In this document: in pieces, positions 1 to 64,000 of the stretch
How the letters are laid out: each line of letters opens with the position of its first letter
How positions within the stretch are numbered: the first letter of the stretch is position 1
Source of the DNA: Nemertoderma westbladi
Lineage: Eukaryota > Animalia > Xenacoelomorpha
Direction: 5' to 3'
DNA length: 64,000 bases
Assembly: GCA_032718475.1 (NCBI GenBank)
Contig: JAUCBJ010000812.1
Span: 11,959 to 75,958 of the forward strand
Translations under genes and position numbers: made by a program
Notes under the pieces: generated by a model
Told to the model about the DNA's origin: nothing
The model's database searches: none
The model's input: only the letters and a program-made list of their open reading frames with translations

Positions 1-600
1 TTTCTTGATACACTACAGGTTAGAGAGGCGGGCTATATATAACAATTGCGATTTATATCAATGTGGTGTGTATTGAATCTAATGTTATTTAGTAGACACT
101 ACCTGAGTCAATTGCTGTTCTCTTTATGTGTGATCAAATATACTGACGGTCGGCAGAATAGTGTGCATGATTGTGAGTGTGATGTGACTGGTAACAAAGC
201 ATTTCCTAAAGAATGCGACTTATACTTTAATCATAAGCCTTATCGTTGCGTTTAGTATAAGTCCTAGCTCTGTTTAAATAGATAGAGCGCCACGTCCTAA
301 AGGAACTGTTAATATTTCCCGAAAGTTAATAATATCTGTCAGAAATTACATATTAGCGATCAATCGAATAATACAGTAGGCTTACACTGCAACCTTACAC
401 TGCAATAATAAAATCTAAGCATCCGAATTCAGCCTCCCGGGTGTAGATCCATCGGGTGAATGATCGCGCATGGGCTGGCTTCGGCTAATGTTTTGTTTAT
501 TAGCATAAAATATTGTCGTATGCTAAAGGTGTGTTAATTAACTAAAAGACATATAAATTTTGGCAGGTTAAACTGCTAAAGGTCTTCAAAAGCGCGAACA
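1..600 (+). repeat. 5' LTR of copy A (3' part only)
   Basis: Appears identical to 10711-11310 (same 69-aa spurious ORF at 46 and 10756); the sequences diverge right after ...AACA. Confidence 0.95.
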
Positions 601-615
601 GTAACAGTTTATACT
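601..615 (+). other. Non-tRNA primer-binding site of copy A (GTAACAGTTTATACT)
   Basis: Abuts the LTR end, has no TGG, and is complementary (14 bp with a 1-nt bulge) to AGTATAACTGTTAC inside the LTR (10556-10569 in the 3' LTR copy). Confidence 0.65.
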
Positions 616-2789
616 CTTATTGCAGTAGGCAATAAGGTTGCAAAATACCGTAGTGACTGGTAAAACTGAACCGGTACTTTGTAGGTCAGTAGGCCTAACT
701 GTCATCACCGGTACCGGTACTGCTGTACAAGTACATTTAGTATTATTCGATTTGATTATTGTATACTGGTAGGTCTTAGTACTTAATCAGGGACTGCAGC
801 CCTGAATTTTTTATTGAGATTTTACCTATTTCTGTCGGTTTTATTTCCTAGTAGGCTAATATTCAGCAGAAGGCGTGTGACCCTGCTCAGATTGTTCAGA
901 TAATTGTAGGCTGAGCTGCTGTTTGACTGTTGTTGAGTTTGGAGAGATTGCGGCGTGTGTAGAGTTTGTCTGATAAAGTGCCGTTAGTAAGTTGGGGCAG
1001 CCATATACGGTAAGGTCAATCCCCTCTTAAAGAATAAGTCGTACTACCGTGTTAGAACGCATACTAACTAACAGTTTCAGAGTCTGCATATACTGTAGTT
1101 TATCTAGGCTTGATCGTAGTCTGCCAGTGTTTTAGCCTGAGTTTGTTTGTGTGGTCTGTTCAGGTACCGTAATAGTTATTACTTAAATATTTGTAGGCTG
1201 GATTGTTGTCTAGCTATTTTAGGTCTGAAGGGATTGCTGCGTGTGTAGAGTTGGTCTGATCAAGTGCCGTTAGTAAGTTGGGGCAGCCATATGCGGTAAG
1301 GTCAATCCCCTCTTAAAGAGTAAGTCGTACTACCGTGTTAGAACGCATACTAACTAACAGTTTCAGAATCTGCACATACTGTAGTTTGTTTAGGCTTAAT
1401 AGTAGTCTGCCAGCATTTGGTTTGTATTTGTTTGAGTATTCTGTACGGGTAGCGTAATATTTATTATTCAGAGTTTATGCGATTATTCGCAACATTCATG
1501 TCCCCAAGTTTATTCCTACAGTAATTGTGCTTGTTATACATACCGTTATAGTTAAACTAACCCCGGTACTACATCAGGGCTGCTTGGCGTAGGTAAAGAC
1601 TGACGACATTGTGCATCGGTCACTCCAGCAGATGCCGTGGTTCTTTTAACTGTTCAAGTATATTTAACTACTGATTATTTGTTATACCGGTACTTGTACC
1701 TAATTTAGGGTTTAGTGTACAGTGCTTTCCGAAGTAATTAGTGTAGGCAGTATATTTGTGTTGTAAAGTGGTTGATAGGCACATTCGTTAGCTCTATTAG
1801 CTTCTGGGTAGGAACAATCCGTGATACATAACGTAGTACCTATAGCGATACGGTTATAGGTCGTCAGGCGGTGGTATTTTCCTATCTGGACAGTACAATA
1901 TATTTACTACTTATTATTTCAAATACCGTAGTACCCTGTCCGTTGTAATAACCAGAAATCTAACCCTTTGTTGGACTGGTTTGTAGACTTCCTGTAAAAT
2001 TACCCTAAAAATTTCGTACGTAATATTTTGTTGTATTTAATTAGAGAATTAATCTCACCCGTATCGTAAGTAATTTGTAGTATTAAGTAACTTAGGTAAA
2101 TTAGAATTATCAGTTTTAGTGTCAAATAAATAGCACTTCACTGAGAGGCGTTCAGCTTCTGTGTAGTGACTCCCCCAGAAATAATAACATTTATTTCAAA
2201 TATTGACAAAAACCCATATAACGGGTATATAAATATTATAAATCAAATCAAACGATTTATAAATAGTAGGCCTGTCATACAACAACTAGGTCTCACTACC
2301 AGTTGGACTACTGCTTAAACAACGGTAATAAAGTAAGTTAAAGTAACTAAGTAACCTTAAAATATTCAGAAATTCAATTATTCTAAAAATAATTGACATA
2401 CCGGTACTTACTATAGGCTTATTATATTTATTTCTATAAATTTGAGCTGAAATCATACCGGTATTCTGTAATTAATTTTAGTTCATAATTATACTTTATA
2501 TATTATAAGTGTAAGCTGTATACCGGTATCCACGATAGGCCTATTATATATTTATATATTTATATATATATTTGTGCTAAATTTATACACCGGTACTCTG
2601 TGGCAAATCTAGTCTGTAATAATACTTATATATACTATAAGCATACCGGTATTCTGATATAATATATATATATCCCGCTATATTAAGTAGCAGTATCGGT
2701 AATTAATTATTAGGCTAGCAGTGATACTGAATTACTAGACTTGCTTTAACTGTATTTATAGCTGTAGGCATTCGACTGTGTAAACAAAC

Positions 2790-5700
2790 ATGTCGGACAC
2801 AACCCAATCACTGTCGGATAGTCTTTTGGAAAGTGTTAGAATGACTGTTAGACAGTGTCTTAAAAATATCAGTGACCCAGATCCCAGTATAGAACATCCT
2901 AGATCCAAGTCTAAGTCACCTCCTGCTGTAAGAAAGGCCATCCCTACCGTAGTAGTGTCAGACCCTAGACTAGTAGAACACCGTAGGTCTATCATCGGCA
3001 CTCGGGCCCAAGTCAAGCGGGATCAAGAAGCAGCTATCAAACAGCAGCAACCTCCTAGCCCAGAACCTAGTTCTCAGCGGCCCGATGGCTCCAGTTGTTC
3101 GGATACTGCTGAGCGGAGACCCGAACGCGGAGCGAAGATGGCGGATACGGTTTATGATGAGCGACCAACCTTTGAAGAATCAACCGACGCTGCTTCTCCT
3201 CAAGTGGAAAGCGAAGTGGAAAGCGAAGTGGAAAGCGAAGTGGAAAGCGAATTAACAGCAGCAGAGAAGCCGCGAACTAGAGATGCCATTGACATCTATC
3301 TGTCAGACTATCAGCGATTCATAGGAGACGAAGAGTTGAGGAGACGACTGTCTGGACTTCGCCCTAATAGTGAAGGAACCAAGCTTGTGTTGGACGCACT
3401 CGATGCTGAAATGTTAGCTGCAAACCAAGCTGAATGTGATGAAAAACTCCGCCTCACTAGAGTCCGAGAAGAACAAATAAAGAAAAGAAGGATAGAGGAA
3501 CAAAAAACGGCGGCTATGGCGGAGGCTATAGCAGATGCAGAAGCAGAAAGAAAGGCAGCGGCGGCAGAAGTAGAAGCAGAAAGAAATGCAGCGGCGGCAG
3601 AAGTAGAAGCAGAAAGAAAAGCAGCAAAGGCAGTGGCAGCAGCAGAAAGGAGAGCATCTGAGCAGACTACCCAACTGGAGTTGGAGAATCTGCAAGAGAC
3701 ACAAGACAGTATAACTAAACAGTTTACTGCTAATCAAATGCAGATGATGAGAAAATCTACTCCCAAGCGCCAGGGGTACACATCATCGGAGGAAGGCGAT
3801 ACTACCGACCCTGAAGGCGGTGGAGATAGATCTCATCTAAGTAGGCGTAGAAAAACATATTACCGTCGTAAATTGCCTGATTTGCCCCCAGCTGTTAAAA
3901 GACAGCTAACTAGCACAGATTTAGGTAGTGCAGAACCCATGGAACAATTTATCCAGGTCAAAAGACTCCCTACTATAGTCGATGAACCTGAAATAATTAG
4001 GCCTGTAGTTCCCAAAGTCACTTCTGTGCTAGAGACCCCTACACTTCCAGAGCTTAACTCTAAATTCCCTTTACATAGCACTACACTGCCTGTACCCGGT
4101 GGAACAGTCCATGCAAATACCCCTGTCCAGATAGCAGAGAGAGAAATCCATAATTTGTCTCCCGTCGTCCCGCGTCAGCGACGATGTTGGCGACTCCCGC
4201 TTCGGCGGTTGAGTGGGTGGAAGAGGGACGGCGGGGGATGAATCTCCTGCTAGGACAGATGCAGGAGACTGTCCACCAACTTAAGGGAACAGTGAGGGAA
4301 GGTAGAGCAGAGTTGCAAGAAGTGCAGCAAAGTATCGCGCTAGAACGCGACAAATTAGTCAATATACAAAAAGGTATACCAATGCCCCCTGTAACATTGT
4401 GTCAACCCGTTAGGTCTGAAGTATTACATGTGCAAGGTGTGGAGCCTACACGCATCTATACTGCTAGTGAAGTTGAAACTCCTATAGCAAACCCTATTAA
4501 GGGTGATTATAGACCTGTTATTAATGATATTCCCTATAGACCTGATAATGATCCGAGAAATTTGTATACCGATAATTCGATATTAAATAACACGATGGCC
4601 CAAGAAAGCTTTACGCGTCAGATGGCTAGAACAGAAGCCCGCCAAGCGGTCAAAGTGGGAGAGATCGTCAAATTCAATGGAGATGAGATGAAATGGTTAC
4701 CTTTCAACGAATATTACAAAGATAGCATACAGAACTCTGTACTATCTAACGGAGAGAAACTTAGATTCCTCATCAAGTACTTGGAAGGACCTCCCAAGTT
4801 AATGGCGTTAAAGTTTATTGGACATCCAGATGGATTAAGACAAGTTTGGGATACATTAAACATCAGGTATGGTAACAAGGATAACATAGCTAAGTATTTG
4901 TATGCAAAATTAGTAGCCCCCCGACACTTCCTTAGTAGCGAGATTATAGAGTTTGCCGATGAGATTCAAGAGATCTGTAGACAACTGGACTGGTTAGGTA
5001 AGTCGCATGAATATCAGAGTTCCATGGTCCTTGGAGCCGTAGTCTCTACTTTACCAAAGGGTGGAGTATGTACACGCTGGGACAAGAAAGTGTTGTACAT
5101 GAATGAACAACAACGACGAAGTCCTACCATGGCTGACCTCATGTCCTTCTTAGATAGTGAAGTAAAATTACAACTCATAAGGCAGTCCAGAGAGAAAACA
5201 TCGGAAAATAAGGTAAGTGAGAAACCCGTTTCTAGGAGAAGGATAATACCAGTGTGTTATACTGACGACGGCGAAAGCCAAGCTTCTCAAGAAGAGGACA
5301 GCAGGAAAGACACAGCAAAATCTTACTATGACAACAAGACCTATAAAGACGTAAGTAAATACAAGTCTCGAACCAGTGACAGGAGAGAACAGGTAACAAC
5401 AACTCCTCCTACGTCTCCTAAGAGAATTCACGGAAGAAAGCCCGAAGAAAGAACGAGAGTGCAGAACGTTAACCAAGTTAAGGTGAGTAACATCAAACCA
5501 AAATGTGCGCTGTGCGACGGGCCCCACCGTTTGAGTGCGTGTGCTGAATTTCTAAAGAAATCCCCTGTAGACAGACGTACAGTCCTGTGGAATAAGCGGT
5601 TATGCTATAATTGCCTCAGATCAGGACACCAACGGCGAACCTGTTACTCCGACGTAAAGTGTGCAAAGTGTGGCGCGAAACATCACATCTTGTTACACAG

Positions 5701-6931
5701 TGAGTTCGAACGAGACAACCCGAGTCAGGTAAGTGAGCCCGAACTACATGTCCAATTCAGTGATGTGAACGACACTGACCAAGGTTCTGAGTGGGAAGGA
5801 TTCTATACAGACGAATTCTCCGATGCCAACGAATCCTGTTATCTAATAAATACCACAGTGTATCGAGCACTTACGAATGAAAAGGACACTGACGAGTTTA
5901 CTCCAACTCCTTTTGACAAACAACCATCTTGGAAAGTTCCAACTTCCAACATAGGAATAAGAGAATTTCCTGTAGTGCAAGTTCGAGTTCATGGTCCCAA
6001 CAAGAGTTACATAGTGAACGCCCTACTTGACTCCGGCAGCACAGGAACATTCATCGATCAAGAACTAGCCGAAGATATCTTTGCTGGACAACCCAAATTC
6101 CGGACTAAATTGAATATGTCAGGAATTATGCAGGTTTGGAAATCTACCCTAACGGCAGATTACTATGTAGGTGTGTTGTCCACCCCCCAGGATAAATTAG
6201 GAGCACAAAGTATAAGGTCAGTAAAAATGGTGGCTATAAAGAACTTCGCTACTACCCAAGCAGACCTTTATAATTGGGACGAGGATGAGTGCATCCAACA
6301 TCTTGAGATACCTCGATTCCAAACCGATTATCCTGGAGTGCAAATACTCATCGGCCAAAACGCGCATGAGGCGCTCGAGCCATTAGAGAAACGGCCTGCT
6401 CAACCACAGCCACTACAAACCTATGCGGTAAGAACTAGAGTAGGTTGGTACTTCACTGGCCCTTCCCGTAGAACTCTCAAAGAGAGATTACCTCAACAAC
6501 AGGTATACCAAGTAAAGGGGGAAGTGGAGAGCAGTGATGTGGACGATCCAACTGAGGGAACACCATACTCCTCAGATAATGACGATATTAACTCCAATGT
6601 AGATCAATGGAGACATTGCCTTGAGACGATTAATCCAGCCAACATCGCTTCCAGAGGAGCAACTCCTCAAGAACTGATAGATACTCCAGGCTGGTTAGGT
6701 GGATCCGACTCCTTAAGTAAAGAAGAAGAAGAATGGCCTCCTCATCTTACCACGGCAGAGAGTAGACAGGCCAAGGGAGCGGAGAAACTAACACAACAAC
6801 TCAATCGCCCAGCTGGTCGTTTATGTTTACTGGAAAGAGACCGAAAACTGTCCGGAAACTATGGAAGGCAAGATACTCTTCCTACGACCACTTCCCTAAT
6901 CCGACAAATATCTAGGGACTCTATAACGTAA
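2790..6931 (+). pseudogene. gag-protease with deleted pol (copy A); frameshift near 4176
   Basis: ORFs 2790-4241 and 4184-6931 align to copy B gag-pol: capsid-like IVKFNGDEMKWLPF..EKLRFL, three Pao-type Cys/His knuckles, protease ALLDSGS. The protein then jumps to QWRHC..NPANIASRG and then to the C-terminal LNRP.GRLCLLE. Confidence 0.9.
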
Positions 6932-8553
6932 TAACATATGGAGTGGGCGTGTGGCTATATCATTTTATATTTGTTTTTATTTTATATTTATGTATGTATT
7001 ATTATGTAATTTTATTATAATCGTTTTCTTTAATTTTATTTAGTAAAATGTTATTTTAGAAAATTTAGTAAATTAGTGCAATATATTAGTGTTTATTACG
7101 TACATAATTACTTATAATATATATTTAGTGCGACGGCGAGAAATAATTATTTTCTCTTCCCTTACTGTCCGTATCATATTATAAATACGTGACTACAGTA
7201 AGATGAAATGTCCGTACTTATTAAAGTACAATAAAGCTCCTACTGTATTTAAGTATTATTGGTAGGCAGAGTATTAGGAATGCAAAGTTCAGATCCTCGT
7301 GTCTCGGCTAAACCAAGCTCTGGGTAGACCTTGGAAACGACTTGCCTCTTCACACTGACATTGCTTCGTGCGATATTGCTCTCATACCGTATATTAAATA
7401 ATACATATAGTAGCGTGATGTCCCTTTAACAGTAGCGTATAACGCAAAATAAATCTGTTAAACTTTTGACCATCTGTAATTCTAGTCGATTAAGATATCG
7501 TGGCACCCACCGATATACTTGAAAGACAAATTCTAGAATCAGTGGTTAACGTCCCCAGACAAGTTCTGGAATAAATCGGTGCCCATCCTAAATATTAATT
7601 TAATATTTTGTTAAAATCTGTAAAATCCCGATCCTTTAAAATTTCTAGTCAATTAAGATATCGCAGTATTTACCGATATTCTTAGAAGGACTATTTTATA
7701 GAATTAAGGATCCTAAGTCCCCAGATATGCTCTGGAATAAAATTTATGTCAATTTAATATCAAATAATAAAATTCACGGGAATAAATTTAAATTCATATT
7801 CAAATGAATTTCATAAATTGTCATTTTGTACAATTTATAACATTCCCAAAATTCCAGTAATTAATAGATCATGGGAGCGGAGTTTCATATTGAGTGTACT
7901 AGAGTGTGAGAATCTCCAACATATAGTCAATAGCCGATAAAATTTATAAAATCATGCATAAAGAGGATATTGACAATTAAAGAATTACTATTAAATAACA
8001 TCCCAGATCTGTATGCATGAGGATTGCCCTAATTCTACCGCTAGTTTTCCATAATGTCACCATGGCAACACCCACGCTAGAATTAGAAACAAGTTAAAGG
8101 ACCAATAAAAGCTTGCCCCATTGCGTAGCATAAGAGTATACATAGCGCACTATTAGTATCCAAGGATACATAGTAATAACGTGACATTCTGGAAGACACT
8201 GACTAACGGACAAATGGCATGCATGTGTGCAATAAGTAATGATTGTATGGAATTTGTGCGTTTATAGGTGAATGTTACTACTAAAGTGTGTTTACAGTAG
8301 CTAATCGCAATTGTAAAATAGCCCTAACTCTACCAAGATAACCTCAAGTGGATTCAAGCCTTTGGGACGGACAGTGGTGGGACTTGTGCCGGTTATCGTT
8401 GTCGTGCTGTTGCTACATGTTGGCGTAAACACTGCGACAGTGGTACATCGGCGCTGAGAAACCCACTGTCCGGGGGCAAAGCCTAGTAGGCAGCGACGCC
8501 CGCTTGCCTAAAATATTAACTCATATTGATATTAATAAACTCAGATAGCAGAT

Positions 8554-10002
8554 ATGACGGAATTGATAGAAGATGACCTTGGTATTAGAGAGCGATATAA
8601 TCTACCTTTGCAAGCGTTTGTGGATAGCTTGATACGCGGTGAAGCCGATCCAACTATTACGGAGGACGATGGTTGTTATATCGAACCGCCGATGTCCCAG
8701 GAACAACTTACGCGTGAAGCGGAATATAGAAAATTCACCGCTCGCTATACGAATCGCAATGGTACGTATATGGACTTCCTAACTACCGGCCATCCTATCG
8801 ATTTACATGATACGGACGATGTAGACACCGAAAGGGAAATGGTTCTATTTAAATATCATACCCAGCGGCGTCGTAACGATAAAACGAGAATAGATCACGA
8901 AAATTCTATTCGTAACAGACTGGGAAGACGAACCAATATGTCTAGAATCTGAGGAGATTCAGCCTATCGCGCTCGGAACAGCGACAACGATTACATCCTA
9001 GAATGGTATCAAAGTCCACAGTGTCTCACTGCGTACGATTATCGCCATGCCAACTATGTTTCTCGGCAACGTTGTCGGTTATGCGCATCGAGAGACCATG
9101 TTACGCCCATGGACACAAACGTCCGCTGTTCCTATTTCCACGAACAACCGGCGATGGAAATTTATTGCGCGTATTGCAGATTTAATAATTTGCACATTTT
9201 TGCGGTTTGCCCTCAATTTATGACTCAATGTCACCATTGTCAACTAAAGGGACATGCCAGTTTCGATTGCCCTTTTAATCACGATTTGGAAAGCGTAGAT
9301 GAAATGATCACACTACGTTACATCAGAGCTTGGGAAGCGAACACTGATTTATATTGTGATTCACGCCATCGCTATTATCCTGGACGCGCCTACGAAGGAG
9401 TTTATGCGTTCCATCCATATTTGTTTGCCTCCGTCGAGCAGAAATCGCGCCTATCAAGTTATGAACTATTGAAGCGCGTTGGAGAATGTATTTCAACCAA
9501 ATATGTACGCAAATTCCTCAGGAGCATTAATCCGAGTGACATCAATTCGTATAACTTAATAAACTTTATCCGTCAAGATCCGGCCTATGGAGACTTATTT
9601 GTCAACTCACACCCTGAGTTACAGGAAGTATATCGATGGCCTTACGAGTACAGAGCCCGCGAACGCGAGTTGGAAGGAGCCGTTGGACCAAGGAAGTTTC
9701 TAACTGCCTATGGTCCACCCACGGCCCTCGTTCAGACCACTCGTAAAGGACCCGTAAGAGCGGCTGTCTTGAAACGAGCTCTCAAAGCCGTTAGACCCCT
9801 CTCCCCGGACGTTGATGTCAGTCGGCCCGGTGCTTCGACTGGCGGGTATACCGATCGCAATCCCATACCTTCTGATGCAATCATATTGCACTCTTCACCC
9901 AGGAGTTATAGCCCTCCTCGTAAAGTGGCTCGCCCCAAAGAGAAAAGGACTCTTGCTAGCTTTAAAAAACTGCGTAAACGCCGTCCGCGCAAGAAAGACT
10001 AA
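8554..10002 (+). pseudogene. Internally deleted ORF2 of copy A (N-terminus plus C-terminal zinc-knuckle part)
   Basis: 8554-8920 matches the start of 52169-54685 and 8924-10002 matches the end of 54532-56421; the junction is at the shared sequence GAAGACG. Confidence 0.9.
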
Positions 10003-10072
10003 CTGTTTAGAGTATTTTTATATTTTAGAAACTGTGATTTTGTATATTTTATAGACTTAAATCCCATTTTCT

Positions 10073-10080
10073 GGGAGCGG
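10073..10080 (+). other. Polypurine tract of copy A (GGGAGCGG)
   Basis: Directly abuts the TG of the 3' LTR; identical in copy B (56492-56499). Confidence 0.75.
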
Positions 10081-11310
10081 TGTAAAAGCTTCTGTGGGAT
10101 CTAACTGGCCCCTTTTGCTTCGCAATCCAGTTTCCCCCCAGGCGCTGGAATACTCTAAAAAGGTTCTCTAACTGTATATATATTCCCCTCGCCCGCAAGG
10201 TACCGTTACAGGTGTTTTAACGGACATAAAAGTCATTCTGCTATATACGTGTTTTGGCGGACATGGTAAGGCAAAAAACCTGCAATGCACCAACTACCTT
10301 TCACAGCTTAGCCGTGATGATTCATATTACGACATCTAACAGCTGGTTGCTGACATGGAAACAGCCAGTGGATGCATGGTTCTTTGTTTGGCTTGAGCCA
10401 ATCAGAGCGATTTTTCCTGTCGACGTGTAGCTTTTCGGCCGATCATAAGGAGAGTGTTCAGTCTTACTGTTTTCACTTGATACTTTGTTGTTATTGCTGT
10501 CTAAGCCAGAAACACCGGCTCTAAGAACTCTAGTAAAACTGCTTAGATTATAGAAAGTATAACTGTTACCGGCGGTGTTACCTCACTTAATTTAACTGCA
10601 CTAATCATATTGTTTGTACTGCTATTTACCGTCAGTTATTAATTGTATCTATTTGTTGATGGAAATATTGCTCTTTGGAGAATACGGATAAATCACCCAA
10701 AATTCCCAATTTTCTTGATACACTACAGGTTAGAGAGGCGGGCTATATATAACAATTGCGATTTATATCAATGTGGTGTGTATTGAATCTAATGTTATTT
10801 AGTAGACACTACCTGAGTCAATTGCTGTTCTCTTTATGTGTGATCAAATATACTGACGGTCGGCAGAATAGTGTGCATGATTGTGAGTGTGATGTGACTG
10901 GTAACAAAGCATTTCCTAAAGAATGCGACTTATACTTTAATCATAAGCCTTATCGTTGCGTTTAGTATAAGTCCTAGCTCTGTTTAAATAGATAGAGCGC
11001 CACGTCCTAAAGGAACTGTTAATATTTCCCGAAAGTTAATAATATCTGTCAGAAATTACATATTAGCGATCAATCGAATAATACAGTAGGCTTACACTGC
11101 AACCTTACACTGCAATAATAAAATCTAAGCATCCGAATTCAGCCTCCCGGGTGTAGATCCATCGGGTGAATGATCGCGCATGGGCTGGCTTCGGCTAATG
11201 TTTTGTTTATTAGCATAAAATATTGTCGTATGCTAAAGGTGTGTTAATTAACTAAAAGACATATAAATTTTGGCAGGTTAAACTGCTAAAGGTCTTCAAA
11301 AGCGCGAACA
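10081..11310 (+). repeat. 3' LTR of copy A (1230 bp, TG...CA)
   Basis: Starts TGTAAAAGCTT like the copy B LTR, ends AACA, and follows the PPT. Confidence 0.93.
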
Positions 11311-11859
11311 GAACTTATTATGAAAATATTAATTAGCTGTATTAGAACAACAACAACAATAAGAACATTTCATATTTAAGTGATAAACCATTTCGTATTA
11401 AGGGGAGTAATACAGGCATTTTTACCATACAAACTGCTATTAAGCCTCGGTACCATTTTAGAACGCATCAGATTACTTATAGGCCAACTATTCTTGCATT
11501 CCAACCGGAATTTAATGGGCTTTCTGGTGAACCAATTTTTTTTTAATTTCAAATTTTTTTTCATATATATATTTAGCTTATTTTTGGAAAAATGACTTAA
11601 TTTTCAAAAAAAAAATAGGCAAATAAGTTAGTGTCACAAACATTAAAATTACAATTCGTTGTTTATGCGTACATTATATTAAAAAACTAATTGGTTTACG
11701 TTATTCTACGGTAAAAAATCATCCTGGTGAGAAAGTTTCAAGTCTATAACTCAAACAGCAGCTGAGAAACATTTACCGAAAGAATTCTAAAAACTCACTT
11801 TGAGAAAAATCCAGTTAACATTTGAACCTTCCCGCGCAAAAACTGTGCGCAAAAATATC

Positions 11860-12098
11860 GTTTGTCTGTATGTCTGTCTGCCGGCATTTATGACTATCCG
11901 ACAATCTGTCCGTCAAATATAAGAAAAGGGCATACAATCTAGTTAAAAGTTTAGCTAGAGGGGTTTTCCCGGTCGCAGAATTCATTCGAGTGTCATTTTA
12001 ACGACTTCCAAATTGTCTGTTTGGCAATCAGTCTGTGGGTTATATTTTGACGGACAGACTGACAGGCTCTGACGGACAGGCATACAGACAGAAACAAA
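11860..12098. repeat. Imperfect inverted repeat with GTCT/GACA microsatellite arms (Helentron/HINE-like end)
   Basis: TCTGTCCGTCAAATATAA (~11905) mirrors TTATATTTTGACGGACAGA (~12040); TGTCTGTATG mirrors CATACAGACA. Confidence 0.5.
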
Positions 12099-12100
12099 GA

Positions 12101-13285
12101 GCTACCCCTTTTGCAACAGATAGGAGTAGCGCCCATCGCTACCTTTTGGGTAGCAGATAGGAGTAGCGCATACCCCTACCTTTGGGTAGCAGATAGGAGT
12201 AGCTTCCACCCCTACCCTCGGGTAGCAGATAGGAGTAGTGCCCACTACTACCGTTATGTAGCAGATAGGAGTAGCGCCCACCCCTACCTTCGCGTAGCAG
12301 ATAGGAGTAGCGCCCACCCCTACCTTCGGGCAGCAGATAGGAGTAGCGCCCACCCCTACCTTGGGGTAGCAGATAGGAGTAGCGCCCACCCCTACCTTCG
12401 GGTAGCAGATAGGAGTAACGCCCACCCCTACCTTCGGGCAGCAGATAGGAGTAGCGCCCACCCCTACCCTCAGGTAGCAGATAGGAGTAGCGCCCACCCC
12501 TACCTTCGGGCAGCAGATAGGAGTAGCGCCCACCCCTACCCCCAGGTAGCAGATAGGAGTAGCGCCAACCCCTACCTTCGTGTAACAGATAGGAGTAGCG
12601 CCCAACCTTACCTTCGGGTAGCAGATAGGTGTAGCGCCCACCCCTACCTTCGAGTAGCAGATAGGAGTAGCGCCCACCCCTACCTTCGGGTAGCAGATAG
12701 GAGTAGCGATCACCCCTACCTTCGGGTAGCAGATAGGAGTAGCGCCCACCCCTACCTTCGGGTATCAGATAGGAGTAGCACCCACCCCTACCCTCGGTTA
12801 GCAGATAGGAGTAGCGCCCACCCCTACCTTGGGTTAACAGATAGGAGTAGCGCCCACCCCTACCTTCGGGTATCAGATAGGAGTAGCGCCCACCCCTACC
12901 TTGGGTTAGCAGATAGGAGTAGCGCCCACCCCTACCTTCGGGTATCAGATAGGAGTAGCGCCCACCGCTACCTTCGGGTAGCAGATAAGAGCAGCGTCCA
13001 CCTTTACCTTCGGGTAGCAGATAGGAGTAGCGCCCACCCCTACCTTCGGGTAGCAAATAGGAGTAGCGCCACCCCTACCTTCGGGTAGCAGATAGGAGTA
13101 GCGCCCACTCCTACCTTCGGGTAGCAGATACAGTAGGAGTAGCGCCCACCCCTACCTTCGGGTAGCAGATAGGAGTAGAGCCCACCCCTACCTTCGGGTA
13201 GCAAATAGGAGTAGCGCCCACCCCTACCTTCGGGTAGCAGATAGGGGCAGCGCCCACCTTTACCTTCGGGTAGCAGATATGAGTA
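12101..13285. repeat. 36-bp minisatellite (GTAGCAGATAGGAGTAGCGCCCACCCCTACCTTCGG)n, ~32 copies
   Basis: Read directly; produces the 12-aa periodic spurious ORFs on both strands. Confidence 0.97.
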
Positions 13286-14850
13286 TGCTTGAGTATGGTG
13301 GTGAAATACTGTTGTACTTACTACTTATGCCACATTACAAACGTCTTTCATAAATGACAAATTTATAATTTATTTTTAATATTGAGTTTTTATGGAATTA
13401 CAGAGCTACAACTATACTATTACATAAACGGAAGTACTACATTGAGTTGGAACGAAATCTGAATTTTTTTTTCAAAATTAAGTTATATTTATTATAACAT
13501 GTTCTGGGACAAGGTGTCCTGGTCCTCAAGTTTGTGGCATCTTTTGTCATGGTTATATCTTTTGGGTAGACAACTTTGACACACCTACATAAAGGTGTCC
13601 ACTTAACGGATTAGGCTCAATAATTGTATAAATGTAACACTATGTTATATTAAACAAAGAGTATTTCTACAAAAGACAGTAATAAATTTTAGCTAACTTA
13701 AGTCAAGCAAAGATAAAACAAATTCAAAAACTCTTATTAGCTACACTTATTAGAACTCACTACACCCGCCATATACAGTACAGTATAAATATATTGCAAG
13801 ATATTAGATGGATGCCCGGCTTATCGCGTTTCCTATAGAATAACTACTACATAGAACTAAAATTATTATTTTTTGTATGATTGTATGATTTTGTCACAAT
13901 TTAAGCCTATGAAAGTTTTTCCAAATTCATTTCTGAGCATATATAATGTGTGCTTAACTGTACTAACGTTTATGTAGCATATGTTATAGATAGACCCTTC
14001 TTACTCGCTAACTATAAACTATTTGTTGTCTATTATGTCATTTTAAGTTTTTAGATTATTCTGTTTCGTGAAAAACAAGTTTCAGGGAAGTGTTCATTGT
14101 GCCAAAGTTAGTACAGTATAAGTTCAAACAGGTGGTCTACAGTATATTGGCAGGTGTTGTAATTATGAATTATTGTTGTTAAAATATATTTAATCAAATT
14201 AAGAAATAAAAAAGATTAAAAAAATGGTCCACTGTTCCTATTAACTACCTATATACTCCACTATAGATTTTAACTTTATTTTGACGTATTTAATAATCCC
14301 GGCTGTATAATAAATTGGAAGATTCATCCCTTTTTTTGTAATCACTGATATTATTTGGTTAAAATAATAGTACAGTAAATTGTTAAGGCCTATTTATTAT
14401 AGAGGGATTTAAGTTAATATGTTGGGTTTCTTCTTCGCATTAATTAAAGTTGTTTAGCTTAATTAAAGGTTACTGATTGCACACATTCTAGTGCCTATGT
14501 ATATTTTCAACATAACATGTTTATAGGGGCGTACTCAATTTTAAAATCAGTTACAATCACCCCCAGTGTGTAAAGTGCTAATTAAGAACCTGTTGAAATT
14601 AAGAACCATAATTTTTAATTTTATTTTTATTATAAATATAATACGAAATTAATTTTCTTATTTCTCAATGAATTATTTACGAAATAATTTATTAAGTAAT
14701 TAATTGATTCCGTTAAATAATTGTAATCAGTTATTCAAGTGGGTTTATTCTAAATTTTTTGTATATACAGAAACGAAGTCCATCATAATAATATTAGCCT
14801 TAATTGTATATAAATCACACCGCAGTGTAATTTTGATATTGTGTACTTAA

Positions 14851-15647
14851 GGAGGGGGGGGGGGGGGGTCTTTTTTTCAACAGCTTTTTTAATTTGTTAT
14901 CTGATGTATAACTTGCTAATGACACCGAATCAGAAATCGGAATCAGAAATTGATACTTTTTAACTTTTCAACCGATTTTCGTTTTGTTTGCAGAATTATA
15001 TAAAGGAATATTCCGCTCAAAAATATCGTGTTTCAAAAAAACGTTATGGCATTTTTCGTTGCAAAAGAACCCAAAAACCGACAAAAAACTCAAATTTCGC
15101 GATTTTTTTACACAAATAATACCACTATATTTTAAACAAAATTTCAAAATTCTGTCAACGCAATTCTTGCGCACAATATTCGTCTATATAATTCTGCAAA
15201 CCGAACGATAATAGGTTGACTAGTTAAAAAGTAGGCCTACATAGAGTAAGTGTCCAAAAAATGGCAACCCGAGAAATATGACATTACAATTTTGATTACA
15301 AATCACCGAACACCTTTCAATTTTTTTCTAAAATCATCTTCTTTTACGGTTTTTATACCTATAGTGTAATTTTTGGAGCTGATTCCGAAAATGGCAAAAT
15401 ATTTCGATAATATTGGTTGTTTGATAGTCCTTTTTGGTGTCAAAAGTGGTGCTGCAAATTTTCAAATTTTGGTTTAAAATGTCAAAAGTTACCATAACTC
15501 TAGAATGAAACAACTTATCGAAAAACTAATTTCATATTCGGAATCACCATAAAATTCTACAGCGGAAAACACATTACAAAAACTGTTGAAAAAAGACTGG
15601 GGTTGAAACCCCCGCCCCCCATCCCACACCCCCCCCCCCCCCCCCCC
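14851..15647. mobile_element. Non-autonomous TIR element with TTAA TSD and GG termini (Kolobok-like MITE)
   Basis: TTAA|G-run..GTCTTTTTTTCAACAG at the left end; CTGTTGAAAAAAGAC..C-run|TTAA at the right end. Confidence 0.7.
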
Positions 15648-16293
15648 TTAATTTATTCAGTTAAATATTTATTTACTTATTTTTCATAAATTTGTATAAT
15701 AAACTCCATATCAATCCGTGTCTTTTAAATTTGTTGAATGTGATCCAAAGATAAATGTTAACAATTATATAATTCTTATTGTTATTTTGTTCACTTTATT
15801 TTGTTCACTTTACACAAATATGTTCACAATATTGCGTTATTATTATATCAGCATTAACAGTTTTCCAAACTTCATAATTTTAATTTCATTTAACTACCAT
15901 TAAAGCCGCTACATATACAAACAAAACACATATTTTATAAGATAGATATTTAGTAACCAGTGAGGGTTATTAGTAGTCTTTGTTTATAAAGTCCGTTTTC
16001 CCCTCTAATATTTATCGAACATTTTTGCACTAACTTATCCAACATTGTGTGTAAACAATAAAACAGTACCGGTAGTTCTGTTTGGTTTACTTACTATGTT
16101 TTACAGTCATAATGACGACCTATGGTCGTGCTCCACTATTTTATTGAGGAGGATGAGGCATGACGCGCTATGTTTTTGGAGCTTCTGCCTCAGAAATCTA
16201 AGGATATATATATTATTTATCGACCGATGAATATTAAATAAATATATATAAATAAATAACCAAAACAAAATTACCGCGACAAATCATTTACTG

Positions 16294-16570
16294 GCCCATG
16301 TGAAGAATACCAGACTTTCTACCGTTATATTTAACTTTGCACTTACCCCCCATGTGAAGAATACCAGGTTTTCACCAAAAACACAGGTTACAGAAGGGCT
16401 GAATTTAACCAAAACAATAAACGAATTAGTATATGTACAGGTTAAAAGACAGAAATAAGCGCTATAAAACACTTAATAAAGATAAATTAAAAAAAATAAA
16501 AAATCTTCACATATAAATTTCCAATAAAAAGTCGACCGAAAAGTGAAATCCTGGTATTCTTCACATGGGC
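16294..16570. mobile_element. MITE with TIR GCCCATGTGAAGAATACCAG
   Basis: Terminal inverted repeat; second copy at 27321-27607 and more diverged copies near 32080-32255 (-) and 61055-61320 (+). Confidence 0.8.
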
Positions 16571-17685
16571 GCATTTACTCATAATAGTCATCTGTCCATA
16601 ATAAATAATTAACACGGTTCAATTGGAAACTATACCTACTAGCTAATATGTCATTTTACTACAATTTATCTTACAACAACAAAGGGTTATAGAAAACAAT
16701 AAATTATCACAGTCCCGTATAAATCTAGTATTATACAACATCATACATATTTTATCATAATTCCATTTAGGCACTGAAAATTTCAGTACATATACATAGC
16801 ACAAACCATCGTTGGGTCACATGCAAAAAATTCATTTAGTTTATCGTAAACCATGATGCTTCTAGCGAAATTGAGATATTCTGTCCGTCGTGTGTGAGTT
16901 TTCCACTGGGTGGCATAAAAACTTGCCAACCTGTGTATTAATTTGACCCACTCTGACAGAATAGTTGTATCATGCTAATCTGAAAATGTTTTGAAAAAAG
17001 ACGGTGTTTTCCGCTTACATTTTTCCTATTGAATAAAATAATGCTGTATCATTCAAAGTTGTTTTTCTTTGTAGGTGTAGGCAGCACATCGTTTATAATA
17101 ATACTGTAGCTTGGTAGATAGAACATAATATCCGGGGGAAATATAAAAATCGAAATAAAACTCATCCTATATGAAGGTAACAATAAAAAGAGAAAACACA
17201 AATCTACATTTCAAATTGTATAATTTTAAACACGCGCCACCCACTCCCAAAAAGTCACATTTACAGAAAGTAAGTTGTTCATTCGCATACCAAATATATA
17301 TAATGCATTGTAAAATTTGTCCTTTCTCTGAAAAGTTGTTTCAGATTTTATGTAGCGTCAAGAGGTGTCATAAGCCTAATTATTATTTGTTTTAGCTTTG
17401 TATCTGTAAGCCAGAATTCTAACATCCTCCTGGCAGAGTTGTTGTTGTCATTTTTTATTACCTTAAACTATAAATTTGTTTGAGAATCGGGGAGAATTGT
17501 AAATATAATATAATACGTCCCTCCCCCCCACACTAACTACTGTTCTTCTATCCATATTGCACACGTTAATGTGGCGGTGGGACTCATAAACCAACCAACC
17601 AACATTGTGATTGCACCAAGTACTGTAGTATCTCCCTCCATCCCATATCGAAAAGATGCTTCATAAAGGGTAAACTGATAGACAA

Positions 17686-17749
17686 CCAATCAGATTTGAG
17701 CTTCCTCACAAGAATCGAAACCGGGCATCCAATCAGAATTCATATAAAA
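17686..17749 (+). promoter_or_regulatory. Putative protocadherin promoter: two CCAATCAGA boxes and a TATAAAA
   Basis: CCAAT at 17686 and 17729; TATAAAA at 17743-17749, ~190 bp upstream of the ATG. Confidence 0.55.
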
Positions 17750-17941
17750 CCACTGCTTCACGCAAATACATTATTTACCGTTATCTCAACAAAACCTAAG
17801 GTTAGTTTTAATATTTGTAAGAATTAATTTATTTTAAAAATGATTTAAATTTTTATTTATGTGCTATTGTGCTTTAGAATTTCGCTTATAGTACAGTAAT
17901 TATTTTTTTCACAACAATTTATATTATATCGTTAAAAAATA

Positions 17942-20867
17942 ATGGCTAAAATTGTTGTAAATATTCACTCACAAGCTCTCTTTATTTTACTCATTGCCAT
18001 TACCTTTAACCTGATAACTTCTGAGCAAGTCTGGCATGTTGATGAGGAATCAAAGATATCTACAAAGTTTATAAACCTCCGAGAGGAATTCGATTTACCC
18101 AGAGGAACGGAAGTTCGTCTCGCTCCAAAGGAAACTAATCCTTATTTCGGTGTGGATTCCCAAACCAGTTTCGTTTATGTAAAATCCCGAATCGACCGAG
18201 AAGCCATGTGTGGGAAAAAAACAGAATGTGTAGAAACTCTGGATGTGATTTCTCCGGGTAATTTTATTTTGAAGAGACTCAAAATAGTTATTAACGACAT
18301 CAACGACAATCTACCGAAATTCAAAGAAGATTCAATTACTTATGAAATCTCTGAAAGTACTCGTATGAGTTGGCGAATGGAGTTGCCTATAGCAACCGAC
18401 CTAGATGTAGGAATGAATGACGTGAAAATGTACATTCTGAGAGGTGAAAATTCAGAAAATTTCATTTTGAAATCGAAACGTCGAAATAATGGAATGCTTT
18501 TGATGCCTTACTTAGGGCTACGAGAGAACCTCGATCGAGAAGATATAGAGGAATACGAACTGGAACTTAGAGCTTATGATATCGGTGGACCTTTAAGTTT
18601 CGATTCGATGAAACTAAATATTCGTGTTGTTGATGAAAACGATAATTCTCCATTGTTCGATCATTCGTTCTACACTTTTAATATCTCCGAGAATTTAGGT
18701 AAAGGAACCATGGTAGTTATACTAACAGCTACAGATACAGATAAAGGAAATAATTCTAGAATAACTTATTCCCTTGGTGACCCTGACACCAAAAACTATT
18801 TTTTTATAGACCCACTAGACGGTCTTCTGATGACTAACACAGTATTAGACGCTGAATCCAGGAGGTCATACTCCATGGTAATAGTTGCCACAGACCACGG
18901 ATACCCAAGACTCGAATCCCGAACTTCTATCGAAATATCGGTTACCGATGAGAATGATAACGACCCAGTGATCGAGTTCGAAACATCTTTAATTGGTGTT
19001 AATGGTACTTTCTCTATCAAGGAGAACGTAGCCAAAGGGATGGTTATAGGATCCGTACACATATATGATGCCGATTTGAGCACCACAAACGGTTATTTGT
19101 CCGTCGATATTGTTGGTCCTTCTAGAGATTATTTTACTTTAGATGTTGTTTATGAAGATTCAAATCAAGCTGATTATTTATTGACCACTAAGGTATCCCC
19201 CGATCGGGAAGACGTTGCCTTCCATAACATTTCGATATTGGTTCAAGATCATGGAATACCTCCCAGAAAAGCTTTTTATAACATCACTGTTAACGTTTTG
19301 GATGAAAACGACTCGCCCCCTAAATTCACTGAATCGGTTTATAATGTACAAGTAAAAGAAAATAAAAAAGCAGTAACGCGAATTACAGATGTTAAGGCTT
19401 ATGATCCCGACTCGCAAGTTACAGGGAAAATTACTTATAAACTCGAGAAAAATTATAATGGGATTTTTTCGATTGATAAAGATACCGGTGATATCTTTAT
19501 TAAAGGGGAGTTAGACAGGGAGGGGCCTTATGGAGAAACTATAAAGTTGGTGGTGACAGCCACAGATTCCTCTGGAGCTGAGCAACTCGAATCTTCAGAT
19601 GTTGCGCTAAACATCAACATTATCGATGAAAACGATAATGTACCGGCAGTTGGTAAATCTGTTTATCAGTTGCAAGTCGATGAGAACCTACCGCCGCATA
19701 CAAGGGTCGGTGTTATTGATGCCTTTGACGCCGATTATGGATTAAACTCCCTTCTTGTTTTCACTTTAATCGAAGAACCCGCATTCAAACACTCTTTCTA
19801 TATGAATAAAGACACCGGTGAATTATTTACTGATGTAACTTTCGATAGAGAGTCGAAAAAATCGTATTTGTTAAAATTTACTGTTCGAGATAGCGGCTCA
19901 CCAACTAATCAGAACCAAGGAGTTATTGATGTGTTTATTACAGACACGAATGACAACAAACCATCTATAACTGAACCCAAAGGTGACTCTGTAATTGAAG
20001 TTCCTATTAAATCCCCAGTTGGGACTGTAGTTGTGGAGGTTAAAGCTAGTGATGCTGATCTCTTTGAGAATGGCCAAATAACCTATCGCATAGCGAATGG
20101 GAATGATATGGGTTACTTTGGTATTAAAAGTAGCACCGGTGAGTTGTATGTGGCGAGGAAGTTCGGTTCTGATTTGGAGCCGACGTGGGGAGCGAGTTTC
20201 GATTTAGTTATAGTGGCAGAGGACCGCGGGAATTCCCCTAATAAAGATCAAATATGGGTGAAAATTAATTTTGTTCATAAAGATCTTGAAAACGTTACGA
20301 TTCTGAAGGAATTCAATGTTAATATAGATGAAAACGTTGAAGACATTGATAGTGTAGTCACAGCTGTTGATGACGATGATTCGAATTTTACTTGGATTCT
20401 TAGTTTATCAATTCTCGGTGTTGTTGTAGTTATCGCCCTTATCATACTCGTCCTCGTGGTTGTGTACTTTCGTTGCTACGACAACCGTCGACGTCGTCGT
20501 TACCAACCGCACAGCCGCGAGACTAAAGCGTTGCGAGGCACCTCGGAACTACCCGTGGCCATAGTTACAGCCAGTAAGCGGAATAATTCATCAACATCAA
20601 CAGGTTGTTTAGGTTGGAGTTCTCGTAATAAGAGTAAGAAAGGTTACCGTGGCGATACAACAGCTAATAGACTTAGTTTCAATGGGGAAGAAAATCATAA
20701 TGATTTAGAGGCCCAACAAGGTGACAGCGGTGTTGCCTCATTCAAAAACGACCAGGAACATGATTACAGCACTATAATGACGGGGGGACACCATGTTGTT
20801 TACTCTAAGGGCCACGAATCTGTACAACAACAGAAGTATAATCAGCAACATCAACCTCTTCTCAATG
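17942..20867 (+). CDS. Protocadherin (7 cadherin repeats, delta-1-like architecture), large first coding exon
   Basis: Signal peptide; EC1 with DREAMC-x5-C; repeated DRE, DxD and DxNDNxP motifs (six linkers, seven repeats); TM segment WILSLSILGVVVVIALIILVLVVVYF followed by a basic stretch. Splice donor AATG|GTAGGT at 20867/20868 (phase 1). Confidence 0.93.
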
Positions 20868-21089
20868 GTAGGTGCTTTTTTTTTTATTTAAATATTATTT
20901 TTATTATTTTCGGTTGTAGAGTATATTTTTAGATTAATTATAATTTCTTTAAATTTATTTTAGAATTGTTATTTACACTTTTGTACTTTTTTTACGCTTT
21001 GTATTGTATTGTAGGCGTCTTAATCCCACCTTGGGGTTGGGCAGAATCTACTCAACACTTTTTTATTTTTAGAATTTCATGATGATGAT

Positions 21090-23111
21090 CAGGCCCGTAT
21101 GGTGATCATAATATCTGGGGGGGCAGAGGCCAAATCTGGGGGGGCAAACCCATAACTGGGATTTGGGGAGCATACAAAAAAGTGAGAGTTAATTTAGTAC
21201 ATAAAGTAAAATCAATATTGTTGAAAGGTGTGTGGGGCGAGCCACGAAGTCGGCGGAGCCTAGGCGAATTGACACTGTTAAGGAGAATGTCAATAATGTC
21301 AAATAGTTGTTGACGTAACTATTTTGACATTAAATAACTTTGTCAGATTTAAAGCTGTCGAATTGAAAATTTGGAGGCATAAATATGTCCAAAACTTGAC
21401 ATTATTTAGCGACTTTTGACCCCAACAGTTCAACAGTCTCCCGCTAGATGGCTACATGTCTAAGCATTAAATGTCCTCCCATTTCTTTGCTTTTAATCCG
21501 TTTAACCTGAAACTTGTCAGAATTGTACTCGACCATTAGCTGTGCCATTTAAACATTTTCTGAGGTCTTAACCCTTCGTTTCTCAAACAGATGATTCCTT
21601 TGAGGTCAATTTTGACCTCAGGTAAATGAGAGGGTTGGGGTGGTCCAAAAAACTTGTTGTCGAATTTAAACTCAGTTTGCACATCAGATATCATAAAATG
21701 AGCCCAAACTTCGATAGATACCAACATTTTGATTTGGGGATGACAGGAAATATTCCCACAGGCACATGGCCAGTTCCCGTCCTTGGCGCAAGTGAGTCAT
21801 ATTCCCCATTTTTCTGATGATCAACTTCTATTATTCCTACTGCATTGATATTTATGCTCAATAGAACAGCAATGACAGATTTAGTTGGCGTAGACACCGT
21901 CAAAACAAGCATAGAGCGAATAGTTTTTGAGATATTGCAGATAATGTGAAGTCAGGCACAAGTCAAAATTAGCGCCTTGATGCGATATTGACAAATACCT
22001 GACAAATATCTCAAACACTATTCGCTCAATGCTTGTTTTGAAGGTGTCTACAACAACTAAATCGGTCATTGCGGTTCTAAATGAGTATAATATCAATGCA
22101 GTACGAATACTAGAGGTTGATCATCACAAAAATGGGGAATATGATTCACTTGTGCCAAGGGTGGGAACTGGCCATGCGCATTTGGGAATATTTCCTTTCA
22201 TCCCCAAATCAAAATTTTGGTATCTATCTAAGTTTGGGCCCATTTGATGACATCTGATTTGCAAACTGAGTTGAAATTCAAAAAAAGTTTTTCGTTGATA
22301 TTGAATGGTACAGATACAAAACACGATGAGGTGAAATTTGACCTCAATGTCAATATGTGTAGGGCCCTATAAATTGTAAAATTGAATAGACCCCCTTGCA
22401 AATTTTTACATTTTTGTTTTTCTAATTGAGAAGTACTATCAAATAATAAATGTCACAAAATTTCGAGATAAAATATCAATGTGTGATAAAATTGTGTAAG
22501 TTTAAATCTTCGATGGGTCAAAAATGACCTCAAAGAGAGCACAAGGGTTAAATCGACTGCAGTTTTCAAGCCTGGTTCTAGGCTGGTGTAAAGTGATCAA
22601 GGGCATCTAATTCGATTTTGCTTATTTTTCTTTCAAGATTACACTTACTTAAGTTTATATCACGTGCTGCGCGAAGGACCCACTTCAGGTATAATATGGT
22701 TAAGGTTAAGTTACAACAAATTATAGCTATGGATACCAGCGCAACCCTCAGCGCCAAGCCTTTTAGCTGCGAGCTGGCTCCCAAACTACAAGCAAATAAG
22801 CAATGGGTCAACAACAAACAACCCCTCCACCCTGGTAGCCAAGAACCTAGAGCTTTCGAGTATTTTTAGTAATTACAGGTACATTAGGTAGGTATAATGT
22901 CATGTAGTTATAGAATTGGACCAAATTGAATGGTGGGGAGTCAGGTCAGGTCAGTGGGCAGGTGTATGTGAATCCAATAATATTGATTACCAACAATATT
23001 ATTATTAATTAATTGTGAACAAGGCGAGTAAACAATATATGGCTGGGGGGTACAGTGGGACTTCTCTGGGGGGGCAGTGCCCCCAAAGCCCCCCCGCACG
23101 ATACGGGCCTG
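21090..23111. mobile_element. hAT-type non-autonomous element in the protocadherin intron
   Basis: TIR CAGGCCCGTAT/ATACGGGCCTG; 8-bp TSD ATGATGAT on both sides. Confidence 0.85.
21231..22685 (-). mobile_element. Nested Helentron/HINE-like element, same termini as 28511-29780; contains a ~340-bp internal inverted repeat
   Basis: 21231-21280 is the reverse complement of ~29729-29777, and 22630-22685 of ~28511-28568; 21600-21940 mirrors 21990-22350. Confidence 0.65.
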
Positions 23112-23277
23112 ATGATGATATTTATGTATTGGTATGAATTTCATTAACTTTTCCTGGAATTTAATTGGCTTTCTGATGGTGACAGAGTTTTTTTTTCATT
23201 ATTTATACTTTTTGTGCTATGGTACGGCCTGGCTGAATTCTGTCAGTTAATACATTTTTTTATGTATTTTTAGCTAT

Positions 23278-23630
23278 TTATTGGTCGACCAATAATTATT
23301 TTTTGGTCGACCAATAATTATTTTTTGGTCGGCCAATAATTATTTAACAAAAGTATGTTGTAATAAGTTTAGAAAGCTCCACTATCTTCTACAAGGTTTG
23401 CCAGGCTGTAATTACTACAGTACAGAATGAAATACAGTAATGGTAATTATAACAAGTAGTGAGAGAGACAGGATGGAATAATTGAAGCCCAAGTGGGTCT
23501 TGGTATGTAATGAATGCCTCAATGTAATCCCTAGATATTAAATTTCCCTCCAATCAATATCTTATCCAATAATTGGTAAAAAAGCGAATTATTGGACGAC
23601 CAAAAAATAATTATTGGTCGAGTAATAAAT
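23278..23630. repeat. Small fold-back/MITE-like element
   Basis: TTATTGGTCGACCAATAATTATTTTTT repeats at the left end mirror AAAAAATAATTATTGGTCGA at the right end. Confidence 0.45.
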
Positions 23631-23717
23631 TACAAAAAATACCGAAAAAAATCTTACTTTTTCATGACATAGTCTCAATATTTTATTGATACTGTAATTT
23701 TTTATTAGCCAACAGCG

Positions 23718-24048
23718 TTGGCCTACACAGTCGGCCTACACAGTCGGCCTACATAGTTGGCCTACACAGTGGGCCTACACACAGTTGGCCTACACAGTCG
23801 GCCTACACAGTCGGCCTACCCTACACAGTCGGCCTACACAGTTGGCCTACACAGTTGGCCTACACAGTTGGCCTACACAGTTGGCCTACACAGTCGGCCT
23901 ACCCTACACAGTCGGCCTACACAGTTGGCCTACACAGTTGGCCTACACAGTTGGCCTACACAGTTGGCCTACACAGTCGGCCTACACAGTTGGCCTCACA
24001 GTTGGCCTACACAGTAGGCCTACACAGTCGGCCTACACAGTTGGCCTA
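23718..24048. repeat. 13-bp minisatellite (GGCCTACACAGTY)n
   Basis: Read directly; ends 40 bp upstream of the exon 2 acceptor. Confidence 0.95.
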
Positions 24049-24088
24049 CTGAGTTGGTTTAATTACATGAAATATTTAATTTTTCCAG

Positions 24089-24660
24089 GAAGTTCTTTTC
24101 AACGAGACCAACCGGATGGTACAGACGATGACGTCACGCACCCGACCGCGAGCGATTCGAACGGAAACCGACGGTTCGCCTTCGCTTCCTCTTCTATTAA
24201 ATCGACGTGGACGGAACACTCGGCAGTCCCGTGGGCCGCCCACTACCGGCCCCCCTCGACTCCCTGGGGGGCGGTAGTGGGCGGCACCCGAGTGGTCGCC
24301 GCCTGCAGTCCCGAGATCCCGGCTAAACGGGCCGCGTTGCCGGAGCAACAACGAGCGACGACCCCGGTAAACTCTCGACGACGACGGATGTCCGCCGGAG
24401 CGAGTTTACCTTCTATTCCCTCGGGGACCGTCGCCGGGGTTAAACGACGCCCCGAACCGATGACTAACGCGTCCTGGGCTCTACCGGAAGTAAACACCTT
24501 CCAGCCAATAGCGACCCCCAGGAATGACGTCATGGATTCTACACAGGATGACGTTTCAGTAGTTGGCAGCGCCCCGCGTGAACATCGTCATAAAAAACGT
24601 TGCTATAGCTACACAAATCTAAACTCTGGAGCACACCACCCAAGGGACCCTGTTTCGTAA
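24089..24660 (+). CDS. Protocadherin second coding exon (cytoplasmic tail); joined product ~1165 aa
   Basis: Acceptor TTTTCCAG|GA is phase-compatible with exon 1 (G+GA=Gly); GC-rich open frame to TAA; AATAAA at 24787. Confidence 0.75.
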
Positions 24661-27320
24661 TTTTGGTTTATTCATATTTGGTACTTTTTGTAATTATTGC
24701 TTTGTGCTGATATTTACCATACTAACTGTACCTCTAAAGACTTAGGGGGGGGGGGGGGGGGGGGGGTGTCGCGGTAACTAATTTACAATAAATACTGTTG
24801 CTTCTCTGTAAAGTAGCACTTTACCTTATAGTATGCTTATCTGAGTTGTTTGTTACACAAACGAACGAAGGTAGGGAGTGAAAATAAAGGTATACGAGGT
24901 TCAGAAAGCTTAATAAAAGCATTTTTTACAAGAATATATGTAGATTTAATCGAAAATTGTAGTTGAAAGTTGTTTAAATTTTTTTATTTTAGAGCCCTTA
25001 GTCTGATTTTTGTTTTTTAGGATTGGTTGTTAACTCGGTAAAAACAGTAGGTGTGAAGCTGAAGTTGGACTATTTACACTTTAATTTGGACATCACTTCA
25101 TACAGTAGGAACTGTATACTTTGTTATGACTAAAATTAACAAATCATAATTATTATTTATAACGTATTAATGTATTTTATTGTTATTGGGTTTGTTTATT
25201 ATTTTTAGTGTTATTACCTACATTATCTATATTTAAATTTTATATTTTTGTGATTACTAAAAACTATGTGCTTTTCGATTTTATAGTGCAATTTTTTAAT
25301 TTATCAGCTAATAAAACCCACAAACAAAAGCAAATTAGGAGTAGACGCTTTACGGATGGCAGAAGGCAGACAGCCTACAAACAGACACCCGCCATATACA
25401 TGTTAAGCGAAAGGAGCAGGTTGCAGTGACAAGTTATTATAACCAAAACAATACGCGATTGTCAGGATTGCAGGTTACAGTTTCATTTGTGTTACTAATA
25501 ACAGTTGTCGGTTGTCTGCAGTCGGTTGTCTGGTGTCGGTGTCTGCAGTCGGTTGTCGGCTGTCTGGTGTCGGTGTCTGCAGTCGGTTGTCGGCTGTTGG
25601 TGCCGGCGTAAGTAGCTATAAAAGACTTACAATTTAATTTCTTTCTTTTATATTGTATGAGACGCCCTACGTTATAATTCTAAACACAAATAAACAAAGG
25701 GTTTATTATTTATTGATAGTGAATTGACAGTATCATAAAGTCTGTTATCTGTTATGAACAATTTCTCATTGGAATGCAATGTGAACGCACGCTGGCGTAT
25801 AATAATCAACCATATCTACTGTACAGTAGTATAATTTATTTACTAACAATGATATCTTGTGAATAGAATTGATTAAGCGACAAATGAATCATGAGACTCA
25901 GAAACCATCTGCTCCGTTCTCTCCAAACTCTTCAACTCCGTAGAAGCAGATCGATTCCTGTGAAGGCTGTACAAACTCTCCTCTATTTGCCTTAGCTTAC
26001 TCTTGGCTAACTCCCCTGTTCATTAAATTAAACCCATCAATATTAATAATAATACTTGTGTGTCGGTAGATGGTACTGCATTACTCTCTCGCCGTCGTCG
26101 TCGCCACAATAATGATGGTACTGCTACTGCGCCATTCCAGGGCAAACCTAATAATACTGAGTTGAGTTGTCATTGAAATGTCGTTTGGGAAATTGAATTC
26201 TATTTTAGGCCTATTGTTGCACACTACTTTCATATTATAATAAACCTTTGTATTTGTGGATGCAGCGATGTCTGTAATCTGAGAACACTTTTTATTTGAG
26301 CAAAGACTAAATAAAACGCAGCTGTTTCGTGAGCTATTATTTGAATTATAATGATTTTTGAGCAGATAATTTAAGTTTACATACTGGGCAAGCTACAATA
26401 AATTTATTACTATAAACAATGTTAGAATTAGGCATTATAGGTATACGAGGTGGTTTCTAAAAAGTGGTATCATCAATGAAAATTACAAAGTTCATCAGTG
26501 TACTAGTGATCAAAGACAATTAGCTAAAGATTATTATAGATCTTTTTCAAGTGCGGTTCAAATTCTCGTACAATTAAAAGATTTGACCGAACTATAGTCC
26601 CCCTACTACAATTAGAATAACTTTATTATATTATACAGTAAACTTTACATACAGTTCCATTATTTTTTTCCCGTCTTCCAGACTCTTTTAAAAATATAAA
26701 ATGTATCATGCATACATAATAAGAGAGCAAAATTCTGGTGGGGAATTCAAATTAAATAGCAAACAGTCTTTACAAGGTATGTAAACATTACTTCAGTTCC
26801 ATAATTAATTAGTTTGTAGCCCTGGTTTATTTTAAAGGGATTATTACAGTAGGCCTGGCCTACCCATTATACCTATTGCCAAGATAAACAGACCAAATGT
26901 TAAGTAAGCTTTACTCGTCTGGTACAAGTTGGAATTCGTATCGAAGCAAAGGGTATGTTGTTAAATGTTGGAATAATTTACTAAGGATCAAATTCATTAC
27001 AATTTTTACTAATTGATTTTGTAATGAGATACTGAGAAAAATATATATGGCCTAAAGTAGTTAGTTATACGGAGATCAAAACACTGCTGCTGTAGAGTAC
27101 TTTGTATTAATGTATGTGTAGTATATTATTCAATAAATGTAACAAATAATAAAATTCAGTTGATGAATAAAAATGTTTAAATACGCCGTGAAATAAAGTT
27201 AATTCAACGATTGGATACGGTCTGATACATATATGTCACAGCGTGAAATAAAGTAACATAATTCTTTCAGTTTGATTGTACCGTATTCCGTATTCTATAG
27301 TCACGCTGAGGTAGGTCTAA

Positions 27321-27607
27321 CCGCCCATGTGAAGAATTCCTGACTTACTGCCGTTATATTTCACTTTGCAGTTACCCTCCATGTGAAGAATACAAGGTTT
27401 TCACCAAAAACACAGATTACAGAAGGGCTGAATCTATCCAAAACAATAAACGAATTAGTATATGTACATGTTATAAGACAGAAATAAGCGCTATAAAACA
27501 CAAGATAAATAAAAGATAAATTAAAAAAAATACAAATTCTTCATATATGAAAATTACAACAAAAAGTCGACTGAATAGTGAAATCCTGGTATTATTCACA
27601 TGTGCGG
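27321..27607. mobile_element. MITE, second copy of the 16294-16570 family
   Basis: Colinear similarity over ~280 bp and the same TIR. Confidence 0.8.
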
Positions 27608-28510
27608 GCCAAACTTTAAGTCATTCATCAAAAACTATCTCGTTACCGGTACTGTAACTTGCGGTACTGGTTCTGTGATTTTAAATTAATAAAACTTCAA
27701 AACTTAAAAATAAAACTTCATATTCGATTTATATAAAGTACCTGTATTTCACTTTCAATGTCTCGTTACATATTTCACTCGCTTAGCTCGTTCGTGGAAA
27801 TATTCCTACCCGAGCTGGCGTGAAATACATTGCTACTTTATTTAAATAGAATAAATAGAATATATAGTCACTTATTTACACCATTGGGTGTAAAGGCCAC
27901 TAAAAAGTGCACTGTTCAGCTTTTATAACCTTTATATATATTTATGTAAACCTGCCTCGCTGCGCTCACTCGTTAGATATTATATACACTCGTGTCATAA
28001 CGCTGAAAAGGGCTACTTTTCACACAATGATGTATAAAGTTATATTGTTGAATAAACTTACTGTAGAATAACAACTTGTAATATGACTCTATACCATCAC
28101 TAAAATACAAATTACAAATCTCAGAGGCAATTATTGTAGGTTTTCATGCCCAAAGGGTATTGAGTAGAAAGCAATGCAAACTGCATGGCCTTGGTATTTG
28201 TATATGCCGTAGTGTATATTATCAATGGTATACTATTTCAAACTTTCTTCCTATCAAACTGTAGGTGCATTCAGTGGTGAACAAGGAACTAATGGCTGCC
28301 AAGGGAACAACGTTCACTCCGCAAGATAATTAGGTAAGCGGGGCATTATATACCATACAAGCGAAAATCTTATACGGCTTCAAAAGCCTTAATCCAAGGA
28401 CGCCAGCTCTCTACCGCTAATTATCTTTCATATCGGAAAAGCCTTGTGTAATACTCTGTGACGGATACCCAACTCGTTTGTGTTTTGTGTAAAATGTATA
28501 AACCAACACG

Positions 28511-29780
28511 AAGTGGGGCCTTCGCGCAGCACGTGAAATGAGTTAATGCTAAGTATCAACTCGAAAGGATTATAAAAACATAGGAGAAGATTTTCCCGGA
28601 AAACGTTAACCCTCTAGCGGGAGACTGGGTAACTGAAGAAGGAAGGATTAGTTTCCCTACAAAGCCACATCCTATGGTCTATTACATATCTACCAAGTTT
28701 CCGATTGACGGATCATAAATAACGAAATGTTGGAAGGTTTTCACTTTCATACATTTAGCCCTCTAGCGGCATATTAAAGAACTACGGATCGATCACCTTC
28801 CTCACAAAGACGAGGCATGTGGTCTAGTACATACCGGTACTGTATATTCCAAAATTCAGCTTAAATAGATTAAGATCAAGGAATTCGCAAAGGTTATCAC
28901 TTTCCTACATGTCGCCCTCTAGCGGCAGACTCGAAAACTCCGGACCGATTACTGTCCACACAAAGACTTAGGATGTCTTCTAGTACATAAATGACAAGTT
29001 TCAGCGTAATCAGATCATAAACAACTAAATGGAAGAATAATTTCACATTCGGGACATTTCGCCCTCTAGCGGCAGACTGGAGAACTGCAGACAGATTAGC
29101 CTCCTTTGAAATTTACAGCTAATGGTCTAGTACATACTTCCCAAGTTTCAGCTTAAACGGATTAAAAGCAAAGAAATGGGTGGCCATTTAATGTTTAGAC
29201 ATGTGGCCCTCTAGCGGGAGACTGGAAAACTTCGGACCGATTACAATCCACACAAAGACTCAGGATGTCATCTAGTACATATATGACAAGTTTCAGCGTA
29301 ATCAGATCATAAACAACTAAATGGAAGAATAATTTCACATTCGGGACATTTCGCCCTCTAGCGGCAGACTGGAGAACTGCAGACAGATTAGCCTCCTTTG
29401 AAATTTACAGCTAATGGTCTAGTACATACTTCCCAAGTTTCAGCTTAAACGGCTTAAAAGCAAAGAAATGGGTGGCCATTTAATGTTTAGACATGTGGCC
29501 CTCTAGCGGGAGACCATTGCACTGATGGTGTCTGAAAGTCTCTCAAAAATCTCAACTTTTGCTCATATTGATACCTACAAATTTTCAACTTGGCAGCTTT
29601 AAATCCGACAAAGTTATTAGCATGTCAAAATCGTAACGACGACGACAACGACGACGACGACAACGACGACGACGACAACGACGACGAAGACGACGACGAC
29701 AACTATTTGCATAAATTGACCCACCCCCTAACAGTGTCAATTCGCTAAGGCTCCGCCAACTTCGTGGCTCGCCCCACTTT
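28511..29780 (+). mobile_element. Helentron/HINE-like element with central ~146-bp tandem repeats and a (CGA)n microsatellite
   Basis: AAGTGGGG...CCCCACTT ends, a 3' stem-loop, seven internal repeats each with CCCTCTAGCGG, and (CGA/CAA)n at 29635-29702. Confidence 0.7.
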
Positions 29781-31515
29781 GTAATTATATATAACATCAA
29801 AGTGGGCAGGAGAAAGGGGATTGCTTGATTGGAACGCCTCAACTCGATTGTATGACAGGACTTCAGTTCTGAAACATACATTAAAGCATTACTAATTTAT
29901 TTCCGGCTTTGTGAATTAAACCCCTTGTCACATAGACATTTTCAACTCAGAGTTTATCCTTCTAAATCTTGGATTACTTTACTATAATTTCTCGCTTCTC
30001 TATACTCCATAATTTAATGCAAGTCATCCAAAAGAAATCGATTTTTCCCTTCTTTCATCTTAAATAACATAATTTGTTTTTTTTTCGGCTAAGAATGTCT
30101 AGTTCAATTTTACATAACAGCGTCTTAGTGATGAGAGCGAAACAGTAATCGAGCTTAACATGCGAGTACCGCTATTGAAATAGTTGTCTTTCGGTCGGTC
30201 TATGTGACTGACCGTCTCTCTGCTTGTCGGTCTGTCTATCTCGCGGTCTGTTTTATGGCTAATATCTGAAGGCTAATAACTTAGATATATAAAATTAAGT
30301 TGTAAGATTATTGTTTATTTAATATACTATTATAGTTACAGTGTTCCAGCAACTCACTTTATCTGCATATTTTTTGACTAGCGAATTTCTTCTCTATTGT
30401 AAAGTGAACCAGCCACACCCTACGTGTTAATCTTTAGGATTTAACAAAGAAATCGTCAAAAGACTAAAGGTATTTTTTAAATTCCTTTGTTATCTTATTT
30501 TTCTTGACTCTTGAATTCATGTATTTTCGCGAACTATCTTATTCATTCGCGCCTACTTGCCAAACATGTTTGTATCCATCGAATAATCAACTTATGCCTT
30601 CGTACAAAATAGTGAATCAATCTACTGTATGATAGCAAATTTACAGTATCCTATATACATGCGAACGTTTCTATACTAAATATGTAATTTGGATGTTTGA
30701 CTAGAGGATTTATTGTTTGAGTAAAATTGCAATAATACACAGTTTGAAACAAAGTGTAAGATATGATTCATTTGATATATGATTGGCATTCTAGTGAAAA
30801 ACTTTAAAATATTGGAAAAATGAATAACTTTTTGCAAAATGTGGTTAATATTTACATTTAATAAGATACACAAAACAATAAATCATTCGACTTGCTTTGA
30901 CGCAGATCATAAACCGCTCGATCTTAATAAAAAATACAATCGGCTAAATAAATTTAGCAAAGTGAATTAGCTGAAATGCAACCCAATCAATTTAACCTGC
31001 GTGAGTCACGTGGACACAATCAATCCGTCCAACGCCGGTATATCAGGAAGTTATCACGCTTGAGAGAAAAACCGGAATAATTTTACTTTCACATTGGGAT
31101 TACTGTTGTGTTGTAATTACGCCGCTCCATACAGTATCTCATCTCAGCTACGGAAAGTCAGAGTTCTCTCTTGCCTTATAAAAAGCTAAAGCGAAATGAT
31201 TAACCAGAGCCCATAACACCAAGAGTAATTGCACAGAAATCCCTCGCGCTAACAATCAAACTGCTAATCAAGAAGCTTCCTACCACTCACTCACCCTGCG
31301 GGCCAACACTTAACTAACAACGTCCACCCCTCCTGCGCGATTCGGTACCGGTACCGCAATCACACACCCAGGGGCTTCATTCACTCTCTCAAGATTAATT
31401 TGGACGCGCCTCTTTCGAGATTAGGTGTCAAAAATATTGCTGAAAGTAATTGTTATTGAAATCTTCTATAACATATTGTAGTGTACGTACAGTATACTGT
31501 ATGTGGACTTAAATA

Positions 31516-33480
31516 GAGACAGGGGGGGGGGGGGGGGGGGACTGGACGCAAATCCCATCTTGGCGAAATAATATCCCGCCTCAATGTTAAATTCTCAATT
31601 TAGGGAAAGGAGCAGGTTACAGTGGCACGTTATTTTAACCAAAACAATAAACTAAACATAATAGGACAGGAAACAGTTATATTTTTGAGAGTAATCAATT
31701 CCCCTGGAGAGGGATGCAATTTCATTGTGTCCAGATTCCCCCGTATCTGACAATCACAGATGACAACTAATGATCAAATATTAAAATGTAAGCCTACAGT
31801 GTAACTTGTGCCCTTGAATCGCGATTTCGTTATAATAGTCTCTGTCACAGTAATCTGGTCCTTGACCTTTATTAACCGTTGTCGTATGTCGGTTGTCAGC
31901 TGTCGGTTGTCAGCTGTCGGTTGTCTGCTGTCGGCGTAGCGTTTTAAACACGGCGTTTTGGGCTTTGGTCGAAATTAATATTATAGAAATGGCATTATCT
32001 GTTGCACCGAACTGAACGAACAATAAATGTGTGTTAGAAAATATACTTACTGTGTACTTCCATTTCCCCCTTATTAAGTATTTTATACCGCTTGTTTCTA
32101 ACTCAAAAACTGGTACAGTTACAAATTAATTTATTGTTTTGGTTATATTCCGGTCAGCCCTTCTGCAACCTGGGTTTCAGTGAAAATCTGGTATTTTTCG
32201 TATGGTGGTAAACTGCAAAGTGAAATATAACAGCAGAAAGTCTGGTTCACATGGGAATTTATAGGCCTACTTACTGTAGGGTTGGCAGATAACTGCGAGC
32301 GAAACGACATTATTCCAACGTCATAAAACATGGACGAGGATGTATTATACTGTAATAGTCAGATAGGGGGGAAACTGGACGCAATAAAAATTAATCCCTC
32401 TCCAGGGGAATTGATTACTCTCAAAAATAAAACTGTAACCTGTTCTATAAACTTTCGTTTATTGTTTTGATTAAAATAACGTGCCATTGTAACCTGCTCC
32501 TTTCCCTAAATTGAGGATTTAACATTGAGACGGAATATTAATTCGCGAAAATAAAATTATTTGCGTCCAGTCCCCCCACCCCCCCCCCCCCCCCCACCCC
32601 CCACCAATATCTCGAAACAGTAGGCCTAGTTGCGGGATTTTTTTTATTACTTACAGTCCTGTAGTTTGAGCAGGTTGAGTGGACATAATATTGATTTCAT
32701 CACCCACTAAAAATATGCAATACAATAAAAATTTGGTATTTAGCTATGCATGAACGATACCATTATTATCAAGAGACAATATATTTGCTATACAGTACCT
32801 TCCTACTACTGTATAACCTCGTAAAAATCTAATTTACGATTTTATTAAATGATATTGGATCAGTGCCTCTAGTATGTACCAGTAGAGGTTATTCTTTATG
32901 TGTAGGGAGTACTTGCTTGCATAGGGAATGGCAATCTCCATGCACTATCCACTCCTTTTGTGCTTCTTCTGAGTTTAGGCCTAGTAATGTTACTCCTACT
33001 GTAATGTAGATGTACAGCATATACAGTACAAGGCCTGACTGAGATGGTCATATTATATTTACCCAGGGAACTAATTTATTAGCTATTGTTATGAGTTAAT
33101 TAAATTCATTGTGTGTTGTTCCGCTCCAGCCTTCTCTCAGCAGTGCAGATTCATCGTTATTAGTGCACACCGAGTGCGCCCCTACTAAAATTACTGAGTG
33201 GCATGAGAAAGGGAAGCCCAATAATAATTCATTATTTATTATCAATTTCCGAGCATTGATGCGGAGAAGTTTTAAAACACTCGAATTAAATAGGTTTTCT
33301 GAAGAAAATTAATTTATTGTACAGTATTTACTTTTTCTCATATGTGCGTGTAGAATAATGTACTGTGGGTAGCTAGAACGCAACTAATACTAGGCAAAGT
33401 ATATTTTATTTAAATCTAGTCTCTTAACGCAATCATAATCCATTAATCTCCTCAGGATAATAGACCCAAATAAGAAAAAG
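31516..33480 (+). repeat. Left arm of a ~2-kb inverted duplication (partner 59520-61833)
   Basis: Reverse-complement similarity throughout; ORF 33109-33312(+) is nearly identical to 60241-60444(-). Confidence 0.9.
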
Positions 33481-34459
33481 CTATTATCCCGCGAGAGCTG
33501 GCAATAATGGACGGAGCCATTGCTACCAATATTCTTGTAATAAATAACGCGCCTATGCAGGGCAGTCTAATACTGTAAGTAATAACGAATGAGAACCCAA
33601 TAGTTGTCATTGTCAATGTGGAGCAGACAGCTCTCTCAATTACACTGCTACATACTTACCTCCACACTGAAGCTCCAATAGGATGTTGTCTTGGCAACGA
33701 TATTCTGGGCTTTGCTAGCCTGTGTGTTATTTTTCAGTAGTATATTTTCTATGTTAAATAAACACTGTTTGCAAGAAATGTATCTTCTCCTACAATAATT
33801 CTAAACGAAATAAAGCGAAATTTTGCAGAAAGCATGTTCAATAGATGATCCCTCCCTATGGTGTGTCGACAGAATTTTGATTGAGTGAATTCTACGATTA
33901 TGATCGGTCATTCTAGAATTAATTTCTCTGTTGCTAGGCAACCAACAGGTCCCTCGCAACCAAAACCTTGCATACACAATTAGGTCCGATAATGAACCTA
34001 TTATCAAAGTTTCATCCAATTCCATCAACATTACATAAGTGCAAGAAGTTGTGTGTACAAACAAACAAACACGCGTGAGAAGAAAAGACATCCATTCTGT
34101 TTGATGCGTCCAATTTATTACTCTCGAAAATGACACTGTAATCTGTGTTATTGACTCTCTTTTATTAATTTGGTTAGAGTAACTATAGAATGCCATTGTA
34201 ATCTGTTTATTTATTTCAATTGATAAGTATCATCTTGCTAATTAATAATTGTTAGTTTGTGAATGGGGTATTAATTCATAGAGGATACGTGATTAGCCAG
34301 AAGTGCAAAATGCCTACAGTATATTATTCCTGCGGAATCTGAAGTCATATTTTATTTATATTGCAGGCCTACAGTCACGCCACAAATATGTTTTCTCGAA
34401 ATATACATACGTCGTACAATTATTATTAAATACTGTATGTACGCAATTGCGGGAGGTGG

Positions 34460-35679
34460 ATGCAGGGCGCTCAATATTCTATATGTTCACAAACATCCAC
34501 AGATTGGAATTCCATACCGAATTCGAACTGGTATTGTAATGCTGTTGGAATAATGCAATCCGAATCAGTACGCTTAAAGCCTTTGACTCCGTCTCCCGAC
34601 CACGTATGTTCAGCATACTGGCAGCATATGGGAATCCTGAGGAAATTATTGCAGCTATCAGACCAATGAACGATGGTTCCACCACATTTGTGTCTACTGC
34701 TGTTGGTGACACAGATCCATTCCAAGTCTTATGCGGAATCCTTCCAGGTTACACACTTGCACCATTCATATTCGTAATTGTGGTTGCTTATGTTCTACGA
34801 GGTCCTTGGACCATCGTAATAACGATGGGGTGATGGTATGGTACCCCCTACTGGCACAAGAATTAGAGGAAATCCAGCAAAGTACCTTACTGATCCAGAC
34901 TTTGCTGATGACTTAGGGATACTATCAGAATCTCTCCCTCTAGAGCGAGTCCAAAGGATCCTCTCTCATTGGAGCAGGTTGCTTCTAGTGTTGGTCTTTT
35001 CGTAAATTCAAATAAGACCAAAATCATGACAGTCAACCTAGACAGCCCTCAAGAAATGTCTGATCGTAAGGGCAAAGCTCTAAGGACGGCTTGCTTGAGC
35101 ACGTAGATGATTTTTGGTACTTGGGTTCATGGATCAGAAAGTCAAGTAAAGACCTTTGGATACGTAAGGGGAAGGGGATGGGCAGCATTAAATAGTCAGT
35201 CCACGACTTGGACGTCTCATAGAATATAACGGAACCTTAAGGTTCGATTATTTATGGCAGCTGTAGCACCAGTACTATTATATGGGAGTCGATGCTGGGC
35301 TCTAACTGCAGAGGATACTAAATCTCTGGATGGCACATTCAGAACAATGCTGAGCCAGGTTCATTGTGTCAAGTACAATGAACACATCTCCAACCAGACA
35401 CTATATAACATCGGAGGTCTCTCATTGGTTCCCCAAAGCTTGACACTAGAACAAAGTCGCTTCCGCTTTGCAGGACATTGCTTTCGTCGTGAGGACCAGC
35501 CAGTGCATAATCTTGTGCTTTGGCAGCCTCATGGAGTGCATTCTGGACAGCCCATGACTTTCTTGAGACGCATCTTAAAGGACACTGGCCTTGAAGATGC
35601 GGATGATCTAGCAAATGTCATGGGTGATAGGGAGTTGCGGCGGAACAATTTTGTCGACAAGCCGGCACAGTATTCTTAA
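34460..35679 (+). pseudogene. Degenerate non-LTR retrotransposon RT/C-terminus (RTE-like LINE relic)
   Basis: Frameshifted motifs GILPGYTLAPFIFVIVVAYVLR (cf. GVLQGDTLAP), DFADDL, NSNKTKIM, YLGSWI, VLLYGSRCW, RFAGHCFR. Confidence 0.85.
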
Positions 35680-36625
35680 AAATGCAGCTGCAATGCAGTA
35701 TGTATATCCTAGTAGTACTAATTCGATTTCTAAACCAACCGTACACAAGTTAGTTTCTATTGACGGCATTAATTCAGACTCGACTGGCACTGTATGCGGC
35801 ACCCTACCATGATGCACCAATTGAAGCATCTGAAGGGGGCAACGTTGATATCCCATGTACTACAGTCAAGTCTAGAGATAAAGCAAATCTAACTGCAAAT
35901 ATGGGTCAAGTTCATATTAAAGATCACATTTTGAGACGATTTGAAAGTAAACACAGCTGTGGTATTGTTAAAATAGTGGAGGAATATGAGTGTGTACATC
36001 TTCCTTCAGTAAAAGATCAACTACCAATGGTGGTGCTGGGTTAACAGCAGGGGAGTTTATTGTCAAGGGAAATTATATTATTGCTGATTATAATGGTTAT
36101 GCATTAGGAGTGTAAGGTAACATGACTGTTGAAGCAAAATATGATGAAAATGATGATGATGATGATGATGAAAAAATGGTGCTGAGCACATGAGGAACAG
36201 CAACAGTCAAACAACATCATTCATGCTTAACCCACTGGATGTGAGTTTGCGTATCAAAAAATCAAATCAATTTAAACTCTATAATTAGCATAAATAATAC
36301 TATCACTTCTAGCCATGACACTGTTTCACAGACTTCAACTCAATATCACAACCAAGATACTTCAGTTGGATTAAATTTGACCATAAATGCAAAGAAAGCA
36401 GTGCTTGTTGCAGCAAATATTGATGCTGGATAGATAGGAGGAAATATTGAAAATTTACAAGTTATTTCAAGACAAGGTGAAATTAGCTGGAATGAAATTA
36501 GCTGGACTATTGGAAATAGTGTAACTGTTGTTTCTGGTGTCCCAGTACCTTATCCTACAAAGTGTGGGTACAGCAATGCGAGGTGCAAGGCAAAGGTTGT
36601 ACAAAAAGCATCTTCATTAAATAGT

Positions 36626-38083
36626 ATGAGAGGTATATTAGCGACCGAGTTCAAAGCTAAGGAACTGGAATTAATCGGTGCCAGTATAACATCTGATGGT
36701 GGAATTGAACATTTTGCTGATACAGTTAAAGGAGCAGACCTGAGAAATGAGATGATAACCGGTTCAGATGGTTTTGATCTTGAGGTGAGTAAAGCAGGAA
36801 ACAGTGGTAAATTTGGATATCATATGATGGATGATGAACTGGTCACTGTCAATAAAGCAAGTATCATTTCCAAAACAGGAGCACAATCTAATAACTAAGA
36901 AGACAGAATTAATACTGCAGCATATAGAAAAGTAGAGGAGATATCAAGAAAAACGAAGCAGCATGGAATAACGCTAAGTATCTCAGAACAAGGAGGTGAG
37001 ATGTCTATAAAAACAAATAAAATTGATATCGGAATTCAAGCTAATGAAAGGGGTGTAGGAGGAAACCTTCGAATTCAAAACAAAGGTATAGATTGGCATG
37101 CTGGAGAGGATGGCACATGCATTAATGTCAGAGCTGGAAGTAAAGAATTTCTTATTTCAGCCAATGAACAAAATACTAGTGCTAATCTTAGTAATGGGGT
37201 TAGCAAAGTTGGATTTTCTGGAGGAAAAGATGGTATATCAACTAATATTGAACATAGAGGCATTAAATTGTCTGATGTTAAAGAAAATTTATCACGAATA
37301 TTTGCACGAGATGATAACCAAATTGGTTTTTCTGGTGGAAAGAATGATTTCAAAGCAGATGGAAAAAGTGGAGAAACTAAATTTGGTGCGTCTGGTGGAT
37401 AATAAGATGTATCAGGAATAGTTACACAAGGAGATCACAAAGTTAATTATACTATTGGAAAGAAAGAATTCGGAGGAGATGGGCAAAGTGGAGAAACTAT
37501 ATTTGTTGTATCTGGTGGAAAATAAGGTATATCAGGAACATTTGTAAAAGATGGAAACCAAGTTGATCTTAGTGTTGGAAAGATAGAATTCAAAGCAGGA
37601 TGTGCAAAGTGGAAAAACTAAATTTGGTTTTTCTGGTGATAAAGAAGGTATATCAGGAACATATGTAAAAGATAATAATAATAATATTGGTTATTTATAT
37701 AGCGCTTTTCTACGCTCAGCATACTTTTTTAAGCGCTTTTATTATCATTACCCAGGCAAAGCCAGGTTCCCATTATACCGCTGGGTTGACGAATGCAACA
37801 CTAATGTCTAAAGTATCTTGCCTAGGGACGAAATTTCTACAGCCTTTATTCGGATTCGTACCTGCGCCACCAAACACTATTGTGTAAGCAGTTCTGGCGC
37901 CGTATCCACTCGGACACTGCGACATCAGATGGTAACCAAGTTGATCTTAGTGTTGGAAAGGAAGAATTCAAAGCAGATGTGCTAAATGGAAAAACTACAT
38001 TTGGTTTGCCTGGTGATAAAGAAGGTATATCAAGAATATTTGCACAAAGTTATCACAAAGTCGATCCTTCTGGTGGTGATTAA
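36626..38083 (+). pseudogene. Disrupted ORF of unknown function with ~40-aa Gly-rich tandem repeats
   Basis: Consecutive + strand ORFs with coding-like composition; recurring unit ~NQVDLSVGKxEFKADxxSGKTKFGFSGDKEGISxxF; in-frame stops and a SINE insertion. Confidence 0.5.
37674..37926 (-). mobile_element. tRNA-derived SINE
   Basis: On the minus strand: A-box-like AGTGTCCGAGTGG, B-box-like GGTACGAATCC, and a tail GCGCTATATAAAT..(ATT)n. It interrupts a 120-bp repeat unit with AGAT duplicated on both sides. Confidence 0.8.
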
Positions 38084-38654
38084 ATAACAAGCAGTGATTT
38101 AAGTATAATTATTCAGAAAATGTTCATGTAGAGAATTATTGTATGTATCAGTAATATTTTTTATACTGTCAACAGTTTAATATTTTAAATACTTTCAAAA
38201 ATGTTAAATAACAATGGTTAGATATCTGAGCTAATATTGAACTCATTTATTGTTAATGTGACAATAACGTAGCGTAATGTAAGTTAAGGAGATGTAACTT
38301 AAAGTCACTGTGAAATATATATCATGAAACAACATACATTGAATTTTTGACATTTACATTTACTTTAAGATTTTTATAAAATATATTATTATTGTATAGG
38401 ACCGCTTATATTGTATACATTTTTATTCATGAAATTTAATTACATTTCTAAATTAACAAGATAATTACTATTTATTGTTACTATTTACTGTATTAATTAA
38501 TCATTGCTTGCATCTTTACTCTTGTATATCTTCATTGTTTCTGTTTCATTACCTTCTGTTTATATATAATCATCTTATTTATGTACTGTATTTATTTATA
38601 ATGACAACGACCAATCATGTTCTCTACAAACAGTACTTACCTGATATACATTAC

Positions 38655-38938
38655 CGGTATATACTTTACTTACATCATATATATACTTTACTTATACCAT
38701 ATATATACTTTACTTATACCATATATATACTTTACTTATACCATATATATACTTTACTTATACCATATATATACTTTACTTATACCATATATATACTTTA
38801 CTTATACCATATATATACTTTACTTATACCATATATATACTTTACTTATACCATATATATACTTTACTTATACCATATATATACTTTACTTATACCATAT
38901 ATATACTTTACTTATACCATATATATACTTTACTTATA
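38655..38938. repeat. 22-bp minisatellite (CTTTACTTATACCATATATATA)n, left part
   Basis: Read directly; continues at 57675 on the other side of copy B. Confidence 0.95.
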
Positions 38939-40113
38939 TGTAAAAGCTTTTGCGTAATTAACCGGTTATTTCCCCTTAAAGTACTCTGTAGTTGGTTTAC
39001 CAGGCATAAAAAGGCCGTGTCCTTACTGTACTGGTGTTTTAGAGGACATAAAAGTCATTTCTTCTGTATTTGTACTTTAGAGGACATAATCCGCAATCTC
39101 GTGACGCGATAAGCTAGATACTCTTGAAAACAGTGTCGCTACCATGACGACGGCTAACAGCTGATATTGCCACGTCGACATTTCTTTGTTTCTTTGTTCT
39201 CTCGTTGTTCGGTTGACCAATCAGAGCGTTTTTTGACTCTGTGTTGGAGTTGGATACAGAAACTCAGTAGTTCAGTGTGTTATGTTTTGCCCAGAGCCTA
39301 AGAACACCGGCTTTTGGCACCTCCGTGTTTCAGTCTTTAGTCTTACATTAGTAGGCTTAATTATAGAACGTATATCTGTTATCAAACCAATTCAATGCAA
39401 TTCATACTAACTATGCAATTCATATCTTACTTACTTGCCATATCTTACTAATATTACTGCTTTTACTGTCGGTTATTCATTATATTGGTTGATGAAATAT
39501 TATATCGGAATACTGATCAATAGTCAGACACCCCACCTTCTTGATATACTAAAGGTTAGAGAGACCGGTTACAGATAAACGATTGCGACCTATGTTAAGT
39601 GGTTTGAAGTGAATCTAATGCTATTTTATAGGCCCGACATAAATTGTATGTTGCTCTCTTTATACGTGACCAAATTTAGTGAAGGTCGGCAGATTAGTGT
39701 GCAGTATTGTGCAGCATTGTGTATGATTGTAACTGATAACAAAGCATCTCCTAAAGAATGCGCCATATACGTGAATCTATAGCCTTTTCGTTGTGTCTAG
39801 TTTAAGTCATAACTCTGTTTATATATTTAGAGCGCCACGTCCTAATGGAACTGTTAATATTTCCCGAAAGTAAATAATATTTGTCAGAGATTATATATTA
39901 CAATCAGTCGAATAATACGGTAGGCTTACACCATCAATCATTAAGCTTCCGAATTCAGTCTCCCGGGTATATCCAACGGGTGAATGATTGCGCATAGACT
40001 GGCTTCGGCTAATGTAGTGTATCAAATACTCGTCATAGGCTAAAGACTATATATCATCTAAAAGACATCCTAATTTGGCAGGTTAAACTGTCAAGGTCTT
40101 AAAAGCGCAAACA
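38939..40113 (+). repeat. 5' LTR of copy B
   Basis: Matches 56500-57674; I could spot only about four substitutions by eye. Confidence 0.97.
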
Positions 40114-40124
40114 ATAACAGATAT
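40114..40124 (+). other. Non-tRNA primer-binding site of copy B (ATAACAGATAT)
   Basis: Abuts the LTR end; perfect 11-nt complement of ATATCTGTTAT at 39372-39382 in the LTR. Confidence 0.65.
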
Positions 40125-42404
40125 TGATCTAATCCAGAAACAATAACAGATATTTAGTTCTGATTGCGGTGTAGGCAATAAATACAGTTTAATATTGTTT
40201 TGGTAAAAACAATAACAGATATTGCTTCTGGATTGCGGTGTAAGCAATCTAGTCGAAAGTACCGGTCGACCGGTAACCAGTAGGCCTGACTGCCTGATCA
40301 TCCGGACCGGTACCTACAGTAGTACAGGTACAGCGGTATTATTCGATTGTGGTATTGTATACCGGTAGGCTGTTTAAGAGATTAGGGACTGTACACCCCT
40401 TGTTTCTTTTGGAGCTTACTTATTTCTGTCAGTTTTATTTATTTGTAGGCCAGTATTGAGCAGAAGGCGTGTAAGCCTGCTCAGATTGTACAGATAATTT
40501 GTAGGCTTGACTGTTGTCTAACTGTTGTTAAGTCTGAACGGATTGCAGTGTGTGTAGAGCATCTGTCCGATGAAGTGCTAGTTAGGAAAGTAGGGGCTTC
40601 AAGTGCTGTGAGGTAAACCCCCTGTGAAAGAATAAGTCGTACTACTGGGTTAGAACGCATACTAACTAATCATTTCGGAGTCTGCATATACTGTAGTGTA
40701 TTTGGGCTTGATAGTAGTCTGCCATCGTTTGGTCTGTACTTTGTTTGTGTAGTCTGTACGGGTAGCGTATAATTTTATTTAGATAATTTGTAGGCTGGAT
40801 AGTTGTCTGGCTGTTGTTGGGTTTGAGGAAATTTCGGTGTGTGTAGAGCATCTGTCCGATAAAGTGCTAAGTTAGGAAAGTAGGGGCTTCAAGTGCTGTG
40901 AGGTAAACCCCCTGTGAAAGAATAAGTCGTACTACTGGGTTAGAACGCATACTAACTAATCATTTCGGAGTCTGCATATACCGTAGTTTGTTTAGGCTTG
41001 ATAGTAGTCTGTCAGTATTTGGTCTGCATTTTGTTTGAGTAGTTTGTACGCGTAGCGTAATATTTATTATTCAGAGTTTATGCGATTATTCGCAACATTC
41101 ATTCCCCAAGTTTGTTCCTACAGTAATTGTGTTTGTTATACATACCGTTATAGTTAAACTAACCCCGGTACTACATCAGGGCTGCTCGGCGTAGGTAAAG
41201 ACTGGAGATTTTGTGCTTTGGTCACTCCGGCAGATACCGTGGTTCTTTTGGCTGTTCAAGTATTTTTAACTACTGATTATTTGTTATACAAGTACTTGTA
41301 CCTAATTTAGGGTTTAGTGTACAGTGCTTTCCGAAAGCAATTAGTGTGTAGGCAGTGTATTTGTGTTGTAAAGTGGTTAATAGGCACGTTGGTTCTGGTA
41401 GACCGCGGTAATTAATCTCTAGGTAGGAACACTCCGTGATACATAACGTAGTACCTATAGCGATACGGTTATAGGTCGTCAGGCGGTGGTATTTTCCTAT
41501 CTGGACAGCGCAGTATATTTACTACTACTTATTATTTTCAAATACCGTAGTAACCTGTCCGTTGTAATAACCAGATATTCTAACCCTTTGTTAGGCTGGT
41601 TTGTAGATTCCCTGTAAAATTACCCTAAAAATTCGTATTTGTGTATTGGTAATTAAATTTTTTGTGTTTATTTAGAGATTGTAATCTCAACCGGAATTGT
41701 ACGTAATTTGTAGTATTAAGTAACTTAGTTAAATTATAATTATTTGTTTTAGTGTCCAACAAGTAGCACTCCACTGAGAGCGCACAGCTTATGTGTAGTG
41801 ACTCCCCCAGAAATAATAACATTTATTTCAAACATTGAAAAAACCCATTTCAACGGGTATATATATATTATAAATCAACTCAAACGATTTATAAATAGTA
41901 GGCCTGCCATACAACAATTAGGTCTCAATATCAGTTGGACTACTGCTTAAATAACGGTAATAAAGTAAGTTAAAGTAACCAAGTAACCCTTAAAATTCAG
42001 AAATTCAATTATTTAAAATAATTGATATACCGGTATTTACAATAGGCTTATTATCTTTATTTTCATAAACTTAGGCTGAAATCATACCGGTATTCTGTAA
42101 TTAATTTTAGTTAATAATTATATTTATATATACTATAAGTGTAAACTGCATACCGGTATCCACGATAGGCCTATTATATATTTATATATTTGTGCTGAAA
42201 TCATACCGGTATTCTGTAATTAATTCTAGTTACTAATAATACTTATATATACTATAAGCATACCAGTATTCTAATATTATATATATATCACGCTACACTG
42301 AGTAGCAGTATCGGTAATTAATTACGAGGTTAGCAGTTAATGTTGAATTACTAGACTTGCTTAGACTGTAATATAGCAGTAGGCATTCAACTGTGTAAAC
42401 AAAC

Positions 42405-45400
42405 ATGTCTGATACTAAGCAGAACCTGTCAGACAGTTTATTAGATGCAACTATTTGCGACTCAGATAAGGGTGTAGAACCGTCTACACCTAAGTTCAGT
42501 TCACCTCCCACTGTGAGGAAGGTCATCCCTCCAGTAGTAATAACAGAACCTAGGCTGGTCCAACACCATAGGTCTATCATAGGCACTCGAGCCCAGGTCA
42601 AGCGGGACCAAGAAGCAGCGGAACAGCAACAACCCGCGAGCCAAGAACTTATTTCTCAGCGGCCCAACAGCTCCAGTAGTGAGGATACTGTAGAGCTGAC
42701 ACCTGAGCGCGGAGCAAAGATGACGGATGCGGTTTATTCGGATCCCCTTCTCATCCTTCCTGCAGCCGTACTCACTAGGATATTGATCGCGGTGGAAGAA
42801 CACCAGATCGATTGGGCGAGAAGTAAGCGATCGACTAAAGATAGTTATGCGGGATACACAAAGGAAGAACTGAAATCTATTGTCGAGTCGCAATGGAACT
42901 TCCCCGGACCCGGACTCCCGTTTGATTTATCAGAAGCTGCCTGGGAAGACATACACCGGATGGGAGTAGCCAAGGAAACCATCGATCCAGCTGTGTGGAA
43001 GAGGTCCGCAGCCGGATACGCACAGGGATTCTTCAGCTCTATGGAGCGAGTAAAAGAACAACTGTTTCAACAACCTCAAGGACCTCAAGAGCAGGGACAA
43101 CTGCTTTATCAAGTTAGAGAAAGAATTCTGCGAATTAGGCTAATCTTATCGGCCTTTGAGGAGGCTTCTAAAAGAAGACAAGACACGTCGTTGCAAGTTG
43201 CCGTAAAGACTTGGTTTCAACGGGTGAGTCTCCAAGTTCAAGGAATGGCTCAGTGGAAAGCTCAGCTGGAGGAGCGCTCAACCCATGGAGAATCAACAGA
43301 CGCTACTTTTTCCCAAGTGGAAAGTGAAGCGACGGCAGAGAACCCGCATAAGAGGGATGCCATTGATATCTATCTGTCAGACTATCAACGTTTCTTAGGT
43401 GATGAAGAGTTGAGGAGAAGGTTGGATGGACTTAACCCTAATAGTGAAGGAGCACAGCGTGTGCTTGACGCCATCGACGTGGATAGGTTAGCGGCGAACC
43501 AAGCTAAATTCGATGAACGACTCCGCATCGCTAGAGACCAAGAAGAAAAGGTGAAGAAAAAACGCATAGAAGACAGAAAGAAAGCAGCAGTAGCAGCTGC
43601 AGAAACCGAAAGGAAAGCAGCCGAAGAGGAAAGTAAAGCAGCCGAAATGGAAAGAAAAGCGGCCGCGGCAGAGGCAGAAGCGAAAAGAAAAGCGGCAGCG
43701 GCAGAGGCAGAAGCGAAAAGAAAAGCAGCCGAAATGGAAAGAAAAGCGACAATGGCAGCGGCAGAAGCAGAGCGGATAGCGGCTGAAGAGATCGCCCAAT
43801 TAGAATTGGAAAATATTCAGGAGAATCAAGACTGCATAAATAAACAGTTAACAGCTAGTAATATGCAGATGATGAATCGATCTACTCCCAAAAGACAGGG
43901 ATATACATCATCTGAGGAAGGCGATAACACCGATACTGAAGGCAAAGGAAATAGATCTCACCTAAGCAGACGTAAAAGAACATCCCACCGTCAGAAATTG
44001 CCTGATTTGCCTCCAGCTGTTAGAAGGCAACTAAATAACACCAACTTAGGTAGTACAGAACCCACAGACCAAATAATTACAATAGAGAGACTCCCTACTA
44101 TAGTAGATGAGCCTGAAATAATTAGGCCTGTTCCCGAAGCCACCCTTTCGGTGGTAGAGACACCTGTACTCCCTGAACCTACCTCTAAATTCCCTTTGCA
44201 CAGTACCAAGCTACCTGTGCCCAGCAGAACAGCCCATGAGACAGTTCATGCCCTGGACTCTGAGCGAAATATTCATGATTTGTCGCCCGTTGTCCCTCGT
44301 CCGCCCGCTACAACGTTGGCGAATCCCGCTTCGGCGGTCGAATGGGTGGATGAGAGACGACGGGGGATGGATCTCCTGCTCGGACAGATACAGGAGACCG
44401 TTCAGCAATTCAAGGGCACAGTAAGGGAAAGTAGGCTAGAGTTGCAAGAAGTGCAGCAAAGTATCGCGCTAGAACGTGATAAATTAGTAAATACACAAAA
44501 GGGTATACCACCACCCCCTGTAACAATGTGTCAACCTGTTAGGTCTGAAGTATCTCATGCGCAAGGTGTGGAGCCTACACGCATCTATACTGCTAGCGAA
44601 GTAGAAACTCCTATAGTGAACCCTATTAAGGGTAATTATAGACCTGTTGATAATGATATTCCCTTTAGACCGGATCATAATCCGAGAAATTTATATACCG
44701 ATAACTCGATATTAAATAACACGATGGCCCAAGAAAGTTTTACGCGTCAAATGGCTAGAACCGAAGCCCGGCAAGCAGTAAAGGTGGGAGAGATCGTCAA
44801 GTTCAATGGAGATGAGATGAAATGGTTACCTTTTAATGAATATTACAAAGATAACATACAGAATTCTGTGCTATCTAATGGAGAGAAACTTAGATTCCTC
44901 ATCGAGTGCTTGGAAGGATCTCCCAAGTTAATGGCGTTAAAGTTTATTGGACATCCAGACGGATTAAGACAAGTTTGGGATACACTAAACATCAGGTATG
45001 GTAATAGGAATAACATAGCTGGGTATTTGTATGCAAAGTTGGTAGCGCCCCGAAAGTTTATTAGCAGCGGAATTATAGAGTTTTCCGATGAAATTCAGGA
45101 GATCTGCAGACAATTAGATTGGCTAGGTAAGTCTCATGAGTATCAGAATGCTATGGTTATTAGAGCAGTGGCTTCTACTTTACCGAAGGGTGGAGTAGGG
45201 ACACGCTGGGATAAGAAAGTGTTATATATGATGGAACAACAACGACGAGACCCTACCATGGCTGATCTCATGTCATTCCTAGATGGAGAAGTGAAATTAC
45301 AGCTCCTAAAACTGTCCAGAGAGAAGACACCGGAAAACAAGGTAAGTGAAAAACCCGTCTCTAGGAGAAAGGTAACACCTGAGTGTTATACAGATGACGG

Positions 45401-48400
45401 CGAAAGCCAGACTTCTCAAGGAGAAGATAGCGGGAAAGACACTGACAGATCTTATTACGTAAATAAAATGCCTAAAGATCAGGTAAGTAAATTCAAGTCT
45501 CGAACCAATGACAGGAGAGAACAGGTAAGAAAAACTCCTCCTACGTCTCCCAAGAGAATTCAGGTGAGAAAGCCCGAAGAAAAGACAAGTGTACACAATG
45601 TTACTCAGAGTAAGGTAAGTAACATCAAACCGAAATGTGCGCTATGTGATGGGACCCATCGCTTAAATATGTGTGATGAATTTCTAAAGAAATCATTAAC
45701 TGAGAGACGTGAAGTCATGTGGGATAAGCGGTTGTGTTATAATTGCCTCAGACAAGGACACCAATGGCGAACCTGTTACTCTGACACAAGATGTGCCAAG
45801 TGCGGTGCGAAACATCATATCTTGTTGCACACTGAATTCGAGCGAAATAGTCCGAGTCAGGTAAGTGATTCCGAACTACATGTCCAATTCAGTGATGTGA
45901 ACGACACTGATCAATCTGAGATGGAAGGATTCTATACGGACGAGTTCTCCGACGAAAATGAATCCTGTTACACAATAAATACCACAGTGTATCGAGCACT
46001 CACGTATGAAAAGGATACGGACAGCGACCTTACCCTAACTACTTCTGATCAACAACCATTTTGGAAAGCGCCAACTTCCAATGTAGGGATTAGAGAATTT
46101 CCTGTGGTACAGGTAAGGGTCCACGGACCAAAAAGGAGTTATGTAGTGAACGCCCTCCTTGACTCCGGTAGTACAGGAACATTCATCGACAAAGAGCTAG
46201 CCGAAGACATATTCGCTGGACAACCCAAGTTCCGAACTAAGCTAAACATGTCAGGAATTATGCAAGTTTGGAAATCCACAGTAACAGCGGATTATTATGT
46301 AGGTGCGTTGTCCACCCCCCAGGACGAACTAGGAGAACGTAGCATAAGGTCAGTGAAAATGGTGGCTATAAAGAACTTCGCTACTACCCAAGCAGACCTT
46401 TATAATTGGGACGAGGATGAGAGCATCCAACATCTTAAGATACCTCGATTCCAGACAGATTATCCTGGAGTGCAAATACTCATCGGCCAAAACGCGCATG
46501 AGGCGCTCGAGACATTGGAGAAACGGCCTGCTCAACCGCAGCCACTACAAACCTATGCGGTAATAACTAGAGTAGGTTGGTACTTTACTGGCCCTTCCCG
46601 TAGAACTCTCATGGAAAGATTACCGAAAGATCAGGTATATCAAGTGCGAGAATGGGAAGTTGAGAACAGTGAGTTCGACGATCCAACTGAGGGAACTCCA
46701 TACTCTTCAGACAACGACGATATACATCAACTCTTCGATGAGGAGAATGCCATCGATCTCCTTGAGGAAAGCGAGACTTGGCAAAATCAAGTGAACTTAT
46801 GTCAACTCCTTCTCCCATCCGAGCGAGACGACTATAACGACGAGCTTAATGACGTCATTGAACGTTATAATGCCAAGACTCGGGATGAACACGCCGTAAG
46901 ATTCTTTACTCAAGAGGTTGTAGAGCCCAACTCCTACAATAAGGCCCTATCGGTGGAGGAAGAAAGAGCCAAGCAGATCCAAGCGACAACTACTCGTTTT
47001 CTCAAAGATCAAGGTAGGTTTGAAATCGGACTTCCTTTCCGAAAGCGAGAACCGAAGTTCATTAACAACAGACCTTTGGCAGAGAAAAGAATTGCGCAAC
47101 TACATCGACGCCTTACGGCAAATTCTTCAGCTAAAGAAATGTATCAAACGCAGTTGAAGAAGTTTATTAGCAAGGGATATGCGGAGCTAGTACCGGAAGA
47201 AACACCTATAACGTATTATTTAACTCACCATTACGTTCCCAAACCCGGCAAACCCCATGAAGTACGAGTGGTGTTTGACGGTTCCGCCCTTTATATGGGC
47301 CAATCTCTTAATTCTGAATTGTTACCCGGACCCAACTTACTCCAATCCTTGTTGGGAATACTATTAAGATTAAGACAATATTCCATTGCTTTCGCCTCAG
47401 ATATAGAAGGCATGTTCTTACAAGTCAAAGCGCTGGATAGGGATCGAGATAGTCTACGATTTTTGTGGTGGCCCGAAGGAGACCTCAATAAGAAACCGGT
47501 GGAGTACTGGATGACCATCCAAGCTTTTGGGATAATCTCGAGCCCTTCAAACGCCTGTTCCGTGGTGCGCACTACTGCGGATGACAACAGAGACGCCTTC
47601 TCTAAAGAGGTGATCGACAATATCAAATGAGACATCTACATGGACGATAATCTGAAGTCCCTTCCATCAGTCGAAGAAGCCATTGAGGTCGCTAAAGGAA
47701 CGGTAGAATGCTTAAAGAAAGGTGGATTTCGATTAACTAAATTCACCAGCAACTCCCGTGAGTTTCTGGAGTCAATCCCGGTAGAAGATCGAGGAACAAA
47801 AGACCTAGATCTAATAAAGGATGATCTCCCAGAAACTAAGACCCTTGGTTTGAAATGGGACACAGAAAGAGATATCCTGTTTTTCCAACTAAAACAGCGA
47901 GATAATCCAGTTCGGACTAAACGGATATGTTTAAGTATCCTGAGCACTTATTTCGATCCATTGGGATTTATTAGCCCAGTTATATTAATTGCTCGGAGTT
48001 TAGTACAACAAATGTGGCTTGAAAACCACTCATGGGACGATCCACTTAAGGGAGAATTATTAAAGAAGTGGATGAAATGGGAAGAGTCTCTACCAGCCAT
48101 CGAAAACTTTATAATTTCCCGTTCATATTTTGGTCATGTTCTCCCTACGTATTCATATCAACTCCATGTGTTTGGAGACGCCAGCGATATGGGAATCGGT
48201 ATAGTAGCCTACCTAAGGGTGGAAACTCCGGACGGAATTAAAGTCGCCTTGGTTACCTCTAAGGCATTAATAAACAACAAGTTGAAAGTTCCTCGAGCGG
48301 AGTTAAAAGCGGCTCTATACGCTACAGCCATCGGCCGGAATGTAACAGAACAGATCGACTATCCCCTGGACAAAACTGTCTATTGGACCGACGCTTTACT

Positions 48401-50522
48401 CGTGTTGGAGTATATAACCAATGAAGTCTGTCAGTTCAGCGTCTTCGTTACCAACAGAGTAGCTATTATACTCAGTCGCACGACGATGGATCAATGGAGA
48501 CATTGCCCCGGAACGATTAATCCAGCGGACATCGCTTCCAGGGGAGCAACTCCACAAAAACTGGTAGATACTCCAGACTGGTTAGGTGGACCCGACTTCC
48601 TCTACAAAGAAGAAGAAGAATGGCCTCCTCATCTTACTACAGCAGAAATTAGACAGGCCAAGGGAGCGGAGAAAGTCAAGCCTAAAACTCAGGCGAGTAA
48701 ATCGAAGTTATTCAAACCCACAGTAGATCTGTCTGTACTACATACTTCCGGAGACGACGCTTTGGAGCAGAAACCCACAGCCACAAATAAACCCATTGTG
48801 GAAATCCGTGATAAGGATTGGAAATCTGGTATACCAGACGTCTCGCAAGGACTCTCACCTCTTCTGCAGAGAGCGATGCATCACTACAGTTCCTGGAATC
48901 GGCTTTGTAAGGCCGTTACATATTTAAAGAGATGTTTTCACCATCACTACTCTGGGATGAAAACAAAGGGTGATACCGCTCCAATCACATCAGTGCAGGT
49001 CCATGTTATTAAAGACCTTCCTAAATATAAGGTACCCGACAAGTTTCTGAAGGAGAAGATCAGTTATCAGGAGCATGAAGAAACCAACAAACAGATGCTG
49101 AGACTCTTACAATGCTATGAAGATTCCGATAAGTATTTCCTGTTGTTGAGAAATCCACAGATGCGCTTAAGGGATCGTTTCTCTAGCACAATGATAGATG
49201 GGTTGATACGTGTTGGAGGAAGGTTAACGAATGCCCCATTATCCTTTGATACTAAGTTCCCCATACTCATTAGAAATCTTGAAATACAAGTCAAGATGAT
49301 TGTAGATGTTCACAGCAAACTTTATCATGCTGGTAGAGAACGAGTTCTTAGCGAAATCCGAACTCGCTATTATTTTTATAAACCCCGTAGAGCTCTGAAC
49401 CAAGTTCTTAGGAACTGTATACCCTGTAGGAAAGCATTCAGTAGGCCTTTAACACAGAGAGAGGCAGAATTACCTAGGGAACGAGTAAGCTTTTATGAAC
49501 CACCCTTTACTAATACCGGTGTGGATTTATTTGGCCCTATTGAAGTATATCGTGCTAGGACTATAGTCAAGAGATGGTGTGTAATCTTTGTTTGTATGAC
49601 TTGTAGAGCCATCCATCTCGATATGGTGAACGATTTATCTACCAACAGCTTTCTATTAAGCTTACGACGACAGATCGCTCGCTTTGGCACTAGTAACACG
49701 ATGAGATCTGATAAGGGAACAAACTTCATTGGTGCCAACAATGAAATCAAAGCTTACGTCAAAGATTGGAACCAAAGACAGGTGGACGACCAACTACGAG
49801 TAACAGCGTCTAGTTGGACCTTCAACGCCGCCGACGCCCCTTGGTGGGGAGGAAGTTGGGAGAGATTAATAAGAAGTGTGAAGACGGCATTTCATTTTAT
49901 AGTGCCTTGCCGCGCTTATCTCACCGACGAACTTTTGCGGACGTTAATGGAAGAAATCGCCGTCTATCTCAACGAGAGACCGCTTATGCCAGTCTCATCG
50001 AGTCCCGATTCCCTGGAAGCGCTAACACCCGCGCACTTCCTACTGAAGAAACCTGTAGCCATGCTCCCACAATCGGAAATCACAGATGGAGACGAATACT
50101 GCCGACAAACTTGGCAACTCATGCAGTTGTTATCCCGTCGTTTCGCTGACCATTTCGAAAAACATTATCTGCCCACGCTACAACTTCGAACTAAGTGGTT
50201 TGCGCAGCAAGAAAACGTTAGCGCTGGAGACATGGTTCTTATTGTGGATGTAGATCTTCCACGTAAGAGGTGGCAGACAGGTCGTATCATCGAGACTCAC
50301 ATCTCGGATGACGGTTTGGTGCGATCGGTAGAACTCGTCGTCATGCGACGTAACTTCAAGAAACCGGGAATAGTCTTCGAGACGCAGCAGCTCAATCGCC
50401 CAGTGGGACGTTTATGTTTACTGGAAAGAGACAGAGAACTCTCCGGAAACTATGGGAGACAAGATACTCTTCCCACGACCACCTCCCTAATCCAACAAAC
50501 ATCTAGGGACTCCCCAACTTAA
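42405..50522 (+). CDS. BEL/Pao Gag-Pol polyprotein (~2705 codons) interrupted by one in-frame TGA at 47628-47630
   Basis: ORFs 42405-47630 and 47640-50522 are in the same frame (IK*DIYMDD). Motifs: capsid-like FNGD..W..F/EKLRFL; CCHC-CCHC-CCHH knuckles; ALLDSGS; VRVVFDGS, SDIEGMFLQV, YMDD; RNase H HVFGDAS/RAEL/YWTD/NPAD; integrase HHCC, GVDLFGP, RSDKGTNF, WER. Confidence 0.95.
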
Positions 50523-52168
50523 AAACGGCTGGAGTGGGTGTGTGACCATATTATTTTATATTTGTATTTGTTTTATTTTTATATTTATGTATGTATTATT
50601 ATGTAATTTTATTTTAATCGTTTTATATAATTTTATTTAGTAACATGTTATTTTAGTGATCATTTAGTAGATTAGTGCAATATATTAGTGTTTATTACGT
50701 ACGTAATTACTTATAATATATATTTAGTGCGACGGCGAGAAATAATTATTTTTCTCTTTCCTTACTGTCCGTATCATATTATAAATACGTGACTACAGTA
50801 AGATGAAATATCCGTACTTATTAAAGTACAATAAAGCCACTACTATATTCAAGTATTATTGGTAGGCAGAGTATTAGGAATGCAAAGTTCAGATCCTCGT
50901 GTCTCGGCTCAACCAAGCTCTGGGTAGACCTTGGAAACGACTTGCCTCTTCACACTGACATTGCTTCGTGCGATATTGCTCTCATACCGTATATTAAATA
51001 ATACATATAGTAGCGTGATGTCCCTTTAACAGTAGCGTATAACGCAAATAAATCTGTTAAACCCTTTGACCATCTGTAATTCTAGTCGATTAAGATATCG
51101 TGGCACCCACCGATATACTTGAAAGACAAAATTCTAGAATCAATGGTTAACGTCCCCAGACAAGTTCTGGAATAAACTGGTGCCCATCCTAAATATTAAT
51201 TATTAATATTTACAAAAAAATCTGTCAAATATCAGATCCTTTAAAATTCTAGTCGATTAAGATATCGTAGCACTTACCGATACTCTTAAAAGGACAAAAT
51301 TCCTAGAATCAAGGATCCCAGTCCCCAGACACGTTCTGGAATAAAATTGTGTCTATTTTAATATTAAATAATAAAATTTACGGGAATAAATTTAAATTCA
51401 GATATTTTAATGAATTTAATAAATTGTCATTTTAGACAATTTATAACATTCCCAAAATTCCATTAATTAATAGATCATGGGAGCGGAGATTCACTCTATT
51501 AAGTGTATTTGTGTGCGAGAATCTCCAATGTATAGTCAATAGCCGATAAAATTCATAGAATCATGTATAAAGGGGATATTGACCATTAAAGAATTACTAT
51601 TAAATAGCATCCCAGATCTGTATGCATGAGAATTACCCTAATTCTACCGCTAGCTTTCCATAATGTCACCATGGCAACAACCACGCTAGAATTAGAAGTG
51701 AGTTAAAAGAACAATAGAAGGTATGCCCCATTGAATAGCATAGGGAATAAATAGCGCACTGCTAGTATCCAAGGATACATAATAAATACAGTGACATTCT
51801 GGAAGGTACTGACTAACGGACAAATGGCCCGAATGTGTGCAGTTTGTTGCAGTTGTGTTGAATTTGTGCGTTTGTAGGTGAATGTTACTACTAAGGTGTG
51901 TTTACAGTAGCGAGTCGCAATTGTGAAAGTAACCCTAACTCTCCAAGAAGAACCTGCAGTACATCTAAGCCTTTGGGACGGACAGTGAAGTGACTTGTGC
52001 CGGTTATCGTTGTCGTTGTGTAGCTACATCGTTGGCGAAAGCACAGCGACGACGGTACATCGGCGCTGAGGATCTTACACTGTCCGGGGGCAAAAGAGGG
52101 GTAGGCAGCGACGCCCGCTAGCCTAATATATATAAACTCATTATAATATTGATAAACTCATAGCAGAT

Positions 52169-55100
52169 ATGACTGAATTGTTAGAAGATGATCTTGGTAT
52201 CAGGGAGCGATATACTCTACCTTTACAAGCGTTTGTCGATAGCTTGATACGCGGCGACGCTGGTCCAACTACTACGGAGGATGATGGTCGTTATATCGAA
52301 CCGCCAATGTCCCCGGAGCAACTTACGCGTGAATTGGACTATAGAAAGTTCACCGCTCGCTATACGCATCGTAATGGTACGTATATGGACTTCTTAACTA
52401 CCGGCCATCCTATCGATTTACATGATACGGACGATGTGGATACCGAAAGGGAAATGGTTTTATTTAAATATCATACCCAACGGAATCGGAACGATAAGCC
52501 AAGAATAGAACACGAGAACTGTATTCGAAACCGACTCGAAAGAGAAGACGTTGAAGAACCGGATAAACGCAACGACTTCAACGATTATCTGGAATTCTTG
52601 AGAGAAACATACCTCAATATTGCCAGTCAACAAAATCTCGAGACTCGATATCCTCAAGGTATACATCATGATCCTATGATAGAACTCAAACGACTCTATT
52701 TCACTATGATGTATCTTACCGCCGATCGACCGCTACCTGTTGTCCCAGATAGCTTCGAACAGATGGAGGAATATTGTAAAACTGGAGAACGATCACCCGC
52801 GTTTCCTCTGCAGGACATGCGTCTTTGGTATTACTGTGACGAATGCCCTAGACCCAATCAGCAAACGGAAAGACATAAACATCCGCGGAGACGTTGCGCT
52901 AAACACAGTTTTACACGATATACTTACGGGAGTTTCGAGCGAAACCTGTTCGACGTGTCCCCTGCGGTCGCTCGACTCAAGCGATCCTTGAACAAACCGA
53001 TGATCAGAGTTCCGGAATACTCGGTCAGACCTCCGCATTCCTTAGTCAGACCTCAAACTCTTGACCCTAATAGTATCACGGATCCTCGCGAACTGTACTC
53101 ACTGTTCAAAGATCTAGTGTTACCCGAACAGTTGATCGGTGGCACTCCAGTAGTAGGCTCACGGGACATTCGCCAACCCTACCTAGCTGGATTGGGACGT
53201 GGTCATCTAATATCGCCGTTTAACCCATACAACCGTCCCGGCTTCACCTCTATCCAACCCGTTACGGAAGTCGAAGAGAGCGTCGTACGAAACGCATTAG
53301 ACGCTATTCGGCAGAAAATTGGAAAGGGAACGTACGATTGTTTGGAGAAGCGTAAATTGCAGCAACAAGTCCAAGCGGTGAAGGAATTAGCTTTACCCCA
53401 GTTCGATAGAGAAATACAAAATCTCGAGGAGGACATCGAACGTGGACGAACCTACTCTTTACAAGAGTTTCTAGATGAGCGTCTACAACAACAAGCGGAG
53501 GAGAATCAGCTCGAGGAGAGACATATAGAACTGGATGAGAGAGAAGAAGCGGCTTTAGCTCAACCCGAAGCGCAAATCCTTATGACGGATCTCTACTCTA
53601 AAACCATTCTTCATCCCTCGATGGTTCCCCATTTCGGAGACAAACTTTTTGCGACGGCACAACCCCAACCGGTTGATATCAACCTAAGATCTCGCGATCT
53701 TATCGCCGACGCTCCTCTGTTGCAGCGTCCGCCCATCGAATCCGCTTGTGTCGATGGTATACTCGTTGAACCTCCGGACAATAGAGCAGATCTTGTCCGT
53801 CGCATGGTACACGATGTAAACATACGCGCTAGACCTTTACCGGACTCGTTTTATGGGATCAAAGATCACCCTTATTACGTCAATCTAAAACAATATTACA
53901 TGGTAAAACCGGAAGATCCTACACACAGTCTGAAGTTTCTACCGTTAATAAATCCTCTCGATCTTGTCGATCTCGAACAACTGCAGAAACATCTGGATCA
54001 GTTAGTTAAAGTAAACTCGTTTCGAAAACCATATAATGTTTCCAGAATAGAGAAAGAAACAATACCTCCGTATAATCTTGATGGATTCATTAAAACTCGT
54101 TTAGTGCACTGGAATCTTGATGTGTTATTCGAGGAGGAAAGAATACAACGATATGGAGATGTGGAAACATATACCACACAATATTTAAAGTATAAAGACC
54201 TGCCTAATGCTAGCGAATGTGCTACCTTGTGGCATCCTGTGGGAATGACACTCGAAAACGCCACTAAAGAGTGGAACGAAACTCTTAACGTTATCGAGAT
54301 GTATGGAGTTGTCACTTACGATAATGAAGGTAGCGTTCCGGTTGGAGAACTTGGAACTACGCGGATGATACACATACGAGGACTCGCTGGTTCTACCCAC
54401 GTATTTACTCGAGCGTGTTCCGACGTTATTGATTATTCTTTTAAACTCTTACTGAGACACAAAAGAAACTCCGACATGGACAATTTGAACTCGCGCAGCG
54501 TTACGTCACCGACACCGAGCGCAAACCGGCCATGGGTATCGATGGATCGATGTTACCCCAACCCGTGCTCGAGATGTTGTTTAACGAAAGAATCCTTAAA
54601 ATCGGCTCAGCTGTTTTTGGAGACCTACAGAACGACTTTCGGAATATGGAGAACATTCCATACCCCTTCGTTGATACTCAGCTGATTGCTCCTTGGGCAG
54701 AAGGCCGAGGTTTCTTCCGCACTATGTACGCCAATACACCCAGCGGTATTACTAAAGTACAACGAACCTCCATCGGACATCTTGCCTTTCAAGAATACGG
54801 ATGGAATTTCAAGGTTGGAAATCCTATAAATTACCAACAAGTATACGGAGATCATTATTCTCGTTTATACTTTGATGGACCGTTGACCGCACCTGGCGCC
54901 GTGTATAGCTTTATGAGTGTTCCACTTCGTCCCTCCTTAGCTATATACACGATCTTTGAAAACGCAGCACTTGCCGGTTGGCTAGCCGATGTGTGCAGTC
55001 GTACCATACGCGCCCATCCCTTAATACTCGGAACCAAACTCGCCAAGTTAGATGAACACAATAAATTCATCCGCTTTGAATGTTTCCGGCGCTTTCTGAC

Positions 55101-56421
55101 TCCGTTCCGTAACGTTGATAGTCAGTTCAAGGACCGCGCTCTGACCAAACTCAGCCTGAGAGACTCAGCGGCGGAGAAGCTAAACAGCGCGGGATTTGCC
55201 CTTTTTCAGGACGTTTGTATACAGAACTTACATTCATCTGTTATACAAAGACCCCGAATACCCACGGGTTATTCTGTCGTCGAAGTTCAGACAGTGGGTC
55301 CGCTTGCGGAGACAGCCGCACCTACCTCAGCTATGCAATTGGAAGACGAACCAATATGCTTAGAAGCTGAAGCGATTCAGCCTACAGCGCCCCGGAGCAG
55401 CGATAACGACTACGTCTTAGAGTGGTATCAAGGTCCACAATGTCTCACCGCATACGATTATCGACACGCTAACTATGTTTCTCGAAAACGTTGTCGATTA
55501 TGCGCATCGAGAGACCATTTCACCCCTATGGACTCAGACGTACCCTGCTCCTATTTCCACGAACAACCAATGATGGAGATATATTGTGCGTATTGCAGAC
55601 TTAATAACTCTCATATTTTTGCAGTCTGCCCCCAATTTATGACTCAATGCCACCACTGTCAACTTAAAGGACATGCCAGTTATAATTGCCCCTTTAATCA
55701 TGATTTAGAGAGCGTAGACGAAATGATTACCCTGCGCTACATTCGAGCTTGGGAAGCGAACGCGGATTTACATTGTGAGTCCCGTCATCGATACTACCCT
55801 GGACGCTCTTACGAGGGAGTTTACGCGTTCCATCCTTATTTATTAGCGTCTGTGGAACAAAAAACACGCGTACCGAGTTACGAGCTAATGAAGCGCGTTG
55901 GTGAGTGTATTTCCACTAAATTTGTTCGAAGATACCTTAGGAACGTCAATCCTAACGATATTACTTCATACCATTTGATCAATTATATCCGTCAAGACCC
56001 TGAGTATGGCGATTTATTTATCAACTCGCACCCTGAGTTACAGGAAGTATCTCGACGGCCCTACGAATATCGAGCCCGAGAACGCGAGCTGGAAAGAACT
56101 ATTAAACCAAGGAAGTTTCTCACCACTCACGGTCCACCTACCGCCGTTGTCCAGACGACCCGTCAAGGACCAGTAGGAGCTGCTGTCCTAAGACGCGCCT
56201 TAAAGGCCGTTAGACCTCGCTCCGCTGAAGTTGATATCGATCAACCAGGAACCTCGACCGGCGGATACACCGATCGCAATCCGAAACCTTCTGATGCAAT
56301 TGTATTGCACCCTTCACCCAGGAGTTACAGCCCTCCTAGTAAAGTGGCTCGCCCCAAAGAGAAAAGGACTCTTACTAGCCTCAAAAAACTGCGTAAACGC
56401 CGTCCGCGTAAGAAAGACTAA
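52169..56421 (+). CDS. Retrotransposon ORF2 (~1417 aa if the single frameshift near 54445-54530 is repaired): DEDDy 3'-5' exonuclease-like domain plus three zinc knuckles
   Basis: ExoI VVTYDNEG (54308-54331); ExoII LPQPVLEMLFNERILKIGSAVFGDL; FVDTQ; SIGHLAFQEYG; ExoIII PLRPSLAIYTIFE; then CRLC..H..C, CAYC..H..C, CHHC..GH..C and a basic C-terminus. No signal peptide or TM segment. Both ends are conserved in copy A. Confidence 0.8.
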
Positions 56422-56491
56422 CTGTTTAGAGTATTTTTATATTTTAGAAACTGTGATTTGTTATATTTTATAGACTTAAATCCCATTTTCT

Positions 56492-56499
56492 GGGAGCGG
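56492..56499 (+). other. Polypurine tract of copy B (GGGAGCGG)
   Basis: Abuts the TG of the 3' LTR. Confidence 0.75.
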
Positions 56500-57674
56500 T
56501 GTAAAAGCTTTTGCGTAATTAACCGGTTATTTCCCCTTAAAGTACTCTGTAGTTGGTTTACCAGGCATAAAAAGGCCGTGTCCTTACTGTACTGGTGTTT
56601 TAGAGGACATAAAAGTCATTTCTTCTGTATTTGTACTTTAGAGGACATAATCCGCAATCTCGTGACGTGATAAGCTAGATACTCTTGAAAACAGTGTCGC
56701 TACCATGACGACGGCTAACAGCTGATATTGCCACGTCGACATTTCTTTGTTTCTTTGTTCTCTCGTTGTTCGGTTGACCAATCAGAGCGTTTTTTGACTC
56801 TGTGTTGGAGTTGGATACAGAAACTCAGTAGTTCAGTGTGTTATGTTTTGCCCAGAGCCTAAGAACACCGGCTTTTGGCACCTCCGTGTTTCAGTCTTTA
56901 GTCTTACATTAGTAGGCTTAATTATAGAACGTATATCTGTTATCAAACCAATTCAATGCAATTCATACTAACTATGCAATTCATATCTTACTTACTTGCC
57001 ATATCTTACTAATATTACTGCTTTTACTGTCGGTTATTCATTATATTGGTTGATGAAATATTATATCGGAATACTGATCAATAGTCAGACACCCCACCTT
57101 CTTGATATACTAAAGGTTAGAGAGACCGGTTACAGATAAACGATTGCGACCTATGTTAAGTGGTTTGAAGTGAATCTAATGCTATTTTATAGGCCCGACA
57201 TAAATTGTATGTTGCTCTCTTTATACGTGACCAAATTTAGTGAAGGTCGGCAGATTAGTGTGCAGTATTGTGCAGCATTGTGTATGATTGTAACTGATAA
57301 CAAAGCATCTCCTAAAGAATGCGCCATATACGTGAATCTATAGCCTTTTCGTTGTGTCTAGTTTAAGTCATAACTCTGTTTATATATTTAGAGCGCCACG
57401 TCCTAAAGGAACTGTTAATATTTCCCGAAAGTAAATAATATTTGTCAGAGATTATATATTACGATCAGTCGAATAATACGGTAGGCTTACACCATCAATC
57501 ATTAATCTTCCGAATTCAGTCTCCCGGGTATATCCAACGGGTGAATGATTGCGCATAGACTGGCTTCGGCTAATGTAGTGTATCAAATACTCGTCATAGG
57601 CTAAAGACTATATATCATCTAAAAGACATCCTAATTTGGCAGGTTAAACTGTCAAGGTCTTAAAAGCGCAAACA
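56500..57674 (+). repeat. 3' LTR of copy B
   Basis: Matches 38939-40113. Confidence 0.97.
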
Positions 57675-57836
57675 TTATACCATATATATACTTTACTTAT
57701 ACCATATATATACTTTACTTATACCATATATATACTTTACTTATACCATATATATACTTTACTTATACCATATATATACTTTACTTATACCATATATATA
57801 CTTTACTTATACCATATTGTATACTTACTTATGCCA
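57675..57836. repeat. 22-bp minisatellite, right part
   Basis: Same unit as 38655-38938. Confidence 0.95.
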
Positions 57837-58341
57837 TCTGATAATTATTCCAACATCGAGGTTGTACCTTGTACAACTTCCATGTTAACACCGAGGTTTA
57901 CGTTAAGTGTGTTTCTCTAGCAATGATCGTGATCATACACATTCTGACATATTATGACATATCATATATTATGACATATTATTATTATATCAGACTCTTA
58001 CTCAAAGCCCGTTTAGATTTCGCACAGGTTATTGCTATAAATAGAAAAACAGATTCCCCAGCTCCAAGCTCTGTGTTCTAAACAGCAGTTTCTAAAATCT
58101 CTAAATCTAAATTCGCAGTTCAAACTAAAATCCTCCACTAATATTGTAATAGTGTTGCAGGCTGGGCATATACTTTCAGAGATATATCTTTTTGCAGAAC
58201 ACAGCAGAACACAGTAGAACACAGCAGAACACAATAGAATACAGGCGGAACATAGGCGAACACAGCTGTAATTAAAATCTACACCAAAAAATAACACACT
58301 TAGGAAAGTACCGGATTTAATCATACAACTGTAAGATGTCA

Positions 58342-58410
58342 ATTACATATTACTTTAATATTACATATTACTTTAATATTACATATTACTTTAATATTAC
58401 ATATTACTTT
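58342..58410. repeat. 18-bp tandem repeat (ATTACATATTACTTTAAT), ~4 copies
   Basis: Read directly. Confidence 0.9.
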
Positions 58411-59519
58411 ATATAAAGTGTATCACAATGTTCACTGCTGATCAATTTGGGCCTCAAAAGTTATGCAATTTACAAGTCGTTTATGAAAAAATTGATTAAA
58501 TAAATGCATTGTGTCGTACAGGAGGCCCATCCCTAGCCGTCTTCATACAGTAGAACTAAAGCAGAGACATTTTTATTATTGTGACAGAACACCGTCGATA
58601 CTAAATTACTTCTAGGATCGGAACGGGAAACTCATTAATCATTTATTATTTATTTCAATTTCCGGCCATGTGGAGATCTTCAAAACACTCCAAATAAATT
58701 GTTTTTTTGAAGAAAATGACTAAGTTATTGAATTTATAATTTCCAAAGGGCCACTCACTATGTGTGAGTTATGAATGCGAACTACCAATTGCAGCAAACG
58801 ATTAATAGAACAATATAACGTGCCTCACGTCATAAAATTCAATGAGTTCTATTTATTTATTAATTAAATATTTTGAATATCTACTACACGTAATAGTTTG
58901 CCATCATGGTATACATGGTGGGCCGTTTTACTAAAATATCGGAGTGTATGAGTGTTTCAGAAGCCTTTGGAAGGGCGGCCTAGGCCTCCTGGTCTGATTG
59001 TAGTACAGTAGGTCCGAAAGTGTACAGCTTAGGGTTCATTAAGACATCGATGAAATATGAGATACTCAACACAAAAAACGGATATTCACTATCATATGAA
59101 TAGCCCAGAAGGTATACAGCAGCTAATAATACCGTATAACTACAGAATGCATTATAGTCTCACCTTTATGATAAGAAGGTATTGATTTAATGGGATACAG
59201 GATGGATCCAACCGATATAGTTCCTTATCGGCTGCCTGCTAATGCAGATTATTGATCGCGGTGCGGTTTGTTTGCGAGGGCCGAGTCACGAAAATCCGAG
59301 TGGGTGAATGTGAGATATTCATTTATACATGGGTGTACGTTTATGTAGTGATTCGTAATACGGTAGTAGCTCTGGGTGGGGCGCATTGTAAGAGAATGGA
59401 AGGATTTTGAGGCGTGTATTAATTGTAAAGGTTGGATTGTGTAACGGTTCCAGGTTGAAGGTTCGAATTGGCCAATGTGACGAATGTAGATCAAAGGAAG
59501 GGAGCAGGTTACAGTGGCG

Positions 59520-61833
59520 TCTTGTTCTTATTTGGGTCTATTATCCTGAGGAGATTAATGGATTATGATTGCGTTTAAGAGACTAGATTTAAATAAAATA
59601 TACTTTGACTAGTTGTTGTTGTGTTCTAGCTACCCACAGTATATTATTCTACACGCACATATGGGGCCGTCCAAGTATGACGTCAGCACTTTAGGGGGGG
59701 AGGGGGGTTCGGAAAATCTGATGACGTGCTGATGAGGGGAGGGGAGGGGGCAGCCAAAATCTGACGTCAGCTGTTCATTTATAGGTGCTAGAAGAGATAT
59801 AGCAGAAGAGTAAATAGCTTGCCTATTTTAATTGTTCGAAGCCCCCGAAGGCCCGTAGCACGACCTTCTGTTTCAGTTACCAGTCACCATGTTTCAGTGA
59901 TTAGGACGCGTGCTACTGGGGTACTGGGGCTCGCCTGAAAATGAAACATTAATCCTAATCCTATTATAATATTAATTAATAATTTACTATAATTATATAA
60001 TTCATAATTTGATTAAAAATAATAATTGAATGATTTACAAGTGATTTTAAATAATCTTCATAATATAATAGTTTATTACAAATTTTTTTTTAATCTGATT
60101 TAGGGGAGGGGGGGGGGGGGGGGGGGGTCAACGCCTATCTGATGGCATCTGATTTAGGGGAGGGAGGGGGTCAACATTGTGGGGAAAAGTGCAAACGTCA
60201 TACTTGGACGGCCCCTATGAGAAAAAGTAAATACAATAAATTAATTTTCTTCAGAAAACCTATTTAATTCGAGTGTTTTGAAAGTTCTCCTCATCAATGC
60301 TCGGAAATTGATAATAAATAATGAATTATTATTGGGCTTCCCTTTCTCATGCCACTCAGTAATTTTAGTAGGGGCGCACTCTGTGTGCACTAATAACGAT
60401 GAATCTGCACTGCTGAGAGAAGGCTGGAGCGGAACAACACACAATGAATTTAATTAACTCATAACAATAGCTAATAAATTAGTTCCCTGGGTAAATATAA
60501 TATGACCATCTCAGTCAGGCCTTGTACTGTATATGCTGTACATATACATTACAGTAGGAGTAACATTAGTAGGCCTAAACTCAGAAGAAGCACAAAAGGA
60601 GTGGATAGTGCATGGAGATTGCCATTCCCTATGCAAGCAAGTACTCCCTACACATAAAGAATAACCTCTACTGGTACATACTAGAGGCACTGATCCAATA
60701 TCATATAATAAAATCGTAAATTAGATTTTTACGAGGTTATAGTACTGTAGGAAGGTATAGGGCCTACTGTATAGCAAGTTTATTGTCTTTTGATAATAAT
60801 GGTATCGTTCATGCATTGCGAAATACCAAGTTTTTATTGTATTGTATTTTAGTGGGTGATGAAATCAATATTATGTCCACCCAACCTGCTCAAACTACAG
60901 GACTGTAAGTAATAAAATAAAATCCCGCAACTAGGCCTACTGTTACAGTCAGTTACTTAATACATCCTCGTCTATGTTTTATAACGTTGGAATAATGTCG
61001 TTTCGCTCGCAGTTAACTGCCAACCCTACTGTACAGTAAGTAGGCCTATAAGTTCCCATGTGAATCAGACTTTCTGCTGTTATATTTCACTTTGCAGTTT
61101 AACACCATGTGAAGAATACCAGGTTTTCACTCAAATCCCAGGTTGCAGAAGGGCTGACCGGAATATAACCAAAACAATAAATTAATTTGTAACTGTACCA
61201 GTTTATGAGTTAGAAACAAGCGGTATAAAATACTTAAAAGGGGGAAATGGAAGTATACAGTAAGTATATTTTCTAACACACGTATTTATTGTTCGTTCAG
61301 TTCGGTGCAACAGATAAAGCCATTTCTATAATATTAATTTCGACCAAAGCCTAAAACGCCGCGTGTAAAATGATACGCCGACAGCAGACAACCGACAGCT
61401 GGCAACCGACAGCTGACAACCGACAGCTGAAAACCGACAGCAGACAACCGACAGACGACAACGGTTGATACAGGTCAAGGACCAGATTACTGTGACAGAC
61501 TGTTATAACGAAATGGCGATTCAAGGGCACAAGTTACACTCTTGGCTTACATTTTAATATTTAATCATTAGTTGCCTTCTGTGATTGTCAGATACGGGGG
61601 AAACTGCACGCAAGGAAAATTCATCCCTCTCCAGGTGAAATTCGACGCAAATAACCTCTGATTCCTCTCAAAAATAAAACTGTTACCTGTCCTATTATGT
61701 TTAGATTATTGTTTTGGTTAAACTAACGTGCCACTGTAACCTGCCCCTTTCCCTAAATTGAAAATTTAACATTGAAGCGGGATATTAATTCGCCAACGCG
61801 GGCTTTGCGTCCAGTCCCCCCCCCCCCCGTCTC
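59520..61833 (-). repeat. Right arm of the inverted duplication (partner 31516-33480)
   Basis: Reverse-complement similarity; interrupted by the MITE at 59663-60215. Confidence 0.9.
59663..60215. mobile_element. PIF/Harbinger-like (Tourist-type) MITE with 3-bp TSD TAT
   Basis: 21-bp TIR GGGGCCGTCCAAGTATGACGT; the empty site is visible in the other arm at ~33335-33350. Confidence 0.85.
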
Positions 61834-62679
61834 CTACTTCTTCAATCACAATCTAAAATAGTGCATTTTTGGCCTAAGCAGTAAGCAGTAAGCATACTCA
61901 GTAATACAGTAGGCCTACTACTGTATTTTGGTATTTTGCAAGACAACATTGCCCCCCAGTGCCACGCCGAAATAAATATTTTTTTAGTTTTCGTAAATTT
62001 CCTTTCAAATAAATCACACAGCTAATAAAGTTAGCAAGTAATTTCAATTTACCTGTGTTATAAACGGGATGCAATTAGCCAACCCCACAATGCCTGTGTT
62101 CGAACGCAATAATATTCACCGCGTGAGATAATTCAACTTAGGTAAATGAGTGTGGTACTGTACCTACAGTACCGTGGTTGAGGTATCCACTAAGCATTCT
62201 GGGATTCTCAGCTGTCAGCCTGTCAACGTGCAAAGGGAAAACGTCAGCCATGCTGCTCCTCTAACGAATTGCAACTGACGAACTATTGTCTGAGCAAAAA
62301 ATCTGTTGACTCGAATGCAATTGAGTTTCGTGAGCGATTGATTAGATTACATTGAAATAGGCCAGCCCTGCCTGATTCCCACTAGCGTGAGGCTACAGTA
62401 GTACAGTATCTGGGCCAGTTTCAATTGAATTTTAGAAAATCACATATTCAGAAAATGATGTAAATCTTAGAAAACTGTGAAGTTTAAAAGTGATAAAGTT
62501 GGACTCTAAGTTGTTGTCTCATATTTAAATTGAAAGTAGAGATTGTGTAGGGGAATGTGAAAATAAATATACCTTTCCTTACTACTGTACGTACAGTACA
62601 TCTATCTAACAGAAAAATACGGAAACAGTCAGTGTTTATAGGTAATATAAATATACTGTAAGTAAGTTGTTATAAGTAC

Positions 62680-63856
62680 AGTATGTTGTAATACTGTGTG
62701 AGGCGTTAGCACTGTGTGGGGCGATAGCACTGTGTACAGCGTTAGCACTGTGTACGGCGTTAGCACTGTGTGAGGCGTTAGCACTGTGTGCGGCGTTAGC
62801 ACTATGTGAGGCGTTAGCACTGTGTACGCCATTAGCACTGTGTGAGGCGTTAGCACTGTGTGCGGCGTTAGCACTGTGTGCGGCGTTAGCACTGTGTGCG
62901 GCGTTAGCACTGTGTGAGGCGTTAGCACTGTGTGCCGCATTAGCACTGTGTACGGCGTTAGCACTGTGTACGCCGTTAGCACTGTATGCGGCGTTAGCAC
63001 TGTGTGAGGCGTTAGCACTGTGTACGCCGTTAGCACTGTGTGAGGCGTTAGCACTGTGTGCGGCGTTACAGTAGCACTGTGTGCGGCGTTAGCACTGTGT
63101 GCGGCGTTAGCACTGTGTGAGGCATTAGCACTGTGTGAGGCGTTAGAACTGTGTGAGGCGTTAGCACTGTGTGAGGCGTTAACACTGTGTACGCCGTTAG
63201 CACTGTGTACGGGGTTAGCACTGTGTGCGGCGTTAGCACTGTGTACGGCGTTAGCACTGTGTGAGGCGTTAGCACTGTGTGAGGCGTTAACACTGTGTGC
63301 GGCGTTAGCACTGTGTGAGGCGTTAGCACTGTGTGCCGCATTAGCACTGTGTACGCCGTTAGCACTGTGTACGGGGTTAGCACTGTGTGCGGCGTTAGCA
63401 CTGTGTACGGCGTTAGCACTGTGTGCGGCGTTAGCACTGTGTGAGGCGTTAGCACTGTGTGCGGCGTTAGCACTATGTGAGGCGTTAGCACTGTGTACGC
63501 CGTTAGCACTGTGTACGGCGTTAGCATTGTGTGAGGCGTTAGCACTGTGTGCGGCGTTAGCACTGTATGAGGCGTTAGCACTGTGTGCGGCGTTAGCACT
63601 GTGTGAGGCGTTAGCACTGTGTACGCCGTTAGCACTGTGTACGGCGTTAGCATTGTGTGAGGCGTTAGCACTGTGTGCGGCGTTAGCACTGTGTGCGGCG
63701 TTAGCACTGTGTGAGGCGTTAGCACTGTGTGAGGCGTTAGCACTGTGTACGCCGTTAGCACTGTGTACGGCGTTAGCATTGTGTGAGGCGTTAGCACTGT
63801 GTGCGGCGTTAGCACTGTGTGAGGCGTTAGCACTGTGTGCGGCGTTAGCACTGTGT
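62680..63856. repeat. 18-bp minisatellite (GTTAGCACTGTGTRMGGC)n
   Basis: Read directly; produces 6-aa periodic spurious ORFs. Confidence 0.97.
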
Positions 63857-64000
63857 AATCAGCAAACACGAGTTGTAATGATCAACTACACGTAATAAAG
63901 ATAATTAAATTGGGTTTCCCTCACGGATTTAACTCGTATACTGTTGTATGATAGCGTGATTATCTGACAGCGATACGTCAACATGTAGGCTCAACTGTAC

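Follow-up and report, generated by a model that had tools for sequence, protein, structure and literature searches.

Self-priming of reverse transcription is already published for lineages of two LTR retrotransposon superfamilies, Ty3/gypsy and Ty1/copia. In Tf1, according to passages of PMC7175516 and PMC4600332, the transcript's first 11 bases pair with the element's primer binding site (PBS), the cut by RNase H falling between bases 11 and 12. A tRNA site is lacking in Tf1 and Tf2 of Schizosaccharomyces pombe, in Tj1 of S. japonicus, in the Tf1/sushi group and in Tcn1 (Ty3/gypsy), and in these elements an LTR segment of about 11 nt is the complement of the bases that directly follow the 5' LTR, with LTR-leader stems nearby. 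Passages of PMC6317226 predict self-priming for Tcn1 and the TAR elements from an LTR complement of at least 10 nt located 0-5 nt after the 5' LTR; the TAR lineage (Houba, Osr-1) is plant Ty1/copia, and those passages mention no internal competing partner. For BEL/Pao elements, the ICTV Belpaoviridae profile describes genomes of 4.2-10 kb with a PBS of 18 nt that matches the 3' end of host tRNA-Arg or -Gly (PMC8742986).

The window analysed here, a 64,000-nt stretch of animal DNA with a cadherin-repeat ORF, holds two copies of one LTR element, A and B (Table 1). Copy B spans 38939-57674 (18.7 kb), and its LTR boundaries are fixed by the presence of two LTR copies, identical at 1171/1175 positions, and of the target-site duplication (TSD) TTATA. 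Its gag-pol is a single frame, interrupted within the RT region by one stop (47628-47630), that carries in order DUF1759, an aspartic protease, Peptidase_A17 (1.4e-36), an integrase zinc finger and DUF5641; this domain set makes it a BEL/Pao element. PF05380 and PF18701 were found in all of the best 69 of 120 listed homologues, and no protein relative was closer than about 40% identity among the matches listed. Copy A, which runs from the window start to 11310 and is about 76-88% identical to B, is a deleted copy missing most of the RT-to-integrase region and most of the extra ORFs; its LTRs are identical over the 600 bases present twice. The family is very abundant and diverse in its host, with 12,112 contigs of run X1 matching the 1.8 kb of LTR plus leader. 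Domain set and order, TG...CA LTRs of 1175 and 1230 nt (family range 0.2-1.2 kb), the 5-bp TSD and the polypurine tract are all Belpaoviridae-like, or Semotivirus-like, and Pol gave no chromodomain match, whereas the Tf1/sushi group is Ty3/gypsy chromovirus. The element departs from the Belpaoviridae profile in having no tRNA 3'-end site, and copy B, with a 2.3-kb leader and two extra ORFs, is outside the 4.2-10 kb range.

Table 1. Features of the two element copies and one further ORF, in window coordinates.
Feature	Position	Strand	Remarks
Copy A 5' LTR, 3' part only	1..600	+	start outside window; Q at 189-227
Copy A primer binding site	601..615	+	9 exact pairs, bulge, then 5 more, the pair at 614 private
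Copy A 3' LTR	10081..11310	+	1230 nt; P 10555-10571, Q 10899-10906 and 10930-10937
Single-exon ORF	17936-20932		six cadherin repeats, protocadherin-like
Target-site duplication	left 38934..38938, right 57675-57679		TTATA, 5 bp
Copy B 5' LTR	38939..40113	+	1175 nt, TG...CA
P, putative self-primer end	39372..39382	+	exact complement of primer site; 39368-39384 when extended for Q pairing
Q1, first half of P's internal partner	39734..39741	+	pairs with 39377-39384, two pairs past the predicted primer 3' end
Hairpin between Q halves	39742..39764	+	predicted three-way junction
Q2, second half of P's internal partner	39765..39772	+	pairs with 39368-39375
LTR segment predicted to pair with leader	39905..39940	+	kept in copy A with other letters
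Primer binding site 1 of copy B	40114..40124	+	begins at first post-LTR base, no TGG
Primer binding site copy 2	40143..40153	+	last five LTR bases directly 5'
Primer binding site copy 3	40212..40222	+	last five LTR bases directly 5'
Copy B gag-pol	42405..50522	+	DUF1759, protease, RT, Peptidase_A17/RNase H, integrase, DUF5641
Extra ORF 1	52169..54685	+	838 aa; no Pfam family, no atlas match
Extra ORF 2	54532..56421	+	629 aa, rich in Cys and His; search found no homologue, a weak lead (0.80) points to CCHC proteins
Copy B polypurine tract	56492..56499	+	
Copy B 3' LTR	56500..57674	+	P at 56933-56943, Q at 57295-57333

The original prediction stated that neither copy has a TGG after its 5' LTR and that the bases found there are instead complementary to the element's own LTR. 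The first point holds for the first bases after the LTR of both copies and, judged by its sequence, the primer site excludes a host tRNA 3' end as primer. The second also stands for copy B, where 40114-40124 is the exact reverse complement of 39372-39382 over 11 nt, a match of at least this length from the first post-LTR base being reached in 13/5000 dinucleotide shuffles. In copy A, for which P was taken from the 3' LTR since the window start cuts the 5' LTR, 601-615 does pair with 10556-10569 with one bulge, but the 15-nt pairing claimed for it was overstated: the C at position 614 is private to this copy, an A making up 98-100% of contig depth there in four runs, and the A-type pairing family-wide is therefore 9 bp, a bulge and 3 bp. 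A complement of at least 9 nt from the first post-LTR base arose in 42/5000 shuffles of A. Measured against the published rule of at least 10 nt at 0-5 nt, as worded in those passages of PMC6317226, copy B qualifies (11 nt, offset 0), whereas copy A has 9 nt and qualifies only with its bulged extension. The register in which the 3' end of the putative primer pairs with the very first base after the LTR was borne out in both copies, the best complements of A and B occupy the same LTR alignment columns and P is the best LTR site for the primer site in each copy. What did not survive is the picture of P as an isolated match in a barely alignable LTR: it belongs to a block of 23 nt, 20 of them identical between A and B, flanked by 30-column blocks that are 13-57% identical, while most of the LTR's 3' 570 nt is 57-97% identical.

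That A and B differ in their primer sites and that the LTR partner changes in step was also upheld. There are two differences within the first 9 P-PBS pairs and both are compensatory, an outcome expected about once in 500 by simple combinatorics; the predicted duplexes are worth -10.6 and -13.5 kcal/mol with each copy's own partner and -6.1 and -5.9 kcal/mol when the partners are swapped. These are the only two phased P/PBS pairs in the family, the contig variants being unphased. A chance match of 9-11 nt in an AT-rich, 1.2-kb LTR, kept by shared ancestry, might be thought sufficient, as matches of at least 11 nt to the own LTR occur at 6 places in B's 16-kb interior (3 of them primer-site copies) and at 8 in A's, and as a permissive test (any GT..AG junction, offsets 0-3) was not significant for the window LTRs on their own (B 17/200, A 54/200 shuffles). 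The fixed position, the homologous site in both copies, the compensatory changes and the recurrence in 8/9 distant relatives (see below) already largely refute this explanation, and we regard it as very improbable.

Variation across the family was read from contigs on A's primer site in four runs from three studies. Position 1 is G/A polymorphic (11-35%), while no variant reaches 2% at any of positions 2-7. The invariant core raises the possibility that a host RNA fragment, such as a tRNA half, primes there and that the LTR match is secondary; the complement of positions 2-7 may resemble the tRNA-Asn anticodon loop. Precedent for half-tRNA priming exists in Ty1/copia, as noted in passages of PMC6317226. 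Six pairs are too few, however, positions 1 and 8 track the LTR and not a fixed host sequence, and the primer-site letters of distant relatives are unrelated to one another while each set matches its own LTR, so that we consider priming by a host fragment quite improbable. On the LTR side, contig depth in run X1 falls from 261,788 in 39327-39387 to 1,376 in 39388-39448, and contig joints depart from the reference at 39383-39391; with the collapse and the joints falling right after P, conservation stops at the predicted primer 3' end.

Two features were missed by the original prediction. One is that the primer-site module is triplicated in copy B, with further copies starting at 40143 and 40212. 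Repeated modules are not peculiar to copy B, because a back-joint runs over the module in contigs of run X5, which may be an RNA run, and loose ends occur there in X1 and X3. The spacer before the third copy (40193-40214) repeats the LTR end and the start of the primer site in inverted orientation and is predicted to form a hairpin; it is the kind of trace that a DNA-synthesis fold-back might leave.

The other is the internal partner of P, which we call Q and which is split into two halves by a hairpin. All 16/16 P-Q pairs are present in both A and B, with three both-sided changes and one one-sided change between the copies, and each of the three A/B differences in the 23-nt P block is matched on the Q side; slid controls retain 2-9/16 pairs. 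RNAalifold predicts the P-Q helices unprompted. When the LTR plus leader of B is folded, P lies on Q and never on primer site 1 at equilibrium, and forcing it onto a primer site costs 9.5-21.8 kcal/mol; in longer LTR stretches of copy A the Q1 half alone stays paired. The primer site itself resembles Q with the 23-nt hairpin swapped for one G. If self-priming here resembles that of Tf1, the standard LTR cycle would recopy the primer site from the primer every time. Covariation between P and the primer site would then be automatic, whereas that between P and Q needs selection, and P-Q is therefore likely a functional fold, one that may hold the primer or serve as the substrate for its cutting. 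Searches of Rfam over the B LTR-leader and the A LTR returned chance-level matches only, and hence no known ribozyme, and by eye the P-Q junction lacks hammerhead core motifs.

This fold weakens the argument that priming alone conserves P, and it counts against self-priming in that P-Q by itself explains the conservation of P, including the bases beyond the 11. In one alternative the pairing is purely structural: P would serve in the LTR fold, or in a switch that acts over long range in packaging, dimerisation or translation, and a protein or a host RNA bound elsewhere would be the actual primer. This is the alternative that we take most seriously, even if we think it unlikely. P-Q exceeds P-PBS in pairs and in compensatory changes and wins in folding, and further predicted LTR-leader stems are conserved in both copies: 39905-39918 is predicted to pair with 40336-40349, 39921-39940 with 40160-40176 or 40230-40246, and an A-specific LTR insertion with A-specific leader bases. 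A structural role leaves unexplained, however, why the complement starts at the first post-LTR base in A and B alike, and in 8/9 relatives at an offset of 0-3 nt from the LTR, why its register is the place that a tRNA site occupies in one relative (L002), and why TGG was lost.

Copies A and B agree far more closely in the 3' half of the LTR (39548-40113) than in its 5' half; the 3' half gives no Rfam match and contains several predicted hairpins, including a UUCG loop near 40003. In the non-coding, 2.3-kb leader of copy B (40114-42404) there is a tandem duplication of about 290 nt (40497-41069 in B, 892-1472 in A) that is about 82% conserved between the copies.

Comparable material came from a profile scan that yielded 80 BEL/Pao loci from metagenomes, 27 of them with an LTR-like repeat on both sides. 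Nine had a readable LTR end and were used; the other 18, cut by contig ends or collapsed, were left out. Within the nine, the 3' LTR of L009 ends at the contig end, the LTRs of L004 are 74% alike and the end in L031 was set by eye. The relatives are distant, with Pol 31-38% identical, and yet a self-complementary primer site of 10-12 nt, starting 0-3 nt after the LTR, was found in 8/9, each complement being reached by at most 2/200 shuffles. It is contiguous in L004, L044 and L067. In L009, L012, L025, L031 and L037 it is assembled across an intron junction in the LTR, and all five junctions have a GTAAG donor and a pyrimidine-rich YAG acceptor, though any GT..AG was allowed; L025 has two candidate donors, the first of which alone yields the match. 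The ninth locus, L002, has TGG at +5 and no self-complement, and is thus of tRNA type. As a cross-control, 2/110 mismatched PBS/LTR pairs also reached 11 nt. A blind scan without a fixed LTR end gave matches in 6/26 loci against 1.6 expected (8 more loci being too short), which is supportive but weak, two of the matches being one element and one lying in the tRNA-type clade. Seven of the self-complementary loci form one clade (FastTree 0.996; IQ-TREE quick tree 88) with L002 outside, L025 having been left out for a missing part; the window element is a long branch, nearest to L066 at 42%, that the trees did not place.

An exon-exon junction matching the primer site was also seen in L014, L015 and L027/L028. 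L028 and L074 each present a whole element head-to-tail without mismatch and with one LTR shared, which could be an assembly artefact or reflect one-LTR circles. Pattern scans for the LTR found nothing in viral or metagenome contigs, and protein scans of viral contigs gave no matches. A splice-junction primer was considered for the window family and rejected, no junction beating the contiguous match in A or B; the copy B LTR has no GTRAG donor.

The relatives also bear on where P lies in the transcript and on the fold. TATAWA is present upstream of P in 4/8 self-complementary relatives and AATAAA/ATTAAA downstream in 6/8, at 7-91 nt, which places P in R, well inside the transcript, in these elements. 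Where there is a TATA box, the complement ends about 120-290 nt of DNA downstream of it, a distance that makes a longer 5' fragment, not just the transcript's first 11 nt, the probable primer. An internal mimic of the primer site was reached by 1 to 87/200 shuffles per locus (Fisher p of about 0.005 over the 8 loci), weak in single loci and no more than a hint that the switch is general among the relatives; in the same single-duplex test the window copies were not significant (3/60 and 9/60) because their Q is split.

We favor the possibility that the family self-primes, minus-strand synthesis starting not from a host tRNA but from a piece of the element's transcript that a cut at P's 3' end has released; self-priming, already put forward in the original prediction, is still something we infer, but it is the best one available and we consider it probable, given that 8 of the 9 distant relatives carry self-complementary sites with unrelated letters. 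A plausible scenario is as follows: (i) the transcript would start upstream of P in the 5' LTR, so that P lies in R; (ii) P would first be held by Q in the predicted resting fold, or the fold would present the cut site; (iii) cleavage directly 3' of P, probably by the element's RNase H if Tf1 is a guide, would free a 3'-OH, leaving P at the end of a 5' fragment of more than 11 nt; (iv) P would anneal at the first base after the LTR and prime the copying of about 730 nt of R-U5; and (v) P would be restored from the 3' LTR, while plus-strand synthesis would copy the primer, making the primer site follow P automatically. Such primer copying could explain both A's bulge and B's repeated primer-site modules. 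That P is transcribed and cut, by which enzyme and in what order the switch runs, are steps that we infer. Against this reading, should the motif directly upstream of P be a TATA-like box, transcripts from the 5' LTR would not contain P; nor was any conserved canonical polyadenylation signal found in copy B.

Self-priming might also draw its 3' end from another source: a small RNA that the P-Q duplex releases in trans, a short transcript of the 5' LTR, or the 3' LTR's P at the 3' end of the genomic RNA. Within the P-Q helix the predicted end of the primer falls two pairs short of the helix end, P is present in both LTRs and the sequence directly after P is hypervariable. The polyadenylation-like signal downstream of P in six of the eight relatives indicates, however, that the RNA 3' end is not at P, and we judge such a source improbable, if slightly less so than a host fragment. 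A broader proposal goes beyond cutting of the transcript at P in this one family: in a widespread BEL/Pao lineage, tRNA priming would have been replaced by self-priming under an LTR RNA switch, in which the primer segment is held by a primer-site mimic within the LTR (in this family the co-varying three-way junction), cut or released and then moved to the true primer site, and sister families would splice the same primer. We offer this only as a tentative possibility.

The likeness to Tf1 drawn in the original prediction holds for the complementarity between the LTR and the bases that follow the 5' LTR; conserved LTR-leader stems are also predicted near the primer site in both copies. In other respects it does not. 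P ends 731-741 nt before the LTR end, and the primer, unlike that of Tf1, probably exceeds 11 nt and probably differs from the 11 nt at the start of the transcript. A stronger, split internal partner, Q, competes for P; it accounts for part of the conservation of P, and priming requires its displacement. The primer-site module occurs repeatedly, and in the distant BEL/Pao relatives the complement can be assembled across a splice junction. The C. elegans element Cer7 reportedly encodes its own tRNA-like primer. As for novelty, the original prediction knew of no description of self-priming in BEL/Pao, and we likewise found none in the full-text literature searched, though subscription papers, Repbase/GyDB entries and supplements may contain one; term look-up in PMC554778, PMC6238403, PMC3118150 and PMC2774666 returned no PBS or tRNA passages. 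The TAR elements mentioned above belong to another superfamily and kingdom.

If our reading is true, self-priming would extend to a third superfamily of LTR elements, here in an animal setting, and its form would depart from that of Tf1 through a longer primer, a decoy partner within the LTR and, among relatives, assembly of the primer by splicing. It would explain the missing PBS in many BEL/Pao families under tRNA-based annotation, and such elements might become independent of the host's supply of tRNA and escape defences that target tRNA sites. It would also bear on the order in which hairpin and tRNA priming arose in LTR elements, a question posed in a passage of PMC3601003. The natural A/B letter pairs would make the switch directly testable on non-coding RNA fragments.

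Several other features of the window deserve mention. The two extra ORFs lie in overlapping frames between pol and the 3' LTR, are present in part in copy A at 8953-10002, and neither resembles a known env by Pfam. No tRNA gene was found in the 64 kb. Copy B is inserted in a 22-nt tandem array that continues on both sides (38582-38938 and 57675-57880), and other tandem arrays lie at 12037-13320, 23687-24080 and 62563-63900, with units of 36, 13 and 18 nt; the long ORFs over these three arrays are probably by-products. A 2-kb repeat occurs twice in opposite orientation (31528-33480 and 59521-61835), 88-98% identical, and is probably another mobile element.

Follow-up and report, generated by a model that had tools for sequence, protein, structure and literature searches.

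The window, by which we mean the entire 64-kb stretch of DNA that was analyzed, holds an LTR retrotransposon of 18,736 bases (~18.7 kb) at 38939-57674 on the + strand, together with an internally deleted sister element (Table 1). The 5' and 3' LTR regions differ by 6 mismatches and 2 gaps over 1188 aligned columns, and both flanks of the element carry an identical 5-mer. Besides LTRs with TG...CA ends and a target duplication, the element has Pao-specific gag and pol domains in the order PR-RT-RH-IN, the RT being identified from motifs by eye. The RT region is split by a stop codon at 47628-47630 that an earlier note on this DNA had missed. The ICTV profile of Belpaoviridae describes a tRNA-Arg/Gly primer site and a length of 4.2-10 kb, whereas this element is longer and has no TGG within 40 bases of the primer-site position. 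Judged by its LTR traits and pol domains, the element is Bel/Pao-type, albeit atypical. Its family is abundant in the contigs of the sequencing runs. An Rfam search of the element gave no match, and a tRNA gene search of the window found none.

Table 1. Coordinates of the two elements and of the features discussed in the text.
Feature	Position	Strand	Remarks
Sister element, internally deleted	1..11310	+	
5' LTR	38939..40113	+	TG...CA ends; 5-base target duplication outside
Candidate self-primer, an LTR stretch that can pair with the primer-site position	39372..39382	+	3' LTR counterpart at 56933-56943
Primer-binding-site position	40114..40124	+	not tRNA-3'-end type; motif again at 40143 and 40212
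gag, protease, first part of RT	42399..47630	+	Pfam DUF1759 E 2e-10, Asp_protease_2 E 0.006
Remainder of RT, RNase H, integrase	47631..50522	+	Pfam Peptidase_A17 E 1e-36, DUF5641 E 8e-20, Integrase_H2C2 E 4e-7
ORF3 N-terminal region, ~680 residues	52169..54199	+	without assigned family
Putative exonuclease domain of ORF3, DEDDy-type (RNase D-like), D-E-D-E-y variant	54200..55020	+	
Frame break of this copy	54430..54450	+	inside the exonuclease domain
Triple CCHC-type zinc knuckle and conserved C-terminal extension	55492..55890	+	
Basic C-terminal tail of ORF3	56284..56421	+	16 K/R in 45 residues
3' LTR	56500..57674	+	short purine-rich tract just before

The third gene, ORF3, lies on the sense strand, starts 1,647 bases past pol, and ends 78 bases short of the 3' LTR. 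Its reading is spread over two frames that overlap, 52136-54685 and 54445-56421, with the first ATG at 52169. The earlier note had described a sense ORF between pol and the 3' LTR, in the position of env and with no transmembrane segment. The coordinates of the frames and LTRs bear out this placement, the peptides quoted there are all found across the two frames, and the 19-residue hydropathy of ORF3 peaks at 0.82 and 1.19 for its two halves, too low for a transmembrane segment, which rules out an env identity. A single frame change, not seen in other copies, breaks ORF3 here, and this copy is unable to make the exonuclease domain in one piece. A programmed frameshift is ruled out, as copies elsewhere differ in length at that zone; the length difference occurs in contigs of all four sequencing runs. 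The N-terminal region has no match in Pfam and none to the distant relatives described below. The basic tail may function in RNA binding or nuclear import.

The five codons that the earlier note assigned to a DEDDy exonuclease (D 54320, E 54326, D 54622, Y 54946, and E 54958) all encode the residues claimed, and their order is that of the DEDDy motifs. The spacing is longer than in references: ExoI and ExoII are ~100 codons apart versus 57 to 71 in five references, and ExoII and ExoIII are 112 residues apart versus 70 to 77 in two Escherichia coli references. An insertion of ~30 residues after ExoI, overlooked previously, holds the frame break. ExoIII reads Y-x3-E and not the canonical Y-x3-D, so the replacement of the last Asp by Glu was correctly recognized. 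Among distant relatives, P0001 and P0006 share this Glu and P0003, P0004, and P0007 have Asp; in alignments, the ORF3 Glu falls in the column of the ExoIII acid both for relatives and for E. coli RNase D. Our literature search found no paper on an ExoIII-Glu DEDDy variant.

A DEDDy-type fold for this domain is supported by a chain of homology. Among 1.84 billion proteins, the C-terminal half of ORF3 matches P0001 (E 1.6e-6), which has the same layout of exonuclease followed by knuckle, and 25 of the 30 Atlas matches of the P0001 domain are PF01612 clusters (best 0.94). The nearest of these clusters, unnamed fungal proteins and plant PF01612 proteins, indicate no subgroup such as the WRN/EXD/MUT-7 one proposed in the earlier note. 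In NCBIfam, the ORF3 piece scores best against RNase D models (E 0.005 and 0.026). Aligned by hhalign with an 11-sequence RNase D/PolA profile, ORF3 plus P0001 reached a probability of 94% and a score of 53 (100 column shuffles peaked at 19), in a register that covers both motifs and matches the ExoI D-x-E and the ExoII D. The exonuclease domain alone scored 8.2 bits on the RNase D/PolA profile, a value reached by none of 2000 shuffles. The ExoII Asp is also matched in alignments with RNase D; the ExoI D-x-E, matched in the profile-profile alignment, is not significant taken alone.

Other searches were negative. No exonuclease match was obtained for either ORF3 half in Pfam, in PDB sequence searches, or in PHROGs, and in Pfam P0001 matches an exonuclease only at E 0.2. 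EccB1, L37, and enterotoxin A chains (E 0.2-0.8) were dismissed as chance matches. The ORF3 C-terminal piece drew only unrelated phage matches in the Atlas (0.88, below 0.9), which were dismissed as leads. Profiles of the relatives left the ExoI and ExoIII segments undetected on their own, and the six-relative domain profile scored ORF3 no higher than shuffles. Taken alone, P0003, P0004, and P0007 fell short of a match to the RNase D profile (0.5% probability); their exonuclease-like assignment comes from motifs read by eye. Two AlphaFold models, built from 1 and 4 sequences, have a pLDDT of 31 each.

Downstream of this domain, a CxxC..H..C unit begins at each of 55492, 55585, and 55648, as expected from the triple zinc knuckle proposed earlier, but the canonical CX2CX4HX4C spacing is confined to the third. 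The knuckle profile matches the knuckles of HIV NC (E 6e-4), Lin28, and Air2. That the ORF3 knuckles were copied from those of Gag is unsupported (profile score of -1.1 bits). The triple-knuckle module links ORF3 to 10 distant relatives, of which six have an exonuclease-like part and four have none that we could see. An ExoI acid is missing in three of the six (P0002, P0004, and P0006), and the four acidic positions plus Tyr are kept in ORF3, P0001, and probably P0007. P0005, L003, and L004 are knuckle-only genes, and one knuckle-only gene sits after a Bel/Pao pol. Since exonuclease acids or the entire part are missing in several relatives, the constant component is the knuckle module and not catalysis. 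Searches for relatives in viral contigs, prokaryote genomes, and plasmids found none, and word-based searches (ORF3 C-terminal half against longer proteins; P0001 domain) added nothing new. The knuckle-plus-extension module is apparently undescribed so far; the nuclease domain beside it may look live, look dead, or be missing.

The homology chain supports the claim that ORF3 encodes a DEDDy-type domain, whereas ExoIII is not canonical, Pfam gave no match, and the AlphaFold models are of too low confidence to bear on the fold. Because ExoIII is Y-x3-E instead of Y-x3-D, the domain is best viewed as a DEDDy-derived variant and not as a canonical member. Given this Glu and the loss of acids or of the whole domain in several relatives, it may or may not be catalytically active.

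ORF3 is under strong purifying selection. The dN/dS of ORF3 between the two copies in the window is 0.15 and 0.10, with 0.15 for the N-terminal region (over the 123 codons that the sister copy also has), and constraint is strongest in the knuckle part (0.06). These values, from a comparison that the earlier note had proposed with a ratio near 1 as evidence against its claim, are far below 1, so that, together with the homology chain, neither of the two outcomes named there as refuting was observed. In the exonuclease domain, 35 of the 39 listed differences are silent, versus 23 to 30% expected, and none of these 39, a tally beside which 87 further rows exist, changes the five catalytic-motif residues. 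In the sister element, most of pol is gone, as is the middle of ORF3 with the exonuclease; its ORF3 deletion joint also occurs in contigs of two sequencing runs (X4 and X5).

All 11 bases at the primer-site position can form Watson-Crick pairs with the LTR of the same element (11 of 11), and 18 of 5000 resampled LTRs pair equally well. The predicted fold of 39369-40135 gives pair probabilities of 0.85 to 1.0 at this self-pairing. In the sister copy, the homologous LTR site forms 9 + 5 pairs around a bulge. Two compensatory changes separate the copies (n = 2 copies), and cross-pairings between them are weaker than their own. As neither copy has a tRNA primer site (no TGG within 40 bases) and the LTR complementarity is accompanied by compensatory changes, the sequence suggests that the element may prime itself from its LTR, with this pairing as a candidate substrate. 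Tf1/sushi LTR retrotransposons are self-primed (PMC7175516, PMC6317226, PMC4600332), and there, too, ~11 primer-site bases pair with the LTR and not with a tRNA; this Tf1-type trait, LTR complementarity with covariation, is present here in 2 copies only. Tf1/sushi elements are Ty3/gypsy chromoviruses whose primer is made by an RNase H cut at the transcript's 5' end, whereas the element studied here is Bel/Pao-type.

For the most part, the exonuclease cargo is real yet less novel than the earlier note proposed, as there is a published rotifer precedent, which that note overlooked. In bdelloid rotifers, the LTR retrotransposons Juno and Vesta carry a DEDDy-exonuclease ORF3, common to Athena/Terminon elements (Rodriguez, Kenefick, and Arkhipova 2017, PMC5408684). 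As here, it is a sense ORF3 past pol, in the env position and without a transmembrane segment, with an RNase D-like DEDDy domain of altered acid pattern and predicted activity, and the same two functions were proposed. In contrast, our element is Bel/Pao-type, its acid pattern is D-E-D-E and not DEED, and the domain lies, along with a triple knuckle, within a protein of ~1,400 residues. Those rotifer ORF3s that were tested, of env and GDSL types, show no departure from neutrality (PMC5408684), unlike the strongly constrained ORF3 here. What exonuclease ORF3s do has been a question since that 2017 report, in which neither activity nor selection was shown (PMC5408684); the present family displays strong purifying selection on the domain and extends the cargo to Bel/Pao elements. 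In alignment with cellular RNase D, there are matches at D-x-E of ExoI, at the Asp of ExoII and the D-T motif after it, and at the Tyr of ExoIII. Cellular DEDDy nucleases (RNase D, WRN-exo, EXD2, Nibbler/MUT-7, Rrp6, Egalitarian, and EXD1) differ from ORF3, which has an ExoIII Glu, a CCHC fusion, the insertion after ExoI, a long ExoII-ExoIII spacing, and no Pfam match to an HRDC domain.

Based on its position after pol, purifying selection, RNase D homology, the shared triple knuckle, and the primer-site covariation, we tentatively favor, at somewhat less than an even chance, the view that ORF3 is a conserved accessory gene predicted to encode an RNA-binding 3'-5' exonuclease of RNase D fold that probably shortens RNA of the element itself from the 3' end. 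We infer that the knuckles would hold the element RNA inside a particle or RNP and that the nuclease would trim a single-stranded 3' tail until it reaches duplex. Unlikely, though a serious contender, is that ORF3 is an RNA adaptor like Egalitarian or EXD1, its fold and knuckles binding element RNA (for transport, packaging, or 3'-end shielding) with a weak or dispensable nuclease. The ExoIII Glu, the relatives with changed ExoI acids or knuckles only, and the dN/dS of the knuckle part fit such an adaptor, as do Egl, in which the five residues are kept and their mutation has no functional effect, and the inactive Exd1 (10.1101/2025.08.03.668247). Retention of the four acids and Tyr in ORF3, P0001, and probably P0007, untouched by any of the listed differences, argues against it.

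We consider it rather unlikely that the protein serves in counter-silencing, over-trimming or destroying host piRNAs, siRNAs, or their precursors and acting in trans on behalf of the entire family. Counting against such a role, mature piRNAs carry a 2'-O-methyl group at the 3' end and resist trimming. The family is abundant and its ORF3 constrained, the basic tail is a possible nuclear signal, and the related host enzymes MUT-7 and Nibbler act in small-RNA pathways (discussed in PMC5408684), but no tie of ORF3 to these enzymes is shown. Moreover, rotifer DEDDy ORF3s have no clear link to copy number, and small RNAs cover them like other ORFs (PMC5408684). Counter-silencing is not favored over processing of the element's own RNA, toward which the primer-site pairing tilts the balance. 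Finally, it is very improbable that the motif match is coincidental or that ORF3 is neutral captured host DNA: the missing Pfam and PDB matches, the low pLDDT, the blank Atlas result for the ORF3 piece, and the broken state of this copy are outweighed by dN/dS far under 1, relatives with the same layout, the hhalign match, and a break not common to other copies, and neutrality is already largely refuted.

If ORF3 does trim RNA of its own element, the 11- to 15-base pairing of the primer site is the most specific candidate for the duplex that stops it; trimming up to there would leave a 3'-OH that RT could extend. In its fullest form, which we regard as improbable, this would be a Bel/Pao lineage without tRNA priming, in which an active, knuckle-guided D-E-D-E-y exoribonuclease matures the primer by trimming to the LTR/primer-site duplex. 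Exonuclease primer maturation would then be a third priming route, beside tRNA priming and RNase H self-cleavage. Two points speak against the trimming reading: no datum links ORF3 directly to the primer, and Tf1 self-primes using RNase H alone (PMC7175516). The self-pairing primer site nevertheless offers a concrete candidate substrate, and own-RNA processing, counter-silencing, and an RNA adaptor are now directly testable against one another. A DEDDy domain is also carried by another type of mobile element, the Dada DNA transposons (Kojima and Jurka 2013, PMC3706591), where it lies inside the DDE transposase and is thought to process DNA ends, whereas here it belongs to a separate gene of a retroelement.

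We conclude that ORF3, between pol and the 3' LTR of an LTR retrotransposon, is a real, selected, DEDDy-derived accessory gene. The earlier note had proposed dN/dS as a check, and between the window copy and its sister, a second, internally deleted element, the values lie far below 1: 0.15 (interval 0.06-0.28) for the 123 N-terminal codons of ORF3, 0.10 for 342 C-terminal codons and 0.06 for 174 knuckle codons, with 0.175 for gag-protease of the same two copies as a comparison value. As the sister carries no exonuclease domain, selection on that domain was assessed from contigs of sequencing runs. In the best-supported 40 of 127 differences, a selected subset whose rows are not independent events, 35 of 39 were silent (one row at the frame break left out; 23-30% expected), and none of these 39 altered the five DEDDy motif codons. 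Across the whole of ORF3, 26 of the 37 rows listed (from 40 of 1645 differences) were silent.

The five codons and all peptides quoted in the earlier note were recovered where it had placed them, and its claim that ORF3 has no TM segment agrees with our finding no hydrophobic segment. The triple zinc knuckle stood as three CxxC..H..C units downstream of the domain, with canonical spacing in the third only. The break in the frame is a lesion or assembly error of the window copy, because a length difference occurs there in the contigs of all four runs aligned to the window, and elsewhere in the 701-base domain no insertion or deletion in those contigs reaches a 25% share. A programmed frameshift is ruled out by the same length difference. 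The gag/pol frames contain DUF1759, Peptidase_A17, Integrase_H2C2 and DUF5641, markers that make the element Bel/Pao-type, and its 5' and 3' LTR regions differ at only 6 positions plus 2 gaps across 1188 columns, which indicates a young insertion.

Features of the window and of related metagenome loci
Feature	Position	Remarks
LTR retrotransposon	38939-57674	18,736 bases; TG...CA LTRs of 1,175 bases; 5-base target duplication; inserted inside the 22-base tandem array
Stop breaking its RT region	47628-47630	
Spacer, pol to ORF3	50523-52168	non-coding; 88% kept in sister; internal duplication near 51080-51360
TATA-like run	52127-52136	upstream of ORF3 ATG; with the spacer, a possible internal promoter
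ORF3	52169-56421	start 52169; split across frames 52136-54685 and 54445-56421
Cys/His cluster	52835-52906	CxxC...HxH...CxxH in N-terminal part without family; possible further zinc site
Exonuclease-like domain	54200-55020	D 54320, E 54326, D 54622, Y 54946, E 54958
Knuckle module	55492-55890	
Sister element	1-11310	internally deleted
Tandem arrays	12037-13321; 23687-24083; 38582-38938 with 57675-57883; 62563-63895	units of 36, 13, 22 and 18 bases
Inverted repeat pair	31521-33480; 59521-61835	~2 kb, 88-98% alike; probably another mobile element
Single-exon ORF	17936-20932	998 residues; cadherin-type repeats and TM segment by eye; presumably protocadherin-like, pointing to an animal host
Short ORF	35230-35679	by eye, resembles C-terminal end of non-LTR retrotransposon RT protein
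Knuckle-only ORFs	L003 5423-8212; L004 615-3329	related; common region upstream of knuckles, no Pfam match
P0002	L001 1009-1995	module in tandem duplicate behind degenerate exonuclease-like part

The domain very probably has the DEDDy fold. The Pfam scan suggested in the earlier note gave no exonuclease match for ORF3, nor did six PDB searches; the best NCBIfam matches were RNase D models (E 0.005 and 0.026) across ExoII, the second of three DEDDy motif segments. None of the comparisons made singles out the WRN/EXD/MUT-7 group named in the earlier note. HMMER, run over the complete set of 1.84 billion proteins, returned two matches. One of them, the related protein P0001, matches the domain at 30% over 150 residues and likewise terminates in a triple knuckle. 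Clusters labeled with the exonuclease family PF01612 made up 25 of the 30 matches of its domain in the Atlas cluster library (best 0.94, with the family assigned to 34% of members). The C-terminal piece from the window itself, without ExoI, drew unrelated matches only (0.88). Against an RNase D/PolA profile of 11 sequences from fetched loci, the window domain, translated through the break with X, scored 8.2 bits (equaled in 0 of 2000 shuffles, maximum 4.8) and P0001 21.4 bits. In hhalign, window plus P0001 matched this profile with a probability of 94% (E 1e-7, score 53, against 19 or less in 100 column shuffles), with ExoI D-x-E and the ExoII D in register; the window alone reached 16%. Window and relatives aligned from ExoII to ExoIII (probability 90%), placing the window's Glu opposite the relatives' ExoIII acid. 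Evidence against the fold is that short profiles of relatives did not detect the ExoI and ExoIII segments in the window, that a six-relative HMM scored it no higher than shuffles, and that two structure predictions of the domain, from one and four sequences, each had a pLDDT of 31.

Searching with the knuckle module (triple knuckle plus conserved C-terminal extension) yielded four metagenome loci, of which L001 encodes P0002, and five more proteins, bringing the distinct relatives to 10. Twelve columns are invariant in a seven-row alignment of the module, whose profile matches the RNA-binding knuckles of HIV NC, Lin28 and Air2; the module gave no match to the element's own Gag knuckles. An exonuclease-like part precedes the module in six of the 10 (P0001, P0002, P0003, P0004, P0006 and P0007). 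It is statistically tied to the RNase D profile in P0001 only; in the other five it was called from motifs and from mutual scores that are weak (12-15 bits). Three of the six keep ExoI D-x-E and three have it changed. At the acid position of ExoIII, P0001 and P0006 have Glu, P0003, P0004 and P0007 have Asp, and P0002 has no acid. The module stands without an exonuclease-like part in P0005, L003 and L004, and no such part turned up in L002. In L003, the sole relative with genomic context, the ORF sits after a Bel/Pao pol (Peptidase_A17 E 2e-44) and a spacer of 1.69 kb, versus 1.65 kb in the window element.

Over the first 40 bases from the 5' LTR, neither window copy has a tRNA-type TGG. In the window copy, the 11 bases that follow this LTR (40114-40124) pair perfectly with LTR site 39372-39382, a match equaled by 18 of 5000 resampled LTRs. 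In the sister, primer site 601-615 pairs with the homologous LTR site, 10555-10569, through stretches of 9 and 5 bases with a bulge between them (chance of a 9-mer in a fixed window, 21/20000); two compensatory changes separate the two pairings, and cross-pairs are weaker. The window copy repeats its primer-site motif at 40143 and 40212. The pairing in these two copies makes the element a candidate for self-priming, resembling Tf1, as portrayed in parts of PMC7175516, in that the primer site pairs with the element's own LTR. Alternatively, it may be an end-to-end cyclisation pairing.

As to function, we tentatively place first a predicted 3'-5' nuclease that would bind RNA and work on the RNA of the element itself. 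Enzymes of the RNase D type shorten single-stranded tails until they reach a duplex, and here the obvious candidate duplex would be that of the primer. This link to priming is weakened because, according to passages of PMC7175516, Tf1 self-priming requires RNase H only. A catalysis-independent RNA adaptor is a less likely role; relatives with a dead-looking nuclease or none favor it, as does the precedent of Egalitarian (10.1101/2025.08.03.668247). The counter-silencing role raised in the earlier note is somewhat less likely again, and none of the results favor it. It is very improbable that a gene with such low dN/dS is a chance match or neutral cargo.

DEDDy ORF3s, with DEED, are described for rotifer Juno and Vesta in PMC5408684, which proposes RNA 3' processing or silencing for them. 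The rotifer case recurs in parts of PMC5718144 and PMC6431247, and a DEDDy domain within Dada transposases is described in part of PMC3706591. In the ICTV profile of Bel/Pao (PMC8742986), env is the only third gene listed and the primer site is of the tRNA type, whereas the window element has an exonuclease-like third gene and a self-pairing site. The word "exonuclease" is absent from the main texts of PMC3118150 and PMC12440569. Searches of open papers listed no exonuclease ORF3 in Bel/Pao and, including passages of PMC4600332, PMC3601003 and PMC6317226, no self-priming Bel/Pao element; Repbase, GyDB, subscription journals and supplements (e.g., the element sequences of PMC3118150) may contain cases of either. 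What is new relative to known DEDDy ORF3s is the host lineage, the domain layout, the D-E-D-E-y site and the self-pairing primer site.

The ORF3 joint of the sister (equivalent to 52537 -> 55341) is also present in contigs of runs X4 and X5, so the sister is probably non-autonomous, a derivative that replicates and has lost the exonuclease. Its LTRs are 100% identical across the 601 bases seen. Contigs of X1 and X3 have other joints, 53530 -> ~56285, that omit both exonuclease and knuckles and represent further deletion derivatives.
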